Virus record (IMG/VR): IMGVR_UViG_2775506835_000007
Span: 1 to 64,000 of that record
Reading direction: 5' to 3' (one strand)
Source: a virus
Lineage: Duplodnaviria > Caudoviricetes
Length of the DNA stretch: 64,000 bases
The position numbers and the translations under genes were made by a program. The notes under the pieces were generated by a model. The model was not told where the DNA came from. It made no database searches and worked only from the letters and a program-made list of their open reading frames with translations. Below, in pieces: positions 1-64,000 of this stretch (its first letter is position 1; every line of letters starts with the position of its first letter).

Positions 1-657
<657 letters not shown>

Positions 658-805
658 TTACGCTAATTGGCTGTTGCAAAAAAGCTCCGTCTGCTGGTAC
701 AGGCGGAGAAGCGGGAGATGTCTTCATGTTCATATACATACAAACTTTTTCTTACAAATGATACGGTTAAGTCCAATTTTGAAGGGCTATTACAATAACA
801 TTAGA

Positions 806-863
806 AAAACGAAGCAGGAGCGTTGATGGCCCATAAGGCGAATCAACGCTCCTGCTTCGTTTT
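806..863. terminator. 22-bp perfect inverted repeat, probable bidirectional intrinsic terminator
   Basis: AAAACGAAGCAGGAGCGTTGAT (806-827) / ATCAACGCTCCTGCTTCGTTTT (842-863). Confidence 0.7.
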
Positions 864-1662
864 AAAATAGAATCTATACATAGACAGTAAAAAGAGCAAA
901 GCAAGTATGAAAAAGAGGTACAAAAAAACAGAGAAAAAAACTAGTATAAAAACGCCTGTACTAAGTAAGGCTGCTTTATCTTTTTCGATCAATTACTTTT
1001 ATAACAACAAAAAATACGCCAACCAGTAAAAGACTTCCGTAGCAGGAAGACACATGCAGGCCAAAATTGGTTTTGTACTTCCGATGAGCAAGTATCTTAA
1101 ACCCTATAACAGCATTTATAAAAGAGCTCCAAAAAGTCGCTATTTATTAAAAAATGCTTCTTTGTGTTACCTTTCATGTATTCCAGATATAATACACAAG
1201 TAATAGCAAGGGAGCGTCCATTATAATTGCCAAGCATTAAATATGATAACACGCAGATTAAAGCCGTCCACAGATTTTTTCGCTGAACCGACTCCGCCGG
1301 GTTAGCAGCTGCTCAGAAAAAATGTTCTCTTTTATGAAGAGAAATATTTCACTCTGACTGACGAAAAATTGATCTGAAAACAGTTACGGCAATGATAAGA
1401 TTATTGATGTTGATCTTGTCATTGATTCGCATCCAACACATTATACCTTTTTATATGAGAAATTTGCGAGCTATTTTCATCATATAAAAACAAACACTTA
1501 TGCGGTACATCACAGAAAACGCCCACCAATGACATAATTTTATTATTTGTAATACATTAGGAGACGTCATGGAACCACGGGCATATGAAGATAAGTTTAA
1601 AAATGAATCAGAATCACTTGGTGTCATTGGACAAAGAAAATTCCCATTAGTGTCCAAAATGC

Positions 1663-1697
1663 AAAGAAAAAGCCAAGAACCTGTATGGTTCCTGGCT
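1663..1697 (-). terminator. Intrinsic terminator just downstream of a tRNA-like 3' end
   Basis: Minus strand reads CCTCCGCAACCA-AATTTT-AGCCAGGAACC-ATACA-GGTTCTTGGCT-TTTTCTTT. Confidence 0.7.
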
Positions 1698-1703
1698 AAA
1701 ATT

Positions 1704-1724
1704 TGGTTGCGGAGGTCTGCAACC
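1704..1724. repeat. Left attachment-site core of prophage 1 (host arm + phage-1 arm)
   Basis: TGGTTGCGGAGGTCTGCAACC identical to 35462-35482; dyad TGGTTGCGGA|GG|TCTGCAACC. Confidence 0.9.
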
Positions 1725-1939
1725 TATTATATGTGCTACTTTCCACAAGACTGCATAAAATGTAAAAGTCTACGAAACCACGGTTGGATGTTCGCACCAT
1801 CACAATAACCGCTATCGTAGACTTCCTCGTAGGACTTGCGTTACTTATTATTGACAAACTAACGTAAGTCTAAACCGTGTTCTATGGGCGGGTTTATCGC
1901 CCACCCATAGAATACACTTTTTCTTCTAAGCTGTCAATT

Positions 1940-2053
1940 ATGCTTGAAAAATTCGCTTTATTTCTAATTGTTATCGCCGTTGTCAAAATTCTAATTTCCC
2001 TTGTAATTAACTTTGTAAGAAAATGGAGAAATACGAAATCAAAAAGGCCATGA
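1940..2053 (+). CDS. 37-aa single-TM hydrophobic peptide with basic tail (type I toxin-like)
   Basis: Manual translation MLEKFALFLIVIAVVKILISLVINFVRKWRNTKSKRP; below ORF-track cutoff; no strong RBS. Confidence 0.45.
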   Translation: MLEKFALFLIVIAVVKILISLVINFVRKWRNTKSKRP

Positions 2054-2108
2054 AGAATATCCAGGGATTATATGTAAACTAAAGCCCATGTTTAAGCCTT
2101 AAAAGCAG

Positions 2109-2150
2109 AACAGCGCAGCTATCCATTATGGACAGCTGCGCTGTTGTTTT
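2109..2150. terminator. Bidirectional terminator ending the prophage 1 late operon
   Basis: AACAGCGCAGCT...CAGCTGCGCTGTT stem flanked by A- and T-rich tracts, just past the SGNH gene stop. Confidence 0.75.
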
Positions 2151-2159
2151 CTATTCACT

Positions 2160-3815
2160 TTAAAACTCACTCAGAAACTTCCCCGCAATCTTCTCCCCCA
2201 ACAGTGCACGGCCCAAATCATTGGGGTGCGTGCCATCGCCAACGGGGAAATAATATGACCGGTTAACCTTGTTAATGCCCAGTTTACGGTACAGATCCAC
2301 AGCGGGGGTTTTATACGCTTTTGCAACCTCTATGAGCCCATCACCAAACTCATAAAGGTGCTTGCCGCCGGTGAAGGTCTTTTCGTCGCTGTCCTGGCTT
2401 GCATCAGGCCAGTAACGGTAGATCGGCGTGAGCAGCAGCACCTTGAGATTGGGATATGCCATCCAGAGCTTTTCCAGGGCGTACCGTGCAGCCCCCAAAT
2501 ATGTGGTAGTGTCTTTGGGGTCTTCGGCGTTATCCAGCGCGACTCCGCCTTGGACGTCGTTCGTCCCATATAGGACTGTCACATAGTCCACTTTGCTCCA
2601 GTCGATAGCTTTTAAAGTCGCCACGCGATTAGCTGCATAATTTGTGGTATGCCCTACTGCCGCTTCCTGCAACGTATAATTACCGGTCGAAATCGCATTT
2701 GCCAGCTGGTACATACTAAATGCGTCGTAATACTGGTCTGTGTGATGACTCATTCGGCAGCCTTCCATTCCCAAGTTGTGCACCGCCATGCCGGTCAGTC
2801 GGGCAATAACAGATGGATAATCTGCGGGCGGTGCAAACATACCCGTGATGCTGTCGCCCATGCAGACCAACGTCCTACCCTGCAGGCGACTGACTGGAAT
2901 TTCAATATTTCCACTTATGTCTGGCTCCTGACCATTGATCGTAAAAAGCTTGGACTTCGCTTCGGAATAATAAACCGCACAGGACGGCGTCGACTCATAA
3001 TGAAGCCTGTCTGTATACTCCGGGAATACCTGTTCCCCCGTAAATGAGCCGGATTGATTCAGGATGGGAGTATGTTCACTCCCCGCGTCCGCGTAATTGA
3101 TATAAAGGTCTTTAAATCGTACTGTATAACCATTTACCAACTCGGAAATCTCTTTTCCCGCGTAATACTCTAATAGTACATCCGTCGTCGTCGCGGTAAA
3201 CTCCCAGGAATTCAGCCTGGCATGATCAACTTCCGTGGTATTAATGATCGGATCGCTTTTGGTACCGTTGACAACACTGGCCAGCAGAAATCGCCCGAAA
3301 TTCATCCCTGTGGTTGTGGAATCTGGCGTAAGCCCCGTTGTGTCAATATACAGTTTATATGCTTTTCCCACTTCCAGATCAGTGAACTTCATAGACCAGA
3401 AGACTTGATACCATCCGCTGGGCTTATTATTTACAATGCTGACAGTAAACTCATAAACGCCATTTGAATGGCTCTCAGTTAACCAGTGAAACGTTCTCCC
3501 CGCGCTGTCCATGTTCTTCACCGTATCGGAATAAATTCTATAATCGCACGTCTCGGATGAAACCAGTTTGACGCTGCCGATAGAAGAACCGGACAGCCGG
3601 CAGGGCGTTTGGCTGTAAAACGTCCAGTCAGACCCGCCACTCACAGGGATGTCCACGGTAACTTCTTTGGAACCGTCATACTCCCCCGCCACTGCCCCGG
3701 TAAAAGTCAGCTTGTTTGGATTCTTCAACGCTTGCGGCAGATTCGCCAGCGCATTATAATCAACTTGCTTGTCTCCATCCGTTGTGCGGATTTTTGTGAT
3801 ATATTCAGCCATCAT
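2160..3815 (-). CDS. Fibre-like protein with beta-sandwich region and C-terminal SGNH/GDSL hydrolase (putative polysaccharide de-O-acetylase)
   Basis: GDSIT (block I), GTND (block III), DGTHPN (block V); fibre motifs LKNPNKLTFTGAVAGEYDGS and TINGQEPDISGNI. Confidence 0.85.
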   Translation of the reverse strand: MMAEYITKIRTTDGDKQVDYNALANLPQALKNPNKLTFTGAVAGEYDGSKEVTVDIPVSGGSDWTFYSQTPCRLSGSSIGSVKLVSSETCDYRIYSDTVKNMDSAGRTFHWLTESHSNGVYEFTVSIVNNKPSGWYQVFWSMKFTDLEVGKAYKLYIDTTGLTPDSTTTGMNFGRFLLASVVNGTKSDPIINTTEVDHARLNSWEFTATTTDVLLEYYAGKEISELVNGYTVRFKDLYINYADAGSEHTPILNQSGSFTGEQVFPEYTDRLHYESTPSCAVYYSEAKSKLFTINGQEPDISGNIEIPVSRLQGRTLVCMGDSITGMFAPPADYPSVIARLTGMAVHNLGMEGCRMSHHTDQYYDAFSMYQLANAISTGNYTLQEAAVGHTTNYAANRVATLKAIDWSKVDYVTVLYGTNDVQGGVALDNAEDPKDTTTYLGAARYALEKLWMAYPNLKVLLLTPIYRYWPDASQDSDEKTFTGGKHLYEFGDGLIEVAKAYKTPAVDLYRKLGINKVNRSYYFPVGDGTHPNDLGRALLGEKIAGKFLSEF

Positions 3816-4081
3816 CAATCACCCCTGTCAAAAATTAATACCCCATTCACATCTACGGAAGGGACAAGTTCCATATCCAACGCTCCGCTGGTCGTAACAT
3901 TAGGTGCAATCGCAAAGACCAGTATCCCGGAAGCGTCCACCGACGGAGGTGTGAATTCCGGTCTTGGAATCACCCCGCCGTCCGCTGAAATAGCTGTTTC
4001 AGCATGTCCACTGGTAAAGTTTATGTATGCGCCAGGAAGTATCTTATTTTGTGCCTGCCAATTTCCACCACCGACCGCCAT
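3815..4081 (-). CDS. 88-aa protein with a tail-sheath-like N-terminal arm and PxVxxxGxL repeats
   Basis: MAVGGGNWQAQNKILPGAYINF versus sheath MPIGGGTFTVQNKILPGAYVNF; stop overlaps SGNH start (TGATG). Confidence 0.75.
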   Translation of the reverse strand: MAVGGGNWQAQNKILPGAYINFTSGHAETAISADGGVIPRPEFTPPSVDASGILVFAIAPNVTTSGALDMELVPSVDVNGVLIFDRGD

Positions 4082-4116
4082 ACCTCGCACCACCTTTCTC
4101 CTTGCGGAGGCTCCGT

Positions 4117-4599
4117 TTATTCCTCTTCATCTTCGCCGGCAAGCTTGTCTCCGGCCGCGTCCACGCTGCCCTTGCAGGCGGAAATGATCTTGGCCAAGAA
4201 CGCTGGAACGGGCGCGCCCAGCTTGCCGGCGTTCTCAATGATGCTTCCCAGCTCGGTCAGGATATACCAGACCAGAACGATCGGGCACAGCAGCACGGAG
4301 TAATCCCATGGCAGGACGACCGCTGGGATGTTGTTGACAACCAGGCCAATCATCCAGTCTGCCAGCGCTGCGGCGATCACCGCGACAATCGCCCCAGTCT
4401 TGTGCCAGATACCATCGCGAGCAACGGCGCTGCTCCACTCCCCCGCCCGACAGGCGGCCGCGGATCCGGTGATGTAGTCGATCACCATGCAGGCGGCCCA
4501 GGCGACAACCAACCACCCAAACCAGCCCAGCCAGGCGGACAGGGCGGCACAGGCCGCAGTGATGGTTGTTTTGATTCCAAGCACAACATGTTCGTTCAT
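4117..4599 (-). CDS. Phage holin (toxin secretion/phage lysis holin family)
   Basis: Hydrophobic helices, IDYITG, ELGSIIENAGKLGAPVP motifs; adjacent to amidase. Confidence 0.88.
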   Translation of the reverse strand: MNEHVVLGIKTTITAACAALSAWLGWFGWLVVAWAACMVIDYITGSAAACRAGEWSSAVARDGIWHKTGAIVAVIAAALADWMIGLVVNNIPAVVLPWDYSVLLCPIVLVWYILTELGSIIENAGKLGAPVPAFLAKIISACKGSVDAAGDKLAGEDEEE

Positions 4600-4618
4600 A
4601 GTTGGTTCCCCCTAAAAT

Positions 4619-5391
4619 CTATTTTACAGTTATCGTAAACAGCATTTTGCCATCCGCGTATACGCCCGTACTTTGACCGGGCTTTCCATTCGCCCGGATA
4701 CCGAATATGTACTCATTTCCATTCTGGCGGCCCGTGAAGGTCTGCAACACCGCGCCATTTCCTACCGTGAACGCGGGCTTACTCGGGGATGTCAGCTTGA
4801 CGTGGTAGCTGCTGCCGCGTGCAAGGGTAATATCTTGCGTGGTATCGCTTTCCACCCTTTGCACCCCTTCCAGAATGCTTTGATATGGAAAATCCTTCCC
4901 CGGACAGTTTGGCTTTGTAATTGGATTGATCTCGCAATGCCCCACGATATGCTTCCGGTCAACCGGAATGTCCACGCCATAAAGCTGCTTGATCTCTGCG
5001 ATAATATGGCGGTGCAACTCTATACTGGCCGCAAGCTGCACCGCCGTCAGGGTGCCACAGCTTACACAAACGTGCTCAATGCTGATCGTATAAAGATTGG
5101 CGTTCACATGCCGGGTACGCACTACGCCGAGCTTGGAGCGCCCATAATACCGGTTATCCGTCACAGTATTCTGGTCCCATTGCTCCACGCCGCGCGGTCA
5201 AGTGCGACAAGCTGGTACACGGTGCCGTCCTTATCCACCACAAAGTGAGCTGACGCTTCCCGTGCGGGACTGCACAGAGTGGCAAGCGCGCCCGCCGCTG
5301 TGCTTCCGGCCGTGATGTGGTTCACTATGATGTCCGGCTTCCAACCGCCGCGGTCACTGAAGTTCGTGCTTGGACGTCGGATGATTTTCAT
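4619..5391 (-). pseudogene. N-acetylmuramoyl-L-alanine amidase (Amidase_2) endolysin split by a 1-nt frameshift near 5170
   Basis: N-half IVNHITAG...SAHFVV...AAWSNGT and C-half NANLYTISIEH...VGHCEI...NCPG lie in different frames. Confidence 0.82.
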
Positions 5392-7109
5392 TCGAAGTTT
5401 CCTCCTACTGACATAACAAAACAATCACCAGTGGTTCCATTACGGTTTACCCTAATTCGATAATTAAATCCCCACGAGGCGGCGGTCTTTATCGTGTTCG
5501 AAAAAAAGAATTTATTTCCGCTGGTAACAGCTTGTGTCACGTCCTCCCATGTAGGAGATGTATCATTTCCGTTATTGCAAGCTTCAATTGTAAGCGTCGC
5601 TCCCGTTGGAATTTGCCTGTTTACGCTCATTACTGCCTTCGTAATTATATCACTAGCAGAAAGTGCAACTTTTAACGTGATTTCAATTTCAGTCTCATTT
5701 TTTTGGAATGTGTAGGTTCTTATCACAGTGTCATTGGAGCTGTCAGTAGCGACGATTTCCAATGTATGCAATCCGTTTAAAAGCTTTACCCATTCCGCTG
5801 CGGTAATGTCGAACGAATAACTTTGCACGTCAGTTGTTGTAAATCTTCTTATTTGTACACCATCAATTTTCTCTACAACAGCGACCGTTCCACCGTCAGG
5901 GTCCGTTACTGTGTACGTCAGGCTAAAAGCTTCTGTTTTAAGTCCTAGATCACTATCGTTTCCACTGATTATTGGCGGCATGTTGTTGATGACGTTTCGG
6001 GTCTCGCTGGTTTTGTAATCAGATTCTGCGTCCATGCTGTCATATGCTTTGATGCGATAGGCAACGCTTGTCCAACCAAAAGTAATGGTATCCGTGTATG
6101 TACGGCTAATGCCTTTATACAGTTGAATCCATTCTCCGCCGTTGTATTGACGCTCTAAAATGTATCCGCTCAAATTGTTATCTTCATCTGTAGAAATTCC
6201 CCAGTTTATGGTTAGATTCGCGCCACCACGAACGATTCCCGGCACAGTTATTGTGGTTGGAATTGTTGGCGCATGATTAAAAATCAAGTGATATGCACCA
6301 TCATTATCAGCAGAATCAGAAACCAATACAGAAGACGGCAAATTGCAAAGTGGACGAATTCCTCTATGACCACGATGCACCCACTGGTAATCCAAGTCAT
6401 CTGGGGTAGTGGGGTTGAAATTATAAGTATAATTACTATCTGCCTCAGATTTGTATGCATCACGCAACCAATACCCAAACAAAGATGAAACATCAAGCTT
6501 AGTATATTCGCTCCTGCTTACACATTCAGGGGTAGGATAGGCACGTCGCGCTTCATTCGAATTAAACGCTGCCAGTTTCACACCACAAACCGCATCACCA
6601 GAAAGCCCTACTTCTGTACATGAAGCCAGAAAAATTTTATCAACAAATGTTTCTGTACCACCGCCATCGGTCCTTGATTTACCAACAGTAAGGGTAGTTG
6701 GCAATAGGGCGTTTTGCATGCCGACAGAGAATCCGTTTAAAAATCCGGCTTCTTGATCATAGTCATTAAAGTGATTCCATACGTTATCATCGTTTGGTGG
6801 AGCGTCCGCACTGTGTTGAGGAGAATACCATTCGCCTGCACCTTTAGAGCTATTCATCCATTGTCTAATATTAGAATGGATGTAACGATTATTGCCATAA
6901 TCTCTGCGGTCGCTATTACTGTTAGAAGCTTCTTTTGCATCAATACATTTAACTGTTATTATTTTATCTGACATTAAAGTAATTGCCCCGGAAGAATAAC
7001 CAGAGTGGTTTTTGTCTACGATCCGCCAAGTAATGGGTTTATCATAATAACGTGTTTCATTATCTTTTACAAGTGTATCAATAGGGAGATCACTTAATAT
7101 TTTTGCCAT
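5388..7109 (-). CDS. Tail/receptor-binding protein: DUF6273-like C-type-lectin domain + FN3/Ig domains
   Basis: NNRYIHSNIRQWMNS, DKIFLAS, YWLR...GIRPLCNL, then an FN3-like LSGYILERQ...YRIKAYDS segment; AT-rich. Confidence 0.75.
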   Translation of the reverse strand: MAKILSDLPIDTLVKDNETRYYDKPITWRIVDKNHSGYSSGAITLMSDKIITVKCIDAKEASNSNSDRRDYGNNRYIHSNIRQWMNSSKGAGEWYSPQHSADAPPNDDNVWNHFNDYDQEAGFLNGFSVGMQNALLPTTLTVGKSRTDGGGTETFVDKIFLASCTEVGLSGDAVCGVKLAAFNSNEARRAYPTPECVSRSEYTKLDVSSLFGYWLRDAYKSEADSNYTYNFNPTTPDDLDYQWVHRGHRGIRPLCNLPSSVLVSDSADNDGAYHLIFNHAPTIPTTITVPGIVRGGANLTINWGISTDEDNNLSGYILERQYNGGEWIQLYKGISRTYTDTITFGWTSVAYRIKAYDSMDAESDYKTSETRNVINNMPPIISGNDSDLGLKTEAFSLTYTVTDPDGGTVAVVEKIDGVQIRRFTTTDVQSYSFDITAAEWVKLLNGLHTLEIVATDSSNDTVIRTYTFQKNETEIEITLKVALSASDIITKAVMSVNRQIPTGATLTIEACNNGNDTSPTWEDVTQAVTSGNKFFFSNTIKTAASWGFNYRIRVNRNGTTGDCFVMSVGGNFE

Positions 7110-7125
7110 TTTCCATTCTCCTTCA

Positions 7126-7530
7126 TCAACATTCTATTCTTTGTTGTTCTTCGTTCCAAACACCCTTTACCAGAACGATTCCTGACAGTGAATCGAATGT
7201 CGTAAGAAACGGATTTCCAGTAATGTCGTTAAATATTGCATCTTCAATTCGGGCGACGCGGCTTTCCAGATTCATGATTTTTAACAATGCTTTCGTTACG
7301 TTTTCTGTGGCCTGTTCTGCTGTTTCTGCTCCTGTATCCCACAAAACTTTATCCTCTGCCGTTACGTGCATATCAATATTTTCGCTGTGAGCTATCAATC
7401 CGGAAATTGATGTATCGTGATTTTTCATTACTTTATCAATTGTGTTCATATTATCATTTTGAGTTTTGACATTATAAAAATCGTTCGGAAGTGGTTTTTC
7501 CAATTTATAATTACTCGTAAAATCTGGCAT
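7126..7530 (-). CDS. Tail fibre base/adaptor protein
   Basis: N-terminal TSNYKLEKP...QNDNMNTID motif shared with the 45875..47233 fibre; follows baseplate genes. Confidence 0.65.
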   Translation of the reverse strand: MPDFTSNYKLEKPLPNDFYNVKTQNDNMNTIDKVMKNHDTSISGLIAHSENIDMHVTAEDKVLWDTGAETAEQATENVTKALLKIMNLESRVARIEDAIFNDITGNPFLTTFDSLSGIVLVKGVWNEEQQRIEC

Positions 7531-8066
7531 TATAAAAACACCTCGTTTCTTATCTGGTCATGGTTATGTAATGAAAGTTCCGTATGAGTATATCTGCTTA
7601 TCATTTGATGGGTATTACGCATTAAATCAAAGTCTATTACAATATTTGCTGGCACAATACTATGAAGCATAATTTCTATATCGTCAAAATTATTTTTTGA
7701 CGTTATAGAAATCCTAACAATTAATAGGTAATTTTCTGCATTAAGCTCTACCGTGTATTCTCCTTCACCACACAACGATGATAGTTGCTGACAAAGGGTA
7801 GTCATTGTAAAAGGGGCCTGTCTATTCAGCCAAGTCATAATTCTAAATCTACGTTCTTCTAAGGTGTTATTGTAAATCTTCGGAAGATTCAAAATTGTTT
7901 CCCAGCGTTGACAGCCATAGTCGGTCAAGCTATCTAAAAAGAAATCATTTGAAGCGCCCTGAACATCCTGCATTGCTTCTTGAAACTCCGGTTGTTCCGC
8001 ACTGGCAATCTGGTCAAATTCGATCAAGTCTTGAAGATAGCGCGGCCAGTATTCTTTAAGTTCCAT
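7530..8066 (-). CDS. Baseplate protein, XkdU/YmfQ (DUF2313)-like
   Basis: YWPRYL, RWETIL, TLEERRFRI, IVPAN motifs; directly after baseplate J. Confidence 0.8.
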   Translation of the reverse strand: MELKEYWPRYLQDLIEFDQIASAEQPEFQEAMQDVQGASNDFFLDSLTDYGCQRWETILNLPKIYNNTLEERRFRIMTWLNRQAPFTMTTLCQQLSSLCGEGEYTVELNAENYLLIVRISITSKNNFDDIEIMLHSIVPANIVIDFDLMRNTHQMISRYTHTELSLHNHDQIRNEVFL

Positions 8067-9135
8067 TCGTGACCTCCCCCAGAATAGGGATTGCATTTAG
8101 ATCCAGGGTTATATTCGTTTTCTTTCCGTTGATTGCGGTCCCTGCTATATCTATAACACCAGCCACATTCAGTACCTTCGTTTCGATCTGGCTAATACGA
8201 ACGACTATGCTGTCAGAATCAGCCCAGGAGCGGGACAGTTCGTCAAAGTAGACTTGGATCGTTGCCTTAACAGCGTCCTGAACAATGGACCAGGTAACGT
8301 CGGTATTGAAGGTCAGAGTAAAAGAAATGTCGATTGTGGTACCTGTGACACCCTCCACGGTAACAACATGGCCAATCGGCGCCAGTCCCACACCGGTTCC
8401 CTGGATTCCTACAGGATCAATTTCCTCTTGGACATACTCGACCAACTCAGACGATGGAACACCCCATTCACTGTCGACGACAATGATCTTGACCGTCCCG
8501 CCTCCGTTCCAGACAGGGATCACCTTTACAGCTCCTACGCCTTGAAGAAGCTCAACCTTGTTTTTATAGTCGGCAATGTTCCCGCCGAACGCTTGGGCTT
8601 CCAAAGAAGCGAAGTATCGCGCCCGAAGAGCGTCGTCAGTTTCCTCATCTTCGCCAGGGATCAAAATGTCAGCCAAACGTGCCGCTGTCAGGTCAGGGAC
8701 GTAGTCGATCGGAAATAAAGTTCCGATATATTCATTTCCAACGTCACCAGCGGTTTCCGCTGTCAACCTGTATTGGCCGGCCGCGATTCGATCGGTAACA
8801 GTGAAGTTGATGTCTCCCCCGGAAAAGCGGGTCCCTATTTCTAAATCACAGCCCGACCCATCAGCTTCTTCAAAGTAGCCTTTTCGAATTGCATAGGTTG
8901 CCGCTGTCCGGAAGACGCTTCGTTCTCGGCACTTCTTTGTCAGATCATCGCCAGTTTCGGTGTCTGGAAAAGCCCGATCCAGAAGATAGGCAAGTTCAAT
9001 ATACATGATAGCCAGTTCGGTTGCTGCAGGCGCGATAGCATCATAGATGATTGACCCTTCACGTTTGTCGACCGAAGAAGACACGCGCGCCAGGCAGCGA
9101 TCCATAATATTTTCGAAGGTCATGTTCTCATACAC
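8056..9135 (-). CDS. Baseplate J/gp47 family (XkdT-like)
   Basis: DKREGSIIYD, GEDEETDDALRARY, GGNIADY, WNGGGTVK, APIGH. Confidence 0.92.
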   Translation of the reverse strand: MYENMTFENIMDRCLARVSSSVDKREGSIIYDAIAPAATELAIMYIELAYLLDRAFPDTETGDDLTKKCRERSVFRTAATYAIRKGYFEEADGSGCDLEIGTRFSGGDINFTVTDRIAAGQYRLTAETAGDVGNEYIGTLFPIDYVPDLTAARLADILIPGEDEETDDALRARYFASLEAQAFGGNIADYKNKVELLQGVGAVKVIPVWNGGGTVKIIVVDSEWGVPSSELVEYVQEEIDPVGIQGTGVGLAPIGHVVTVEGVTGTTIDISFTLTFNTDVTWSIVQDAVKATIQVYFDELSRSWADSDSIVVRISQIETKVLNVAGVIDIAGTAINGKKTNITLDLNAIPILGEVTNGT

Positions 9136-9556
9136 CGGTCGTCACCGTCCTTTTAATCGGAATTTCACCGAAGACCGTTTCAGCTGTAAAGGCAATGTTC
9201 ACGGACCTTTTGTCAATCTGCTGGATTTTAAAGTCCACGACGTCGGTAATCCGGCTGTCCACCAGAAGGGCTTCGCGGATCACTCGTTTGATTTCACTTG
9301 AAAGCACCTGAAAACTTTTTCCGACTACCGTTTTCAGTTCCACTCCATAGTTCCAGGAATAAATCAAGAAGTCAAACCGTTCTGTCAGAAGGATTTTCAA
9401 AATTACTTGTTGCATGGCTTCTGTGCCGTCAACGAAGCCGGCCACACGACCGGCCTCCATATCCATCTTGTAGGTTCTGGTTGTCTGAGCAGCTGTCGGA
9501 GCGACTTCGACGGCTTGTCCGATCGTAACCGTCCCTGGATTTGGTATCAATGCCAT
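9128..9556 (-). CDS. Baseplate wedge/sheath initiator, XkdS (DUF2634)-like
   Basis: TERFDFLIYSWNYGVEL, EALLVDSRI, ETVFGE. Confidence 0.85.
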   Translation of the reverse strand: MALIPNPGTVTIGQAVEVAPTAAQTTRTYKMDMEAGRVAGFVDGTEAMQQVILKILLTERFDFLIYSWNYGVELKTVVGKSFQVLSSEIKRVIREALLVDSRITDVVDFKIQQIDKRSVNIAFTAETVFGEIPIKRTVTTGV

Positions 9557-9560
9557 AGGA

Positions 9561-9965
9561 TCACATCCTTCCCAGAACCAGAAACGATTGTCCGCCATGA
9601 TTTCGAAGAAGAACCACCTTATCGCCGATAGCAAGATCGAAGTAAACTTCGGTATTTGTTGTCAGGCCGGTCTTCTGCGTCTGAAACGACGCGATACCGT
9701 GCGTGTGTGGTCCAGTTCCGGCCGTTTGCGTGGAATGCTGTGGAATGGCGTGGTCATGCGGATCAATCGTGTGGGTATGAGTCGGATAATAGCCGGCCTT
9801 GAACTCTTTCATCAGGACAATCGCGTCCCCGGATATGTCGAAGCGGTTATCAACCCGGATCGTCAGCGGCGCCGCCGCTGTCACAGTTCCAAATAGAAAG
9901 GCCGCTGGAACCGTCACGTTTTGCGACTGTTCTGCGACCTTTTTCATTGTGTCAAGTAAAGCCAT
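9561..9965 (-). CDS. Baseplate spike, XkdR (DUF2577)-like, with His-rich insert
   Basis: GTVTAAAPL, LAIGDKVVLLRNHGGQSFLVL; HTH..H.H motifs. Confidence 0.8.
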   Translation of the reverse strand: MALLDTMKKVAEQSQNVTVPAAFLFGTVTAAAPLTIRVDNRFDISGDAIVLMKEFKAGYYPTHTHTIDPHDHAIPQHSTQTAGTGPHTHGIASFQTQKTGLTTNTEVYFDLAIGDKVVLLRNHGGQSFLVLGRM

Positions 9966-9966
9966 A

Positions 9967-10923
9967 TCACACCACCTTCAATTTTAGGGTCATAGTTTCT
10001 TTTAACAAGTCGGCCGTGTGTTCCTCGACGATGAAGAAGGAACTGACGCCGATCCGGCCAATCCCGATATATAGAGCACAGCCGGCACGGACAGACAGGT
10101 CTAAGATCGCCTTCACTTCAAAAGATTTCTTCGGTTGGTTGTATAGTTCCAGCATTTGACTGCCGCGCTCCTTGATCTGCGCTTCGTTCAGCTTTTCGTC
10201 GACTGCTTCGTAGTCTTGAAGGACGCCCCAAAACGTCATGTTGTTCGAGTCCTGGAAAATATAGACGTCTCGCTTTCCGGTGGACTTGTTGTCCTGGACC
10301 AGCTTGATCTTATTGTAAGTTTCGGAATCTATATCCGTTTCATAGGTGAACCCTGTCGCCAGGCTTCCGTCACCGACGAACAGGTCCAGCTTCGACTTCG
10401 CGACGTCTGTGACCCGCAAGGACCCGAATTCGTCCCACAGGACGAACATTTTCCCGGTATTAATCAGGGTGTGGTCCAGTGCCTTCAGAACAATATCAAA
10501 TAGGGTCTGGCCATCCTCAATCATAGATGGAATCGCATAGTCGGTGTTCTCCAGCACACCGCATTTCAGGCCAAAGTCGGCAGCAATCTGGGTCAGGATT
10601 TCGTCGGCGCGCTTGCCGTTGAAGACATAGGTTTCCTTGTTCTTCTTCAAATACCAGGTTTGGTCGTAGGCCGTGACCACAACCTGGTCCTTCTCATTTT
10701 GGCTGATCTTCACGACGTAACCATAGAAAAGTCCGTTGTTTCCGTCCTTCAGGGCGATAATGCCGCCATGGGACCAAACCACTTCAATGTTGGCGATCAC
10801 AGTCAGTTCCAGGGACGCGGGGGAACCGGACCGCTTCGTCGACCACTTTGCAGCGGCGCAAAGGGACGTAATATCGAAAGCGTCGCCGACCACATTATTC
10901 TGATAGAAAATTGAAATGCTCAT
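9967..10923 (-). CDS. Baseplate hub, XkdQ/YqbQ-like
   Basis: AYDQTWYLK, DEFGSL, TYNKIKL, WGVLQ; between LysM and spike genes. Confidence 0.85.
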   Translation of the reverse strand: MSISIFYQNNVVGDAFDITSLCAAAKWSTKRSGSPASLELTVIANIEVVWSHGGIIALKDGNNGLFYGYVVKISQNEKDQVVVTAYDQTWYLKKNKETYVFNGKRADEILTQIAADFGLKCGVLENTDYAIPSMIEDGQTLFDIVLKALDHTLINTGKMFVLWDEFGSLRVTDVAKSKLDLFVGDGSLATGFTYETDIDSETYNKIKLVQDNKSTGKRDVYIFQDSNNMTFWGVLQDYEAVDEKLNEAQIKERGSQMLELYNQPKKSFEVKAILDLSVRAGCALYIGIGRIGVSSFFIVEEHTADLLKETMTLKLKVV

Positions 10924-11579
10924 GGGATCGTTAAGACCTGACCTGCATAGATCAGGTTCGGGTTGCTTCCGATTACTCCTTTATTAGCATTGTAAATCTT
11001 CGTGTAGTCACTCCCTTTGCCATAGAACATCTTCGCAATATTCCATAGGCAATCCCCAGACTTCACGGTATAAGTTTTTGAGGTAGTCGATTCTGGTTTT
11101 CCCGTGCGCGCCGGCTCCTGAGCCTGGGCCGGCTTCGCCGGGTCAGTCGGAAGAATAATTCGGCGGGGCGAACAGTCCTTCCACTCTGATAGCTTAATTG
11201 AATAGTAGAAGTCCCCCAGCTCGCCGGAACGTTCTTCATAGTCGAAAGTTTCCACGCCCATTCGAAAGTTTATATCCAAGTCCGTTCCGGTGATCAGGAA
11301 GCGGAGCGGATTTTCCTTGTCACGCGCCTTCTGGATTGCCTGAACAATCTTGACCGGGTCCGTGATCCGGCTGGTGACATAGGGCGCGTTGTTTGCAGGG
11401 AAGAAACTGTCCCAGGCAACAGTCCGAAGACCTTTCTTCCGAAGGATTAAGACTTCTCCCAGGTTTAGGACGGTTGTCGTTTCGTTCTTTCCAGGGGAAG
11501 TCACTCTCAGTTGCTCTGGAAGAACGGGAATCGCGATTTCCCTTTCCTCAACAATTAGGGATATTCCGTAGTTTTTCAT
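10920..11579 (-). CDS. Tail tube initiator with LysM domain (XkdP-like)
   Basis: C-terminal YTVKSGDCLWNIAK...NPNLIYAGQVLTIP. Confidence 0.9.
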   Translation of the reverse strand: MKNYGISLIVEEREIAIPVLPEQLRVTSPGKNETTTVLNLGEVLILRKKGLRTVAWDSFFPANNAPYVTSRITDPVKIVQAIQKARDKENPLRFLITGTDLDINFRMGVETFDYEERSGELGDFYYSIKLSEWKDCSPRRIILPTDPAKPAQAQEPARTGKPESTTSKTYTVKSGDCLWNIAKMFYGKGSDYTKIYNANKGVIGSNPNLIYAGQVLTIP

Positions 11580-13612
11580 TACGCATACACCCCTTCAGCA
11601 GCAATGACAAATTCATCTTCCAATTTGCTTTCAATCCGGGTAACGACTTCGTCGACGTCAATCTTTTCGCTGATTTTCGCATCTACGGAAACGGTTGGTG
11701 TCAATGTGACAAAATTTTGGACATAGCGCATTTCGGCCACGTCCCGAAGGAATTTCAAGTCTTCTTCAGCGATGTTGATGTCACTATCAACTGATCCGAC
11801 AGATCCAACACTGTCAACCGCACCGACATCGGTAACGCCAGCCCCAGCGGTGTCCCAGGCGGATGGTATTTTTTCCTCTGCGTCCTCTGCATTTTGTTCA
11901 GCCTTTTCGGCTTTCGCAGCCGCAATTTCTGCTTCACGCTGGGCCGTAGCTGCGCGCGCTTCGACCTTCATGGTGTTCAGGGCGGCGTCACGTTCGGCAA
12001 TCTGAGTGTCTATCTTCTTCTGATAAGCAGCCAGGTCGGATGCTCTTGCTTGTTTCGCGGCTTCGTTTTCAAGTTGCGCCGTCGTTCCAAAAGTGACCTG
12101 GTCAATGAGATCAATACTGACACCTGGAATTTTATTGAGGGTGGAAACAAATCCATTTATAATGCCGATCGCTCCGTTGACCATGTTTTGAAGGATCGTC
12201 AAGACGCCAGCCTTCATGTCACCCATGAAGTTTTGAATATTCACCCCAGCTGTGTAAAATGCCAGTTGCAGCCGGTTCCACAGGTCCATGACCCAGTAAA
12301 CGCCGGTGAAGAATCCGATCTTTACCCAGTCCCATGCGGTCAGTATCGCGTTGCAGACAATAAGCCAAGCGACTTTCAGACCGCCCACTGACTGAACCCA
12401 TTTGTAAATTGCTGCTACAACAACACCTATTGCCAAAGCAATCCAAAATAAAGGATTTGTTAATAGAGTCGCAAAAAATGATTTTGCAGCGCCATCTGCA
12501 ATCCATGTTGCAAGGGTCTGAATCCCGAGCGCCACCGCATAGCCAAGCACAGCTGCCGCTACTCCCCAGAAAATTGGAGCAATTGTGGTCCAATTCTCCT
12601 GTATATATTGACTTACTTCATTTGCTTTATCTACGATCCAAGCAAGAGCATTTACAATTGAGTCTAAAGCTAAACATAAATTACTGATGAAGTTTTCCAT
12701 AGAACCAGAGGAAATAAATTTGTCCACCGCATTCATTAGGTTCATCACGCTGTTAGATAATTTACCTCCGATGACCTCACCCATATCTCCGATTTTATTC
12801 TGTAGTTGTTGAATTTTACCTGCTGGTGTATTTGCAAAAGACTCTGCCAGACCTCCCCAGGACTGATTTATGACATCCGTGATCACGGCGACTTTCTCCA
12901 AATCTGTGCCGTTTTCTATAATCTCTTTTTGAGCATCTGAAAGCGAAAAACCTTTTTTCCTTAAACCTTCATAGGCCCCATCCAATGCTTTGCCTAATTG
13001 TGTCGCATACTCAACCATCTGTGCAGGGTCCGCGCTTATACCACCCATACCAGCGGCGTAATTCGCAAGCGTTCCCATCATAGATTCCAGTGCATCAGCG
13101 TCTTTCAAGTAAGTTCCCAGCTCCGCCGCACCAGCAATATAGGCTTCATCACCAAAAGTGGTCTTCCCTTGTAGTTCAGAAGCTTTACTTCTAATTCTGT
13201 CAAAATCATTTTCGTCCATGCCAGCACTCTTCATAACAACCGCCAGTTGAACCTCGGCAGTGTATTGTGTGCTGAACAGTTCCGTCGCCTGCTTTATGGC
13301 TCCAACAATTTTTGCTACTGAAAAGGCGGCAATTGCCTTCTTTATCACACCTTCAACCCGTGACCAGGCATCTTCAACGGCATTGGCTCCGTCTCCAGCT
13401 TCTCGTTGTTTGCTGATGAAGGACTGTAACTTCTTCTGGGCACGATCGATCAGGCCGGAACCTCTTTCAAAATTCTGGCCTGGATCCACGCTCCGCGTCG
13501 ACGCGTCAGCAGCCTGGGCCGCACGATCCATTTTCTTAAAGGCGGACGCGATTTTGTTCAGTTTGCTTGTCATTCTGTCCTGGATGGACATACTGGTCGA
13601 TACGCCGGCCAT
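11579..13612 (-). CDS. Tape measure protein
   Basis: Ala-rich helical 677 aa with hydrophobic middle; follows the tail assembly chaperone. Confidence 0.9.
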   Translation of the reverse strand: MAGVSTSMSIQDRMTSKLNKIASAFKKMDRAAQAADASTRSVDPGQNFERGSGLIDRAQKKLQSFISKQREAGDGANAVEDAWSRVEGVIKKAIAAFSVAKIVGAIKQATELFSTQYTAEVQLAVVMKSAGMDENDFDRIRSKASELQGKTTFGDEAYIAGAAELGTYLKDADALESMMGTLANYAAGMGGISADPAQMVEYATQLGKALDGAYEGLRKKGFSLSDAQKEIIENGTDLEKVAVITDVINQSWGGLAESFANTPAGKIQQLQNKIGDMGEVIGGKLSNSVMNLMNAVDKFISSGSMENFISNLCLALDSIVNALAWIVDKANEVSQYIQENWTTIAPIFWGVAAAVLGYAVALGIQTLATWIADGAAKSFFATLLTNPLFWIALAIGVVVAAIYKWVQSVGGLKVAWLIVCNAILTAWDWVKIGFFTGVYWVMDLWNRLQLAFYTAGVNIQNFMGDMKAGVLTILQNMVNGAIGIINGFVSTLNKIPGVSIDLIDQVTFGTTAQLENEAAKQARASDLAAYQKKIDTQIAERDAALNTMKVEARAATAQREAEIAAAKAEKAEQNAEDAEEKIPSAWDTAGAGVTDVGAVDSVGSVGSVDSDINIAEEDLKFLRDVAEMRYVQNFVTLTPTVSVDAKISEKIDVDEVVTRIESKLEDEFVIAAEGVYA

Positions 13613-13618
13613 TGGTCG

Positions 13619-14232
13619 TCACCGTCCTTTCTTTCCCTTCCGCTTCGCCTTCGCTGCTTCCTTCTTTTCCTTTTCGATTTGAAGGTCAATGGAAGCATAA
13701 ATAAAGGCCCGTTCCCGAAGAGGAAGGGCCATAAGTTGTCCGGGAAGGATTTTCAGCCGGTGGAGGGCGTAATGAGCATAGACCGATTCGCCGTCGGCTT
13801 CCGCATCATTTCCGCCCCCCGTGATCAGTTTTTTGCTTCATCCCTCGTTTCGTTGATGTCCTCCGTAAATCCGTTCACTTCCTGAACAGCCAGAAGAAGA
13901 TCAATGAACTGGCCTGGTTTCAGGAGAACGTCGATCAGGGCTTCCGCGCCACGGACACCGTACTTCGCCTGAAGATCAGCATCTTTCAGGTTCGGGTCCA
14001 CGCAACACGCCACAACAAGGCGGTTGTTGTAGAGGTCCTGATCTGTTTCGGTCTGCTTCTGGTGAGTCTTCTTCTCAAAAGTGGCCTTTTGACAGCTCTT
14101 TCGAATTGCCTTGTTCTCGCCCTCGGTGATCGACTTGATTGTAAAAGGGACGGGAAACTGGCTGATCTGAACTTCGGTCGTGACCTCACCGGCTTCCTCC
14201 TGGCTCATAAGAAATTCTTGTAATTTACCCAT
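13619..14232 (-). CDS. Tail assembly chaperone (XkdN-like, 13825..14232) with -1 frameshift extension to 13619
   Basis: Ends GCA AAA AAC TGA (slippery A AAA AAC); the -1 frame is open (KLITGGG...YAHYALHRLKILPGQL...RAFIYASIDLQIEKEKK) up to the TMP start. Confidence 0.85.
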
Positions 14233-14253
14233 TATCGTTTACCTCTCTTTCTA

Positions 14254-14712
14254 TTAGAACTTGGTGAAGGGCGTCAAAATATCGAAGTCTTCAAAGGTAA
14301 AATCGACATCTTCGTCCAACGGATCATCGCTGTCGCCGTCCAACTTTGCCAGAACAACAGAATCCAGGTTACAACCGATCAGAAGTGTTGATTGCTTCCC
14401 AGCCTGGGATTCCTGGTCGTCGTTCTCGATGACCAGATCAAAATAAATGTCGGCGCCGGTGTCTTTCCAGGACTTCACCATATTTCGGAAAAGAGGCGTC
14501 AGGTAATAGAGGGTCATAGATCCCGTTCCGTTGCCGCCGGTAGTCTTGTGGCCGGTCATACGCTTTCCGATCGCCTTTACCTCTGACTTCGATTTCTCAA
14601 CAGACGCTTCAATGGTCTTTACAAAGAACAGTTCTTCATTGTTGCCGTTTATCTTTGCGTAAGCGCGTCCCTCCTTGCCGGAGATGGTGTCAGGCGCATT
14701 CAGAGTTTTCAT
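14254..14712 (-). CDS. Tail tube protein (XkdM-like)
   Basis: TISGKEG, GTGSMT, LAKLDGD...DFTFEDF. Confidence 0.9.
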   Translation of the reverse strand: MKTLNAPDTISGKEGRAYAKINGNNEELFFVKTIEASVEKSKSEVKAIGKRMTGHKTTGGNGTGSMTLYYLTPLFRNMVKSWKDTGADIYFDLVIENDDQESQAGKQSTLLIGCNLDSVVLAKLDGDSDDPLDEDVDFTFEDFDILTPFTKF

Positions 14713-14731
14713 TTCTGTTCACCTCTTTCTG

Positions 14732-16066
14732 TCAGTTGACTGTCACGGTCATATACAACTTTTCCATGCTGTCATTCGGTTTCAGGGCGCAATCTACCGC
14801 GACGTCGCGTTTTCCGTTGCCCTGCTGGATGGTAATGTCCTCGGATTTAAAGTCGCTAATCGCATCAATGTCTTGATACTGTAATGCCAAACTGACCAAA
14901 TCGGCTTTGAAAAGCTGACGACCGGTGTCGCTGTTCGTGATAAGTCCGATATACGATTCACCAAAGATGCGGGCAACGTCGTTCGCCCAATTGTCCAAGA
15001 CACGGATCACGCGATTTGACGTCCAATCCTTGGATGCATTTTGGCTGAAAGTGGTCAGACTGTTAACGTCTGTCAGGACACGCGCTTTCCCGTAGTCTGC
15101 ATAAAAAACGAACTCGCCAGCCTGGATCGCCGCTTCGAACTGGGACTTCGTATATTTAATGTCCACATCCACGGCATCGTCATAGGCGGTATTCGTCAAG
15201 CTTTCATTGATTTCCGCACCGGCGGACGCGCCAGTCACCCAGGCTACGGCCTTATCTCCGGTAATGGTGGTTCCGTCAGTCAGGATTACGCCATTTTTGA
15301 TATTGATCAATCCCATGTGGTCGCCCTTATAGTCATACAGGACGCCAACGATCTTCTTTCCTTCATCGTCCCGAAGACGCTTAACAAATGCCGCATACAG
15401 GGACTTGATCGCTTCGTCTGTTCCAGGATAACCAATTACATTAAAGGTTTCGACTTCAAAACCGTTCAGAGCGGCCGTGTGGGCAGCTCCGTTGATGGTT
15501 CCGTTCGTTCCACCGGTCAGGGGCGTCGCGACGGCCGCATTCAGGGTGTCCACGCTCCCGAATGTGATGAAATCGTTTGCTTTTAAGCTGGCTGATCCGG
15601 ACGCCTTGTCAACGGTTTGGGAATCCACAGCCATTCCGTCAAGATATGTTACGACGTCGACCTTCGTCGCATCATCGGCATTCGTCAAAATCGCGATACT
15701 GATCGCGTTCCCGCGTGTTCCGCCCCAAACGGCCGTCACGGTCATTCCGCCGACTTCGGCGCTGGCCTTCGTGCCGCCGGAATTGACGCGATAGATCAGA
15801 AGAGTCCTTGTGCGTTTCATGGCTTCACGGACCAGAAGAAGGTCCGGCGCCGTGGGATCATAGCCAAAGACATTCATAGAAGTCTTGTTGAAATCCTCGG
15901 CATATATAGAAAAGACCTTGTTCTCAGGCCCCCAGTTCAATTCCAGGGGAAGAGCAGCGACGCCACGCGCGCCCATTTTAGCCACACTCCCAAGAGCAAC
16001 AAAATTGACATAGGCACCGGGTAGAATCTTGTTTTGTACGGTAAATGTTCCGCCGCCAATAGGCAT
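14732..16066 (-). CDS. Contractile tail sheath protein (XkdK-like)
   Basis: GGGTFTVQNKILPGAYVNF, LNWGPE, NRVIRVLD, DSMEKLYMTV. Confidence 0.93.
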   Translation of the reverse strand: MPIGGGTFTVQNKILPGAYVNFVALGSVAKMGARGVAALPLELNWGPENKVFSIYAEDFNKTSMNVFGYDPTAPDLLLVREAMKRTRTLLIYRVNSGGTKASAEVGGMTVTAVWGGTRGNAISIAILTNADDATKVDVVTYLDGMAVDSQTVDKASGSASLKANDFITFGSVDTLNAAVATPLTGGTNGTINGAAHTAALNGFEVETFNVIGYPGTDEAIKSLYAAFVKRLRDDEGKKIVGVLYDYKGDHMGLINIKNGVILTDGTTITGDKAVAWVTGASAGAEINESLTNTAYDDAVDVDIKYTKSQFEAAIQAGEFVFYADYGKARVLTDVNSLTTFSQNASKDWTSNRVIRVLDNWANDVARIFGESYIGLITNSDTGRQLFKADLVSLALQYQDIDAISDFKSEDITIQQGNGKRDVAVDCALKPNDSMEKLYMTVTVN

Positions 16067-16069
16067 GAT

Positions 16070-16276
16070 TTACACCTTCCTTTCCAGAAAATCAATGACC
16101 AGGCTTTCAGCCTGGTCCTTTGTATAGAGCTTCCCGTCTTCCAGTACAACCATAATGGCATCCTTGGGAAGGCCCAACGTTTTACTTTTGACCAGTTGGC
16201 TTTTCGTAAATGTCGGTTCCGGCGATTGGCACGCCCCGGCCGGCTTCTTCGCCGGCTGTTTCATTTCCTGTGTCAT
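16070..16276 (-). CDS. Small conserved phage protein upstream of sheath
   Basis: FTKSQLVKS...LEDGKLYT...FLERKV; in operon. Confidence 0.7.
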   Translation of the reverse strand: MTQEMKQPAKKPAGACQSPEPTFTKSQLVKSKTLGLPKDAIMVVLEDGKLYTKDQAESLVIDFLERKV

Positions 16277-16713
16277 TACTTCAAAACCTCCGATTGATTT
16301 AAAACTTCCATGAAGGGAACTTCCAACGGTGTCACAACAAAGAAAAAGTCCGCATCAAACATAAATTGAAAGACACGCGTGTTCGTATTCGGCCGGGCCT
16401 TTTGGTTTGTCAGACGGATTGTTCGCCTCTTGTCGCCAGTCTCCTTGACATCCAGGGTTTCAAAATGGTCATACATTTCTTCCGCCCAGTCGTTGAAGTC
16501 CATAGTGTCCTTCGATTTCAGGAAGTACAAAACTTCGATCTGGACGCTCCGTTTCCAGCGTCGGTCCAGGTGCTTTTCTTGTCCCGACTCAATGATCCCG
16601 ACGAAGAACTGGCCATTGGAGTCCTTTGGGATTTCTCCGACGTAGACCTTCCGGCCGGGCCAGATTCCGGACAGCTTCTTCGCGACGGATTCCAGGATAT
16701 TATTTAGCGTCAC
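16276..16713 (-). CDS. Tail terminator protein
   Basis: Position between gp10-like gene and sheath; overlapping stop/start. Confidence 0.7.
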   Translation of the reverse strand: MTLNNILESVAKKLSGIWPGRKVYVGEIPKDSNGQFFVGIIESGQEKHLDRRWKRSVQIEVLYFLKSKDTMDFNDWAEEMYDHFETLDVKETGDKRRTIRLTNQKARPNTNTRVFQFMFDADFFFVVTPLEVPFMEVLNQSEVLK

Positions 16714-17213
16714 GTCGTCGCCTTCTTTCCTTCCAGGCGTTCACGAATCAATCGGTTCATTTTCCGATTCAGACGGGCAACCTGGGTATCTTTGGTTCGC
16801 TTTACCGCACGTCGAAGGGTAAAATGGCCCCTCACATATCCGTTCTTCGGCCCAACAAACATTCCGCCTTCCGGATCGTTTGGAATATGGACAAAGACAT
16901 TCCCTTCCCAGTGTCCAGGAACAAAGTGACTTCGGAATCCATATTCAAGGGGTTTTGCATAGTCCAGGTTGTTGTAAACGCTGATTCTGTATGTCTGTCC
17001 TGTGCAAATAGCTCTTGTATCAGCATCAAAGTTTCGGCGATAGTCGCCAGTGTTGACAATATCAGGTGCGTCATTTTTGCAAATCAGTCGCGCCTGTTTC
17101 ACGGCGTATACCCCTTCACCCACGATCAGTTCATCCATAATTTCGGGAATGTCCTTTTTCAAGGTTTCCAGCTGTATCCCAAAGGCATCCATGCTACGTC
17201 TGTCAATGCTCAC
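16710..17213 (-). CDS. HK97 gp10-like tail completion protein
   Basis: VNTGDYRRNF, NNLDYAKPLEYG, YVRGHFTL. Confidence 0.8.
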   Translation of the reverse strand: MSIDRRSMDAFGIQLETLKKDIPEIMDELIVGEGVYAVKQARLICKNDAPDIVNTGDYRRNFDADTRAICTGQTYRISVYNNLDYAKPLEYGFRSHFVPGHWEGNVFVHIPNDPEGGMFVGPKNGYVRGHFTLRRAVKRTKDTQVARLNRKMNRLIRERLEGKKATT

Positions 17214-17596
17214 GCCAGATCACCGTCCTTTACTCTGATTTCCTGGTGTGTGGCATACATGGCCGGCCGGCCGACGACCTCGAACATCAGAAGAAGCTGA
17301 CTGGAAGGGTCATCGCGGCCAAACCGTTTCAGAATTACACTGTCGCCAGGAAGGACCAGAAGATCAGGCGCGGCGAAGATCACGGCGTCATATTCGACTT
17401 CGTTCTGTGCCTTCGTCTGATTGCTCTTGTCGCTTCCTGTGTACGACAGCGCGCAAATGATTTCACTGTATTTCACGACCAGGGCAGTCTTCGTGATGTT
17501 ATTCGCCCCGGTCACAGGTTCAGTTCTGGACACGCTGGCGGTGTCTTCGTAAGTCATTTCGATCGCCGCGCGCTCGGCGGTGGGGTTTCCAACCAT
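17210..17596 (-). CDS. Head closure protein
   Basis: IEMTYED, ICALS, YATHQEI; neck position. Confidence 0.72.
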   Translation of the reverse strand: MVGNPTAERAAIEMTYEDTASVSRTEPVTGANNITKTALVVKYSEIICALSYTGSDKSNQTKAQNEVEYDAVIFAAPDLLVLPGDSVILKRFGRDDPSSQLLLMFEVVGRPAMYATHQEIRVKDGDLA

Positions 17597-17600
17597 ACGA

Positions 17601-18050
17601 TCACCACCTTAATTTTCGGAAGTTGTTCAGGACGGTTCGCCATCCGAAGAAGTCCTGGCCGTCTGCGCCTAAGTTGAAGGTTGACGCCGATCCGGAAGCA
17701 CCGGAAGCATTGGCAAAGGATGTCTGGACATCCCCGCGCTTTATAGACGAGACTGGGCCGACGGCCGCCTGGGTGGTCCCCAGGCCGGCGGCCTTGTAAT
17801 AGCTGACGCACATGACGACCAGGACCTTTTCAAGCGGCGCCGGAAGCGTGTCCTGGTTGATATAGGCCAGGACCATTTCTTCGGTCGTCTGGACCACGAA
17901 CAGAAGAAGGTCATCTTGGTCCGTCCCAGTGATCCCTAGAAGAGCCTTGACCTTCGACAAGCGGTCGTTCTGCGCCATAAGCACACAAAGGACTTCCGCG
18001 CGTTCAAGGTCTGTCAGGCCGTCCAGAGCAGAAAGAATCTGATCAAGCAC
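17601..18050 (-). CDS. Head-tail connector (SPP1 gp15-like)
   Basis: LSKVKALLGI...D.LL, SIKRGDVQTSF, LNNFRKLRW. Confidence 0.8.
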   Translation of the reverse strand: MLDQILSALDGLTDLERAEVLCVLMAQNDRLSKVKALLGITGTDQDDLLLFVVQTTEEMVLAYINQDTLPAPLEKVLVVMCVSYYKAAGLGTTQAAVGPVSSIKRGDVQTSFANASGASGSASTFNLGADGQDFFGWRTVLNNFRKLRW

Positions 18051-18079
18051 GTTTCCACCACCTTTCAGTGACCTTCAAA

Positions 18080-18331
18080 TTACTCGGTGGCTTTGTCCTG
18101 GATCAGCTTGACAATATCGGCCTTTGTGGCGCCGTCAGGAACCGCGATAGCGGCTTCCTGGGCAACTTTCAGAAGGTCGTCCTTGTTCAGCTTCGCAAGG
18201 GACTTTTCACCGCCTTGGGCGCCGTCAGGACCGTCACAGGGGGCGAAGTCGTCGCTTTTACAAAGCTGCTCTAGGACTATTTCGCTTCGGGGTTCCAGGA
18301 TCACACCGGTTTGTTTATTCTTGAACTTCAT
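18080..18331 (-). CDS. Small protein with HeH/Rho-N-like C-terminal motif
   Basis: LNKDDLLKVAQEAAIAVPDGATKADIVKLI, directly after the capsid gene. Confidence 0.65.
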   Translation of the reverse strand: MKFKNKQTGVILEPRSEIVLEQLCKSDDFAPCDGPDGAQGGEKSLAKLNKDDLLKVAQEAAIAVPDGATKADIVKLIQDKATE

Positions 18332-18344
18332 GCCGGCCCCTCCT

Positions 18345-19193
18345 TTACGCACTGGGGTTGGAGTAAGTAAACACCAGGTCGGGGGTCAGGACCTTCGTCC
18401 CGTAGTCGTAGAACATAGAAATTCCATAGTCGTTCGACAGGGGAATCTTCTCCGGGTCCTTGTAGGGATAAATGACTGCAGGTTGTGCGATCGCGCCTTC
18501 AATCATAATGATCGCTTTCGCGTCCGTGGGAAGAAAGACGCTGGAATAGACGCGGACGCCGTGGAAGGTGGTGAAATCCTCGGCGGCGGTGTCCACGTTC
18601 GCGTTATGGACGGTCTTGTCCAGGTAGTCCCGCATATTCCCATAGAAGTTCGGGGACAGGATCAGGCGCATAATATTACGGGGAACGCCGCGAACATAGT
18701 CGTTCTTCACGGTTTCAAGGCTCTGGATCAGGGCTTCGGTGATCTTTCCGGCATCGGTTTCGGACGTGGTGAAGGCAGTCCCTTCGGTGAAGCCGGCCTG
18801 GAAGAAGGCAGTATCGAACTCAGCGGCCACGGTATCGACGTGATTGTCGGCGCGCCGGGCCATGATGTTTCCGACGCCGAAGGTATCCAGGTCAAACTTC
18901 GCAGCTTCCTCCACGATCTCGCGGTGGGTGTTCAGATTCACGGTAGTCGGAGGAACGGTCAGGGCGGTTCCCTTGCCGGCGGCTCTGGCGGTCCCGTACT
19001 CCTGGGACGCGCTATTCTTGAAGCGCCGATATTCGACGGAACCGCTGGCGGGGTTTCCGGTGTAGGATTGAGACTTCAGACCAGAAGACAGGGTTTCCTT
19101 TTGAATGTTTTGAATTACCAATCCGGACAGTTCGGACAGCTCGACCTTCGTCGAACCGGACTGGATCAGGCTAATAGCTTTCGTTCTTGCCAT
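18345..19193 (-). CDS. Major capsid protein
   Basis: 282 aa after scaffold; C-terminal YDYGTKVLTPDLV. Confidence 0.85.
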   Translation of the reverse strand: MARTKAISLIQSGSTKVELSELSGLVIQNIQKETLSSGLKSQSYTGNPASGSVEYRRFKNSASQEYGTARAAGKGTALTVPPTTVNLNTHREIVEEAAKFDLDTFGVGNIMARRADNHVDTVAAEFDTAFFQAGFTEGTAFTTSETDAGKITEALIQSLETVKNDYVRGVPRNIMRLILSPNFYGNMRDYLDKTVHNANVDTAAEDFTTFHGVRVYSSVFLPTDAKAIIMIEGAIAQPAVIYPYKDPEKIPLSNDYGISMFYDYGTKVLTPDLVFTYSNPSA

Positions 19194-19229
19194 TGAATAT
19201 CATTCCTTTCAGTGTATTGTGTGTAAGTG

Positions 19230-19823
19230 TTAGATCACGACAGGGCCGTCGACCTGTGCGACCGGTTCCTGTTTTGTGCCAGGGTCAGCGGGTTTCGCTC
19301 CCTTAATGTCGGGGGTCTTTCCCGGCTCCTGAGATTTGAACAGGTATGGCTTCGATTCCCGATAAGGTTTTAGAAGACCATCCAAGTTGGTTTTCAGGAT
19401 GCCAGCTTCGTCAACTTCAATCTTGTCAATGTCCAGAAGAGAAATAATGTCAGCCGGATCGTGAGTCTTGTCAGCCAAGGCCATTCGAAGGGCTGTGTTC
19501 TTCTGGATTTTCGCGATCTCTTTCTGGTGGGTAGTCCGAAGGGTATCGATCGTTTCCTGGGCCGTCTTGACGTCGTCCGCGATCTTTGTGGGATCGCCAG
19601 ATCCCCCGATTGCCTTTAATGCTTCAGCGGCCGCTTTCAGCGCATTTTCAGCGCTTGTTTTGCCGCTGTTGACACCGTTAAACTTATCGGCCGGGACAAA
19701 AGTTCCGTCGTTCCCGACGACCAAATCCACATCTTTCCCGTCTTTGCCCTTGCCTTTCAAGGCTGTTTCGACTTGGCTTGCCAGGTCTTCCCCCAGAATG
19801 GTTTTAATGCTCTCTGTGATCAT
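19230..19823 (-). CDS. Capsid scaffolding protein
   Basis: FVPADKF, coiled coil, ESKPYLF motif; upstream of the capsid gene. Confidence 0.82.
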   Translation of the reverse strand: MITESIKTILGEDLASQVETALKGKGKDGKDVDLVVGNDGTFVPADKFNGVNSGKTSAENALKAAAEALKAIGGSGDPTKIADDVKTAQETIDTLRTTHQKEIAKIQKNTALRMALADKTHDPADIISLLDIDKIEVDEAGILKTNLDGLLKPYRESKPYLFKSQEPGKTPDIKGAKPADPGTKQEPVAQVDGPVVI

Positions 19824-19974
19824 GGTGACTCCTTTCTTCCGCTGTCTTTATCGTGACTTCCACACGCTTTGCGGTCCCACCTGTGCGCCGGGCAGGTGCG
19901 GCTAATTTAACAAGATAAAGATATAAAAAAGCAGCCTCCCTTACGGTAAGCTGCTTTCGTTTATAACATTTAAT

Positions 19975-20505
19975 TTAGAGTGTGATACTTCCGTCCTGGT
20001 TTGTTGCAACATAGTGATTTAAATAGGTATTGACCATAGATGATTTTGTAGCTGCGGCGGATATCTTTCCAGCTTCTTTCGCAAATTTAATATTTGTTAA
20101 ATCCCGACTATTCCACCCTGTTTCAAGAACAAAGCTCCTCAATTCATCTGGGGAGTTCTCAGATAAATAAGTAATGACAAATAGCCCTACTGTTGTTTTT
20201 TTCTTTTTATTGCCAATACCACTCATTCCACCCAGCACCATACCAGCTGGCCCAAATAGCAACCCTCCCGCGAGGCCACGACCGATAACATTTTTATCCT
20301 TTTCTATAAATTCTTGTTCACTTACAAATCCACACTCCACAATATTCATCAGAGGAATTCTATAACTTTGAATAACTTTATTTTTTCCGATAGCTTTCAG
20401 TTCAATCTGGCTGAGAATAAGATCGCACGAGTCTATTTCTAACTCGAACAACTCTTTACTTGGCCGCGTGGGAAGACCACTACGGTAAATCATGATTGCC
20501 TTCAT
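19975..20505 (-). CDS. Moron: PH-like protein with glycine zipper
   Basis: GRGLAGGLLFGPAGMVLGGMSG; AT-rich; AGGAGG RBS; followed by a terminator hairpin near 19928-19957. Confidence 0.7.
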   Translation of the reverse strand: MKAIMIYRSGLPTRPSKELFELEIDSCDLILSQIELKAIGKNKVIQSYRIPLMNIVECGFVSEQEFIEKDKNVIGRGLAGGLLFGPAGMVLGGMSGIGNKKKKTTVGLFVITYLSENSPDELRSFVLETGWNSRDLTNIKFAKEAGKISAAATKSSMVNTYLNHYVATNQDGSITL

Positions 20506-20606
20506 AAAAGCTCCTCCTATTTTCCAGATTATAACCTATAAAAATAGTTTAGCGACGTTGATTTCATTACAATAAAGCTATAAATTATACATTTGTACCA
20601 TATTTT

Positions 20607-21047
20607 TTACAGTTCTAACAACTGTCTTTTTTTAGTTTCAAATTCCTCTTGTGTAATAGCTCCCATATCCAAAAGATTTTTTAATTTCAGTATCTCATCT
20701 GCAGCGGAAGCTGTAGACTGTGGTGCATGACTTACTGCATTATTTCTTTGAGCATGCTCAACATATGTTTTAATCTCCAGTGCCGCCTGATACTTATCTT
20801 TTCCGCTAAAAACAATCGAATTATCATCTGTTGAAATATCCTGTATCGTTGCCTTCGTTCCAGTTGCACCCACAGTCTGAAAATAGATATATCCGTTCAT
20901 CAATCCAGGCTTTTTAACCTGAACCGACACTACTTGTGAAAATGGAATTGTCTTTTCCCCTTTCATCATTGCTTTCGCATACTGAATATGTATCCCGTCT
21001 TCGTTTACCACCAAGTTTTTTAATCGACCTTTTAAAACAAGCTCCAT
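20607..21047 (-). CDS. Moron: DUF4429-like PH domain + SHOCT domain
   Basis: GEKTIP...KKPGLMNGYIYF...DDNSIVF; C-terminal ADEILKLKNLLDMGAITQEEFETKKRQLL. Confidence 0.82.
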   Translation of the reverse strand: MELVLKGRLKNLVVNEDGIHIQYAKAMMKGEKTIPFSQVVSVQVKKPGLMNGYIYFQTVGATGTKATIQDISTDDNSIVFSGKDKYQAALEIKTYVEHAQRNNAVSHAPQSTASAADEILKLKNLLDMGAITQEEFETKKRQLLEL

Positions 21048-21075
21048 ACCGTCCTTCTCCTCTTAATAATTACTG

Positions 21076-21363
21076 TTAATGCGCATCAAAATTAATTCTA
21101 ATGCTTTCTCCTTGAATGGACCATTCTGCAAAGGTGAAATATTCACCCCAGCGATCAAGTATTTGATCGTCACTCGTCATCCAATCCTTATGGAAAGACT
21201 CTGCATATTCGAGAGGCACTAACCAGCCTGAAAAGTCTTCACCTTCAAATTGATCTGTTTGTATTTCATGCCCTTCTCCACACGATACAAAAAACTTGGC
21301 TCCATGCTTTAATGCCTCCTTCTGTATTAGATCAAAAAACTGATCCTCTGGTGTCAATTTCAA
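21076..21363 (-). CDS. Putative immunity protein for the MuF toxin
   Basis: 95-aa acidic ORF starting 2 nt after the MuF stop; same AT-rich composition as the MuF C-terminus. Confidence 0.55.
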   Translation of the reverse strand: MKLTPEDQFFDLIQKEALKHGAKFFVSCGEGHEIQTDQFEGEDFSGWLVPLEYAESFHKDWMTSDDQILDRWGEYFTFAEWSIQGESIRINFDAH

Positions 21364-21365
21364 CC

Positions 21366-22790
21366 TTACAATCCCCCTTTCTCCTTTGCATTTTTGATCC
21401 TCAAATTGCTTGTTAATCCGTTTTTAATTATAGTAACAAATTTACCATTCTGCGCAACAACAACATCCTGCCCTTTTATAATAAAATCAGCTGGTCCAGC
21501 AGCTCTTTGACCATTAGGAAGTATTTCACCTAATCCTCGCCATGTTCCATGCACAATCTCATCTCTATTTAAGACTATATCTTGAATAATGGCTCTCATT
21601 TTCTCACGACTATTCGGGTCTGATGGATCCATTCCAAAATCCACAGTATGTTTTCCAATTTTTTTGCCAAACTGTTTTTCACTAATTTCTATTCCATTAT
21701 TATAAACTTTGTCTTGAGATGATTCAAGCATTTTGTTGCTTTTTGTAACTGATTTTGACTCCGGTTTTGGCTCTCTTGTATCTTGAGTCTTTAACCATTC
21801 CTCGTATGTCATATTCTCCGGCATGGGATTTCCGGAATTGTACCAGTCCAAAGCATCGTCCGGATCATATTCAACCGTGGTCGATCGACAATTTGGGTGC
21901 AAGGGCGGATAGTTGACGCCCTCCTGGGCGTCTTCAAGTTTGAAATGCTCCCCGTCCAGAGACGCACAAACGTCGCTTGTTCGGCTGTCCAGCGTGGCGA
22001 CGAACTCATATTCCTGAACGCCGGCGGCTCTGTATGCAGCTTTGTCCGCTTCGCTGTGGAAGTGGGCGGTTTCCGTCCGAATCAGACGTTCAGTCGTCTT
22101 GTAGGACTGTCCCATTTTGGCCGACATTTCTTTCGACATGGCTGCGACACTCTTTCCCTGCATGACACCTTGCGTAATCGTCTCTCGGAGGTGAAACATA
22201 AGAGCCTGTTTGTTTTGCCATAGGCGGTCCGAAAACATGGCCCCGGACCAGGGATACGACAAGACGTTTTCAATCATGCCTTCGTTCAGCTTCGCAAACT
22301 CGTTCAGGAAGCCGGCGCGGGACTGAATATCAAAAATCTTCTTGTAGTAGCCTTCCTGGAAGGCATCGCCGAACTCGGCCTTCATCTGGGCCACGCCCTT
22401 TTCAAACAAGTCATTCAGGATCAGGTCGATCTGTCCTTGCAAAGCTTCAAGACGGGAAATGGAACTGTTAGTGGATAGGGCGTCCAGTTGTACCGTCAGA
22501 AGGGCTTTAACGCGCGGGTCCGGCTCTCTGGCAATCTTCTCAACATAGTCGCCCAAGCTTGCCTTCCATTCGCGGAACTCCGAACGGGATAGAAGGCGGA
22601 CGGCCTGTTCGTAGGTCAAGCCATGTTTTCCGGCGTACTTTGAATAGAAATCATTTATCTGGCGCCGAATTTCCTTCGCAGCAGTGTCGTATTCTTGAAA
22701 CATTTTTGCTGACAGGCCAGCACCGCGAAGATAGGCTTCGTTCTCGCGTTGTATGGCACGCGCGATCCAGTATTCTTTATCCCTTCTCAT
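21366..22790 (-). CDS. Minor capsid protein MuF/SPP1 gp7 with C-terminal toxin-like extension
   Basis: RLIRTET, ATLDSRTSDVC, PPLHPNCRS, then linker and ~110-aa basic domain. Confidence 0.88.
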   Translation of the reverse strand: MRRDKEYWIARAIQRENEAYLRGAGLSAKMFQEYDTAAKEIRRQINDFYSKYAGKHGLTYEQAVRLLSRSEFREWKASLGDYVEKIAREPDPRVKALLTVQLDALSTNSSISRLEALQGQIDLILNDLFEKGVAQMKAEFGDAFQEGYYKKIFDIQSRAGFLNEFAKLNEGMIENVLSYPWSGAMFSDRLWQNKQALMFHLRETITQGVMQGKSVAAMSKEMSAKMGQSYKTTERLIRTETAHFHSEADKAAYRAAGVQEYEFVATLDSRTSDVCASLDGEHFKLEDAQEGVNYPPLHPNCRSTTVEYDPDDALDWYNSGNPMPENMTYEEWLKTQDTREPKPESKSVTKSNKMLESSQDKVYNNGIEISEKQFGKKIGKHTVDFGMDPSDPNSREKMRAIIQDIVLNRDEIVHGTWRGLGEILPNGQRAAGPADFIIKGQDVVVAQNGKFVTIIKNGLTSNLRIKNAKEKGGL

Positions 22791-24285
22791 TCAGGCCACC
22801 AGCCTTTCCAGGGACGCCTTTCTGGCCTTCCTGGGTCGTCTGCTGATCATTACCTGCTCCCAAGGAATCGTCAAACAAGCCGACACCAAAGTCCTCCATA
22901 GCTTTCTTTTTCTCGGCGTCCAATTGATCCAGTTCTTCATCGACATCCTTGACCCACGGATGATTTTGGAGGATTGTCCGTTTGGATAGAAGACCGTCAC
23001 TGGTTCGGGCGTTGTTAATCACGTCGGTTTCGTTGACAGGAAGGTCCATATTAAAGATCACGTCAAAGTTGTCCTTCGTGAAATCGCCCTTTCCAGTAAT
23101 CTGGAAGTAGACGTCAATGAACAGTTTCAGCCGATGGAAAGTATCTTTCAGTTCGGTTCCCAGGGAATCACAGTCGGCGTCAAGATCCATATACCGGAAT
23201 CCGATCGCAGTTCCGCTGGCGTTCCCCAGGTTCGGGTCCTTTGTATCCACGGCCGACGCAAAGTCATACAGATCTCGGCGCTCATTATCCAGAAAGGCCA
23301 TGACGGCGTCTATATTCAGATCGGCCTGTAACTTGTCAACGCCACCGTCGGCGTCAACCTTGATCGCCAGATACTCTTTCAATTCTTTCAAAAACTCGCC
23401 TAAATCTTGACCGCCATAGTTTTTTAGGACATAGATGAACTTCGCCACGTCCCGAAGGACATCAGCCGTTACGCTGTTCTGCCAGTTGATGTCGTCGATC
23501 AGGTCCTTCACAAAGTAGCACAGGGGAAGTTCTTCTTCGTTGTATTTTAGCCATGCGATCGGAACTTCTTCCCAGTTGTACGCCTTGTTTCCGACGGTAA
23601 AGTGTGGTTCCGTCCAGTCGTTTGATTCGTCGCCGTGGTCCTTGTCGACCTGGAAGTCTCCGGCGCCGGACCCGGCGAAGGTGTCGGTCTTAAAATACTT
23701 CACTCCGCCGGTCCACCAAAATTCGGCGTGTGTGATCGTGTGCTTCCTGGTCCCAATATAGATGATCTGGTCGTAGAAGCGAATGAAGGCGTCCAGCTTC
23801 GTTCGCTCTGAATCCCGCCACAGCGGGACGACCTCTGTCGACGGGACGCGCATGAAGGCCAGGGTCCCGTCGTCGTCGAAGTATGGTTGAATCCAGGCGA
23901 TCCCGGACATGACCGCGCCTTTTCCCAGGCTCTTGATCTTCCGACGGAAGGTCTGGTCGAAGACCTCGTTCAGCGCGGCGCCGTAGGTTTCGCTTTCGGT
24001 GTCCACGGTCCAGGGCTTTGACAAAAGATAGTTCGCCTTCTGGTCGATCAGCTTTTTCAGTATTGGTCGTTCGATCTTAGCGTTCGAACGGTTGGCAACG
24101 TCGTTAGTTTTAGCTTGAACAGAAGAACGATTTCTGTAATACTGTTCGCCTTCCAGCATGATTTTATATTGCTCTGACCGTTTGAACTCCCGAATTTCTT
24201 CGCTGACGATCTGGGCCAAAGTCATAGGTACTTTTTCAGGATCGGACAGGAGCAGGTTGATCCGGTCCATGACGGACAGTTCCAT
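22777..24285 (-). CDS. Portal protein, SPP1 gp6-like
   Basis: DQKANYL, GNASGTAI, LSKRTILQNHPWVKDVDEEL. Confidence 0.92.
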   Translation of the reverse strand: MELSVMDRINLLLSDPEKVPMTLAQIVSEEIREFKRSEQYKIMLEGEQYYRNRSSVQAKTNDVANRSNAKIERPILKKLIDQKANYLLSKPWTVDTESETYGAALNEVFDQTFRRKIKSLGKGAVMSGIAWIQPYFDDDGTLAFMRVPSTEVVPLWRDSERTKLDAFIRFYDQIIYIGTRKHTITHAEFWWTGGVKYFKTDTFAGSGAGDFQVDKDHGDESNDWTEPHFTVGNKAYNWEEVPIAWLKYNEEELPLCYFVKDLIDDINWQNSVTADVLRDVAKFIYVLKNYGGQDLGEFLKELKEYLAIKVDADGGVDKLQADLNIDAVMAFLDNERRDLYDFASAVDTKDPNLGNASGTAIGFRYMDLDADCDSLGTELKDTFHRLKLFIDVYFQITGKGDFTKDNFDVIFNMDLPVNETDVINNARTSDGLLSKRTILQNHPWVKDVDEELDQLDAEKKKAMEDFGVGLFDDSLGAGNDQQTTQEGQKGVPGKAGGLNEKG

Positions 24286-24295
24286 TCGTGCTACC

Positions 24296-25567
24296 TCATT
24301 TCAAAACTGTGATAGAAGAACCGCGTCGTGGACGCTCTACTCCATAGCGAAGGGCCGCCATAGCGTCGTCCATGAACTCGACTGGTTCGTCGATATAAAG
24401 GCCCGTGGTCGGGTCTTTTTTCCATTTCCATTGTTGGACTTCCTTCAAGGTGTTCACACATGAAGGGTGAATATGAATTTTCCGGCCTTTCAAAAAATCA
24501 ATCTGGGCCTTCACACTTCCAGGTTCTTTCTTCACGGGCCGGGCGCGAAAGCCAGCCTTCTGCCAAGTCTTGATCCGGTCCGGCTCGGCGCTGTCACAGA
24601 ACATTTCCACGCACGGGTCAACCTGGGCCTTCCGGGCAAGTCCGATTATTTCTTCGGTGTCCTTCTCGAAGACGTACACTTCGGAAGTGACGTATATTTC
24701 TCCGTCCTTCCAGCCGATCCCCAGAATCGCGTCGGCATGATTATAGCCGAAGTCCTGGCCATAGTAGAAACCGTCAAAGAAGTCGCGGCCGGTCGGGAAA
24801 TCATGTACTTCGAATTTCGTCAGGATCAAACCGCCAAGCTCACCCCATTCGCCCAAGCCATAGACGCGATACCCTTCCGGGTCTTCAACCTTCCGGCGCT
24901 CCATACGGCGGGAATAGGCCGGGTCTATGAACCGATTCGACTGATAGGTGGAATGGTGGGTCAGGACGTCCGGATCAGCCTTGTCGAAGTAACGGACCTT
25001 GATCCAGTGTGTCGCGCTGACCGGATTGAAGGTCATTGTGATCTGGTAATACAGATTCGGGTTCAGTTTGGACAGATCGCCACGAAGGCGGTCGTCCAGA
25101 ATGTCAACGTCTTCGGGAAGAAGTTCTGTCGCTTCTTCACACCATATCCAGACCAGTTTTCCGTTCTTGAAGGTGATCGACTTCACCTTCTCCCGCTGGC
25201 GCTGATCCTTCACGCCTCGGAAGATGACTCTATTCCCGGTGATCTTACATTCCAAGGTCAAGGGGCTCAGGTTGACTTTCCAGAAGCGTTCGGCATAAGG
25301 GCCGAACATTCGGTAGATCGCGGCCTGTAACTCTGCAAAGGTGCTATCGCGATTGGTTTCCTCGATCTTCCTGACGACAAGAAGGTTCGCGCCGGTATAG
25401 CGGGGATCGGACAGCTTAGCGACATAATCCTGGGCGATATTCACAGACTTGCCAGAACCGGCAGACCCCTTCAAAATGCGATAGCGGCCGCGCCATTCGT
25501 TCACGGGGCGGAAGATCGGGTTAAACTGGGCGGCGGCTCTGAACTCAATCGTTGTCGCCATAGTCAT
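24296..25567 (-). CDS. terL: Terminase large subunit (PBSX family)
   Basis: Walker A KGSAGSGKS, WCEEATE, TFNP, GQDFGY, DDAMAALRY. Confidence 0.95.
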   Translation of the reverse strand: MTMATTIEFRAAAQFNPIFRPVNEWRGRYRILKGSAGSGKSVNIAQDYVAKLSDPRYTGANLLVVRKIEETNRDSTFAELQAAIYRMFGPYAERFWKVNLSPLTLECKITGNRVIFRGVKDQRQREKVKSITFKNGKLVWIWCEEATELLPEDVDILDDRLRGDLSKLNPNLYYQITMTFNPVSATHWIKVRYFDKADPDVLTHHSTYQSNRFIDPAYSRRMERRKVEDPEGYRVYGLGEWGELGGLILTKFEVHDFPTGRDFFDGFYYGQDFGYNHADAILGIGWKDGEIYVTSEVYVFEKDTEEIIGLARKAQVDPCVEMFCDSAEPDRIKTWQKAGFRARPVKKEPGSVKAQIDFLKGRKIHIHPSCVNTLKEVQQWKWKKDPTTGLYIDEPVEFMDDAMAALRYGVERPRRGSSITVLK

Positions 25568-26069
25568 AGTTGATCACCACCGTCACAGGCGCCACGCTTT
25601 CCTGATTGTCCTTTAACATCCCCAAGTGCTTTCCGCACAGTTCCAAGGCCTTCAACTTGTCAACCAAACGGATTTCGCGTTCTATGGCCTGTTCAATGAT
25701 CGGTTCCCCGTCTTCGTCGAAGTCCTTGTGTGGGACATATTTGACCTTTATTCCGGCGATTGTGGCCAGGTCATCCTTGCTTGCGTCCGGCTTCACTTCC
25801 GCCGTGTTCAGATCTATCACCTGGGAAGGGTCGACGAAGGCGATCCGCCCCAGTTCCCGAAGGACGCGGTCGGCGTTGATCCCGGTCCGCTTCGACCTCT
25901 CGGCCATAGCACGGTCTATGCGCGCGCGGATTTCAGGTTTTTTCAGGTTTTCACTTCCGATTGATCCGGCGGATTCCGGAGAATATCCAGCTCGGATTGC
26001 CGCCTGCGTTGCATTTAAATCAACAAGGTATTCTTCAATAAATCGCTTTTGTTTTGCTTTTAATGCCAT
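25545..26069 (-). CDS. terS: Terminase small subunit
   Basis: KQKRFIEEYLVDLNATQAAIRAGYS, DKLKALELCGKHLGM. Confidence 0.95.
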   Translation of the reverse strand: MALKAKQKRFIEEYLVDLNATQAAIRAGYSPESAGSIGSENLKKPEIRARIDRAMAERSKRTGINADRVLRELGRIAFVDPSQVIDLNTAEVKPDASKDDLATIAGIKVKYVPHKDFDEDGEPIIEQAIEREIRLVDKLKALELCGKHLGMLKDNQESVAPVTVVINYDYGDND

Positions 26070-26080
26070 TGCTGGTCACC

Positions 26081-26272
26081 TCAATCCGGAGGCCGTCCTC
26101 TGCTTGCAGCAGCTCTCGCTTCATGGAGTTGCTGGCACAAATCTCCTCGCATACAAATGAGCTGCATGATGTAAGCGTTCACATCTTGGCGGCCGGTCTT
26201 CAGTTTCGATAATTTATCATCCATCAGTGCTATTTCAGCTTCATATTCTGCTATCACATTCCTGTAATCCAC
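26081..26272 (-). CDS. Hypothetical coiled-coil protein
   Basis: Likely GTG start at 26272; first gene after the late promoter region. Confidence 0.5.
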   Translation of the reverse strand: MDYRNVIAEYEAEIALMDDKLSKLKTGRQDVNAYIMQLICMRGDLCQQLHEARAAASRGRPPD

Positions 26273-26421
26273 CGCAATGGCCCCTTTCAGGTAAACAAAT
26301 AGCGCCCTGTAAAAACAGGGCGCCAGAGGAGAGGAAGAGCATGAAGAAGTTAAATATGTCTTTTTGACGTATCTTGACAATACTATTTTATAACAGTTTT
26401 TGACGCAAATGGGGCCAACCT

Positions 26422-26829
26422 TTATATTTCAAATAAATTTGCAGCTAAATTGATGAGAAACTTCTGGCGGCAGCGTTTCATGGTACGCAATGACATCGGC
26501 AGTTTTATGTGATTCATCGGAACATGGCTGAACAGATTTAATCTGATAAATTCCTTTTCTGTATCGTCCCTGGCAAAGCTCCATGCCAATTCAACAGCCT
26601 TGATAAGATCATCCAAATGGCGCTTTCGGGCAATCAACCGTTCCGCTTTGCGCGCTGTTTCGTCATCGCTGGTTCCGCCATGCGGCATTCCATCAGAGGG
26701 ATTTTTGCCCGCCAGGATCACTTCTTCCTCTATCTCTTTTCTTCGCCTTAAAAGGTTATAATAGTCCTCCGCCGTCGCTTTACAACGTTTATAGATTCCC
26801 CGTTCCAGCTTTACACTTTTTTGCAACAT
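26422..26829 (-). CDS. Late transcriptional activator (RinA/ArpU-like)
   Basis: GMPHGGTSDDETARKA, C-terminal HTH-like MSLRTMKRCRQKFL; last early gene before terS. Confidence 0.7.
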   Translation of the reverse strand: MLQKSVKLERGIYKRCKATAEDYYNLLRRRKEIEEEVILAGKNPSDGMPHGGTSDDETARKAERLIARKRHLDDLIKAVELAWSFARDDTEKEFIRLNLFSHVPMNHIKLPMSLRTMKRCRQKFLINLAANLFEI

Positions 26830-26845
26830 GCCCCCTCCCGTTCCT

Positions 26846-27361
26846 TTATCGTAAGTAATCCAAAAAGAGCACGGCACCATTAAACTTGACGCGATAATGC
26901 TGTAGGTCTTCCGCTGTAACGTACTTTCTCCCAAAAAACTCCTTCATATCGCGCCACACCACCCACGGCACGAAAAAGAAGCGGTCACGGATTCCAACGC
27001 ATACCGCTGCGATTGCGCCCATTCCCGCATGGTCTTCCAGCGCGTTCAGCTGCTCCTGCGTCAGAACGTTCCGATGCATGCGCTCTGTGGTTGTGTACTT
27101 GGCTTCAAACACAATGGACCGGCCGCCTGCCAGCGTCCCCTGATAGTCCGGTTCTGCGGCCGCAGTAAACCGGCCGGTGAAGAGTCCGCTTCCGTGCTTC
27201 TTCGTCACTCGGAACGGCTCCGGTATCTTGTCGATCTTTGCGCGCCGCTGTGCTTTGTATTGCTTACAGGCTGTTTTGATCTCGTCTTCAAAGAGATGCC
27301 CTTGCGCATTGTTAACCGTACCTTGCCATTGCTGTTGCATCTTTCGCGGATCGTTTTGCAT
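26846..27361 (-). CDS. recU: Holliday junction resolvase RecU family
   Basis: GHLFE, KIPEP, PDYQG, FEAK, QEQLNAL. Confidence 0.85.
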   Translation of the reverse strand: MQNDPRKMQQQWQGTVNNAQGHLFEDEIKTACKQYKAQRRAKIDKIPEPFRVTKKHGSGLFTGRFTAAAEPDYQGTLAGGRSIVFEAKYTTTERMHRNVLTQEQLNALEDHAGMGAIAAVCVGIRDRFFFVPWVVWRDMKEFFGRKYVTAEDLQHYRVKFNGAVLFLDYLR

Positions 27362-28097
27362 TCTTTGACCTTCCTTTCTCAAATGGGCGCAGTTGAATCA
27401 TCCTGTAGAACTGATATGGAATCCCCGTAACCGGCGAAATCCCGTTCTCTACAGAATTCGGATCTATGTAATAGCCCTTTATGGGCTTAGGTTCCTCACG
27501 CCATTCCCGGGCGTCCACTTCCTGTATCTTCTCTACCGGCTTGATAAGATTCCGGCTTCCGGACCACCGGTTCCCTGGGATGCTCTCTTCTCCGTTTGGC
27601 GACAGGTGAGACTGTCCCATGAGATACCAGGCAAGGGCAGAGTATTCTCCATTCGGATACAAGCCTGTAAACCGCATGGCTCCGTGCGGCCAACATGCTG
27701 CAACGATCCGGTAATCAAATGCAGGGATAATCACGTGATGATGGGGCGCGCCCTTTTTTCCATAGGCTGTTACCTGAATGTATTTAAACTCTACCCCTGC
27801 TCTTTTGAAGCGCCTGCGTACACGGTCCAGGAAATTCTCCACGTTCCGCTTCGCCCGCTGTGGATCCGGGCGCTCCTCCTTCCGGTAGGTACAGGTCAGA
27901 AAAAGATCCCCGGGGAAAAAGTTTGCATTGATCTGCCGGGTGAGCTTTCTCCACGCCATCTTCTCGTTGTATTTCTTCATCGCCTCCGGTGTGCGGCTTT
28001 CCCGGTTTCCCCGTGGGATGTTTCGGCCATACCGGGCGGAATAGCTCTTGTGTACTTCTATGGTGATTCCAGCTTTGCAGGTCTTCTTCAGGTACAC
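27312..28097 (-). CDS. HUH-type rolling-circle replication-associated protein
   Basis: INANF...FLTCTY, KYIQV, PHHHVII (HUH), LAWYL, WSGSRNL; GGAGG before GTG at 28097. Confidence 0.75.
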   Translation of the reverse strand: MYLKKTCKAGITIEVHKSYSARYGRNIPRGNRESRTPEAMKKYNEKMAWRKLTRQINANFFPGDLFLTCTYRKEERPDPQRAKRNVENFLDRVRRRFKRAGVEFKYIQVTAYGKKGAPHHHVIIPAFDYRIVAACWPHGAMRFTGLYPNGEYSALAWYLMGQSHLSPNGEESIPGNRWSGSRNLIKPVEKIQEVDAREWREEPKPIKGYYIDPNSVENGISPVTGIPYQFYRMIQLRPFEKGRSKNAKRSAKDATAMARYG

Positions 28098-28295
28098 CGC
28101 TCTTCCTCCCTCTCCCGGACATGCCCGTAATGTTAATACTTCAACCAAGGCAGAAAAGGCCCGGACTTTTGCCTGTTGGGATAATACCCAGGGAACAAAT
28201 GGTGTACAATATATTTGCTCTGGATACTATCCGGGTAATGCTTCACCCATCGACGGCTGCCGGGCCTCATGTCGATGGGTGATTTTTATTTTTAT

Positions 28296-28502
28296 TCATC
28301 TGTTGTCCGTCTTCATCGGTATAACATCATACCTGCAATGTGCGGACCACTTGTCCAAAAATGGACAGTCTTTATAGCAATGGTCCATACAAACCATGGC
28401 GCAAAGCATGGGACAATGGGACCAGACACGTACTTCGTTCACGGTCTTATCGCAGATGGGACAGACGGTATTGTCATACGGCGGCTTCATCACGAATCCC
28501 AT
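28296..28502 (-). CDS. Cys-rich small protein
   Basis: CPIC, HCP, CMDHC..CPF..HC; in early operon. Confidence 0.55.
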   Translation of the reverse strand: MGFVMKPPYDNTVCPICDKTVNEVRVWSHCPMLCAMVCMDHCYKDCPFLDKWSAHCRYDVIPMKTDNR

Positions 28503-28756
28503 TTGTTATATTTGTGCGCAGATGGCGTTATGTACATCTGGCAGATTGCCACCGCTGTCCTGGGTACAAAGGGCCGATAAGCTCCGTCCTGACCGCAGCT
28601 CTGGCAGGGATACGGCAGCGTGTCTCTACCCATCCCCGGCAAAATTGGATGATGTAGCCGGCAGGTCTCCTGCTTTGTGCAGCTATGGCATTGACAGTTC
28701 TCGCACGCTTCTTTCTGGCTGGTATATATTCGGTCTCTGTTCTCTTTCCTGGGCAT
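28490..28756 (-). CDS. Cys-rich small protein
   Basis: CENCQCHSC, C, PCQSC; overlaps neighbouring gene. Confidence 0.5.
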   Translation of the reverse strand: MPRKENRDRIYTSQKEACENCQCHSCTKQETCRLHHPILPGMGRDTLPYPCQSCGQDGAYRPFVPRTAVAICQMYITPSAHKYNKWDS

Positions 28757-28787
28757 GTTCCATCCTTCCTGCCTTAAAAAGGTTGTC

Positions 28788-29093
28788 CTATACAATTTCC
28801 CCTGGCTCCGCCCTCCGGGGTGCATATGGAAGCGGTTCTCCTGTTGTTTGGTTGCATCCGTGTTCTTTCAGCCATTCTCGGATCCTTCTTTCCGCGTCGG
28901 CATCCGCCATGCCGCGGTATGTATCCCAGATTGGCAAAGGATTTAACGACTCTATCGCATTTGTAAATTCCCATTTTCCGTCCGGTGTTCGTTGCAGGTC
29001 CCGGATAAATAGAAACCAGTCTCCACGCTGAGCTACTGCAAACTGACGCTGTCGGTATAAAAGGCGTATTTCTGTCTTCTCGTTTTGTTCCAT
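28788..29093 (-). CDS. Hypothetical phage protein
   Basis: GAGG RBS, co-oriented early operon. Confidence 0.6.
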   Translation of the reverse strand: MEQNEKTEIRLLYRQRQFAVAQRGDWFLFIRDLQRTPDGKWEFTNAIESLNPLPIWDTYRGMADADAERRIREWLKEHGCNQTTGEPLPYAPRRAEPGEIV

Positions 29094-29096
29094 CTC

Positions 29097-29390
29097 TCAG
29101 ACCTCATGATGCAAAGTCAGGGTGTACAGTTCTCCCGCACATGTAAAGGAAACACTGGCCTGAGCGCCGTTATCATCGTCATAGGTATACGCATAGCAAG
29201 AATCCACCTTGCCGGCGGTATACCGCTTTTCCACGTTTTCTTTTAACCAAACCAATTCCTTTACCATTTCCAACGCCTTGACATCCTCGCTGTTTTGCTC
29301 TACACTTTGATTAGAAATGTTGTCGCATTTCATTTTGCCGCTCTGGGTGCTTCCAACGCCCGGAGCGGCTTCTTTTTTGCTCTTCTGCAT
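29097..29390 (-). CDS. Hypothetical phage protein
   Basis: Co-oriented early operon; 5' end overlaps an antisense promoter/terminator unit. Confidence 0.6.
   Translation of the reverse strand: MQKSKKEAAPGVGSTQSGKMKCDNISNQSVEQNSEDVKALEMVKELVWLKENVEKRYTAGKVDSCYAYTYDDDNGAQASVSFTCAGELYTLTLHHEV
29278..29378 (+). ncRNA. Candidate ~65-nt antisense RNA (promoter plus terminator)
   Basis: TTGACA(29278)-17-TACACT(29301); hairpin GCCGCTCTGGG..CCCGGAGCGGC followed by a T tract. Confidence 0.5.
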
Positions 29391-29393
29391 CTT

Positions 29394-29657
29394 CTATTTC
29401 CCCTTTATGTAATCGTTTCTTCCCAGAAGCCAATCCACTTTTACATCCAAAATATCAGCCAGCGCCGCAAGTTCAAAATCCATAACATACCGGTGCTGCC
29501 CTTCCAATTTGGATAAACCGGATGTGTTCAGTTCTATGCCTTTGACCTGCATTTTTGCAAGTAAGACTCTTTGAGGCATGTTCACACGGCGGCGTGCTTC
29601 CGTAACACGGGCACCTACAATATTGCGGTTCCCCAATGGATATTCTCGCAATCTCAA
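29394..29657 (-). CDS. XRE-family HTH regulator
   Basis: NIVGARV...LSKLEGQHRYVMDFELAALADILDVKVDWLLG. Confidence 0.85.
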   Translation of the reverse strand: MRLREYPLGNRNIVGARVTEARRRVNMPQRVLLAKMQVKGIELNTSGLSKLEGQHRYVMDFELAALADILDVKVDWLLGRNDYIKGK

Positions 29658-29664
29658 GTCTTCG

Positions 29665-30780
29665 TCATCCTTTCTTTCTGCTGGCAGTTTTCCCTGCTTG
29701 CAAGTCCAGATCTGTTTGTAATGATCCCTGTGTCCAATGTACCCCTATGTAGTCCAGCACCCTACCCCACCCATATACTTCATTTGTAACTGGATCTTTC
29801 ACACATCGGTGCATCCAAAAATTCCATTCTTTCGGGTTGTCTTCGTAGAGCCGGTCAAATCGATGCGGTCTCTTTTCGAGCTGGATTCCAAACCCGCACA
29901 TGGAGCAGCCTGTCCTCTGTGCTCTTGTTGTGTAAAGCGTGCCATCTGCTTGGCATTCTATGGTGCCGTATACCTCTGGAACAGGTACATCCAGGTCAAG
30001 GGCAAGCTGCAACAGATCTTGGCGGTCAAATATCGCAAATGGCGCTGACCGTATCGCTGTCTTTCCAAAGTAGTTGCATCCATTCATCATGAGCGACTTT
30101 TGGCGGCGACCTCCTTCGGACGCCATGAGACCCAGATACGGTACACTGTTGTGTTCTTTCGCCCAGTCATCACATGGCTTCTCTTTGAGGTAATAGCAAC
30201 ACTTGGCGGATACTTTAAACGGCGCACATTGATATTGCACATCCTCCCGTTCATTTTCACCTCCTGCAAACAGTTCCAGCCATTTCTGAGCCATCTTCAT
30301 CCGGGTGCCTGTCCGGTTTCCTCCGTATGCTCCGGTTTCTCCTGTGATGATTGCATGCCGGACTGTGGCATTCTTTGGAGATGGATTTTGTAGCAGCTCG
30401 ATCTTCGACGCCGTTTCTTTAGACAGTACCGGGAACCCGCATTCCTGCAGAACTTGTGTTTTGCTCTTTAAAGGTTTCAGCGAGATGATTCCCAATGTTT
30501 TATGTATGGCCTGAATGCTCTTGTCCTCCAGGGTCGATACCGAAACCGCTGGAACATCTATCCCAATGGACCGCAAAAACAACAGCAAAGTAATGCTGTC
30601 CAGACCACCTACGGATACATGACAGTTCAGTCCTCGCTTGCCACACTCGTTGTAGAACTCCCATGCGCGTGTGTATGCATAGTTTATTTTTGCTTCATAC
30701 GGTAGTTTCTGTTTTACCCGAAACGAAGCGATTTTCTCGTCTGTGTGATTCTCCTTCATTCTCTCCATACAACTTTTCAT
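29665..30780 (-). CDS. PAPS-reductase-like (adenine nucleotide alpha hydrolase) Fe-S protein
   Basis: SVGGLDS PP-loop, KCCYYLKEKP, RTGCSMCGFG. Confidence 0.8.
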   Translation of the reverse strand: MKSCMERMKENHTDEKIASFRVKQKLPYEAKINYAYTRAWEFYNECGKRGLNCHVSVGGLDSITLLLFLRSIGIDVPAVSVSTLEDKSIQAIHKTLGIISLKPLKSKTQVLQECGFPVLSKETASKIELLQNPSPKNATVRHAIITGETGAYGGNRTGTRMKMAQKWLELFAGGENEREDVQYQCAPFKVSAKCCYYLKEKPCDDWAKEHNSVPYLGLMASEGGRRQKSLMMNGCNYFGKTAIRSAPFAIFDRQDLLQLALDLDVPVPEVYGTIECQADGTLYTTRAQRTGCSMCGFGIQLEKRPHRFDRLYEDNPKEWNFWMHRCVKDPVTNEVYGWGRVLDYIGVHWTQGSLQTDLDLQAGKTASRKKG

Positions 30781-30998
30781 TTTTGTTTTTCTCGACCTCC
30801 ATTCTGTGAATCTTTATCACGCAGCAACCCGCCAATCCCCATGGCCAGACTCTCTGCCGTCGCTAGGATCAGCACTTGCCAGATGGTCAACATACCGCTG
30901 TCCGACGCCATGGCTGTGAGAAATGCTCCGGTCAGGCCGGCAACAAACAGGATCACACCCAGCCTGCTGTGCTTTATGTATGGGCTGTCTTTGTTCAT
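30777..30998 (-). CDS. Small two-TM membrane protein
   Basis: AGGAGG RBS, two hydrophobic segments, stop overlaps next start. Confidence 0.6.
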   Translation of the reverse strand: MNKDSPYIKHSRLGVILFVAGLTGAFLTAMASDSGMLTIWQVLILATAESLAMGIGGLLRDKDSQNGGREKQK

Positions 30999-31012
30999 GG
31001 CTTGTCCTCCTT

Positions 31013-31177
31013 TCACTCGTCGCTGTACAGACAATCGTACTTTCCACCTCTATTTTCACGGATTTCTCTGGCCAACCGGTCAAGCGGCATGCCAAACAGC
31101 GCACGTACCAGCGTGTCCGGCGTAAGAGGTACAGCATCTTCATCAATCACTAATTTTCCCTTGATCTGATCCGGCAT
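31013..31177 (-). CDS. 54-aa hypothetical protein
   Basis: AGGAGG RBS; manual translation MPDQIKGKLVIDEDAVPLTPDTLVRALFGMPLDRLAREIRENRGGKYDCLYSDE. Confidence 0.6.
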   Translation of the reverse strand: MPDQIKGKLVIDEDAVPLTPDTLVRALFGMPLDRLAREIRENRGGKYDCLYSDE

Positions 31178-31287
31178 GGGATCGCCTCCTTTTTTATTTT
31201 GTAGGATGCTGTGACAGCCAAAACTAATCTGACAATTTCAAATTCAGATATTTTTACTACCTCCCCGCTGCCTTCGGGCGGCTTTTT

Positions 31288-31440
31288 CTATGCGGTTTTC
31301 TGTTTGTTTGCCCACTCCCACAATATTTGCAGAATGAGAGCATTTGTAGATACTCCCATGCATCTAGCTTCTTCCTTCAATTGGTGAAATGTTTTTTCAG
31401 GAATTCGGAATGTAAACCTCACTCTATCATCTTTTGTCAT
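31288..31440 (-). CDS. Arc/Mnt-like ribbon-helix-helix protein (50 aa)
   Basis: GGAGGTG RBS; MTKDDRVRFTFRIPEKTFHQLKEEARCMGVSTNALILQILWEW. Confidence 0.75.
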   Translation of the reverse strand: MTKDDRVRFTFRIPEKTFHQLKEEARCMGVSTNALILQILWEWANKQKTA

Positions 31441-31553
31441 TTGTTTGACGTCACCTCCTTATTAATTGTATCATGTCATCTATTTGACGTCAATAGTCAT
31501 ATTTGCTTTTGTCTGCAATATTTGCTATTATTAAAACGTCAATTAGACGTCAA
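31435..31553. promoter_or_regulatory. Divergent promoter region with repeated (T)GACGTCA operators
   Basis: TGTCATTTGTTTGACGTCA (31435-53), TGTCATCTATTTGACGTCA (31474-92), AAACGTCAATTAGACGTCAA (31534-53). Confidence 0.7.
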
Positions 31554-31567
31554 AAGGAGGTTCGTAT

Positions 31568-31738
31568 ATGTCTGCAAATGATGGTTTTACAAAGGAAACA
31601 GATAAAAGATTTACTCTGAGAATGGAAATTGATCTGTTTGAGCGCATTTCAACATCAGCAAAAGCGCATCGACGTTCCGTCGCCAAAGAGATTGAGCAAG
31701 CAGTCGAATTCTACTTGAATGCCAATGGAGAGTTTTGA
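31568..31738 (+). CDS. Arc-family ribbon-helix-helix repressor (56 aa)
   Basis: AGGAGG RBS; MSANDGFTKETDKRFTLRMEIDLFERISTSAKAHRRSVAKEIEQAVEFYL. Confidence 0.78.
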   Translation: MSANDGFTKETDKRFTLRMEIDLFERISTSAKAHRRSVAKEIEQAVEFYLNANGEF

Positions 31739-31866
31739 GAATTCAGCCAGTCGTTTAAAATAAACATGATTAAATCTTTGGTTGGGTACCCTCGCCTATC
31801 TGCTTCCTGTCTGAGTGTCTTCAACAACTCAGCCGACAGGCGAATCGTTATCTGTTCTCTCTCCAA
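31711..31866 (-). CDS. Third Arc-like ribbon-helix-helix protein (51 aa)
   Basis: GGAGGTGA RBS + TTG; MEREQITIRLSAELLKTLRQEADRRGYPTKDLIMFIL. Confidence 0.68.
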   Translation of the reverse strand: MEREQITIRLSAELLKTLRQEADRRGYPTKDLIMFILNDWLNSQNSPLAFK

Positions 31867-31914
31867 TCCCTCACCTCCTCGCCGCTATCGAGAGCTAAAA
31901 CGTGCACCTTTTCT

Positions 31915-31971
31915 ACACATATAAAAATATTTGCTAAACCCATTGACAAATACTTTTATATGTGTTATTAT
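31915..31971 (+). promoter_or_regulatory. hicAB promoter overlapped by a 19-bp inverted repeat (probable HicB operator)
   Basis: TTGACA(31943)-17-TATTAT(31966); ACACATATAAAAATATTTG / CAAATACTTTTATATGTGT. Confidence 0.75.
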
Positions 31972-31995
31972 AAGATTGTCAGGAGGGAACAACAC

Positions 31996-32193
31996 ATGAA
32001 AAGTTATTCTTCACGGGAGGTCATTAAAATGCTGAAAGCAGATGGTTGGTATGAAGTAAACGTGGTTGGAAGCCACCATCAATTTAAACATCCAACCAAA
32101 AAGGGACGGACAACAGTTAAACATCCTGACAAAGATATTCCCCGCCCAACGCTTGATCGCATTGAAGACCAGTCGGGGCTAAAGTTCAGATAG
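31996..32193 (+). CDS. hicA: HicA toxin
   Basis: SREVIKML..DGW...GSHHQFKHP.KKG.TTV.HP.KDI. Confidence 0.93.
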   Translation: MKSYSSREVIKMLKADGWYEVNVVGSHHQFKHPTKKGRTTVKHPDKDIPRPTLDRIEDQSGLKFR

Positions 32194-32239
32194 CCCCGAC
32201 CCCCTCCCTGACAACTTTAATAAAGGAGGTTACTTCTGA

Positions 32240-32644
32240 ATGAAAAAGCCTGAACGTTACTTTTATCCCGCAGTTTTCACTTATGAAGCTGGACAGGAGA
32301 TCGCAGTTGTTTTCCCGGATTTGAACGCCGCCACCAGCGGGATCAATGACGACGACGCTTTAATCTCTGCTCGGGAACTGTTGGGCTGCGTCATGTATGG
32401 TCTGGAGGAAGACGGTGAAGAAATTCCTACTCCCACACCACTTACACAGGTACAGGCAAGAGAAAATGAACGCACGGCATTGATTGACGTTTATATGCCG
32501 TCAATCCGTTTAGCACAGGTAAACCGTTCCGTAAACCGTACTGTAACGCTCCCCGCATGGCTCAATGCCGCCGCTTTGGAAAAAGGCATGAACTTTTCCC
32601 AAGTATTACAGGACGCATTGCGGGAAAAGCTTAATGTCGGTTGA
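32240..32644 (+). CDS. hicB: HicB antitoxin
   Basis: YPAVF...VVFPDL, ARELL, TVTLPAWL...NFSQVLQDAL. Confidence 0.93.
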   Translation: MKKPERYFYPAVFTYEAGQEIAVVFPDLNAATSGINDDDALISARELLGCVMYGLEEDGEEIPTPTPLTQVQARENERTALIDVYMPSIRLAQVNRSVNRTVTLPAWLNAAALEKGMNFSQVLQDALREKLNVG

Positions 32645-32707
32645 TGTATTTCTTGTCTCAAATGTTATTGATTAACTATTCCGCCGCCCTTAACTGGGCG
32701 GCTTTTC

Positions 32708-32959
32708 TTATGTAGGCCTCTGATTGTCTTTTACTTCCGAACAAGCTTCTTCAAAAATATATTCAACTTCTTTTTCTGGAAAACATTTTTGTACAATTAA
32801 AAAGGCTTCGTTGAGTTTTAACGGAGATTCACGTGATAGCTTACGCCCCAAAGTTTCTCTCTTCATACCAATAGAATTTGCTATACTACCAATAGTTAAT
32901 TGCTTTCTTCCCATTTCAGCCCTAAGATTTTCAAACGCTATTTTATTTGTAGCTGGCAT
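32708..32959 (-). CDS. Cro-like HTH regulator
   Basis: NLRAEMGR...LNEA...FP...EYIF; divergent from repressor. Confidence 0.8.
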   Translation of the reverse strand: MPATNKIAFENLRAEMGRKQLTIGSIANSIGMKRETLGRKLSRESPLKLNEAFLIVQKCFPEKEVEYIFEEACSEVKDNQRPT

Positions 32960-32975
32960 TTTCAACCCTCCTTTC

Positions 32976-33080
32976 ACTCATCGAGCGATTTATTGGTTTT
33001 ATTATAACTCAACGAGCGAAAAAGTCAATATAAAATTTGAACTTTTTCTTGCATTGAGTGATTTCTGTGATATAATGCAA
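32976..33080. promoter_or_regulatory. Lysis/lysogeny switch: divergent promoters and operators
   Basis: ACTCATCGAGCGA (32976), ACTCAACGAGCGA (33007); TATAAT boxes on both strands. Confidence 0.7.
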
Positions 33081-33099
33081 GAAAAGGAGGCTTTAATAC

Positions 33100-33528
33100 A
33101 TGAACAAACCAGTTCACGAAACTCTACGTGAAATAATGAATGAAAAGAATTTATCAATTGCCGAAACAGCCAGGATATGCAATTTGCCAGACTCAACAGT
33201 TAGAGGAATAATTACCAGGTTCCAAAAAAGTGTAGCCCTTGAAGTCGCATTTAAATTATCAAAAGGGTTAGGAGTCAGCTTAGAAAGATTAAACGGTGGA
33301 GAAGAACTAAAAAAATCCCCCGACCCGGAAGAACCGGAGACGGAGGATTTCGATGAAGAAGAATTTCAATTATTTTGCAAAGCGATGGTCACTCTTGGAT
33401 ACCTTCGTGAAGGTGAGGATTTTACCGACACTCAAGTTCAGGTCCTCGCTGGAATCATTCAGATTTTGGACGCTACTTTTCCGCGCTTCGCGGATGGACA
33501 ATTGGATGAGGCTCGGACCGCTGGATGA
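33100..33528 (+). CDS. CI-like XRE repressor
   Basis: N-terminal HTH (LSIAETARICNLPDSTVRGII...KLSKGLGVSLERL); divergent from cro, upstream of integrase. Confidence 0.82.
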   Translation: MNKPVHETLREIMNEKNLSIAETARICNLPDSTVRGIITRFQKSVALEVAFKLSKGLGVSLERLNGGEELKKSPDPEEPETEDFDEEEFQLFCKAMVTLGYLREGEDFTDTQVQVLAGIIQILDATFPRFADGQLDEARTAG

Positions 33529-33822
33529 TGTATGCAGAAGCATATAAATTCTGCGTAAATTTTTCATATGTAACCCTCCCATTATCCAAATATTAATGCT
33601 TTAGTTACCAGCCATTTAAATAAACCATTGCCTCTTCCTCCTTATTTTGTATTGGAAGAGTACCGACCGGCCGCATCAATACAATCTTCCACCCAATATA
33701 ACCTCTTTTAAGTAGCGTTTTGTGACAAGAAGCTTTAGAAATTTTATAAAAATTTCACATGTGAAACAAATCGACCATCTATTTTATTGTACAGAATAAA
33801 TAAATACTTTTTATTCCGATAA

Positions 33823-33981
33823 CAAAAAACCGCTTCACCCTGCGCCAACAGGATGAAGCGGCAAAGGAAATGCCTGACCTGGCGGTAACCAGATCAGGCA
33901 TGAGAGACTGTTGGCGGGTAAGACCAACAGGCAGTAATAACGAAACATGCTTATTATACCTGCTTGGCTTTTCGTCGTCAA
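33823..33981 (-). ncRNA. Candidate ~120-nt three-hairpin RNA with its promoter, antisense to the integrase leader
   Basis: Minus-strand TTGACG-17-TATAAT (33981-33953); hairpins 33908-30, 33870-901, and 33830-61 + T6. Confidence 0.6.
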
Positions 33982-33998
33982 TGATTGGAGGACAAAAA

Positions 33999-35507
33999 AT
34001 GAGCTTTTACGGTCCAGCATCCAAACCGCTTCGGGCTGCGGCATATGCCCGTTACAGCACAAACCGACAGACGGAAAACAGCATAGAGTACCAATTTAAT
34101 AAAATAAAAGAATATTGCCATCAAAACCGGATACAGGTGGTCTCTTACTACAGCGATGAAGGACAGAGCGGAACCAACATGGACCGTGCTGGCTTCATAG
34201 ATATGGTCGCGGCGGCGGCTCGGGGTGAATTCGACGCCGTTGTCATCTACGACATCAGCCGCGGCTCCCGTGACGTCGGTGACTGGTTCGCCTTCCGAAA
34301 GCAGATGGCCCGGCTTGGCGTGCAGGTGATCTCTGCTACACAAGAACTGGGAGACGTGACAAATCCAAATGATTTCCTCGTGGAGCTGATCACGGTCGGA
34401 TTAGGTGAGCACCAGGTACTTGACACGCGGGTCAAATCCATTGCCGGAACCACCGTGCGCGCAAAAAAAGGCCTATTCTGCGGCGGCGTCCCACCGCTTG
34501 GATACGATATTGTGGATGGTAAATACATCATCAACAACGCAGAGGCTGCCGCTGTCCGAAAAATATTTGAACTGTACGCCGCTGGAAAAGGCTACAGCGC
34601 GATCTTAGAGGCTGTAAAAGGCATAAATGGTAAACGGGGTAGTGCTTTAGGCAAAAACAGCTTATCAAGCATCCTGCGCAACGAGAGATACATAGGCGTA
34701 TACACATGGCTCAAGCGCCGCTGTAAGCTGATGAGAAAATGGGCCGGTGGAACTCCGAACCCCGATGCAGTACGAATAGAAGGGGTTATCCCACCAATCA
34801 TCGATGAAAAAACTTGGAACGAGGTGCAAAAAAGAATGAGCGATAACAAGAGACGCGCCAGCAACAAAGCAAAACAGGAATACTTGCTTTCTGGTCTAAT
34901 TGAGTGTGAAGCCTGCGGCAGTACCTACGTTGGCCACTGCTCCACCAACTCAAAAGGATACCAAACCAGAAGCTATATTTGCGGCAACAAATACCGTACA
35001 CACACCTGTACAGTAAAAAATATCAGTGCCAACGAAATTGAAGCTTTTGTGATTCAGCAATTGCAGGCGTTCTTGCTTGAGACTGACTTTGCGGAGACTT
35101 CCAGGAAAATTGCCGATCAAGTGAATTCTGCCAGCCCTGATCTGACCGCGGAGCGGCGTGAACTGAACGGTGTCATCGCCAAAATCAGCAACGGCACAAA
35201 AGCGATTTTATCCGGCATCAACTACCCGGAATTGCAAGATGAAATGGACAAGCTTCGCCTGCGTAAGTCTGAGCTGGAGGATATTATTTGGCGCACGCAA
35301 TCCAATCGCCAACCCGTCAGCGGCGATAAAATAGAAAAGCTGCTCAATGAGGCGCTGGAAACCTTACCGGCAGATCCACGCGCCGCCATCAAGCAGCTTG
35401 TAACAAAAATATACGCCCACGTCGACGGTTCATTCACCGTAAACGTAGGCGTACATATAGCTGGTTGCGGAGGTCTGCAACCAGTGGCGACCACTACTGA
35501 TTTATAG
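33999..35507 (+). CDS. Large serine integrase of prophage 1
   Basis: YARYST catalytic motif, recombinase domain, zinc ribbon (LSGLIECEACG...YIC...C), coiled coil; GGAGG RBS before ATG 33999. Confidence 0.95.
   Translation: MSFYGPASKPLRAAAYARYSTNRQTENSIEYQFNKIKEYCHQNRIQVVSYYSDEGQSGTNMDRAGFIDMVAAAARGEFDAVVIYDISRGSRDVGDWFAFRKQMARLGVQVISATQELGDVTNPNDFLVELITVGLGEHQVLDTRVKSIAGTTVRAKKGLFCGGVPPLGYDIVDGKYIINNAEAAAVRKIFELYAAGKGYSAILEAVKGINGKRGSALGKNSLSSILRNERYIGVYTWLKRRCKLMRKWAGGTPNPDAVRIEGVIPPIIDEKTWNEVQKRMSDNKRRASNKAKQEYLLSGLIECEACGSTYVGHCSTNSKGYQTRSYICGNKYRTHTCTVKNISANEIEAFVIQQLQAFLLETDFAETSRKIADQVNSASPDLTAERRELNGVIAKISNGTKAILSGINYPELQDEMDKLRLRKSELEDIIWRTQSNRQPVSGDKIEKLLNEALETLPADPRAAIKQLVTKIYAHVDGSFTVNVGVHIAGCGGLQPVATTTDL
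35462..35482. repeat. att core at the prophage 1/prophage 2 junction, inside the integrase 3' end
   Basis: Identical 21-mer to 1704-1724; encodes GCGGLQP. Confidence 0.9.
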
Positions 35508-35650
35508 AGACTCGCTAAAAGATTACGTACAATATCTTTCCGCGTGCGCTTAGATTTCTATATAATTAATTTAAAGAATATATTCCCAGCCTACAATCCC
35601 CTTTTTGTGTGATAAGATTTTAAAATCTTGTCATATAAAGGGGATTTTTT

Positions 35651-36217
35651 ATGTGGATATTATTGGTAGGTCCATCAGATGATAATAAAAAACACACCCA
35701 GAAAATTATCGAAGTACACAATAAATACAAGCAGTCACTTATCAGGGCGGCTTATAAGATGCTTGGGAATCGGCAGGATGCCGAAGATGCTGCAATGGCC
35801 GGTATGCAAAAATTTATAGAGAGGGCGGACGAGATATATGCAGACCCAGCAAACGCCGACGAGTCCTTTATCCGTCATAAAATATTTGATTACACCCACG
35901 ATGCGGCCCGGCTTATTTATAAAAAAAGAAAACGCCATCCGGAAATAATCTCTCTCGACGACTGCGATGATATACAAGAGATCAGGCCCGAGGGTTTTAA
36001 CGAGTGGATCATCGATATAAGCATATTGTTTAACAATTTGCCGGAACGCTACCGGGATGCTTTGGAGCTTACATATATCAAGCAAAAAGACGATGACGAG
36101 ATCGCAGAACGCCTGCATACTACCCCTGCCAATGTAAGACATTTGCGGTCACGAGGGATTGAGAAATTAAAAAATTATGTACGTATACATAATTTGAATC
36201 CTGATGATATTGTTTAG
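35651..36217 (+). CDS. ECF-type RNA polymerase sigma factor
   Basis: Region 2 AYKMLGNRQDAEDA; region 4 LPERYRDALEL.Y...EIAERL...NVRHLRSRG. Confidence 0.88.
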   Translation: MWILLVGPSDDNKKHTQKIIEVHNKYKQSLIRAAYKMLGNRQDAEDAAMAGMQKFIERADEIYADPANADESFIRHKIFDYTHDAARLIYKKRKRHPEIISLDDCDDIQEIRPEGFNEWIIDISILFNNLPERYRDALELTYIKQKDDDEIAERLHTTPANVRHLRSRGIEKLKNYVRIHNLNPDDIV

Positions 36218-36228
36218 GAGGCGAACAA

Positions 36229-36936
36229 ATGGATTTCACAGAAGAGCAATGGGGAAATATTATTAACCGGATAGTTGAGGTCAATTCCGCTGCGCTTATG
36301 ATGGGCGCGGAGGATATAAAATATCCGCACCTAAAAAAAGAGCAGCAAGCCTTTGATATGGCCTTACATAGATATGATCAATCATATAAACCGCATATAA
36401 TTGCGGCTCGGGTTGGCAAGCGCGTCGCAATTGCTCTTATCGCCGCCCTCCTTGCAGCCGCAATGACAATTATGACAGTATCCGCTGCACGTGAGTGGTT
36501 TATTGACTTAATTGGAGGCATTTGGCCGGGCGAACATGTTACCGCTGGCATGCTACCGGAGGACGAGCTACCAAAATTTGCGGTATACTCTCCCGCGTAC
36601 ATGCCAGACGGATATGAATTAGCGGAACGAGATGTAAATGATCTGCACCGTTTGGCGCACCAAACATATTACCGTGGCGGGGATGAAAAACTAGAGATAA
36701 AAATAAGTCATTACCAAAGAGGCAACCTAAAGTATGATCATTCCGGCGATGAGGTCGGATATGTCTACATTAACGGGGACAAATCCACTTATAGCCGTAA
36801 AGGTGAGCGCCAAATGCTGGGCTGGTCTGACGGATTAAATTTTTACCGAGTAACGTGCTATGATCCGGATGTGAGCAAGGACGATCTGATCAAAATTGCG
36901 GAGAGTCTCGCCCCGGAGCCAGTGGGTGAACAATAA
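36229..36936 (+). CDS. Anti-sigma-like single-TM protein with DUF4367-like extracellular domain
   Basis: KRVAIALIAALL TM, PAYMPDGYEL, LGW...VSKDDLIKIAESL. Confidence 0.8.
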   Translation: MDFTEEQWGNIINRIVEVNSAALMMGAEDIKYPHLKKEQQAFDMALHRYDQSYKPHIIAARVGKRVAIALIAALLAAAMTIMTVSAAREWFIDLIGGIWPGEHVTAGMLPEDELPKFAVYSPAYMPDGYELAERDVNDLHRLAHQTYYRGGDEKLEIKISHYQRGNLKYDHSGDEVGYVYINGDKSTYSRKGERQMLGWSDGLNFYRVTCYDPDVSKDDLIKIAESLAPEPVGEQ

Positions 36937-36997
36937 TCTTTTGGTTATCCTCTTTGCCCGCCGGGCATAATACCCGTAGATTGGCGGTGATACTATC

Positions 36998-37192
36998 ATG
37001 GCCCTGTCAGAGCAAGAATTAAAAGAACTTTTGCAAAAACACAAGGATGAGATAATAGACGACAGCCTCAAAAATTTGCCCCCGGACAAAGACCTAAAAA
37101 AGATGTACCCGGTACCTGATGATTTTGATACTAAAATATTAAAGCTGCTCTCAGATGCTGCGGATATGCGCAAAAATAAAAAATCCCCCTGA
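36998..37192 (+). CDS. 64-aa protein resembling the cytoplasmic N-domain of DUF4367 anti-sigma proteins
   Basis: LKNLPPDKDLKKMYPVPDDFDTKILKLL; GGCGGTGA RBS. Confidence 0.55.
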   Translation: MALSEQELKELLQKHKDEIIDDSLKNLPPDKDLKKMYPVPDDFDTKILKLLSDAADMRKNKKSP

Positions 37193-37199
37193 CAGGCCG

Positions 37200-37424
37200 T
37201 TATGGCTTATCGGGGGGATTTTCTTCATCTACATATTCCATTAGATCGCCAGGCTGACACTGCAAAACCCGACATAATTTATTTATTGTCTTCGCGTCCA
37301 GACCGCCGGTGTGCCTTCGCAATGCGGTTAATGTACCCTGCCCAATCAGTTTTTCATCTCTTATGCGGGTTGCACTGTATCCTTTATCCTTTAAGAGCAT
37401 AAATAGTTTATCGTATTTAATCAC
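37200..37424 (-). CDS. Cro/C1-type XRE regulator (YozG-like)
   Basis: IKYDKLF.LL...TINKLC.VLQCQPGDLMEY. Confidence 0.88.
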   Translation of the reverse strand: MIKYDKLFMLLKDKGYSATRIRDEKLIGQGTLTALRRHTGGLDAKTINKLCRVLQCQPGDLMEYVDEENPPDKP

Positions 37425-37458
37425 TTGATCACCTCTATATTATCTTATCAAATGTTCA

Positions 37459-37546
37459 GCACAAAATCAAGTGCATTTTGTACACTTTAAAGCACTTAAC
37501 TTTGTGCCATACGTCAATTGCTTCGCACAAAGTTAAGTGCTATAAT
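37459..37546 (+). promoter_or_regulatory. Strong promoter with three 16-bp operators
   Basis: GCACAAAATCAAGTGC (37459), inverted copy (37492), GCACAAAGTTAAGTGC (37525) within the spacer of TTGCTT-17-TATAAT. Confidence 0.8.
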
Positions 37547-37581
37547 ATAGATAGACCAAAAGAGAAACGGAGGAATCAAAA

Positions 37582-37851
37582 ATGAAAGGAAATATAATCA
37601 GTCTCAGCACAGATCGCATTCCGTCCTCATACCGCTTTGTCAAAGTAATTGGAGAAGATGGCGCGTTTTACGATTTATCCCCTCTTCGCGAGGTAAAAAA
37701 GCACATTGCGAGGTTGACGAATAAAGGATATTCGGCCTCCGTAGTTAAACGGAACAGCGTCCCGCCGTGTATCTTCCGCGACTTTAGCTGTAGCTTAGGC
37801 ACGTATTCAGAGTGCCGATTAAACAATGGCACCAATTTTTATTTTAATTAA
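37582..37851 (+). CDS. Hypothetical protein (89 aa)
   Basis: GGAGG RBS; first gene after the operator-controlled promoter. Confidence 0.65.
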   Translation: MKGNIISLSTDRIPSSYRFVKVIGEDGAFYDLSPLREVKKHIARLTNKGYSASVVKRNSVPPCIFRDFSCSLGTYSECRLNNGTNFYFN

Positions 37852-37866
37852 CAGGAGGGAACCAAA

Positions 37867-38193
37867 ATGAAAGAAATCAAAACAGTCACCATCTACCGCT
37901 GTACATCTGAGTCACGGTGTCAGTTCGGAAGGCAGGATGCTTTTACCCTGGATGAGCCGCAGAATATCAGCCGCATCTGGTACGACCCGGAAGAATATAT
38001 CCTCCCCGATGGCTTTGAGGTCGCGGAGTGTGTTGACGGCAGTAGTGCCATCTACAACACCGCCGGAGAGCACTGCATTTTAACCGCTGGCTACAACAAC
38101 CAGCCGGTTTTGATCGACACAACTGGCATCCACGCAATTAAAAATGCCGCTGCCCTGCGGGAACAGGACAACGGCGAAGCGGCCGGCAAGTAA
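37867..38193 (+). CDS. Hypothetical acidic protein (108 aa)
   Basis: AGGAGG RBS; followed by a GC hairpin at ~38203-38233. Confidence 0.7.
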   Translation: MKEIKTVTIYRCTSESRCQFGRQDAFTLDEPQNISRIWYDPEEYILPDGFEVAECVDGSSAIYNTAGEHCILTAGYNNQPVLIDTTGIHAIKNAAALREQDNGEAAGK

Positions 38194-38250
38194 ACACACA
38201 AAACCGGGCCGTGTTTATTATAGCACGGCCCGGCCTATGGAGGCAAGAAT

Positions 38251-39087
38251 ATGCGCAAAAAAGCAGCTATCTACATAAGGGTATCGACGCTTGATCAAGC
38301 GCGGGAGGGGTATTCTCTGTCGGCACAAGAAAGGGCTCTGCGAAAATGGTGCGAGGATCACGGGTATGGTGTCTATTTTGTTTATGCCGATGAAGGAATT
38401 AGCGGAAAGGATATAGAGCATCGTCCTGGTATGAAGCGGCTCTTAAAAGACATTGAAAATAAATGTTTTAATCTTGTCGTAGTTTGGTCTTTGAGCCGGT
38501 TTACCCGTTCCGTAGCTGATCTCTATGATACACTGGGCGTGCTGCAAAAATGTAGTATAACTTTCGTCAGCTTGACCGAGTCGTTTGATACGGGCACCGC
38601 AATGGGCCGAGCGATGGTGGGGGTCTGCGGTGTGTTCGCCCAACTAGAACGGGAATTGACAGCAGAGCGCGTAAGCGCCGCAATGGGAGAACGCGCCGCA
38701 CAGGGTAAACGAACATGCCACGATGTTTTAGGCTACGATCTTGACGGAAAAGACAGCCTCAGAATTAATGAACGCGAGGCCGAACGAGTGCGGTACGTAT
38801 TCAAAAAATATCTTGAATACAAAAACCTATCCGCCGTGGCCGAACTTTGCAGGCTCAAAGGGTATACGGGCAAACGCGGTAAAGTTCAAACCGCTGAGAG
38901 TGTTCGCAAAATATTGACCCGTCCGATATATGCGGGGTATAACAGTTACCGTGGAAAAATATACAAAGGAAATCACCCCGCGATTATTAGCGTTGAATCG
39001 TATAATAAAGTACAACACATACTAGGGAAATCAGTCGCCGGAAGGCGCTTACAACGTCCGTATGAAAAACTAAACACCAAAATATAA
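38251..39087 (+). CDS. Serine recombinase (catalytic + recombinase domain, no zinc ribbon)
   Basis: YIRVSTLDQ...GYSL, DEGISGK, SLSRFTRS, FAQLERE, HPAIIS; 278 aa. Confidence 0.9.
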   Translation: MRKKAAIYIRVSTLDQAREGYSLSAQERALRKWCEDHGYGVYFVYADEGISGKDIEHRPGMKRLLKDIENKCFNLVVVWSLSRFTRSVADLYDTLGVLQKCSITFVSLTESFDTGTAMGRAMVGVCGVFAQLERELTAERVSAAMGERAAQGKRTCHDVLGYDLDGKDSLRINEREAERVRYVFKKYLEYKNLSAVAELCRLKGYTGKRGKVQTAESVRKILTRPIYAGYNSYRGKIYKGNHPAIISVESYNKVQHILGKSVAGRRLQRPYEKLNTKI

Positions 39088-39092
39088 AAAAC

Positions 39093-39143
39093 AAAAGCCC
39101 CCTAACCTGCATTTTGGAAAAAACAGGTTGGGGGGCTCTTTTT
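39093..39143. terminator. Bidirectional terminator between convergent units
   Basis: AGCCCCCTAACCTG...CAGGTTGGGGGGCT flanked by A/T tracts. Confidence 0.75.
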
Positions 39144-39187
39144 GTCTCCGGGATAGATGGAGACAGTTATATTATACTCCCGTCGAG

Positions 39188-39376
39188 TCACAGATCGCTA
39201 CAGGTAATTTGTGGCATTTGCTTATGTACACTGTGTTTCACGCGGTCGCACACTTCCGCACGTTTTGCGTCATTGAACCGCTCGACCGTACCTACCAAGT
39301 ATCCGGTAATCCTGCGTATTCGGTCAAACGGCACACCTTTTCCGACCATCCCGTGATCGTCTACGCGTGGGTTCAT
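39188..39376 (-). CDS. Stand-alone glycyl-radical domain of class III ribonucleotide reductase (NrdD C-terminus)
   Basis: FDRIRRITGYLVGTVERFNDAKRAEVCDRVKH; GAGG RBS, ATGA overlap with upstream gene. Confidence 0.8.
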   Translation of the reverse strand: MNPRVDDHGMVGKGVPFDRIRRITGYLVGTVERFNDAKRAEVCDRVKHSVHKQMPQITCSDL

Positions 39377-39606
39377 GGCGCTACCTCTTGTCCGGTCGTA
39401 ACGATGTTGTAGGCTGTGCGATAAGCTGTTAGCTCATTGCTTTCATTTTCAATCGGAATATCGGTCTCCTTGTACATTCGTCCGCTGCTCAGAGGATCGA
39501 TAGCCTCCGAATACCGTGCGCCGTCGCGCTCAATATAGCAGCTGATGGTTGAGTACGTGCGATCGTACTGCTTTCCATCAATGGCGATAGTCTCTGTCTT
39601 GATCAT
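39373..39606 (-). CDS. Small fibre-associated/chaperone-like protein
   Basis: YSEAIDP...YKETDIPI; overlaps LRR gene stop. Confidence 0.6.
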   Translation of the reverse strand: MIKTETIAIDGKQYDRTYSTISCYIERDGARYSEAIDPLSSGRMYKETDIPIENESNELTAYRTAYNIVTTGQEVAP

Positions 39607-40265
39607 GTTGTACCTCCACAGATCTCTGGATAATCTTCAATGGCGCGGAATTTAGAACTAAACGTGCCCCAATTTGTAGCTGATTTATACCTATCCAATA
39701 AGTCGCTAGGAACATAAATGTATCCACCACTTGACCGTATAGGAGTATTTGTAAATGCGTTAGAATTAACAAGTTTGCATAAGCTTTTTGATCTAAAAAT
39801 AAAAATATTGCAAACCTTACACCCGTAAAATGCATACTCGCTTATTTCCTGTGCTTCATGAAAATCTATTTCTGCAAGGGCAACACACTGACGAAATGCA
39901 GATTTTCCAACGTTCAGCGCTACAGAAAAACGAGCCGTAGCAAGTTTTTCACAACCATAAAAAGCACTTTCGCCAACGTTTTCCGCTATGCTGTTAATAT
40001 TTTCAACACTCCTATTAATTATCGCATCTGCAATTCCACTATCTCCGCCGCTGGCCTGCATGGTTCCCGTCACCAGTCCCGCAGTAGTGATCGCCTTTTT
40101 ACCGGCTGCAATGTCAGCGGCGGTTGCGTCAGCTTGACTTTTCGCCGTCTGCCAGCCGGATATGGCCGTGTCGATCTCCGCGCCGGTGTACGCAAGTGGA
40201 TAAGCGTCCCCGTCGACGCCCCCAACGCCGCCTGGCCCAGCGGCACGTGTTGTGTTGTTACTCAT
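39603..40265 (-). CDS. Fibre protein with BspA-type leucine-rich repeats
   Basis: VGESAFYGCEKL, VGKSAFRQCVAL, ISEYAFYGC, IYVP...YKSATNW; GGAGG RBS before ATG 40265. Confidence 0.82.
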   Translation of the reverse strand: MSNNTTRAAGPGGVGGVDGDAYPLAYTGAEIDTAISGWQTAKSQADATAADIAAGKKAITTAGLVTGTMQASGGDSGIADAIINRSVENINSIAENVGESAFYGCEKLATARFSVALNVGKSAFRQCVALAEIDFHEAQEISEYAFYGCKVCNIFIFRSKSLCKLVNSNAFTNTPIRSSGGYIYVPSDLLDRYKSATNWGTFSSKFRAIEDYPEICGGTT

Positions 40266-40507
40266 TCCAGTTGCCTCCCTAAGTCCAGCAGCCATCCCAG
40301 CGCCGCATCAATCTCCGTATCTGTGTAATTCAGCAGATAATCCTTTTTGTCGGCGGTGTGCAGCTCCATGCCGTCGCTGTCCGCGAGGATGTACCCCATG
40401 TACTCCATCAGCACGCCGTATTCTTCCGCGCCGATGGTAATTTGATACTGTGTCCCGGCATTTACTATCTGCGGTTCGATTTTTGCGGATATGATTTTAA
40501 CGGACAT
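40262..40507 (-). CDS. Accessory structural protein
   Basis: IISAKIEPQIVNAG matches the Ig protein C-terminus (ISAVTITPNPVDAG); YTDTEID motif. Confidence 0.6.
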   Translation of the reverse strand: MSVKIISAKIEPQIVNAGTQYQITIGAEEYGVLMEYMGYILADSDGMELHTADKKDYLLNYTDTEIDAALGWLLDLGRQLE

Positions 40508-40778
40508 CCAGCATCACCCGTACCTTCCGCGTTTCTGGCGGTATCTCGTAAGTAATTTCCAGCGTGTATGCGCCCACCTGCTGCGGCTCTACAAGCACGC
40601 CGATGCGCCCGCCGTCCACTTCACACGTTCCGGTTTGCTCGATTGTGCCCTCGATGTTCCGCTTCAGATTCCAAACCGCGCGAGGAACAACTACCGGGCC
40701 GGCCGGCCGGCTGCGCACCTCCAGGTCCACATATTTGTCCTCTCCGAGTATCCAGTCCATCTTATACGTTGGCGACAC
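40497..40778 (-). CDS. Small beta-sandwich accessory protein
   Basis: ILGEDK, G.YTLEITYEI; overlapping operon. Confidence 0.6.
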   Translation of the reverse strand: MSPTYKMDWILGEDKYVDLEVRSRPAGPVVVPRAVWNLKRNIEGTIEQTGTCEVDGGRIGVLVEPQQVGAYTLEITYEIPPETRKVRVMLDVR

Positions 40779-41088
40779 ACGCGCACCCCCTTTTCAAGAC
40801 CGCGACGTACCGGTCGTCTATCAAGGCGATTCCTGTGCGATCCGGCAGTAGCACCACTTGATATGGATCGTTCGCCAGATGGATGCAGACCAGACGGCTG
40901 TCCACCATATAGAGCATCCCCGTCCAGTAGGTTTGTTCACCAATAGCGTTTTCGGCCCATATCTCACATGCATATTGACCATCTTCAAGGTCTGCGGGGA
41001 CTGACGCCTGCCATTCCCCGCTTTTTCCCAAATCAAACGTGAGGTCGAACGCATCTGCCCGCCCCCACATCCTCACCGCTGCGCTCAT
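40762..41088 (-). CDS. Ig-like accessory protein
   Basis: WQASVPADLEDGQYACEIWAEN..G. Confidence 0.7.
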   Translation of the reverse strand: MSAAVRMWGRADAFDLTFDLGKSGEWQASVPADLEDGQYACEIWAENAIGEQTYWTGMLYMVDSRLVCIHLANDPYQVVLLPDRTGIALIDDRYVAVLKRGCACVANV

Positions 41089-42002
41089 TTCACCGTCACG
41101 CTTATTATAAATGTTTTGCCCGCGTCGACCGGGTTCGGCGTGATTGTCACTGCGGAAATCACTGGTGCCGTGGTGTTGAGCGTTACCGTGCGTGTGATGG
41201 TCGTTGTTTTTTCTGCCCGGTCGGTCGCCGTCACCACGATGGTGTTAACGCCTTCGCGCAGCGTTACTGCTTTGGTCCATGCGCCGGAGCTGTTGACCGT
41301 TACCGCGCCCTGGTCCGTGCCGTTGAGTGTAACGCGGATCGTCACCGGCCCGCTGGTCGCATCGTTGGTCGTACCAGATACCGTCAGGGCCGTGCGGTTG
41401 GTTGCATAGTTGTCCTGCGGGCTGGTCACATCCAGTGTGGGGGGCGTAGTATCGATGGTGATGCTACGCGTGGCCGCTGTTGCCGCGTTCCCATCGTGAT
41501 CGGACACATTGATCGTGATGGTATGCGCACCGTCTGCAAGGGTCGTCTGTGGCGTGTAGATAATGTCGTATCCACCCGTTACCTGCGTGACGGTCATGCC
41601 GGTTGCTGTGCTTCCTGCCGTGGCACCGCTGTCGATCTTGAGCGCCAGCGTGCTGATGTCGATTCCGCTGTCGTCATCTCGGAGCTGCGCGGTGATCGTC
41701 GGCGTGCTGTCGGTGAGCAGCGCACCTGCGCCGGGAGACGTGATGCTGATTGTGGGCTTGACTTTCTCGCGGACAACCAGACGCAGGGCTTCACCGACTG
41801 CGCCGCTTGTGGAAGCGCTGGCCGTGCCGGTATTGCCCGCGTTATCTGTAGCTGTGACTGCGACACCGTAATAGTGCCCACTTTGGTTGTAAGACGATTT
41901 TCCCGGCGCGGTAAGCGTCGCCTCCCACTTTCCGCTGCTACTGTTATACGTAAGATTGTGTTCCTGGCCGTTTATGACCGCCTTCACGGTTTGGATTGCC
42001 AT
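41085..42002 (-). CDS. Multi-Ig-domain structural protein
   Basis: Thr-rich; DTTPPTL, LADGAHTI, LREGVNTIVVTATD. Confidence 0.85.
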   Translation of the reverse strand: MAIQTVKAVINGQEHNLTYNSSSGKWEATLTAPGKSSYNQSGHYYGVAVTATDNAGNTGTASASTSGAVGEALRLVVREKVKPTISITSPGAGALLTDSTPTITAQLRDDDSGIDISTLALKIDSGATAGSTATGMTVTQVTGGYDIIYTPQTTLADGAHTITINVSDHDGNAATAATRSITIDTTPPTLDVTSPQDNYATNRTALTVSGTTNDATSGPVTIRVTLNGTDQGAVTVNSSGAWTKAVTLREGVNTIVVTATDRAEKTTTITRTVTLNTTAPVISAVTITPNPVDAGKTFIISVTVK

Positions 42003-42025
42003 TCTTTATGCCTCCAATGTAAATT

Positions 42026-44041
42026 TTAGTAGGAGCTTAAAAGTTCACATGTAATTTTTTCGCCCAACAATGTTCTCCCGGTTTCATTTGGATGCGTGCC
42101 GTCGTTTGGCGGGAAATAATGCGTTCGGTTAAATCGGTTGATTCCTAATGTTCGATACATGTCCACGGCGGGAATTTTGTACCCTCTCGCCAATTGGATC
42201 AATGCATCTCCAAATTCATAAAAATGTCTACCGTCGGAAAAAGTTTTTTCGTCGCTATCAATATATTCATTGTCCCAGTAGCGGAAGATTGGCGTGAGTA
42301 GCAGAATCTTGAGATTGGGATACGCGCCCCAGAGCTTTTCCAGCGCGTACCGTGCTGCGCCAAGATAGGTCGTTGTGTCCTTGGGATTGTTGGCATTATC
42401 CAACGGCACCCCGCCTTGGATGTCATTTGTGCCATAAAAAATGGTCACATGGTCGACATCCCTCCAATTGATATCCTTGAGATTAGACACCCGCTCCGCC
42501 GCATAGCTGCCGGTGTGGCCTATCGCGGCCTCCTGTAACGAGTAATCACCAGATGCTACTGCATCTGCCAGCCGGTACATGCAAAATGCATCATAGTATT
42601 GATCCGGATGCCGCGACATGCGGCACCCCTCCATTCCAACGTTGTATACTTGCATTCCTGTCAATTTGGCTATGATCGACGGATAATCCGTGGGTGGCCG
42701 GAACATGCCTGTAATGCTGTCCCCAAAACAGACCAACGTTCTGCCGTCCATTCGAGACAAAGGAGGATTCGGCAATATCACATTTCCGCCACTGTCCGGA
42801 GATATTCCGTTTATGGTAAAAACATTTGATTCGGCCCGCGAATACCAAATTGTACAAATTGGATCCGACTCAAAATGAATCGGTGTAGGTACATTTATCA
42901 AAACAACTTCGCTTTCAAACGCGCCTTTCCGATCATATACCGGCGTGTGGGCCGTGCCCGCCCCATCCCGGTTTATGTATATGTCGCGGAACCTGAATTG
43001 GTATCCGGCGACCAACTCTGCCACTACGTTACCGGGATAGTATTCCATCATCACGTCAGCGGATGAGGCTGTGAACTCATAGCCATGTAATCCCGCTGAC
43101 GATATACGCATTGGGGGCATGATCTGGTCGCCCTTGCTTCCGTTGGTTGACTCGTTAAGCATAAATTGGCCATACAACATGGTAGCTGTATTTGAGCCAG
43201 GCTTTAAGTCGGTCGTATCAACGTAAATTTTGTACCGTTTTCCGATCTCTAAATCTTTATAAATCATCCGTACAAACACATTAAACCACTGGGTTGCCGT
43301 GCTGGATAATGTATACTCGTAGTATCCTTTAGAGACATCTTCCGTAATCCCACCGGAGTAGGTGCGAGACTGTGTATCCATGTCCTTGACCGTGTCGCTA
43401 TAAGCGCGATACGTGCAGCTCGCCGCATCGGACTTGAGCTTCACCTCGCCAAACTGGGAGACGCTAAACGTACACGGAGTGGTGCCAAACTCGCGCCATG
43501 TGCCGCTTGTCTTTACGTCCTCTAAGATTTTTTCACACTGTTCCACAGCGTCTGCCGCGGCTTGCTCTGATTCCTCGGCCCGGCCTGCGGCGGCCTTTGC
43601 GTCATTTCGCGCGGTCAAAATACTGTTTTCATATTCAATAAATTCCGACGGTAGCGGGGACGGGACTACATCCGGCGCATTGATGCTTTGATCTACATAC
43701 AACACAAGTTGCGCAGATTTTTTTACGCGTCCGTCTGTATGTGTGGCTCTCAACTGGGCCGCGATTTTCCCAGCCCTCATTGTATATTCCTTTTTAATCG
43801 GTATGGATAAAATCGTATTTCCGGCTTCTTCCGATTTCTCTACGGCCCAAATATTCTTTTCTCCATTTTGAGATACGTCCAGTACAATATTCCAATTCAT
43901 GTATTCCGTTCCGGATTTTTGAATTTTTAAAGTAAACACTTTATTTTCTTCTGCATATCCAATTTCTAAGTCGGTTCTATCCGCAGTAAAACTCCAATTT
44001 TTGTTTAAAGTAATCATTTGGCCCCCTATAATCAAATACAC
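42026..44041 (-). CDS. BppU-like N-domain + coiled coil + beta-sandwich + SGNH hydrolase
   Basis: GDSIT, GTND, DGTHPN; C-terminal part closely matches 2160..3815. Confidence 0.85.
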   Translation of the reverse strand: MYLIIGGQMITLNKNWSFTADRTDLEIGYAEENKVFTLKIQKSGTEYMNWNIVLDVSQNGEKNIWAVEKSEEAGNTILSIPIKKEYTMRAGKIAAQLRATHTDGRVKKSAQLVLYVDQSINAPDVVPSPLPSEFIEYENSILTARNDAKAAAGRAEESEQAAADAVEQCEKILEDVKTSGTWREFGTTPCTFSVSQFGEVKLKSDAASCTYRAYSDTVKDMDTQSRTYSGGITEDVSKGYYEYTLSSTATQWFNVFVRMIYKDLEIGKRYKIYVDTTDLKPGSNTATMLYGQFMLNESTNGSKGDQIMPPMRISSAGLHGYEFTASSADVMMEYYPGNVVAELVAGYQFRFRDIYINRDGAGTAHTPVYDRKGAFESEVVLINVPTPIHFESDPICTIWYSRAESNVFTINGISPDSGGNVILPNPPLSRMDGRTLVCFGDSITGMFRPPTDYPSIIAKLTGMQVYNVGMEGCRMSRHPDQYYDAFCMYRLADAVASGDYSLQEAAIGHTGSYAAERVSNLKDINWRDVDHVTIFYGTNDIQGGVPLDNANNPKDTTTYLGAARYALEKLWGAYPNLKILLLTPIFRYWDNEYIDSDEKTFSDGRHFYEFGDALIQLARGYKIPAVDMYRTLGINRFNRTHYFPPNDGTHPNETGRTLLGEKITCELLSSY

Positions 44042-44073
44042 CCCGCCCCGTCAAAGAGGCGGGGTTATGTATT

Positions 44074-44373
44074 TTAGGCTGCGTATTTGCCGCCACCTGC
44101 CCCTTTCAGACGGCCCAAAATATCGGAAGCATAGTTCGCGCCGCGCGACGCAAAAACGCCCGTCAGGACGCACCCAACGTAAGGCACGGTAAAGGATGCA
44201 CCAATAGCTGCGTAAATGTCTGCGCCGGACAGGATGCACAGGGCGACAGCTACCGCCAGTGCGCCGATCTGGATAACGGCGGCTTTCCGCTCGCCGTCGA
44301 TGATGGTCTTGATGTATTCGACGATTCCTTCTACTGTGACTGCCAAGGTCAGAAATAATGCGATTGCTTCCAT
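44074..44373 (-). CDS. Holin
   Basis: VEGIVEYIK, hydrophobic helices, LTGVFASRGANY. Confidence 0.8.
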   Translation of the reverse strand: MEAIALFLTLAVTVEGIVEYIKTIIDGERKAAVIQIGALAVAVALCILSGADIYAAIGASFTVPYVGCVLTGVFASRGANYASDILGRLKGAGGGKYAA

Positions 44374-44389
44374 GTTTTATCTCTCCTTA

Positions 44390-44677
44390 TCATTTAAAAA
44401 TCAGGGCCAGTACGGCCCCCACAATGCCCGTTGCCACCGCGCCGATTGCCGCCGCAATCAGCTTGTCCCACCATGCAGCGGGGCGTTTGGTTAGTTCGGT
44501 GACGTTCTTTTTGATTTCCCTGATGTCCTCCTGCACCCCGGTAATCTCCTGCCGGGTGGCCGCCATAGCCGCCGCAAGGTCATGTATGTCCTTAACCTCA
44601 ACTTCCAGCCGATCAAGCCGGTGATGTGCAGACTTGGCGCTTTCAAGAGCCTGCACCGCCATGCTTTCTGGTTCCAT
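44390..44677 (-). CDS. XhlA-like lysis-associated membrane protein
   Basis: KSAHHRLDRLE, coiled coil, C-terminal TM. Confidence 0.75.
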   Translation of the reverse strand: MEPESMAVQALESAKSAHHRLDRLEVEVKDIHDLAAAMAATRQEITGVQEDIREIKKNVTELTKRPAAWWDKLIAAAIGAVATGIVGAVLALIFK

Positions 44678-44692
44678 TGGTGTTGTCCTCCT

Positions 44693-45406
44693 TTATGTAA
44701 TAGTCACAGCAAACAGCCGCTCGCCGTTCGCGTACACGCCGCAGCCCGCGCCGGGCGGGCCGATCGCCTTGATCTGGAAATACCAGTCCCATCCCTGCTG
44801 CTTCCCAAACCTCGTTTTCAGCACCGCACCGTTTCCGGCGGTGAAAGCCGGCTTTTTGTAGCTGGTCAGCTTTACCGTATAGACCTGCCCCTCTGGTAGG
44901 TGCATGTCCATCGTCGTGTCGGACTTGATTGCATACAGTGCCTGCTTCACCATGTCCAGGAACCGCGGCCAGCCAAGTGCCAGCGTGCGGTGCGGGCAGT
45001 TTTTGCCAGAATAGTCCTGATGCTTTGTCACCTGCTCCAATCCCCAACCGTACCGCGCCAGAATCGACGCGGTCAGCTCGGCGGCATTTTTTTCAGCCTG
45101 TTCAAACCGCGGCCCTCCACTTCTGGAATAGCAGATCTCAATCGCGACGCCCTGCCGGTTTCCTCGTCCATTCCCGTCGCCCGCGTGCCAGGCGTTCCGG
45201 GTCTCCAGAATCGCCTGGATGGCCTCAATATCGTCGACGGCATAATGAAAAGAGACTTGAGCATCGTTGTTGGTCATATATGCGACTTCATTTTCCGCGC
45301 TTGCATCGTTGGCGGTATTGTGGATAACTACACGGGTTGGTGACATGGAGTAGGGGCATTTGATGCTGTATTTGCTGTCTGGAACCAGATTTTGTGTAAG
45401 GGTCAT
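44693..45406 (-). CDS. Amidase_2 endolysin (XlyA/CwlA-like)
   Basis: IHNTAND, SFHYAVD, NAWHAGDG, IEIC, HQDYSGKNCP. Confidence 0.93.
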   Translation of the reverse strand: MTLTQNLVPDSKYSIKCPYSMSPTRVVIHNTANDASAENEVAYMTNNDAQVSFHYAVDDIEAIQAILETRNAWHAGDGNGRGNRQGVAIEICYSRSGGPRFEQAEKNAAELTASILARYGWGLEQVTKHQDYSGKNCPHRTLALGWPRFLDMVKQALYAIKSDTTMDMHLPEGQVYTVKLTSYKKPAFTAGNGAVLKTRFGKQQGWDWYFQIKAIGPPGAGCGVYANGERLFAVTIT

Positions 45407-45855
45407 TCGGCTACCTCCGCAAAATACTGACCAATCAGCTCATGCGGTAGGTATTGCAGATTGATCTTTCCTCCTTTTGACTCCCCGGTTCGTTGGCAAA
45501 TGTACAGATTGCCGTCCTCTGGGTCAGAGTAATACAGTCCGTATGTGTATTCCATGCCCCGCGCTGCTGGAATCGGGTCGTCTTGTGTGCCCCTGTGAGA
45601 TACGTCAATAATTTCCCATGAGTCCGCCATAACATCTGGCGTCCAATTGGCTTGCGTGGTATGGCCTTTGCCGTCGCGGACTTTGTAGAGTTTGTCTGTC
45701 GGCGGAAAATACCGACGATCTCCCGAACAGACTCGTTCGTTTGCCTTCCACGGCTTAAACATCGTTCTTCTTTCGGCTGCTTCGCTGTCAGTTAGCTTGT
45801 TTGCGGCATATTCTACATTCCGCCTAAAACTGATGGCGTGAGATAATATATCCAT
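45403..45855 (-). CDS. Tail-associated protein with carbohydrate-binding-like repeats
   Basis: LYKV...HTTQANWTPD...W, GTQDDPIP, YLPHELIGQYF; ATG 45855. Confidence 0.7.
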   Translation of the reverse strand: MDILSHAISFRRNVEYAANKLTDSEAAERRTMFKPWKANERVCSGDRRYFPPTDKLYKVRDGKGHTTQANWTPDVMADSWEIIDVSHRGTQDDPIPAARGMEYTYGLYYSDPEDGNLYICQRTGESKGGKINLQYLPHELIGQYFAEVAE

Positions 45856-45874
45856 TTTTTCTTTACCTCGTTTT

Positions 45875-47233
45875 TTAGAAAGCAACATTTGATCCGTTGA
45901 TGCCTCTATATATTTTGTGGTCGGCTGTACAAAAGACAATGCAACCCTCTCCGATAAAATCAGTCGGGATTGTCTCTGATACAGTAACATTGTGTTCCCC
46001 GTATAATTTGTATGTATCGCTTTTTATCCCTTCCGATACATATACAGTGATTAAATCTGGTTTCTCCCACGTTTTATCTGTTTCCGCGCTAAGATTCCCG
46101 ATCGTGAGATTTATAGTTCCACTGGTCACTGCCGCACCCTGATCATCTCTTTTTGTTATTATATTTTCAATTGCAAATCTGCCACGCGAATTTCTGGCTA
46201 TTTGACAGTACCCTTCTTTGCTTCCTCTTTCTTTAAAATATATATTTTGAGAGCTTTCCCCATTTATTGTAATTTTGGTGTCAAAAGTTCCGGAAATCTC
46301 GTTTATCGATGTCCAGTAATACGGTCCTTCGGTATCTCGGCATAATACGCAGGCGTCCTTCGTTGGGGCTTCTATTTTTTCCGTGGCCTCTACGTCGCCT
46401 GCGGTTAGCACGATATTTGACGTCAATGGTTTTCCGTTTATTGTCCGGCTTGTTGGTACGGCGCCAATCGTCCCGCACATGCTCTCTTTTCCGCTCCAAT
46501 ATGGAGCGCCGCTCGTTCCCTGCGTTAAATACCCTGTTCCAGATGTAGGTGGGGACAGTTGCGACAGTGTGCTACTCGACGTGGGATAGATCAGCCGGTT
46601 GGCGGTCCACCCGCTTTTTCCCGTCCCTCCGCTTGATATTGGTATGATCCCGGATATATCTTGGCTATCCGTCTTTGTTACTCCAACCGCAACCCAACAC
46701 GTCCCATCATATTGTAAGATTTGAGGCTTTCCAGCCAAAATCCAGTTGCTGTTTTTGCTTGTCCCTGTGGTTTGACTATTATTTATTCTGATTTTAATGC
46801 TTTTTGATCCAAGTCCATTCAGGTTTAACGATGGGATGCTGACGGTACTGACGGTGTGCGGGATGATTGTAATCGTTAGCCCCTTTGATAGCTCTGCGAT
46901 TCCGTCAATTGTTGCGGTATATAGACTTCCTGTTCCTGCTGTCGTGACCACCGGGGGCAAAATTGGTATTTGTCCAATTTTAATTTTTCCGTCAATCAAG
47001 TCTGGTGCCCCAACTTCTTTTGCCGACGGCATCCAGTTAACTGGTCGGCACGCCGCAACTGCCGCAGCTTTGGCCTGATCCGCTTTATCCTGGGCGGCGG
47101 CTGGCGTTTCTTTTCCTGTCTCCAATCCTCGCAGCGCAGAGTCAATCGCATCCATATTCTCGTTTTGTTTGGTTATATCATAAGTGTCGTTTTCGGCAGG
47201 CTTGTGCAATTTGTAATAGGTTGTATCGATCAT
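45875..47233 (-). CDS. Tail fibre protein
   Basis: N-terminal TYYKLHKP..NENMDAID, IPISSGGTG, VPTSRTINGKPL..NIVLTAGDV fibre repeats. Confidence 0.85.
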   Translation of the reverse strand: MIDTTYYKLHKPAENDTYDITKQNENMDAIDSALRGLETGKETPAAAQDKADQAKAAAVAACRPVNWMPSAKEVGAPDLIDGKIKIGQIPILPPVVTTAGTGSLYTATIDGIAELSKGLTITIIPHTVSTVSIPSLNLNGLGSKSIKIRINNSQTTGTSKNSNWILAGKPQILQYDGTCWVAVGVTKTDSQDISGIIPISSGGTGKSGWTANRLIYPTSSSTLSQLSPPTSGTGYLTQGTSGAPYWSGKESMCGTIGAVPTSRTINGKPLTSNIVLTAGDVEATEKIEAPTKDACVLCRDTEGPYYWTSINEISGTFDTKITINGESSQNIYFKERGSKEGYCQIARNSRGRFAIENIITKRDDQGAAVTSGTINLTIGNLSAETDKTWEKPDLITVYVSEGIKSDTYKLYGEHNVTVSETIPTDFIGEGCIVFCTADHKIYRGINGSNVAF

Positions 47234-47769
47234 TCCCGCATTTCTCCATTCCGTATTTGATCGTGGGTATACGCATGTAGCTGTCCGTGTGTATAGGCCG
47301 ACACACCAGCATGAGTCAAAAAGTTATATATATAACTAAAAGCAAGGTGCGCGGGCTTGATGTCTTCAATAGTCGCGGTCAGGTCTTCTAAATTTGGGGG
47401 TATTCCAAGGCTGCTGAATTTCACTTCAAACGAGTAATTTTCCGGATGTTCGATGATTTCTACATCTCCGTTTACAAAGCTTTCCGCGGCATTTTTTATC
47501 ATCGCAATCGTCGCGGTCCCTTTGCTGCGGATTTTACTGATAACGCGCGAGCGGCGGAAATCGTACGGTTTACTTATGTCAGTCTCGATTCCATAAAGTT
47601 TTTCCCAAAAATCCAGCCCCCAAGTGGCTGTACTCACAAAAAGCTGATCCAAGAGAGATTCATGAGCTTCCCATAGGGCGACTGCTTCCGGATTCATCGC
47701 GTCCAGCGTCGCACAGGTTTCTGGGCTTTTCAGATAATCTGGTGGCACTTGGTTCTTTAGGGCTTTCAT
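47230..47769 (-). CDS. Baseplate protein XkdU/YmfQ-like
   Basis: TATWGLDFWE, RRSRVISK, IKPAHL. Confidence 0.85.
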   Translation of the reverse strand: MKALKNQVPPDYLKSPETCATLDAMNPEAVALWEAHESLLDQLFVSTATWGLDFWEKLYGIETDISKPYDFRRSRVISKIRSKGTATIAMIKNAAESFVNGDVEIIEHPENYSFEVKFSSLGIPPNLEDLTATIEDIKPAHLAFSYIYNFLTHAGVSAYTHGQLHAYTHDQIRNGEMRE

Positions 47770-48815
47770 ACAACTGTCACCCCCACGTTTCCTAAGACCG
47801 GCACTTGATCGGTATCCAGCGATATATTTGCCTTACCAGAATTAACTGTCAGCGTGACATAATCTGTTACACCTTGCATTCCCAGCAGGATATACGATAC
47901 TCGGTTATAGACAATTTCGTTTTTCACAAACGCCAGCTCATCGAGGTATTTTCCAACCGCCGCGGTAAATTCTGCTTTTATGGCGGCAGCGCCGACGCTT
48001 CCGTCTGTTTTTACCTGCGCCAATACGTTTATTGTCAGCGCCCTTGCGGACACAACCGTGACCGCTGCGCCAACCGGCCGGCGGTCTTCGATGTGCGCTT
48101 TGCAGTCAGCGGTAATTTCCGTTCCGACCGGCCTCATATTTTGGTCCACAATGATGATCCCGACAGTCCCCGGTCCGTTGTTCAGCGGCAGCACCTTCGC
48201 GCGGCCAACTCCGTTTACTTCTTCTGCCCAGCGCTTGTAATCGTATAGATTTCCGCCTGCGCTTGGATTTTGCAGGACGTCGCACAACCTTCCGTATAGC
48301 GCCTTGTCCGTTTCCCGGTCGGTTCCGCCCTCCGCCTTTCCACTGCTTACGCCGGTGATGCCGCTTATGCTGGAGGCCAACCGGTCGATGTTCCCGGCAT
48401 CCGCGTTGTATTCTGATCCGATCTCCGCCGCTTCCGCTTCTACCTGGGCGGTTCCGTTTGCAATGGTTGCCGCCGCTATCGTAAGATATTCCAACCCTGG
48501 CATCGACAGCAGCACGGTCCCTTTAGCTACGGTCGTCCCGTTGCTTCCGGTAAGCGTGACGGTTGCTTTCGCTTTTGTTCCCGGCTTTCGTTCAATTCCG
48601 TATTCCGCACATCGCCTTTCAAGGTACTCTCCAGAGACTTCATCCACGAATGCGATAGGGATCACCGCGTTGATCGATTCGTACACCTTGCTGATTTCCA
48701 ACGACACGGGGGAGATAATATCGTTTGTGTAACTGCCCTCCCGCTTGTCAAGCTCATTTGACATACTGGATAAAATATCCGCTTTTATGGCTTCGTACGT
48801 TTTTTCCTCATACAC
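47766..48815 (-). CDS. Baseplate J/gp47 family
   Basis: DKREGSY, GGTDRETD, GNLYDYKRWA, NGPGTV, RPVGA. Confidence 0.92.
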   Translation of the reverse strand: MYEEKTYEAIKADILSSMSNELDKREGSYTNDIISPVSLEISKVYESINAVIPIAFVDEVSGEYLERRCAEYGIERKPGTKAKATVTLTGSNGTTVAKGTVLLSMPGLEYLTIAAATIANGTAQVEAEAAEIGSEYNADAGNIDRLASSISGITGVSSGKAEGGTDRETDKALYGRLCDVLQNPSAGGNLYDYKRWAEEVNGVGRAKVLPLNNGPGTVGIIIVDQNMRPVGTEITADCKAHIEDRRPVGAAVTVVSARALTINVLAQVKTDGSVGAAAIKAEFTAAVGKYLDELAFVKNEIVYNRVSYILLGMQGVTDYVTLTVNSGKANISLDTDQVPVLGNVGVTVV

Positions 48816-49230
48816 GGATCGTGTCACCCCCGTAAATGGTTTGTATTGTGCAGCTTCCGTTCAGCTTGTCGTCTTGCAGCGTCATTGCTATATCGGTCAC
48901 GCCGGTAATATACGGGTTTACCGACAGGCATTCCCTTACAAAACGTGGGATTTCCGACCGCTTTAAGTCTTCTGTGTATGCCTGTCCAATGAGGGATTCC
49001 ATTTCATTTCCAAAATCCCACGAGTACATCTCATACATGTACCGCGGCGTCGATAGAGCTTTGTATGCCCACACCTTCACCGCCTCAACTCCGGTTACAA
49101 TTACCGGTGATCCTCCCTTAAATATCGGTGTATTTTCGCTATAGTCCCAGGCTGTTTCCCGGTATAGCGGCAGGTCTTGCGTCACTGTCACAGCTTGCGG
49201 CTGCAACGACGGAAAAAGCGTCATATTCAC
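48808..49230 (-). CDS. XkdS (DUF2634)-like baseplate protein
   Basis: EAVKVWAYKAL.T.RY...YSWDFG.E, NPYI, TIYG. Confidence 0.85.
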   Translation of the reverse strand: MNMTLFPSLQPQAVTVTQDLPLYRETAWDYSENTPIFKGGSPVIVTGVEAVKVWAYKALSTPRYMYEMYSWDFGNEMESLIGQAYTEDLKRSEIPRFVRECLSVNPYITGVTDIAMTLQDDKLNGSCTIQTIYGGDTIRV

Positions 49231-49469
49231 ACCACCTTACAGACCACCACAAATTGTTGGTTGCAGTTCACTGAGATCATCAGCACTTGATCCCCGTTTT
49301 CTAGGTCCCGAATGTCTGGGTTCCTCAGCAGGTCCGTTCCTTGCTGAATTGTTCCGGCAAGATCGATGCAGAAAGGGGAGAGGGACAACACTTTTCCCAG
49401 ATACACGATACTTGCCTCGTCTTTTGGTTTTATCGCTGCCGCCAATTCCACAAAAGCATTTCCTTCCAT
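49227..49469 (-). CDS. XkdR (DUF2577)-like spike
   Basis: LGKVLSLSP, L.NGDQV...QQFVVVCKVV. Confidence 0.78.
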   Translation of the reverse strand: MEGNAFVELAAAIKPKDEASIVYLGKVLSLSPFCIDLAGTIQQGTDLLRNPDIRDLENGDQVLMISVNCNQQFVVVCKVV

Positions 49470-49470
49470 G

Positions 49471-50526
49471 TCATTCCTTCTTTCCGAGATTCAGATGGAC
49501 AATTTGTCTATTCTTCTTTTTGCCCGCGGTTTTGCTTCCCGTTTTATTCGGCAGGCTTCCGGCCTCTCGCTCATCCATGATGTTTTTAAAGTTTAGCACG
49601 AGCTTATTCAGGTACAGCCCTTTTTTCCATTCGTGCGTGTCTTCATCGATATAAAATAGCCCATATACACCGGTGTGCGGCTCGTGGACCACAACAGTTC
49701 CGCCGGTTACGTTTGCGATATTACCCAAGTTGTTGACCGTGATTTTTTGTTGCAGCCCATTGTCATCGAGCAGTTTTTGCGCCTCTGCCGTGGCGTCCTC
49801 CCCATCCTTTTGTTTCACCTGACTCTGCATCAGGCCATACAGACGGATTGTATCGTCGTTTTTAATGGTCCGGATCAGCTTGTCATTTTTGTCATATATG
49901 GCAACCTGGTTTACCATGCTGTCGATGCTGTTCGTTGTGCTTATATCGATCAGGTTTGATCCGCCCTCCAGCACCAGGGTTTTGTCGTTCACCTTTTTTT
50001 CCAGCACGCAGAGCTTTTCTGCGTCAAAAACCAGGTGATATTTTTTCTTTGTCTTGGCCGCCGCGAGCGTATAGGCCGTCTGAATGATGTCATAGAGAGA
50101 CACGCCAATGAAATTGCGCGTGATCGGTACTCCTGTTGTAGCGATGTCCCCGGCAGTGATCCCGTGCTCGCTGCATATACTTCTCACAATAGATTCCGGC
50201 GCTTGGCCGGTATATTTTTTTACCACTTTGTTGCTTTTTAGATATATTCCCCGGTCATACGCCGTCACCTTGATCGTATTTCCCTCGCTGGATTTCTGGA
50301 GGCTAAACACGATTCCCGTAAACAACGTGGTGCTGTCTTGCAGGAGTGTGACGTAATTCCCGTTTTCGATTGATACGGACGGCACTGATTTGTCTATGGG
50401 GGATGATAGCAGTTCAAATGACAGCGTCCGCGTACACTGCTTATAATTTCCCGACCAGGTTACGGTCGGGACGAGCGTCGTTATGTCATAGACGCCGCTG
50501 CTGTTTTGCAGCGTGATCGTAATCAT
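49471..50526 (-). CDS. XkdQ-like baseplate hub
   Basis: TWSG..KQCTR.L, AYDRGIYL, SIDSMVNQV, YIDEDTHEW. Confidence 0.85.
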   Translation of the reverse strand: MITITLQNSSGVYDITTLVPTVTWSGNYKQCTRTLSFELLSSPIDKSVPSVSIENGNYVTLLQDSTTLFTGIVFSLQKSSEGNTIKVTAYDRGIYLKSNKVVKKYTGQAPESIVRSICSEHGITAGDIATTGVPITRNFIGVSLYDIIQTAYTLAAAKTKKKYHLVFDAEKLCVLEKKVNDKTLVLEGGSNLIDISTTNSIDSMVNQVAIYDKNDKLIRTIKNDDTIRLYGLMQSQVKQKDGEDATAEAQKLLDDNGLQQKITVNNLGNIANVTGGTVVVHEPHTGVYGLFYIDEDTHEWKKGLYLNKLVLNFKNIMDEREAGSLPNKTGSKTAGKKKNRQIVHLNLGKKE

Positions 50527-50530
50527 GGCA

Positions 50531-51175
50531 TCACCCCAATTTTGATTTATCCGGCAGCCGCAGGACCGATCCCGCACGGATCAGGTTTGGATTTTTGATC
50601 CCGTTGAATGTCGCCAGTTTCGCGGCAAGTCCGGCGCTCCCGTAAAACCTGCGGCAGATCGCCCCCAGCGTATCTCCGGACGCAATTTTGTACGTTTGAG
50701 GTGTGGCGGGCGGGGCTTCCACGGCGCGCGCGGAACTGGCCGCTGCGGCCGCCTCGATTTTTACGGCTGCAAGCTCTTTGTATTCGCACAGTTCCAGCGA
50801 CATGTACAAGTCATTCGACCCGTCTTGCTCCTTGTACGTGATGCTCTGGACTCTGACAGGGATGTTCACCGTCGTGTCTGTGATGATCAGCCGCAGAACG
50901 GTCCCTTCATTTTTGAATCGCTCAAACGTCGAGATATAGGCGTATGGTTCCACGATTTCGTTCACTGTCACAAACTGATATTTTTGCGCCGGGATCAAAA
51001 AATCCAATTTGATGGTTTTATATGTATCGGTCCCCAGCAGCGCAACATCGCCCATGGCATGGATGTTGACCGTTTCCATATTGCGATCCGTTGTGATCTC
51101 AAATGACGGGGGAGTGACCGGCATGTTCATTTCCGCGCCATTTTCCGCGTTTTTAAATATAATCTTTCTTAGCAT
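50531..51175 (-). CDS. LysM tail tube initiator (XkdP-like)
   Basis: MPVTP; YKIASGDTLGAICRRFYG...NPNLI. Confidence 0.9.
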   Translation of the reverse strand: MLRKIIFKNAENGAEMNMPVTPPSFEITTDRNMETVNIHAMGDVALLGTDTYKTIKLDFLIPAQKYQFVTVNEIVEPYAYISTFERFKNEGTVLRLIITDTTVNIPVRVQSITYKEQDGSNDLYMSLELCEYKELAAVKIEAAAAASSARAVEAPPATPQTYKIASGDTLGAICRRFYGSAGLAAKLATFNGIKNPNLIRAGSVLRLPDKSKLG

Positions 51176-51185
51176 GTCGATCTCC

Positions 51186-53387
51186 TTATACCGTTCTCAT
51201 TGCCTGGCACACTTCTTGTGCCACTAATTCGGCAACGTGACGGGCTTCGTCTTCTGCACCTTCCCTGATCTGCATCCCGTCCATATTTACAACGATAACC
51301 GGCCCGGCCCCAGACGCGTACTGCCTCGCCTGCGCCGCGGTCAACACCTGTTCTCCCTCGTGCAAGAGGGCAGGGAAATTGTCGTAAGGGACACGTGCCA
51401 TGCCAAATGCTTTCGCGGGTCCATATTGCTGTGCACCGGATCGATCTGCTGGCGCGGTTTCCTTTTCTTGATTTTCTCTCTGGTTTGAGTAGGTTCCGAT
51501 CCCCTCTTGCGGGGCCTCGCCTGTTTCTGTTGGTCCCCCATAATAAAATCCGTCGGTATAATCTCCGTTGAGATAGTTTTTTACCGGATCATTTTTTGCA
51601 AGAGCAACCGCCATGCCCTTACTAAATTCTTCTCCCATTTCATAGCCAAAAGTCTTATACACTTCATCCTGTACCATGGCGTCGCGTATTCCGCCAACCA
51701 GTGCTTTTTGACTTTCCACCTCAAGCTTCGCGCCCTCTGTTTTGTTGTACTCAGCAGCGGCGATTACCTGTGCTTCCTGCAACACACGCCCCATTTCGGC
51801 GCCGTCATCCTTGGCGGAAGCCTCCGCATATTCTTTGTACAGCTCGGATAGACGTTTTTGCGTTTCTTCTGAAAATGTATTATATATATTTCCTTGGGTT
51901 ACGGATTTGTAGGCGTCTCGTTGCATTTCTTCTTGGAGATTTTCCAAAGAAGCTTTATATTCTCCGATTCTGCGATTGGCCTCTTTCATTTCTTCGCCAG
52001 AGTCGCCCTCGTAAAACCGGATTTCATCCTGGATTCCCTTTTTCCGGGCTTCGTTGTACCCTTTTCCCATGGCAGACTGCATTTCTTGATTCCATCCGGT
52101 CAGCGTGCTTTGCATGCCCGCATAGGTTTTAGATTGTTCCTCCATGGCCCCAGCGTACAATTCATCAAATTTTTGGATGATGAGTTCGGAGACTTCTACA
52201 CCACTCAATTTTCCTTCTGATATCAGGTCATAGACATCACCTTTAGATTTCCCCAGATTCTCGGCGATGTATCCGACAGCATCAACGCCACGGTCGTTCA
52301 AAATATTCAGGTATTCCAGCGTCGCCTTGTCGCTGGATTTCATGCGGCCGATAGCTGTTGCAACCATGTTCATATCGGGCGTTGTCATGCCCAATGCCGC
52401 ACCAGCGTTACCGACGCTGGTCAGAGTCGGTAACGTGTTTTGTTCGTCATAGCCAAACGTTTTCAGCGTCTTAGACATGGCGGTCAGGTCTCCGTACAAA
52501 AATGGCGTTGAATTGGCCATATCCTTCAAGTCGCTCAAAAACGTTTCCGCTTTTCCTTTATCGTTTCCAAACAGCGTCGTAAACGACACGAGGTCCGTTT
52601 CTCTCTGCGCCGCGATCCCACTTCCGGCGGTCAAATTCTCTTGCTGTTCCTGTGTGACCACTTGATATTGCTCTTGTACCGCTGTTCGGTATGCCTGATC
52701 CTGGTTCTCAAATATCTGTGTTGCGCCGGTTATAGCCCCGACACCCGCGCCGATCGCTCCGCCGATGGCCGTCCCGATTCCCGGCGCAATCATCGACCCC
52801 ATGGCAGCCCCCGCGGCAGCGCTCCCCAGAATCGATCCAAACATTGTTCCCGTTTCGCTACCAAACGCACTTGATACCGCTGTGTTCGCCGTGGAGGCAA
52901 GCGCGTTTCCGATCATCTGGGTAAACCCGGCGGATGCAAACGATTTCAGGAGTCCTGATTCTCCGCCGTCCGGCCTGCCGCCTCCGCTTCCAGCCCGGTT
53001 TCCCTCTCGGCGTTCTGTGCGTCCCAGGTTTTCCATTTCACGCTGTGCGGATCGCGCCTCCCTGGTCACAAGCTTCAAATTTTCTTGGATTCGGTCGTAT
53101 TCTTCTTGTAGCTCGACAAGCTTATTTGTTTTTCCGGCTTCGTCTTCTAAGTTTCTTATTTCATCACGAGCTTGTTGCATCGCCTTTTTTGCTTCTTGCA
53201 ATTGCTTTTTCGCTCGATCTGATTCTATTTTCAAGGTTGCCTTTGTTCGATTTAACGCATCAATTTTATGCTGTAATCCGTCGGTTTCTCTTGAAAACGC
53301 CGAATTTGCATTACGCATTGACGTTATTGCGTTTGAATAATTGTCTCTTGCGCTTATAACGATGGATACATTCGGCACTGCGTTCAC
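51186..53387 (-). CDS. Tape measure protein
   Basis: 733 aa; MANSTPF tape-measure motif, glycine zipper, VPYDNFPALLHEGEQVLTA. Confidence 0.9.
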   Translation of the reverse strand: MNAVPNVSIVISARDNYSNAITSMRNANSAFSRETDGLQHKIDALNRTKATLKIESDRAKKQLQEAKKAMQQARDEIRNLEDEAGKTNKLVELQEEYDRIQENLKLVTREARSAQREMENLGRTERREGNRAGSGGGRPDGGESGLLKSFASAGFTQMIGNALASTANTAVSSAFGSETGTMFGSILGSAAAGAAMGSMIAPGIGTAIGGAIGAGVGAITGATQIFENQDQAYRTAVQEQYQVVTQEQQENLTAGSGIAAQRETDLVSFTTLFGNDKGKAETFLSDLKDMANSTPFLYGDLTAMSKTLKTFGYDEQNTLPTLTSVGNAGAALGMTTPDMNMVATAIGRMKSSDKATLEYLNILNDRGVDAVGYIAENLGKSKGDVYDLISEGKLSGVEVSELIIQKFDELYAGAMEEQSKTYAGMQSTLTGWNQEMQSAMGKGYNEARKKGIQDEIRFYEGDSGEEMKEANRRIGEYKASLENLQEEMQRDAYKSVTQGNIYNTFSEETQKRLSELYKEYAEASAKDDGAEMGRVLQEAQVIAAAEYNKTEGAKLEVESQKALVGGIRDAMVQDEVYKTFGYEMGEEFSKGMAVALAKNDPVKNYLNGDYTDGFYYGGPTETGEAPQEGIGTYSNQRENQEKETAPADRSGAQQYGPAKAFGMARVPYDNFPALLHEGEQVLTAAQARQYASGAGPVIVVNMDGMQIREGAEDEARHVAELVAQEVCQAMRTV

Positions 53388-53910
53388 CTTCTTCTGGATT
53401 CCATGTCTTTTTCAAAAAAAGCTCTTATCACAGCCTTTTCCCCGGCGGGCAGGTTGTAATAAGAGCCGGGCAGTATATTTTTTTCAGCGAACAGGTAGTA
53501 CATCAGCTGTACTTCCGGGTCTTCCTCTATTTTTTTTTAACTTCCTCCACTGTGCTTTTGCGGTATCCGCTCAACTTTTCAATTTCTTGCGCCAAGTCTT
53601 CGATTTCTCCCGCAAGCAGCATCTTTTTGAGCAATTCAGCAGGAGTCGGCACGCTGAATTTTTCCATCAGCTCTTTCGATTTCAGGTCCGGCGCGGTAAC
53701 TCCGGCCAGCACGATGTGGATGCTCATATCCTGGTCCTTTGTGGCGGCGGAAGCTTTGATGTCCGCTACGCGGCTGTAGGACAGCGCCTTGAGGGAAAAG
53801 ATCACATCTTCCCCGCAAATTTCACTTAGACGTTTTACCTTGAAATCTTTTTCCGGCGCCGCCATGATCAGCTTTTCGTCTGCCGCAAGCAGGCTTTTTA
53901 ATACGTCCAT
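53384..53910 (-). CDS. Tail assembly chaperone (53527..53910) with -1 frameshift extension to 53384
   Basis: Ends GTT AAA AAA AAA TAG (A9); -1 frame IEEDPEVQLMYYLFAEKNILPGSYYNLPAGEKAVIRAFFEKD ends at the TMP start. Confidence 0.85.
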
Positions 53911-53912
53911 CT

Positions 53913-54344
53913 TTATACCTCCGGGATCATGTCAAGATAATCGTAATCGGTGAAGGTAAACGGGGATTCGATTTTCCCGGCGGTGTTCGCCTCCCAGTCT
54001 GCCAAAGTCAGATCATCGAAGGACACGCCGTTTGCCACCACGCGCTCCGCGCCGTAGGCATCCGGATCGTCCAGCTTTGAAATGATCGTAAACCGGGCGT
54101 CCTCGCCGTTCTTGATTTTTTCTCCGATCTTCCGCGCCATGCGGCTGGATACCTTATACATCTTCACGGAGCCGGTGCAATCTATTCCGGTGATCTTTTT
54201 GTCAACCGCCATCATCCCGCACCGGGCAATATCTTCTTTTTTAAACGACACCTTGAGCTGCATCCCGTAGCACTCGGTCACGTACTCACCATCCAGCCAG
54301 ACTTCGCCCCAAGTACCGGATATGACTCTTTTTGCACTTTCCAC
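53913..54344 (-). CDS. Tail tube protein (XkdM-like)
   Basis: ISGTWGEVWLDG, KLDDPDAYGAERV, PFTF. Confidence 0.9.
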   Translation of the reverse strand: MESAKRVISGTWGEVWLDGEYVTECYGMQLKVSFKKEDIARCGMMAVDKKITGIDCTGSVKMYKVSSRMARKIGEKIKNGEDARFTIISKLDDPDAYGAERVVANGVSFDDLTLADWEANTAGKIESPFTFTDYDYLDMIPEV

Positions 54345-54357
54345 GGTTTATGCCTCC

Positions 54358-55422
54358 TTAAATTACGATTTGCAAGTCGATGTCTTCAATCGCATCCAAA
54401 ATTTTGATGTTTGCCAGCAAAAACACTTTATCCGCGGTATTTGCGCTGCGGATTTCCTGCTCGCTCATCGCGGACACATCTACGCCTGTACTCTGCAAAT
54501 AGGCTTTTTGCGCCTCTACATCGATGTCGATTGTGTTTTTTCCGGGGTCAAGCACACCGTCGATCTCAAGCTGCGTAAAATATCCTTTGATCGCCGTGAT
54601 GAAAAGGCATTTGTTGTCATAGCTGTTGGCGTACTTCCCGATGTAGCTGTCCTGCGCGGTGATCTGTATATCCCTTTTGATCGCGGCCACGGCATCCACG
54701 ATTTTGATCTTTTTAAACTGTTCTCCCTTGTCTTTGGTTGTGGTGGTCAGAGAGTTGATTCCACGGCCTACTTTCACTTTGCGTCCGTCGTGCATCAGAA
54801 TGAACTTTCCGGCGTCAATCGCGGTATCCATTTCCTCTTTGGTCATGCGCTTAATGTCGGTGATTTCCGGAAGCGGGGCATAGGTGCAGGATATATTCAT
54901 CGGCGTTCCGGCCAGCAATCCCGCGATGCGGCTGCAATACTGCGCCGCGGTGTATATCTGATCTCCTGTCTGGATTTCCTCTGCCACAAAATTAATCACG
55001 GCTTCGTTATCTGCTGTATGCCCCGGCAAAACCGCGCGCGGCGTCGCTCCCTGCTCCCATTGCGTTTTCACCCAGGATGCAATGGCGGTCGATTCCGCGC
55101 TTGAGGTATCCGGCGGACCGGCGAGGTAATCAAACGTCTGTGTCGCAAAATAGTCGAGCGCTTCTGTCAGGTTTGCTGCGTCCAACGGCAGGACGTACAA
55201 AATCACCTTGCTCGGCGCACTGACATAGCCCAAAAACGTGCGGCTTACATATTCCTGGTTGTCCGCCGCAAGTTCTGCCGGAACCTCTGTTGCGCCGGTA
55301 ATCACGTGCGCGCCGTTTTGCTTACTGTCCTTTATGATCAGTCCGACCGTACCTTTTTTTGATAACTGCACGGCTGCGGCCGCAGCTGTTTTAAATGCGA
55401 TATTGATATTTGGCAGTCCCAT
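54358..55422 (-). CDS. Contractile tail sheath protein (short type)
   Basis: MGLPNINI.FK, SRIAGLLAG, RGINSL, YIGKYANSYDNK, DAIED. Confidence 0.92.
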   Translation of the reverse strand: MGLPNINIAFKTAAAAAVQLSKKGTVGLIIKDSKQNGAHVITGATEVPAELAADNQEYVSRTFLGYVSAPSKVILYVLPLDAANLTEALDYFATQTFDYLAGPPDTSSAESTAIASWVKTQWEQGATPRAVLPGHTADNEAVINFVAEEIQTGDQIYTAAQYCSRIAGLLAGTPMNISCTYAPLPEITDIKRMTKEEMDTAIDAGKFILMHDGRKVKVGRGINSLTTTTKDKGEQFKKIKIVDAVAAIKRDIQITAQDSYIGKYANSYDNKCLFITAIKGYFTQLEIDGVLDPGKNTIDIDVEAQKAYLQSTGVDVSAMSEQEIRSANTADKVFLLANIKILDAIEDIDLQIVI

Positions 55423-55426
55423 AGCG

Positions 55427-55876
55427 TTATGCCTCCTTTATGGTCGTTTCTACTGTTTTGATGGTCTGATATTGCTCGGCTTGTTCGTCCGTGTCGTCAA
55501 AATACGATACCGTGATGGTCATAGCAAGCAAATTTGGCCCGGCTTCGTCCACCTTGGTCGAGATATTCAGCTTTCGATTTCCAACGGCGAGCTTACCGGG
55601 GGAAAACGCCGATATGATCTTTTGCTGCGCGTCTACCAACTGCGACATGATCGGATTTTTATGGGCATCCAGTTCTCCCATATACATCAGCGTAAATTCC
55701 GCCTTGCATTTCACGGCACACCGGGTGGCTGGAATCGATTCCCATTTTTTCAATTCAATGTAGTAGCTTGGCCTTTCAAATTCCTGCGGGCAATTCTCCG
55801 TATACGCGGTCGCGCCCGGAAACATCTTGCACAACACGGCGCAAATTGCATCTATCAGGTTTGTGTATGTGAGCAA
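55427..55876 (-). CDS. Tail terminator protein
   Basis: QEFERPSYYI; position before sheath. Confidence 0.75.
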   Translation of the reverse strand: MLTYTNLIDAICAVLCKMFPGATAYTENCPQEFERPSYYIELKKWESIPATRCAVKCKAEFTLMYMGELDAHKNPIMSQLVDAQQKIISAFSPGKLAVGNRKLNISTKVDEAGPNLLAMTITVSYFDDTDEQAEQYQTIKTVETTIKEA

Positions 55877-56362
55877 CTATCCGCCCTCCATTCTCTGCAA
55901 AATTTCGTCCGCAAACCGTTCGGCTTCTTCAACGGCCTTTTTCCCCAACTCATCGTTTGCCGCCTTGTAAAAAAACCTTCCGCTTACGGCGATCATTTTA
56001 GCCCGGCCTGGCCGCTTTCGCTTTGTATCCGGGGAGGGTGGACGGACGCGGTGCCCGTTTTCGATCGCGTTTGTGATTTGTCCATATCTGTACGCATTCC
56101 CTTTTCCGTTCGGCGGCAGCTCGCCTTTTCGCGGTCTTACGGCTGCATATCCGCCTTTTGTTCCAACGGCTTTTTCCTGCCACCCTTTTATTTTCGTAGT
56201 GTCTCCGTTCAACCTTTCGTCCGTTTTCTGGTCCAAGGTTTCGTTTGCAATAGACGCCAGCCGTTCATGGAGTTTGCGCCGGGCTTCTTTATTTCCCTTC
56301 AAAATATTTTCCACCCGGCGCGAAAACCCATCAAACTGCGACGTGTCAATGCTCTGGGACAT
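55877..56362 (-). CDS. HK97 gp10-like tail completion protein
   Basis: ITNAIENGHR, VSGRFFY. Confidence 0.72.
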   Translation of the reverse strand: MSQSIDTSQFDGFSRRVENILKGNKEARRKLHERLASIANETLDQKTDERLNGDTTKIKGWQEKAVGTKGGYAAVRPRKGELPPNGKGNAYRYGQITNAIENGHRVRPPSPDTKRKRPGRAKMIAVSGRFFYKAANDELGKKAVEEAERFADEILQRMEGG

Positions 56363-56364
56363 TT

Positions 56365-56958
56365 TTACACATCCTTTGTATTGACAATTTCATACTCATT
56401 TTTGTACTGATCCAGGCAATGAGCGATTTGTACAACATAGGTTTCGGAGCCGATGTTTACCAGGTCCCCTGATAGCAGCTCGATTTTCTTTGGCGTTACT
56501 ATCACCAAGGTGGTCGTGGTCTGAGATTCCGGCGTATCTTTTTGATAACCCATATACTTTTCGGTTAAACAGGCCGGAAATTCAGCGATACGGATCGGCT
56601 CTTCTTGCCATTGCGGGCGGTTGTACTGGTCCTTCGTTTTTGGCCTCCTGGACGCAATACATTTTACAGGTTCGATCATCGCAGCCTGTATTTCACAGTA
56701 CATCCGGTTTATTTCTTTGATCGACGTTAGAAAGCAGTGTTTCCCATTCCAGTCTATGGCGTTGTTCAGGGATATAGGGCGGCGGCGAACCGTAAATTTT
56801 ACGCCCGCCACCCCAATTCCAACCTTTGAAAATAAATTGCTCCCTTGCTGTATTTCCGCCTTTGCCCAAGTGTCTTCTGTACTGTCCCACCAAAAATACG
56901 CGCCGCTGTTTTGCAGGTGTTTTAATCCGATTCTTTCATTCAATTCGCCTGCATTCAT
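56365..56958 (-). CDS. Head closure/head-tail adaptor (two-domain)
   Basis: MNAGELNERI start typical of head closure proteins; 197 aa. Confidence 0.72.
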   Translation of the reverse strand: MNAGELNERIGLKHLQNSGAYFWWDSTEDTWAKAEIQQGSNLFSKVGIGVAGVKFTVRRRPISLNNAIDWNGKHCFLTSIKEINRMYCEIQAAMIEPVKCIASRRPKTKDQYNRPQWQEEPIRIAEFPACLTEKYMGYQKDTPESQTTTTLVIVTPKKIELLSGDLVNIGSETYVVQIAHCLDQYKNEYEIVNTKDV

Positions 56959-57248
56959 CAGCTATCCTCCTGCAAGGCTCCGGCTTGCAGCTGAGAAATC
57001 AAATTCCGCAGACCGAAACCAAGGTCTTTATCGTTTCCGACCGCCTCCCGGTTGTCGTACCAATGCGAAAACAGCATGCATACCGCCAGTCGATATGCCG
57101 GATTCGCTTCGTTGAGTTCCCTGCTTTTTTGATCGATCGCCTCTGTTATGTACGCTTCAGCTGCATCAAAGATGATTTTTGCGCCATATTCAATCTCCCT
57201 CTGGTCCACCCTTGCATATTTCAAGGCATCTTCCAAAAGCGTTCCCAT
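56958..57248 (-). CDS. gp6-like head-tail connector
   Basis: AAEAYI, LAVCML.SHWYDNRE, LISQLQ. Confidence 0.9.
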   Translation of the reverse strand: MGTLLEDALKYARVDQREIEYGAKIIFDAAEAYITEAIDQKSRELNEANPAYRLAVCMLFSHWYDNREAVGNDKDLGFGLRNLISQLQAGALQEDS

Positions 57249-58447
57249 CAGATTTTACCGGTTACATCCATTGCGCCGCGTACAACGGCGGCGGCATCCA
57301 CCGTCACGACGTCTTCGCGCTCAATCACGCGCATTTCGGTCCGGTTCTTCCGGAATGCCGTGCCGCCAATGTTTGTAGATGCAATCTGATGCCCTTTCCG
57401 CTCAAACATCTTGATGTACTCCGGGATGTTTCCGATAAAAATGGGGGCAAGCTGCTTCTGCGCGTCTCCGGTGCCGCTGGTCTCTGTCGGCAGCGTCGAG
57501 TTGGATACGACTCTAACAGATTTTCCGGCAAAAACTTTTCCGCTGGGATTGGTAATGTCCACCTGCATCAAGGGCCTGCCGTTTTTGTCCTCCAACGTGT
57601 CAAGATACTGGTACCCATCTTGGTTGGTCAGGATAATGGAGCTTGCCGCAAAGATCGGATCCAGTGTTACGTTGATCGCTTTTTTGATCGCTTTGTAATC
57701 GGCAAATGGAGTGGCATCCAGCGCGTTGAGCTTCGCGCAGATCAGTTGATTCCTGGTAACAACCGATTTCTTCCCGATCCAATTGACCAAAAACGCGATG
57801 ATATTTTGATCAGTATCTTCCAGCAGATCGTTCGGGATCGGCGTCCATCCGCCGTAATCTTTGATGTCGTATTTGATGGCCTCAAATTTTGGCGGGATCA
57901 TTTCGGGCAAATCCATGTCGTCCGATGTGAGGTTTTCAAACGGCGTCAGTTCCGCAAGAGTTTCGTAAACGCGGCTTCCGGACTTCATGTTTGTCGCAAT
58001 TACGTCAACCAGGCTCTCCAAACGGTCAAGTGTGCGCTTGTACTCGTTGATCTTGGTCTGGATGTCCTGCGGCAGCAGCAGTCCGCCGTTTTCGTCCGGC
58101 GTCTCGTGCAATCCCTCGGCAGCGTAAACATCCAGCGCGGCGTCGTAAGCGCTTCTTTCGTTCGGCCTCAGCCACGCGACACACATGTCGCGCCTTCGGA
58201 GTGCGGAGAAAAACGCCCTTCTGTAATCCGCTTTTGCTTCTTCTTTGTCTTTTACTTCACCTTTCGGCGGATCAGCGGGCGGCGGATCCGTATCCAGCTC
58301 TGCCATCAGGTCGGCTTTTTCGATCAGGTCTTTTGCTTCCGCCACCTTTGCCTTCGCCTTTTCCATCTCGTTTTTTGCCACCAGATCGCGTGCTTCCTGT
58401 TTCAGCTTATTTGCCTGTACCCGGAGTTCTCTTTCTTCTTTTGTCAC
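57248..58447 (-). CDS. Major capsid protein, HK97 family
   Basis: Delta-domain coiled coil, GGLLLPQD, ISNDLL-like IPNDLLED, LDTLEDKNGRPL. Confidence 0.93.
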   Translation of the reverse strand: MTKEERELRVQANKLKQEARDLVAKNEMEKAKAKVAEAKDLIEKADLMAELDTDPPPADPPKGEVKDKEEAKADYRRAFFSALRRRDMCVAWLRPNERSAYDAALDVYAAEGLHETPDENGGLLLPQDIQTKINEYKRTLDRLESLVDVIATNMKSGSRVYETLAELTPFENLTSDDMDLPEMIPPKFEAIKYDIKDYGGWTPIPNDLLEDTDQNIIAFLVNWIGKKSVVTRNQLICAKLNALDATPFADYKAIKKAINVTLDPIFAASSIILTNQDGYQYLDTLEDKNGRPLMQVDITNPSGKVFAGKSVRVVSNSTLPTETSGTGDAQKQLAPIFIGNIPEYIKMFERKGHQIASTNIGGTAFRKNRTEMRVIEREDVVTVDAAAVVRGAMDVTGKI

Positions 58448-58464
58448 AGTTTTAATCCCCTTTC

Positions 58465-59187
58465 TCAAATCGCATCAATCATTAAGAGCAGCTTTTCTTT
58501 TTCGTCCCGCTGCTCATCTTCTTTTGCCTTTTTCAACGCGGATTCTGGTAAATTTTTATACTTTACAAACATCGCGCTGGAGCAAGCAGCAACCCTTGTT
58601 TCTTCTGTTTTTACATTTTCAAAAAAATCAGCCAGTTCAGCGCCGTTCACCCACCACTCATCATGCATTTTTTGACGGATGTCAACCTCCGTATCGCTTT
58701 TCAGATGAGCGCGATATATTTCCGCATAGGATTCTTCGAGTTTTTCCAGCGTTTCCACTGTTTTTCTCAGGTCAACAGAATTTCCTATTGCAAATGTCCA
58801 CGGATCGTGCATCATCACTAAAGCTCCCGCCGGAGCGATAATTTCATCCGCCGCAAAGAGAGGCATTGTGGCGGCGCTGGCAGCCATACCGTCGATATGC
58901 GCAACCTTACGCGCCTTAGACCGCATCAATATCTCATACATCGCTTTACCGGCAAAAGCATCACCCCCGCCGGAATTGATATACATGTGGATTTCTTCTT
59001 TGTCCTCTACCTCTTTCAAAAAATCAACAATTTCCATTGGGCATTTATCTTCCGGCGCCCACTTTTCCCATTCCGTTCCAACTATGTCACCAAATATGTA
59101 TAGCTCCGCAATGGTCGGTGTTTTATTTTTGATTTCAATGGTTCCCTTGGCCCCGGTTTTTTCGCAGGATAGTTTAAGTATCGCCAA
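58465..59187 (-). CDS. ClpP-type prohead maturation protease
   Basis: INSGGGD, IDGMAASAA, MMHDP. Confidence 0.92.
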   Translation of the reverse strand: MAILKLSCEKTGAKGTIEIKNKTPTIAELYIFGDIVGTEWEKWAPEDKCPMEIVDFLKEVEDKEEIHMYINSGGGDAFAGKAMYEILMRSKARKVAHIDGMAASAATMPLFAADEIIAPAGALVMMHDPWTFAIGNSVDLRKTVETLEKLEESYAEIYRAHLKSDTEVDIRQKMHDEWWVNGAELADFFENVKTEETRVAACSSAMFVKYKNLPESALKKAKEDEQRDEKEKLLLMIDAI

Positions 59188-60427
59188 TCGCGTTCCCTCC
59201 TTTCATCGCCATGCCCTGCGCCAGCAGTTTTACCGGTGCCAGGGCAGAGTTTCCGAATAGTTCGTCTCCGCCTTCCCGCGGGGGAAGGTCTTCTTTTTGA
59301 CGGCACTCGTTTGGCGTCATAACCCCATTTTGAATCGCGTCCTTGTACATGGTCATCCGCTTTTCAATTTCCGCGCGCGTGATCGCGTCAGCGTTAAATT
59401 TGGCATAATATCCGGCCTTGATTTCGCTTGGCAGGAAGCACTTGTAATTGATTTCCTGTTCGTATTCCGCGAGAATTGCCATCATGGTATCTGTGTAAAA
59501 TTCCCGGTTGCTCTCCGACACGGATGCATACGACGCCTTTGTCAGATCGTTCACTTGATGCGGCTTGACCCCGAATGCCGCTGTAAGCTGTTGGACCGTA
59601 AACCGCGAATTTTCCAAAAACTGCGCATCTGTCAGTTTCATCTGGAACGGTTCAAACCGCATTCCCATTGGCATAACAGCAATCCGGTTTGCGTTGACAA
59701 TTCCCATTGTCATCTTTTCAAATTGATTCCGTATTTTGTTTGACTTTTCTGTATCTAGGTCGCCGGTATATTGCAGCACGCCGGAGGCCATCATGCCCTT
59801 TTTGTAGCTGGTGTTTAAAAACGTCCCGCTGGCCTTTGCATTTTCTACCGACGCGCGCAGGGCCTCTATGACGCTCAGTCCTACAATCCCGTCGGTCGAG
59901 AGGCCCTTGAAATGCAAAATTTCATCCTGCCTAAACCAGTATGGCGTTCCGTCGTTGTCGGTATAGTAGTACCAGATCATTCTGTTTCCACTCAACAATC
60001 CGACGTCGTCCATATAAATCGACACCCTGCGGCTGTCCAACGGGTATATGCCTTCTATCGCTCCGTTTTTTTTTGATGCAGAAATCCACGCATAGGCGTT
60101 TCCATATAACGTTCGCTGCGCCTCCAGGCATTTCCAACCGGTAATCGCGCTCATATATCGATTCATCCGCAGTTTCAAAATCGGCGCGATTGAGTGGTTT
60201 ACCTGCTGCTGTCCGCCTTCGGTGTACCGGTATACCTTCAAGGGCAGTTTTCCCAGCGTTTCAGACAGTATTTTCACGCAGGTGTATACCGTGGCTTCCT
60301 TTAGGGCCTTTTCCCCTCTGATGCTGTCGGATTCATCCATTCCAAGAGCTTCCCGCAGGCTATCCCATCCGTCATTCATTTGAGCTTTCGCCTGCGTGGC
60401 TGCAAGATATGATTTTCTAAAAATCAT
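59174..60427 (-). CDS. Portal protein, HK97 family
   Basis: VYTCVKILSE..KLP, YGNAY, ILHFK, DAQFLE, TPNECR..EDLPP.EGGD. Confidence 0.94.
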   Translation of the reverse strand: MIFRKSYLAATQAKAQMNDGWDSLREALGMDESDSIRGEKALKEATVYTCVKILSETLGKLPLKVYRYTEGGQQQVNHSIAPILKLRMNRYMSAITGWKCLEAQRTLYGNAYAWISASKKNGAIEGIYPLDSRRVSIYMDDVGLLSGNRMIWYYYTDNDGTPYWFRQDEILHFKGLSTDGIVGLSVIEALRASVENAKASGTFLNTSYKKGMMASGVLQYTGDLDTEKSNKIRNQFEKMTMGIVNANRIAVMPMGMRFEPFQMKLTDAQFLENSRFTVQQLTAAFGVKPHQVNDLTKASYASVSESNREFYTDTMMAILAEYEQEINYKCFLPSEIKAGYYAKFNADAITRAEIEKRMTMYKDAIQNGVMTPNECRQKEDLPPREGGDELFGNSALAPVKLLAQGMAMKGGNAIGDT

Positions 60428-60609
60428 TTATCTCCGCCTCCGATCGGATGGATCGTAAACCAAGCCCCAATCCCTACAAGTTCAATCCCTGCGGCGAGCA
60501 GCCCCAACGGAATGCAAACGCAGAGCGCCGCCGCCGCGATGCAGCACAGCCCTGAGAGGATACATACATCTTCCGTGCTGTCCCGTATTTTATTCCACCA
60601 TTTTTTCAT
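60424..60609 (-). CDS. Small membrane protein between terL and portal
   Basis: ED..IL.G, two hydrophobic segments; overlaps both neighbours. Confidence 0.65.
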   Translation of the reverse strand: MKKWWNKIRDSTEDVCILSGLCCIAAAALCVCIPLGLLAAGIELVGIGAWFTIHPIGGGDK

Positions 60610-62333
60610 TCCAGACCCCACCATTTTTCTAAATCGTATTTCGATATGTCCAGTTTTGGCTTTGTTCCCATTGCCAGCTTGTGTGCGTCGATCGTCGCGT
60701 CGCATGGGTCTATGCGTTTGGAGGCATAATCTTTGCTGAGTTTGATTTCTCCAAAACTGTTTGATACCGTGACCGCGTTTCTAAAACTCCATGCCAGCAG
60801 CGTGTTTTTTCTATCATAGATGATTTTTTTTGCATCTACACAGTTCTTAAAGTGATCCGTTGAATCATTCAGACTGCGCGCCGACTGGTTTATTTCTATC
60901 AAATCACAATGAAATGTATCTTCTAAATCCGGGAGAAACGCCGATGCTCCATGCGGGTCATAGGCAATCCCAAGGATTTCAAGGTTCAAGCGATCTGCCA
61001 ATTCTTTGTAATATCGCAAAATGTATTTGTAATCGGTGATGTACCCGCCGCCGGTTTGTGTCAATGTCAGCAGACCGTCTCTCGCCCATATACGATACGG
61101 CTCCTTGTCGGTTTGTTCGTGTTCCAATAGCCGATTTTCCGGCATGAAAGAATGGGAATCGATAAAAAATTTTCCATTGTCAAGCGGGAAATCCAACGAT
61201 CCGCTGGTCAAGTCCCCGCCGGCAGAGAGGTCCAGTCCCAAATAACAGGCGCGCCCGGCCATGTCGTCGATTGTGGTGTCGCTTGCGCATTCGGTCCACT
61301 TTCTTTCGTTTAAATACCCGTGTTCCGTCGCCTGTACCCATATGTTGAGGTCCTTTGTCATAAAGTTCAGCAGATCGTCTCCGCCTTTTTCTCTGGCTTT
61401 GATCGCGTCCGCGCGCATGCTGATGCATGTTTCCGGCGTCCAAAGTGGGTGCGCCGTCTGCCAAACTTCCTCGTTCCAGATTCGCTCGCCTATGGCGTCT
61501 TCCTGATTTGGTTCCGCGATGAAAACAAAGTGTGTTTCATCTGGAAATCCACTCAGTATGTTCTTTCCGTAGTCATATTCGCTTTTGCATGGGCTGTTCA
61601 AATCAAATCCCGCAGTGGTGATGATGGATACCAAACAGGATTTCAGTTTTTTACACCCATCCGTCAAGAGCTTGTACATCTGGTTGGTTTTGTGCTTATG
61701 GTATTCATCGACGCTTCCAAAGTACGGACGAAAGCCGTCTATGCTGTCCGTATCCCTGCCCAGCGCCTTGATCGTTCCATTTGTCAGGAGACATTCGATT
61801 TCCCCGCGGTATTCTTTGATTTTAAAGAGTTCCCGTTCCAGTTCCTGGTCCGCTTTAATAAACTTTATACACTCTTTCAGGACAATGCGCGCTTGCAGTT
61901 CTTTTGTGGCCGTTGCATAGACCTGCGGGTACTGATAACCGTCAAAATTTCCATAATAAAGGGATGGTATGGCGTTCATCACGCTTTTTCCGTTCTGGCG
62001 GGCAACCTGGATGTACGATGTGCGGAACCGCCTGTTGTTGGTGTCTTTTATCACCCATCCGTTCCAGTTCGCCATAATAAATGCCTGGAAATCCGCTGGC
62101 CGGAACGGCTGCGGATCGTCTCCTTCCGCCAGGATGAGTTGTTCGGAAAATCCGAACATGTGGGCGGCACGTTTTTCAGAATATACGAACGGAAAATCCG
62201 GCGTCCCCTGGCGTTCCAGGTCCTTCAAAAACCGTTGTGCTCCCATGATTTCGCTGCTTCCAACATTTCGATCCAGCGCGTTTTTAACCGCTGCTTCCGC
62301 GTATTTGATTGCTTTATCCACCGGTCGTACCAC
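60606..62333 (-). CDS. terL: Terminase large subunit
   Basis: VARQNGKS, VDEYH, ITTAG, GLDLS..GDLT, YDP, RIDP. Confidence 0.95.
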   Translation of the reverse strand: MVRPVDKAIKYAEAAVKNALDRNVGSSEIMGAQRFLKDLERQGTPDFPFVYSEKRAAHMFGFSEQLILAEGDDPQPFRPADFQAFIMANWNGWVIKDTNNRRFRTSYIQVARQNGKSVMNAIPSLYYGNFDGYQYPQVYATATKELQARIVLKECIKFIKADQELERELFKIKEYRGEIECLLTNGTIKALGRDTDSIDGFRPYFGSVDEYHKHKTNQMYKLLTDGCKKLKSCLVSIITTAGFDLNSPCKSEYDYGKNILSGFPDETHFVFIAEPNQEDAIGERIWNEEVWQTAHPLWTPETCISMRADAIKAREKGGDDLLNFMTKDLNIWVQATEHGYLNERKWTECASDTTIDDMAGRACYLGLDLSAGGDLTSGSLDFPLDNGKFFIDSHSFMPENRLLEHEQTDKEPYRIWARDGLLTLTQTGGGYITDYKYILRYYKELADRLNLEILGIAYDPHGASAFLPDLEDTFHCDLIEINQSARSLNDSTDHFKNCVDAKKIIYDRKNTLLAWSFRNAVTVSNSFGEIKLSKDYASKRIDPCDATIDAHKLAMGTKPKLDISKYDLEKWWGLE

Positions 62334-62790
62334 TCCGATACTGATCCCACTTGCTCTTTGGTTTTTCCGGCTCTTTTGGGATTACCAATTTGCACCGGCT
62401 TGAAATCGTCAGCCCCAAATCGCTTGCCGCAGCCCGGCACTGCTTAAACGCGCGATCCTGCACCGCCGTTACCTTGTCAATCAGCCCGATCATTTCCGGT
62501 TCGCACGGCAATTTGCGCATCATCTTAACGGTCTTGCGATAGTTTTCTTCTGCGATGATGTACCGGGCAAGTGATTCACAGTCCAAGTTCGACATGATCC
62601 CCAGATCGATTAGCTGGGAGGCGATCCGGTTAAATTCATCCTTTTGCCTTTTGATAAGGTACTTCGGCGGCTCCACTGCATCTGCTGGCGCGTGGATTTC
62701 GGCTCTTTCCCGTTCTTCTATTTCGGCTTTTGTAAGGTGCGCTTTTTTCTTTGCCTTCAACAGATCAATCGGTTGTCTTGGGCCTGCCAT
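62314..62790 (-). CDS. terS: Terminase small subunit, P27 family
   Basis: HLTKAEI, PPKYL, LD..SLARY, LGLTISSRCKL. Confidence 0.9.
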   Translation of the reverse strand: MAGPRQPIDLLKAKKKAHLTKAEIEERERAEIHAPADAVEPPKYLIKRQKDEFNRIASQLIDLGIMSNLDCESLARYIIAEENYRKTVKMMRKLPCEPEMIGLIDKVTAVQDRAFKQCRAAASDLGLTISSRCKLVIPKEPEKPKSKWDQYRSGTTGG

Positions 62791-63381
62791 TTACCCCACC
62801 CCCAGCAATTCGTCAAAAATTCTTTTATAAAAATCATATAGTTCCTCGCTTTTCTCAAAGCTAAATTGTTCGATCTTGGGATTTTCATTAAAATTGCTGG
62901 ACGTTTCAATCACAAATTTTCCTTTGTCGGTGTCCAGCAAAATTACCTTGCTGTGATTTTTGACATACCGGTATTTGATACCGGCGCGCTCGCAAACCTG
63001 TTCAAAATTTTGACTGTACCCGTAGTCCTTGCCTCGTACCTTATTTTCCTTGGCAAGGCCGCTGAGTAAAAATTCCACGTTTTCAATCGCGCCTTTTTTC
63101 TTTAGCGCTACAATCGCATCTAGTTCTTTTTGGCCTACGCGTAAAGTTGTAACCAGCAGGCCGTGGATTACACACTGCGTTGCAATCCACATGACAAGGC
63201 TGCAACTGCTCCATCCACCGGCGGGAGAAATCATTTTGAAAATCTCATTTTCTCGCGGTAAATGATCCAAAAATTTACCCAATTCATATCGTGATAAATA
63301 GAGATCAAAGCAAACATATTGTGCGCCCGCGGACTGCATCAGCAGGTATTTATCGTATTTTCCGGGACCTTTCTTCTTCAT
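62791..63381 (-). CDS. PLD-superfamily (HKD) domain protein
   Basis: HSKVILLD = HxKxxxxD followed by TSSNFN. Confidence 0.7.
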   Translation of the reverse strand: MKKKGPGKYDKYLLMQSAGAQYVCFDLYLSRYELGKFLDHLPRENEIFKMISPAGGWSSCSLVMWIATQCVIHGLLVTTLRVGQKELDAIVALKKKGAIENVEFLLSGLAKENKVRGKDYGYSQNFEQVCERAGIKYRYVKNHSKVILLDTDKGKFVIETSSNFNENPKIEQFSFEKSEELYDFYKRIFDELLGVG

Positions 63382-63396
63382 CAGCCACCAATCCAA

Positions 63397-63490
63397 ATTT
63401 CAAATTTTCCGTGGGGAGTTTTTGCGCGGAAAAAGAGGCCTTGCGGTATTGCACCATGCAAGCCGGAACTTTTTTACAGCCCCCTACCCC
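63397..63490. other. Probable cos/packaging-site region
   Basis: Non-coding gap after the HNH gene with GGGGTAGGGG run, the usual cos position in HNH/P27-terS phages; exact cut site not determined. Confidence 0.45.
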
Positions 63491-63941
63491 CTCGGAAGTC
63501 GACATTCCAACGCCGTTTTAGCTCTTGTAGCTCGCTTTTTACCCGCATATCTCCGCTGTGCATCCTTTTTTCAATGCGCATGTGCTCCCGGTGAGACAGA
63601 GGCACGAGGTTATCCGGGTCCAGTCTCAAGTCCCAGCGTTCTTTGATCGGCTCGATATGATGTACTTCATCGGCACTTTCTATTGATTCGTTCTTGTAAT
63701 AACTCCACAAGCACAAACCGCTGTAGATCGACATGATTCTTTTCTGCATCGTTTTCCATCCAGCGGATATATAAAACGCATGTTCTCTCGCGTCTCTTTC
63801 AAGCCGCACGGATTGATCATATTGCCTCTGCCTCTCGGACTTCCTTGTTGCCTCTTTGGACTTGTGCTGCTTGCAATATGATTCTCCGTGCTCCACCAAT
63901 TGTAGACAACCAGCATGCCTGCATATTTTTTTAAATGGCAT
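63474..63941 (-). CDS. HNH endonuclease (terminase-associated)
   Basis: FY.S.GW, EVHHIEPI...LRLD.DNLVPL...H..I. Confidence 0.88.
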   Translation of the reverse strand: MPFKKICRHAGCLQLVEHGESYCKQHKSKEATRKSERQRQYDQSVRLERDAREHAFYISAGWKTMQKRIMSIYSGLCLWSYYKNESIESADEVHHIEPIKERWDLRLDPDNLVPLSHREHMRIEKRMHSGDMRVKSELQELKRRWNVDFRGGRGL

Positions 63942-64000
63942 GTCTTTTGCCTCCAAAAACTTTAAACTTTAGAAATTACGAAAAACCCCTTGACTTAATC

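Follow-up and report, generated by a model that had tools for sequence, protein, structure and literature searches.

Large serine integrases recombine attP with attB without host factors and require a directionality factor for excision, and the characterised members mostly target protein-coding genes. Staphylococcal SCC elements (CcrB-type) stack at orfX. According to the model set out in PMC3783163, P-type and B-type half-sites position the zinc domain of a serine integrase differently and the enzyme is locked on its own attL and attR. Tandem accretion at tRNA 3' ends is described by Guedon and colleagues for ICEs, IMEs and CIMEs of Streptococcus, which use distantly related integrases of the same specificity and form an internal chimeric site, e.g. 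attL-ICE-attI-IME-attR-tRNALys (both in PMC5704250). The ssrA islands of Dehalococcoides are reported as serine-recombinase elements stacked downstream of this single-copy gene, with a direct repeat of about 20 bases of its 3' end at each boundary (PMC3146451). In M. abscessus T36, T38 and T48, two different prophages occupy attB-2, an arrangement which the authors call unusual and for which they propose sequential site-specific integration into the attR (or attL) of the resident (PMC9934374). Among the M. abscessus sites described in PMC8092301, 10 of 15 tyrosine-integrase sites and none of the serine-integrase sites overlap tRNAs. Precedents for tandem accretion exist among tyrosine-integrase elements and the CcrB-like islands at ssrA; a search of the literature gave no report of it for phages whose serine integrases target a tRNA.

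The window (the whole stretch of 64,000 nucleotides that was analysed; positions beyond its end are given as window-equivalents) contains exactly two copies of a 21-base core, at 1704-1724 and 35462-35482. The sequence GGTTGCGGAGGTCTGCAACC is found at 1705-1724 and 35463-35482 without mismatches, and an adjoining T lengthens the identity to 21 bases; no further match with up to three mismatches was detected in the whole window, nor did any of 100 shuffles give one. The first 12 bases of the core recur in a third copy 13 kb past the window end, where they form the 3' end of an intact initiator tRNA-Met. Same-strand copies of TGGTTGCGGAGG were found three times on one contig (C12), at window-equivalent positions 1704, 35462 and 77257, and only the copy at 77257 continues into a tRNA. 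A fourth 12-mer in the genome (C9:403360) lies inside an ORF resembling a methylglyoxal synthase and was dismissed as chance. Every boundary thus carries a same-strand direct repeat of the tRNA 3' end, with the intact gene at one end only, and the three junctions match exactly at the 12-base core, without gain or loss of bases. We are confident that the array runs, in this order, from the host arm (B-P1' at 1714) through phage 1 (33.8 kb), the P1-P2' hybrid at 35472 and phage 2 (41.8 kb) to P2-B' with the intact tRNA at 77267. The attachment sites in the window are:

1671-1697, minus strand: intrinsic terminator hairpin of the original tRNA gene and outer part of the host B arm (11-pair stem and T run)
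1704-1715, plus strand: core of site A, the attL of phage 1 (B + P1'), central GG at 1714-1715
1716-1745, plus strand: P1' arm (TCTGCAACC, 3 bases, TATATGT), mirror of the P1 arm
35446-35471, plus strand: P1 arm (GTACATAT motif, 3 bases, GGTTGCGGA), also the integrase 1 codons GVHIAGCG
35462-35473, plus strand: core of site B, the hybrid junction P1 + P2', central GG at 35472-35473
35474-35499, plus strand: P2' arm (TCTGCAACCAGTGGCGACC...), mirror of the P2 arm left of the tRNA beyond the window

The final 12 bases of the initiator tRNA recur as the core of site A (CCTCCGCAACCA when read on the minus strand). Left of it, the minus strand reads CCTCCGCAACCA, 7 bases and then the 11-pair hairpin with its T run, i.e. 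the terminator of the B arm begins 7 bases past the CCA copy. The hairpin (1697-1671, minus strand) has a folding energy of -20.6 kcal/mol (z -5.2), and none of 200 shuffles folded equally well. The arm left of 35472 (P1) reads ACATATA-GCT-GGTTGCGGA and the arm right of 1714 (P1') reads TCTGCAACC-TAT-TATATGT; the two are mirror images about the central GG, with agreement at 10 of 17 outer positions, seven of which form one run. To the right of 35472, the arm has TCTGCAACC in common with P1' and then continues with AGTGGCGACC. The P2 arm at the third site (..CGCCACTGGTTGCGGA) mirrors this arm (TCTGCAACCAGTGGCG..), which identifies the right arm as the P' of phage 2 and the junction as P1 x P2'; P2 and P2' have 9 of 17 outer positions in common, CGCCACT forming a 7-base run among them, whereas crosswise pairs of arms agree at 6 of 17. 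The ends of each phage therefore mirror one another but the two arms meeting at 35472 do not, the outer motifs of the two phages are unrelated, and the internal site is a chimera of the arms of both elements (P1 + P2'). The reconstructed attP form is an imperfect inverted repeat of about 50 bases around a 2-base non-palindromic crossover (GG). Because the P arm of each phage carries the last 10 tRNA bases and the GG crossover dinucleotide, integration rebuilds the tRNA.

In the P2 arms, the symmetric part is about 3 bases nearer the centre than in the P1 arms. The LI integrase model places the zinc-domain motif of attB 5 bases further inward than that of attP. With the arms read by eye, the B' arm shows GTAGGTT at the 5-base-shifted place of the phage 1 motif G[TC]ACATA (4 of 7 positions match); the B arm has no comparable match, and with the block of phage 2 lying nearer the centre the LI shift model could not be mapped onto it. 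No B-type motif was recognisable in the P1 arm, and the zinc-domain motif could not be placed by the published model.

Much of this geometry had been read by the first-pass annotation from the window sequence. It had joined the arm left of 35472 to the arm right of 1714 as a symmetric phage 1 attP, which the mirror arms about GG confirm; it had noted that the arm right of 35472 shares the inner TCTGCAACC, differs in its outer part (AGTGGCGACC) and leads into a second prophage, and a full block of phage genes does follow (terminase, portal, protease, capsid, sheath, tape measure, baseplate, tail fibre and amidase). The copy of a tRNA-Met 3' end with a minus-strand terminator that it had described beside the left site is present as CCTCCGCAACCA, 7 bases and the 11-pair hairpin, and its proposal that the junction combines a phage 1 arm with a phage 2 arm agrees with the mirror relation between the right arm at 35472 and the arm left of the third site.

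Full sets of phage structural genes were found in both prophage blocks. In the left block, annotated by PHROG matches, and around its integrase they are arranged as follows:

1716-35471, no strand assigned: prophage 1, 33.8 kb, myovirus-type
2160-3818, minus strand: tail fibre
5388-7109, minus strand: Hoc-like protein
8056-9135, minus strand: baseplate
11579-13612, minus strand: tape measure
14732-16066, minus strand: sheath
21366-22790, minus strand: minor head protein
22777-24285, minus strand: portal
24296-25567, minus strand: large terminase
29702-30980, plus strand: shared 1.28-kb stretch, counterpart at window-equivalent 70149-71427
33100-33528, plus strand: repressor-like protein
33870-35507, plus strand: integrase 1, large serine recombinase (longest ORF 545 aa)

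Prophage 2 and the tRNA, which extend beyond the window, comprise:

35474-64000, no strand assigned: prophage 2, left 28.5 kb of 41.8 kb, ending at window-equivalent 77266
35651-36217: cargo, sigma-70-like
36229-36936: cargo, DUF4367
38251-39087: cargo, short serine recombinase
42026-44041, minus strand: tail fibre
44693-45406, minus strand: amidase
47766-48827, minus strand: baseplate
51186-53387, minus strand: tape measure
54358-55422, minus strand: sheath
57248-58468, minus strand: capsid
58465-59187, minus strand: protease
59174-60427, minus strand: portal
60606-62333, minus strand: large terminase
window-equivalent 75738-77300 (L005:11738-13300): integrase 2, 520 aa (Resolvase, Recombinase and Zn-ribbon), running into the tRNA
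window-equivalent 77257-77333 (L005:13257-13333), minus strand: intact tRNA-Met(CAT), ARAGORN

Each unit has its own integrase with the same target specificity, located at the right end of the prophage and with a reading frame that runs across the attachment site of that phage. For integrase 1, homologues suggest a start near 33999-34029; since its ORF reads through the att core, its last 11 residues are encoded by the P' arm of phage 2. Integrase 1 matched Resolvase (PF00239, 6.9e-25), Recombinase (PF07508, 5.2e-19) and Zn_ribbon_recom (PF13408, 5e-14), and integrase 2 matched the same families (PF00239, 4e-19; PF07508, 4.3e-22; PF13408, 1.7e-14), all above the curated cut-offs. The two enzymes are 42% identical over 476 aa and both carry YARYST..Q near the start, the motif that holds the serine nucleophile. 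At a run of A, integrase 2 departs from the reading frame of its homologues for its last ~22 residues. Judged from sequence, an integrase length of about 490-520 aa would be compatible with a coiled-coil insert in the zinc domain, the element that controls directionality. The only DNA common to both prophages, as determined by blastn of phage 1 against phage 2, is the 1.28-kb stretch, which is 90.7% identical and in the same orientation.

Bacterial initiator tRNAs are marked by a CAT anticodon, a C1/A72 mismatch and an anticodon stem closed by three G-C pairs. The 64-kb window itself contains no tRNA, and among the three CAT tRNAs of the genome the one at the third site is alone in having the C1/A72 mismatch and the GGG/CCC anticodon stem. 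The true B' arm, i.e. the tRNA body, runs from 77269 onward. A second serine integrase past 64000, ending in TGGTTGCGGAGG on an intact tRNA-Met, had been predicted from the window and is present (75738-77300 and 77257-77333); the far end of prophage 2 thus carries both the third core and the tRNA, with integrase 2 adjoining. We conclude with high confidence that two intact-looking temperate myoviruses lie head to tail in the 3' end of the single initiator tRNA-Met gene of this genome.

In a motif scan of 12 loci, including that of the genome itself, nine loci of relatives matched. In all nine, a stretch peculiar to the species, which in most is hairpin-like, precedes the tRNA end and the host flanks beside the tRNA differ, which leaves the tRNA body as the only host-conserved part of attB; none of these stretches resembles the P2' arm, so that in these nine the arm right of 35472 is not already present as a host arm. 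For this species, the search gave neither an empty-site strain nor one carrying just phage 1 or just phage 2, and same-genus genomes have different flanks at the site. Comparison of the left-flank DNA with 60 relatives gave a match in a single same-genus genome, which covers no more than the first ~260 of 1091 bases and lies on a contig other than that of the tRNA; this precludes an empty-site comparison for this species. The 21-mer has two matches in genomes of other species, one a phage-1-like attL and one in a coding region; the Rhizobium match lies in coding sequence and was taken as chance. Exact 21-mer scans gave no match in IMG/VR and none in the metagenome contigs. A 17-base scan of IMG/VR with the P2 arm gave four matches, which are without integrase or tRNA context and were likewise taken as chance.

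Related loci show the arms of phage 1 in other states. Locus L024 has a 77% identical integrase and the same P1 arm directly on the tRNA body, i.e. attR1 exists in nature, and L054 represents the phage form, in which this P1 arm is paired with a mirrored P'. At 20 of 80 metagenome loci, the 8-base motif of the locus itself has an inverted copy at a distance of exactly 36 bases downstream (+36) with at most two mismatches, and in L077 and L080 the two mirror motifs have changed together. Site B breaks this rule: its best match has 3 of 8 mismatches at +49 and is random-like, a match with at most one mismatch having arisen in 20 of 2000 random trials. For integrase 2, no close relative with genomic context was found in IMG/VR, none above 43% identity in 300 family genomes and none at E<=1e-120 in 400 order genomes, so P2 and P2' were not seen joined as DNA in these collections. 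INPHARED phages gave distant matches throughout, all under 32% identity to integrase 1 and under 28% to integrase 2. Relatives of both integrases end on tRNA-fMet, as seen in L024 and in the GCGGRI* tails of both clades.

Since the integrase frame crosses the site, the C-terminal tail tells whether a copy is free, integrated or stacked. In the protein P0002, which shares 84% identity with integrase 2, the tail agrees at 12 of 13 residues with the P' tail of a phage-1-type integrase, P0122; P0169 and P0191 each combine a phage-1-type P arm with a foreign tail resembling that of P0031, and L065 represents a P0191-like case seen as DNA. Such tails in protein databases point to at least three more putative hybrid joints elsewhere, one of them in reverse order, these cases consisting of protein tails and one short contig rather than full arrays. 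Similar arrays seem to be frequent in this anaerobe group, being present at 9 of 80 related metagenome loci and, with three elements, in Caproiciproducens faecalis. In mixed arrays, namely that of C. faecalis and 8 of the 80 metagenome loci, the serine-integrase element is the one farther from the tRNA.

The array probably arose by two sequential integrations of the attP x attB type, the second integrase having accepted as its attB a hybrid site left by the first phage. Such a history suggests that the leftover sites of one integrase can serve related integrases as landing pads. As to the order, we lean towards phage 1 having arrived first and phage 2 having then entered the tRNA-proximal attR1 (P1 + B'), a preference which rests on which bases are conserved. 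AttR1 would retain the whole tRNA, i.e. all of the B' arm together with the innermost 10-11 bases of B, and would differ from the native attB only in the outer B arm, a stretch already variable among hosts. To integrase 2 the foreign P1 arm would be ordinary DNA rather than a P-type half-site, and the coiled-coil lock against its own attL and attR would for this reason not apply. The different outer motifs, as read by the zinc domain, may be what permits stacking.

The final layout would fit equally well if phage 2 had entered the tRNA first and phage 1 had followed into attL2 (B + P2') on the side facing away from the tRNA, integrase 1 having recognised P2' instead of the tRNA body. Its inner contacts could be satisfied, as the inner 9 bases of P2' (TCTGCAACC) are common to P1', and a late distal landing would be expected to leave the serine-integrase element tRNA-distal, as it is in the mixed arrays. 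However, P2' has just 5 of 26 positions in common with the native B' arm (1 of 9 within its inner part), hosts have no part of attB conserved other than the tRNA body, and the distal position is equally explained by a later arrival of other elements at the intact tRNA and stems in part from the way the loci were collected; we consider this order rather unlikely. It is improbable that no integration into a hybrid site took place at all and that the phages were instead joined beforehand (through attP x attP, or through homologous recombination within the 1.28-kb stretch common to both, with entry as one unit), inherited or transferred as a block, or swapped by recombination between arrays. The shared stretch, 90.7% identical and in direct orientation, offers a substrate for such joining, homologous recombination was deemed most plausible for the tandem tyrosine-integrase pair of M. 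abscessus (PMC9934374), and transfer of whole composite elements is documented for ICE/CIME tandems (PMC5704250). A crossover in the 1.28 kb would, however, give no clean P1-P2' joint at GG, the three junctions are exact at the 12-base core, serine integrases are reportedly confined to attP x attB in the absence of a directionality factor (PMC3783163), and block transfer merely shifts the question of origin to another cell.

Two direct repeats around one integrase-bearing phage resemble a plain attL/attR pair, as would be expected of a single prophage with a host B' arm and then chromosome or an unrelated island right of 35472. This reading is refuted by the full phage on the right, which ends in its own integrase on the intact tRNA, and is highly improbable also because the right arm mirrors the P arm of integrase 2, the true B' begins only at 77269, and another genome, at L024, has the P1 arm directly on the tRNA body. 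As the assembly is a draft of 12 contigs and no public sequencing run holding 34000-37000 was found, an assembly artefact placing together phages that are not adjacent in the cell was also considered; we regard it as equally remote, since neither of the sole repeats (the 21-base core and the 90.7% identical stretch of 1.28 kb) is both long and similar enough to cause a mis-join in a contig of 1.2 Mb and the junction geometry is exactly that predicted by site-specific recombination.

It is conceivable, as a tentative extension, that the initiator-tRNA serine integrases form a natural, ordered stacking system that is heterotypic only. A large and mostly undescribed family would then act at the initiator tRNA 3' end, with some relatives at other tRNAs. 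Every attR would stay a near-complete attB because integration rebuilds the tRNA, the resident's own integrase would be locked out because it reads its own P arm as a P-type half-site, and a family member with a different outer motif would read the same DNA as attB. Should this hold, a phage would exclude its own kind at the integration step and offer other kinds an open landing pad, and competition for one essential site would drive diversification of the outer arm and the zinc domain. Serine integrases are prized in genome engineering because only attP and attB recombine and the products are ignored; the array suggests for half-site discrimination that a foreign P arm may replace a B arm, or a foreign P' a B'. 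Related enzymes with a common core and differing outer motifs could provide raw material for serial "stackable" landing pads, and the array shows how several temperate phages can share one essential single-copy initiator tRNA without destroying their target.

Both enzymes resemble the large serine integrases of phages (A118/LI, Bxb1, phiC31, SPbeta SprA) in having Resolvase, Recombinase and zinc ribbon domains, and their sites in having a short attP with an imperfect inverted repeat around a 2-base non-palindromic crossover and hybrid attL and attR after integration. Unlike in the characterised phage systems, the target is a tRNA 3' end, attP carries 10 tRNA bases so that the gene is rebuilt, and the integrase frame crosses attP, so that the C-terminal tail varies with the state of the site. 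The array shares with the Streptococcus ICE/IME/CIME tandems distantly related integrases of the same specificity and an internal chimeric att site. The worked examples given for Streptococcus are, however, tyrosine integrases with a core duplicated in attL and attR, for which reuse is expected, whereas the serine integrases found here read both arms of a 40-50 base site and normally reject hybrids, and the elements are phages rather than conjugative or mobilizable islands. As in the M. abscessus strains T36, T38 and T48, two different prophages share one attB; those encode tyrosine integrases, and the evidence presented for them is integration-dependent immunity rather than the symmetry of att arms. 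With the Dehalococcoides ssrA and SCC islands the array has in common serine-recombinase elements in tandem and a repeat of the gene 3' end at each boundary. Those islands, located at tmRNA or rlmH, carry a pair of CcrB-like and CcrA-like enzymes and are described as repeats of one kind of site, whereas the present array consists of two phages with a single integrase each and differing outer arms, which meet in a recognisable P1-P2' chimera.

The window contains exactly two copies of the 20-base core GGTTGCGGAGGTCTGCAACC (1705-1724 and 35463-35482; no third match there at up to three mismatches, zero in 100 shuffles), and the identity between the two sites extends to 21 bases once the preceding T is counted. 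The window corresponds to G000:C12:130993-194992, and a whole-genome scan with the first 12 core bases gave four matches, three of them on the same strand of contig C12 at window-equivalent positions 1704, 35462 and 77257. The fourth, on contig C9, lies inside an ordinary coding frame and was taken as chance. No tRNA was called within the window. The 12-mer at the third of the C12 sites runs on as CAGGATTTGAACCTACGACC.. and ARAGORN places a tRNA-Met(CAT) on it, the only one of the genome's three CAT tRNAs to show the C1/A72 mismatch and the GGG/CCC anticodon stem that are hallmarks of the bacterial initiator tRNA. The genes to the right of this tRNA are syntenic with Caproiciproducens faecalis.

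Sites and elements (positions beyond 64,000 are window-equivalent; L005 is a stored locus)
1704-1724: site A, core
35462-35482: site B, core
77257: third site, tRNA-proximal
1716-35471: phage 1, 33.8 kb, arms P1 (left of site B) and P1' (right of site A)
35474-77266: phage 2, 41.8 kb, arms P2 (left of the tRNA) and P2' (right of site B)
33870-35507: integrase 1, 545-aa open frame
L005:11738-13300: integrase 2, 520-aa open frame
L005:13257-13333, minus strand: tRNA-Met(CAT)

The arms left of 35472 (..GTACATATAGCTGGTTGCGGA) and right of 1714 (TCTGCAACCTATTATATGTGC..) mirror each other around the central GG, as the first-pass annotation had read them in proposing a symmetric attP. The arm actually standing right of 35472 has the inner TCTGCAACC in common and continues as AGTGGCGACC, the differing outer sequence already described there. 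For each of the three sites we compared the 26 bases flanking the central GG to the left and to the right (six arms) and scored 17 outer positions, for which an agreement of about 4/17 is expected by chance.

Agreement between outer arms
P1 (site B left) and reverse complement of P1' (site A right): 10/17, run ACATATA
P2 (tRNA-site left, ..GACGCCACTGGTTGCGGA) and reverse complement of P2' (site B right, TCTGCAACCAGTGGCGACC..): 9/17, run CGCCACT
Crosswise P1/P2' and P2/P1': 6/17 each, no common run

The inner nine bases are common to all four P-type arms (eight, given one G/A difference), the host arms B and B' have 6/26 positions in common, and the symmetric block of the P2 arms is closer to the centre than its P1 counterpart. 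The outer-arm agreements mean that the ends of 1716-35471 mirror each other and likewise those of 35474-77266; the joint at 35472 is therefore made of one arm from each block, which upholds the proposal of a hybrid between a phage-1 and a phage-2 arm. In the collections giving genomic context, P2+P2' was not seen as joined DNA. An open frame of 79 aa (1569-1808, no Pfam match) begins in host DNA, overlaps the terminator, which is on the other strand, and continues through site A into the phage; it is unlikely to be a gene.

Each block carries, by PHROG, a large terminase, portal, head proteins, tail sheath, tape measure, baseplate and tail fibre, with a repressor-like gene adjoining the integrase; phage 2 additionally carries a protease and an amidase. 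The sole DNA common to both is a directly oriented 1.28-kb stretch of 90.7% identity (29702-30980 and L005:6149-7427, window-equivalent 70149-71427) spanning most of a 371/375-aa protein without Pfam match, and the adjacency is thus no assembly slip and the phages are distinct. Recombination within this stretch would remove 40 kb and yield a chimeric phage. The left-end cargo of phage 2 (35651-39087) encodes a sigma-70-like protein with both region 2 and region 4, an adjoining DUF4367 protein and, near the tail-fibre genes, a serine recombinase of 278 aa that has Resolvase and Recombinase domains but no zinc ribbon, possibly an invertase or a truncated integrase.

Both integrases contain Resolvase, Recombinase and zinc-ribbon domains above the Pfam cut-offs and are 42% identical over 476 aligned residues. 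The frame of integrase 1 passes uninterrupted through the core at 35472 and that of integrase 2 enters the tRNA-Met gene; a second serine integrase ending in TGGTTGCGGAGG and fused to an intact tRNA-Met had been predicted and is present beyond the window. The C-terminal ~22 residues of integrase 2 (L005:13180-13300, window-equivalent 77180-77300) are in a frame that differs from all homologues. The frame changes where seven A stand in a row, and the alternate frame gives a relative-like tail, ..DDTDATGCGGRI*; the cause is either a sequencing error or a genuine and probably harmless frameshift, the tail possibly being dispensable.

On the minus strand of site A, the CCA copy is followed by 7 bases and then by an 11-pair hairpin with a T run (1697-1671; dG -20.6 kcal/mol, z -5.2), in agreement with the terminator first noted beside this site. 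It looks like a tRNA gene's own terminator, and the left flank is the host arm. The tRNA end was scanned in 12 loci (the own genome's and 11 relatives'), and the motif was matched in the own and nine relatives' loci. The stretch before the tRNA end differs in all nine and is hairpin-like in most; P2'-like sequence was found there in 0/9, so that these relatives' loci do not already carry the right-arm sequence, the finding that would have spoken against a hybrid. Only about 260 of the 1091 left-flank bases match, in one of 60 relatives, and therefore there is no empty-site genome for the species. The host side of the array encodes a 203-aa resolvase-type serine recombinase (window 1-612, minus strand). 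One same-genus genome (G002) matches the neighbourhood of this gene, though not on its tRNA-bearing contig; the 950 bases between the gene and the terminator have no match in the relatives, and an older element may have left its remains here.

Relatives of integrase 1 confirm the phage 1 arm assignments. In an IMG/VR prophage (L024, integrase 77% identical) the same P1 arm lies directly on the tRNA body, so P1+B' exists in nature, and in a metagenome contig (L054, 77%) it is joined to a mirrored P' arm, the free-phage form.

Junction classes among 80 metagenome loci encoding integrase 1 relatives
Full tRNA at the end: 34/80 (26 Met-CAT, 6 Leu, 1 Ile, 1 Gln)
Contig breaks within the tRNA: 8/80
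Without junction: 4/80
Partial tRNA, then foreign DNA: 9/80
Inverted copy (up to 2 mismatches) of the locus's own 8-base P-arm motif, exactly 36 bases downstream: 20/80
Ambiguous: 2/80 (L087, L092)
Asymmetric: 3/80 (L060, L065, L100)

In a random-sequence control with a 30-position scan, one mismatch or fewer was reached in 20/2000 trials. Where the motif is altered to GTACTCAT (L077, L080), its partner is altered alongside to ATGAGTAA. Laid against the arm at 1716, the P1 arm obeys the mirror rule with one mismatch at +36 (counted by hand), and site B breaks it (best match 3/8 mismatches, at +49). At L092:1290-1440 the partner of the P arm retains the mirrored outer motif but has an odd inner part, and a degenerate copy of the tRNA 5' half follows ~60 bases onward. 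Integrase 1 relatives with 50-65% identity occur on other tRNAs, namely Leu-TAA, Leu-CAA, Ile-TAT (which may be a mis-called CAT type) and Gln-CTG (L055, L056, L112-L117, L123-L133; L025). These loci keep the outer GTACAT motif (coding GVH) and swap the inner arm for the new tRNA's 3' end, mirrored by the P' arm in L114; together they make up a natural set of retargeted sites.

The C-terminus of an integrase reveals what adjoins on the right, since the open frame runs through the core. The 228 homologues are the best 120 of each of two overlapping searches, and 172 of them, full-length and belonging to the integrase 1 clade, were examined.

C-terminal tails in the integrase 1 clade
Short tails, mostly ..GCGGRI* (tRNA in frame): 108/172
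Longer tRNA read-through: 6/172
Clan's own P' tail, xQxI[IV]C..: 42/172
Not sorted by rule: 12/172
Without anchor: 4/172

By eye, the 12 unsorted tails comprise 4 own-P' variants, 2 tRNA tails, 3 unexplained and 3 foreign ones, the last being the window's own protein (..GCGGLQPVATTTDL*), P0169 and P0191 (the representative of 154 sequences). P0169 and P0191 have tails (..SLPxILF..) similar to the one in P0031, a third-clade integrase, and L065 is a P0191-like joint as DNA, without the mirror motif, though its contig ends 462 bases on. P0002, an integrase 2-clade protein (84% identical), has a P2-type arm, ..DDLSATGCGG, then LQHIVCTTFRKSA*, 12/13 residues of which match the P' tail of the phage-1-type integrase P0122; it would be either a reverse-order stack or the joint of a whole-array circle. 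Further hybrid joints are suggested at the protein level by P0169, P0191 and P0002, plus the one short contig.

Each phage carries the last 10 tRNA bases in its P arm and the crossover dinucleotide is GG; as read from the sequence, the right end regains a complete tRNA on integration, with a 12-base stub remaining on the left. It is established for this family (PMC3783163) that the integrases synapse attP with attB, place the zinc domain in different registers on P-type and B-type half-sites, and are locked on their own attL and attR by coiled coils. The second phage's integrase would not read the resident P/P' arm as P-type, and the hybrid site could therefore serve as its attB. Two arrival orders give the observed layout. 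We lean towards phage 2 having landed in attR1 (P1+B') after phage 1, since attR1 keeps the host-conserved parts of attB, namely tRNA body and inner B arm, and only the outer B arm changes, which itself differs in every relative examined. The opposite order, in which integrase 1 accepted P2' in place of the tRNA body, would also leave this layout, but P2' and the tRNA body agree at only 5/26 positions and we consider it roughly half as likely. The remaining, still smaller likelihood falls to a cointegrate, block transfer or homologous exchange via the shared 1.28 kb. At L122:3030-3140, a P arm and mirrored P' arm are followed after ~3 bases by a second P arm, the last ~10 codons of an integrase, on the tRNA (P-P' then P-B', nothing between). 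This may be a same-type tandem remnant, which would count against a strict ban on like-with-like stacking, or an att duplication.

Arrays at the initiator tRNA appear to be common. C. faecalis has four same-strand 12-mer copies within 99 kb, delimiting three elements with the intact tRNA last (G061:C2:400080-498799; L030-L033, L048-L053). The first (20.8 kb, integrase 63% identical to integrase 1) encodes surface-type proteins of very large size and lacks phage structural genes; the second and third are related (~37 and ~41 kb), have 45-base tRNA repeats at their boundaries, and each carry a 462-aa protein taken as a putative tyrosine integrase from its N-terminal sequence. Eight metagenome loci show a serine-integrase element, a 45-base partial tRNA, then other DNA.

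Stacking at one site is familiar from SCC elements at orfX. In full-text literature, subscription journals and supplements aside, we found neither a case of serine-integrase phages stacking at a tRNA via a P-P' hybrid nor a family of serine integrases described as targeting the initiator tRNA. The tandem accretion of ICEs and IMEs, with a chimeric internal site and entry via the attR containing the gene end, is well described (PMC5704250), and the same route is proposed for an M. abscessus prophage pair (PMC9934374); these tandems use tyrosine integrases, whereas the phages stacked here use serine integrases. The Dehalococcoides islands described in PMC3146451 stack at ssrA through CcrB-type serine recombinases, in contrast to phages at an initiator tRNA with a P-P' hybrid joint. 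As tandem accretion is already known, the array described here is a variant of a known phenomenon and not categorically new.
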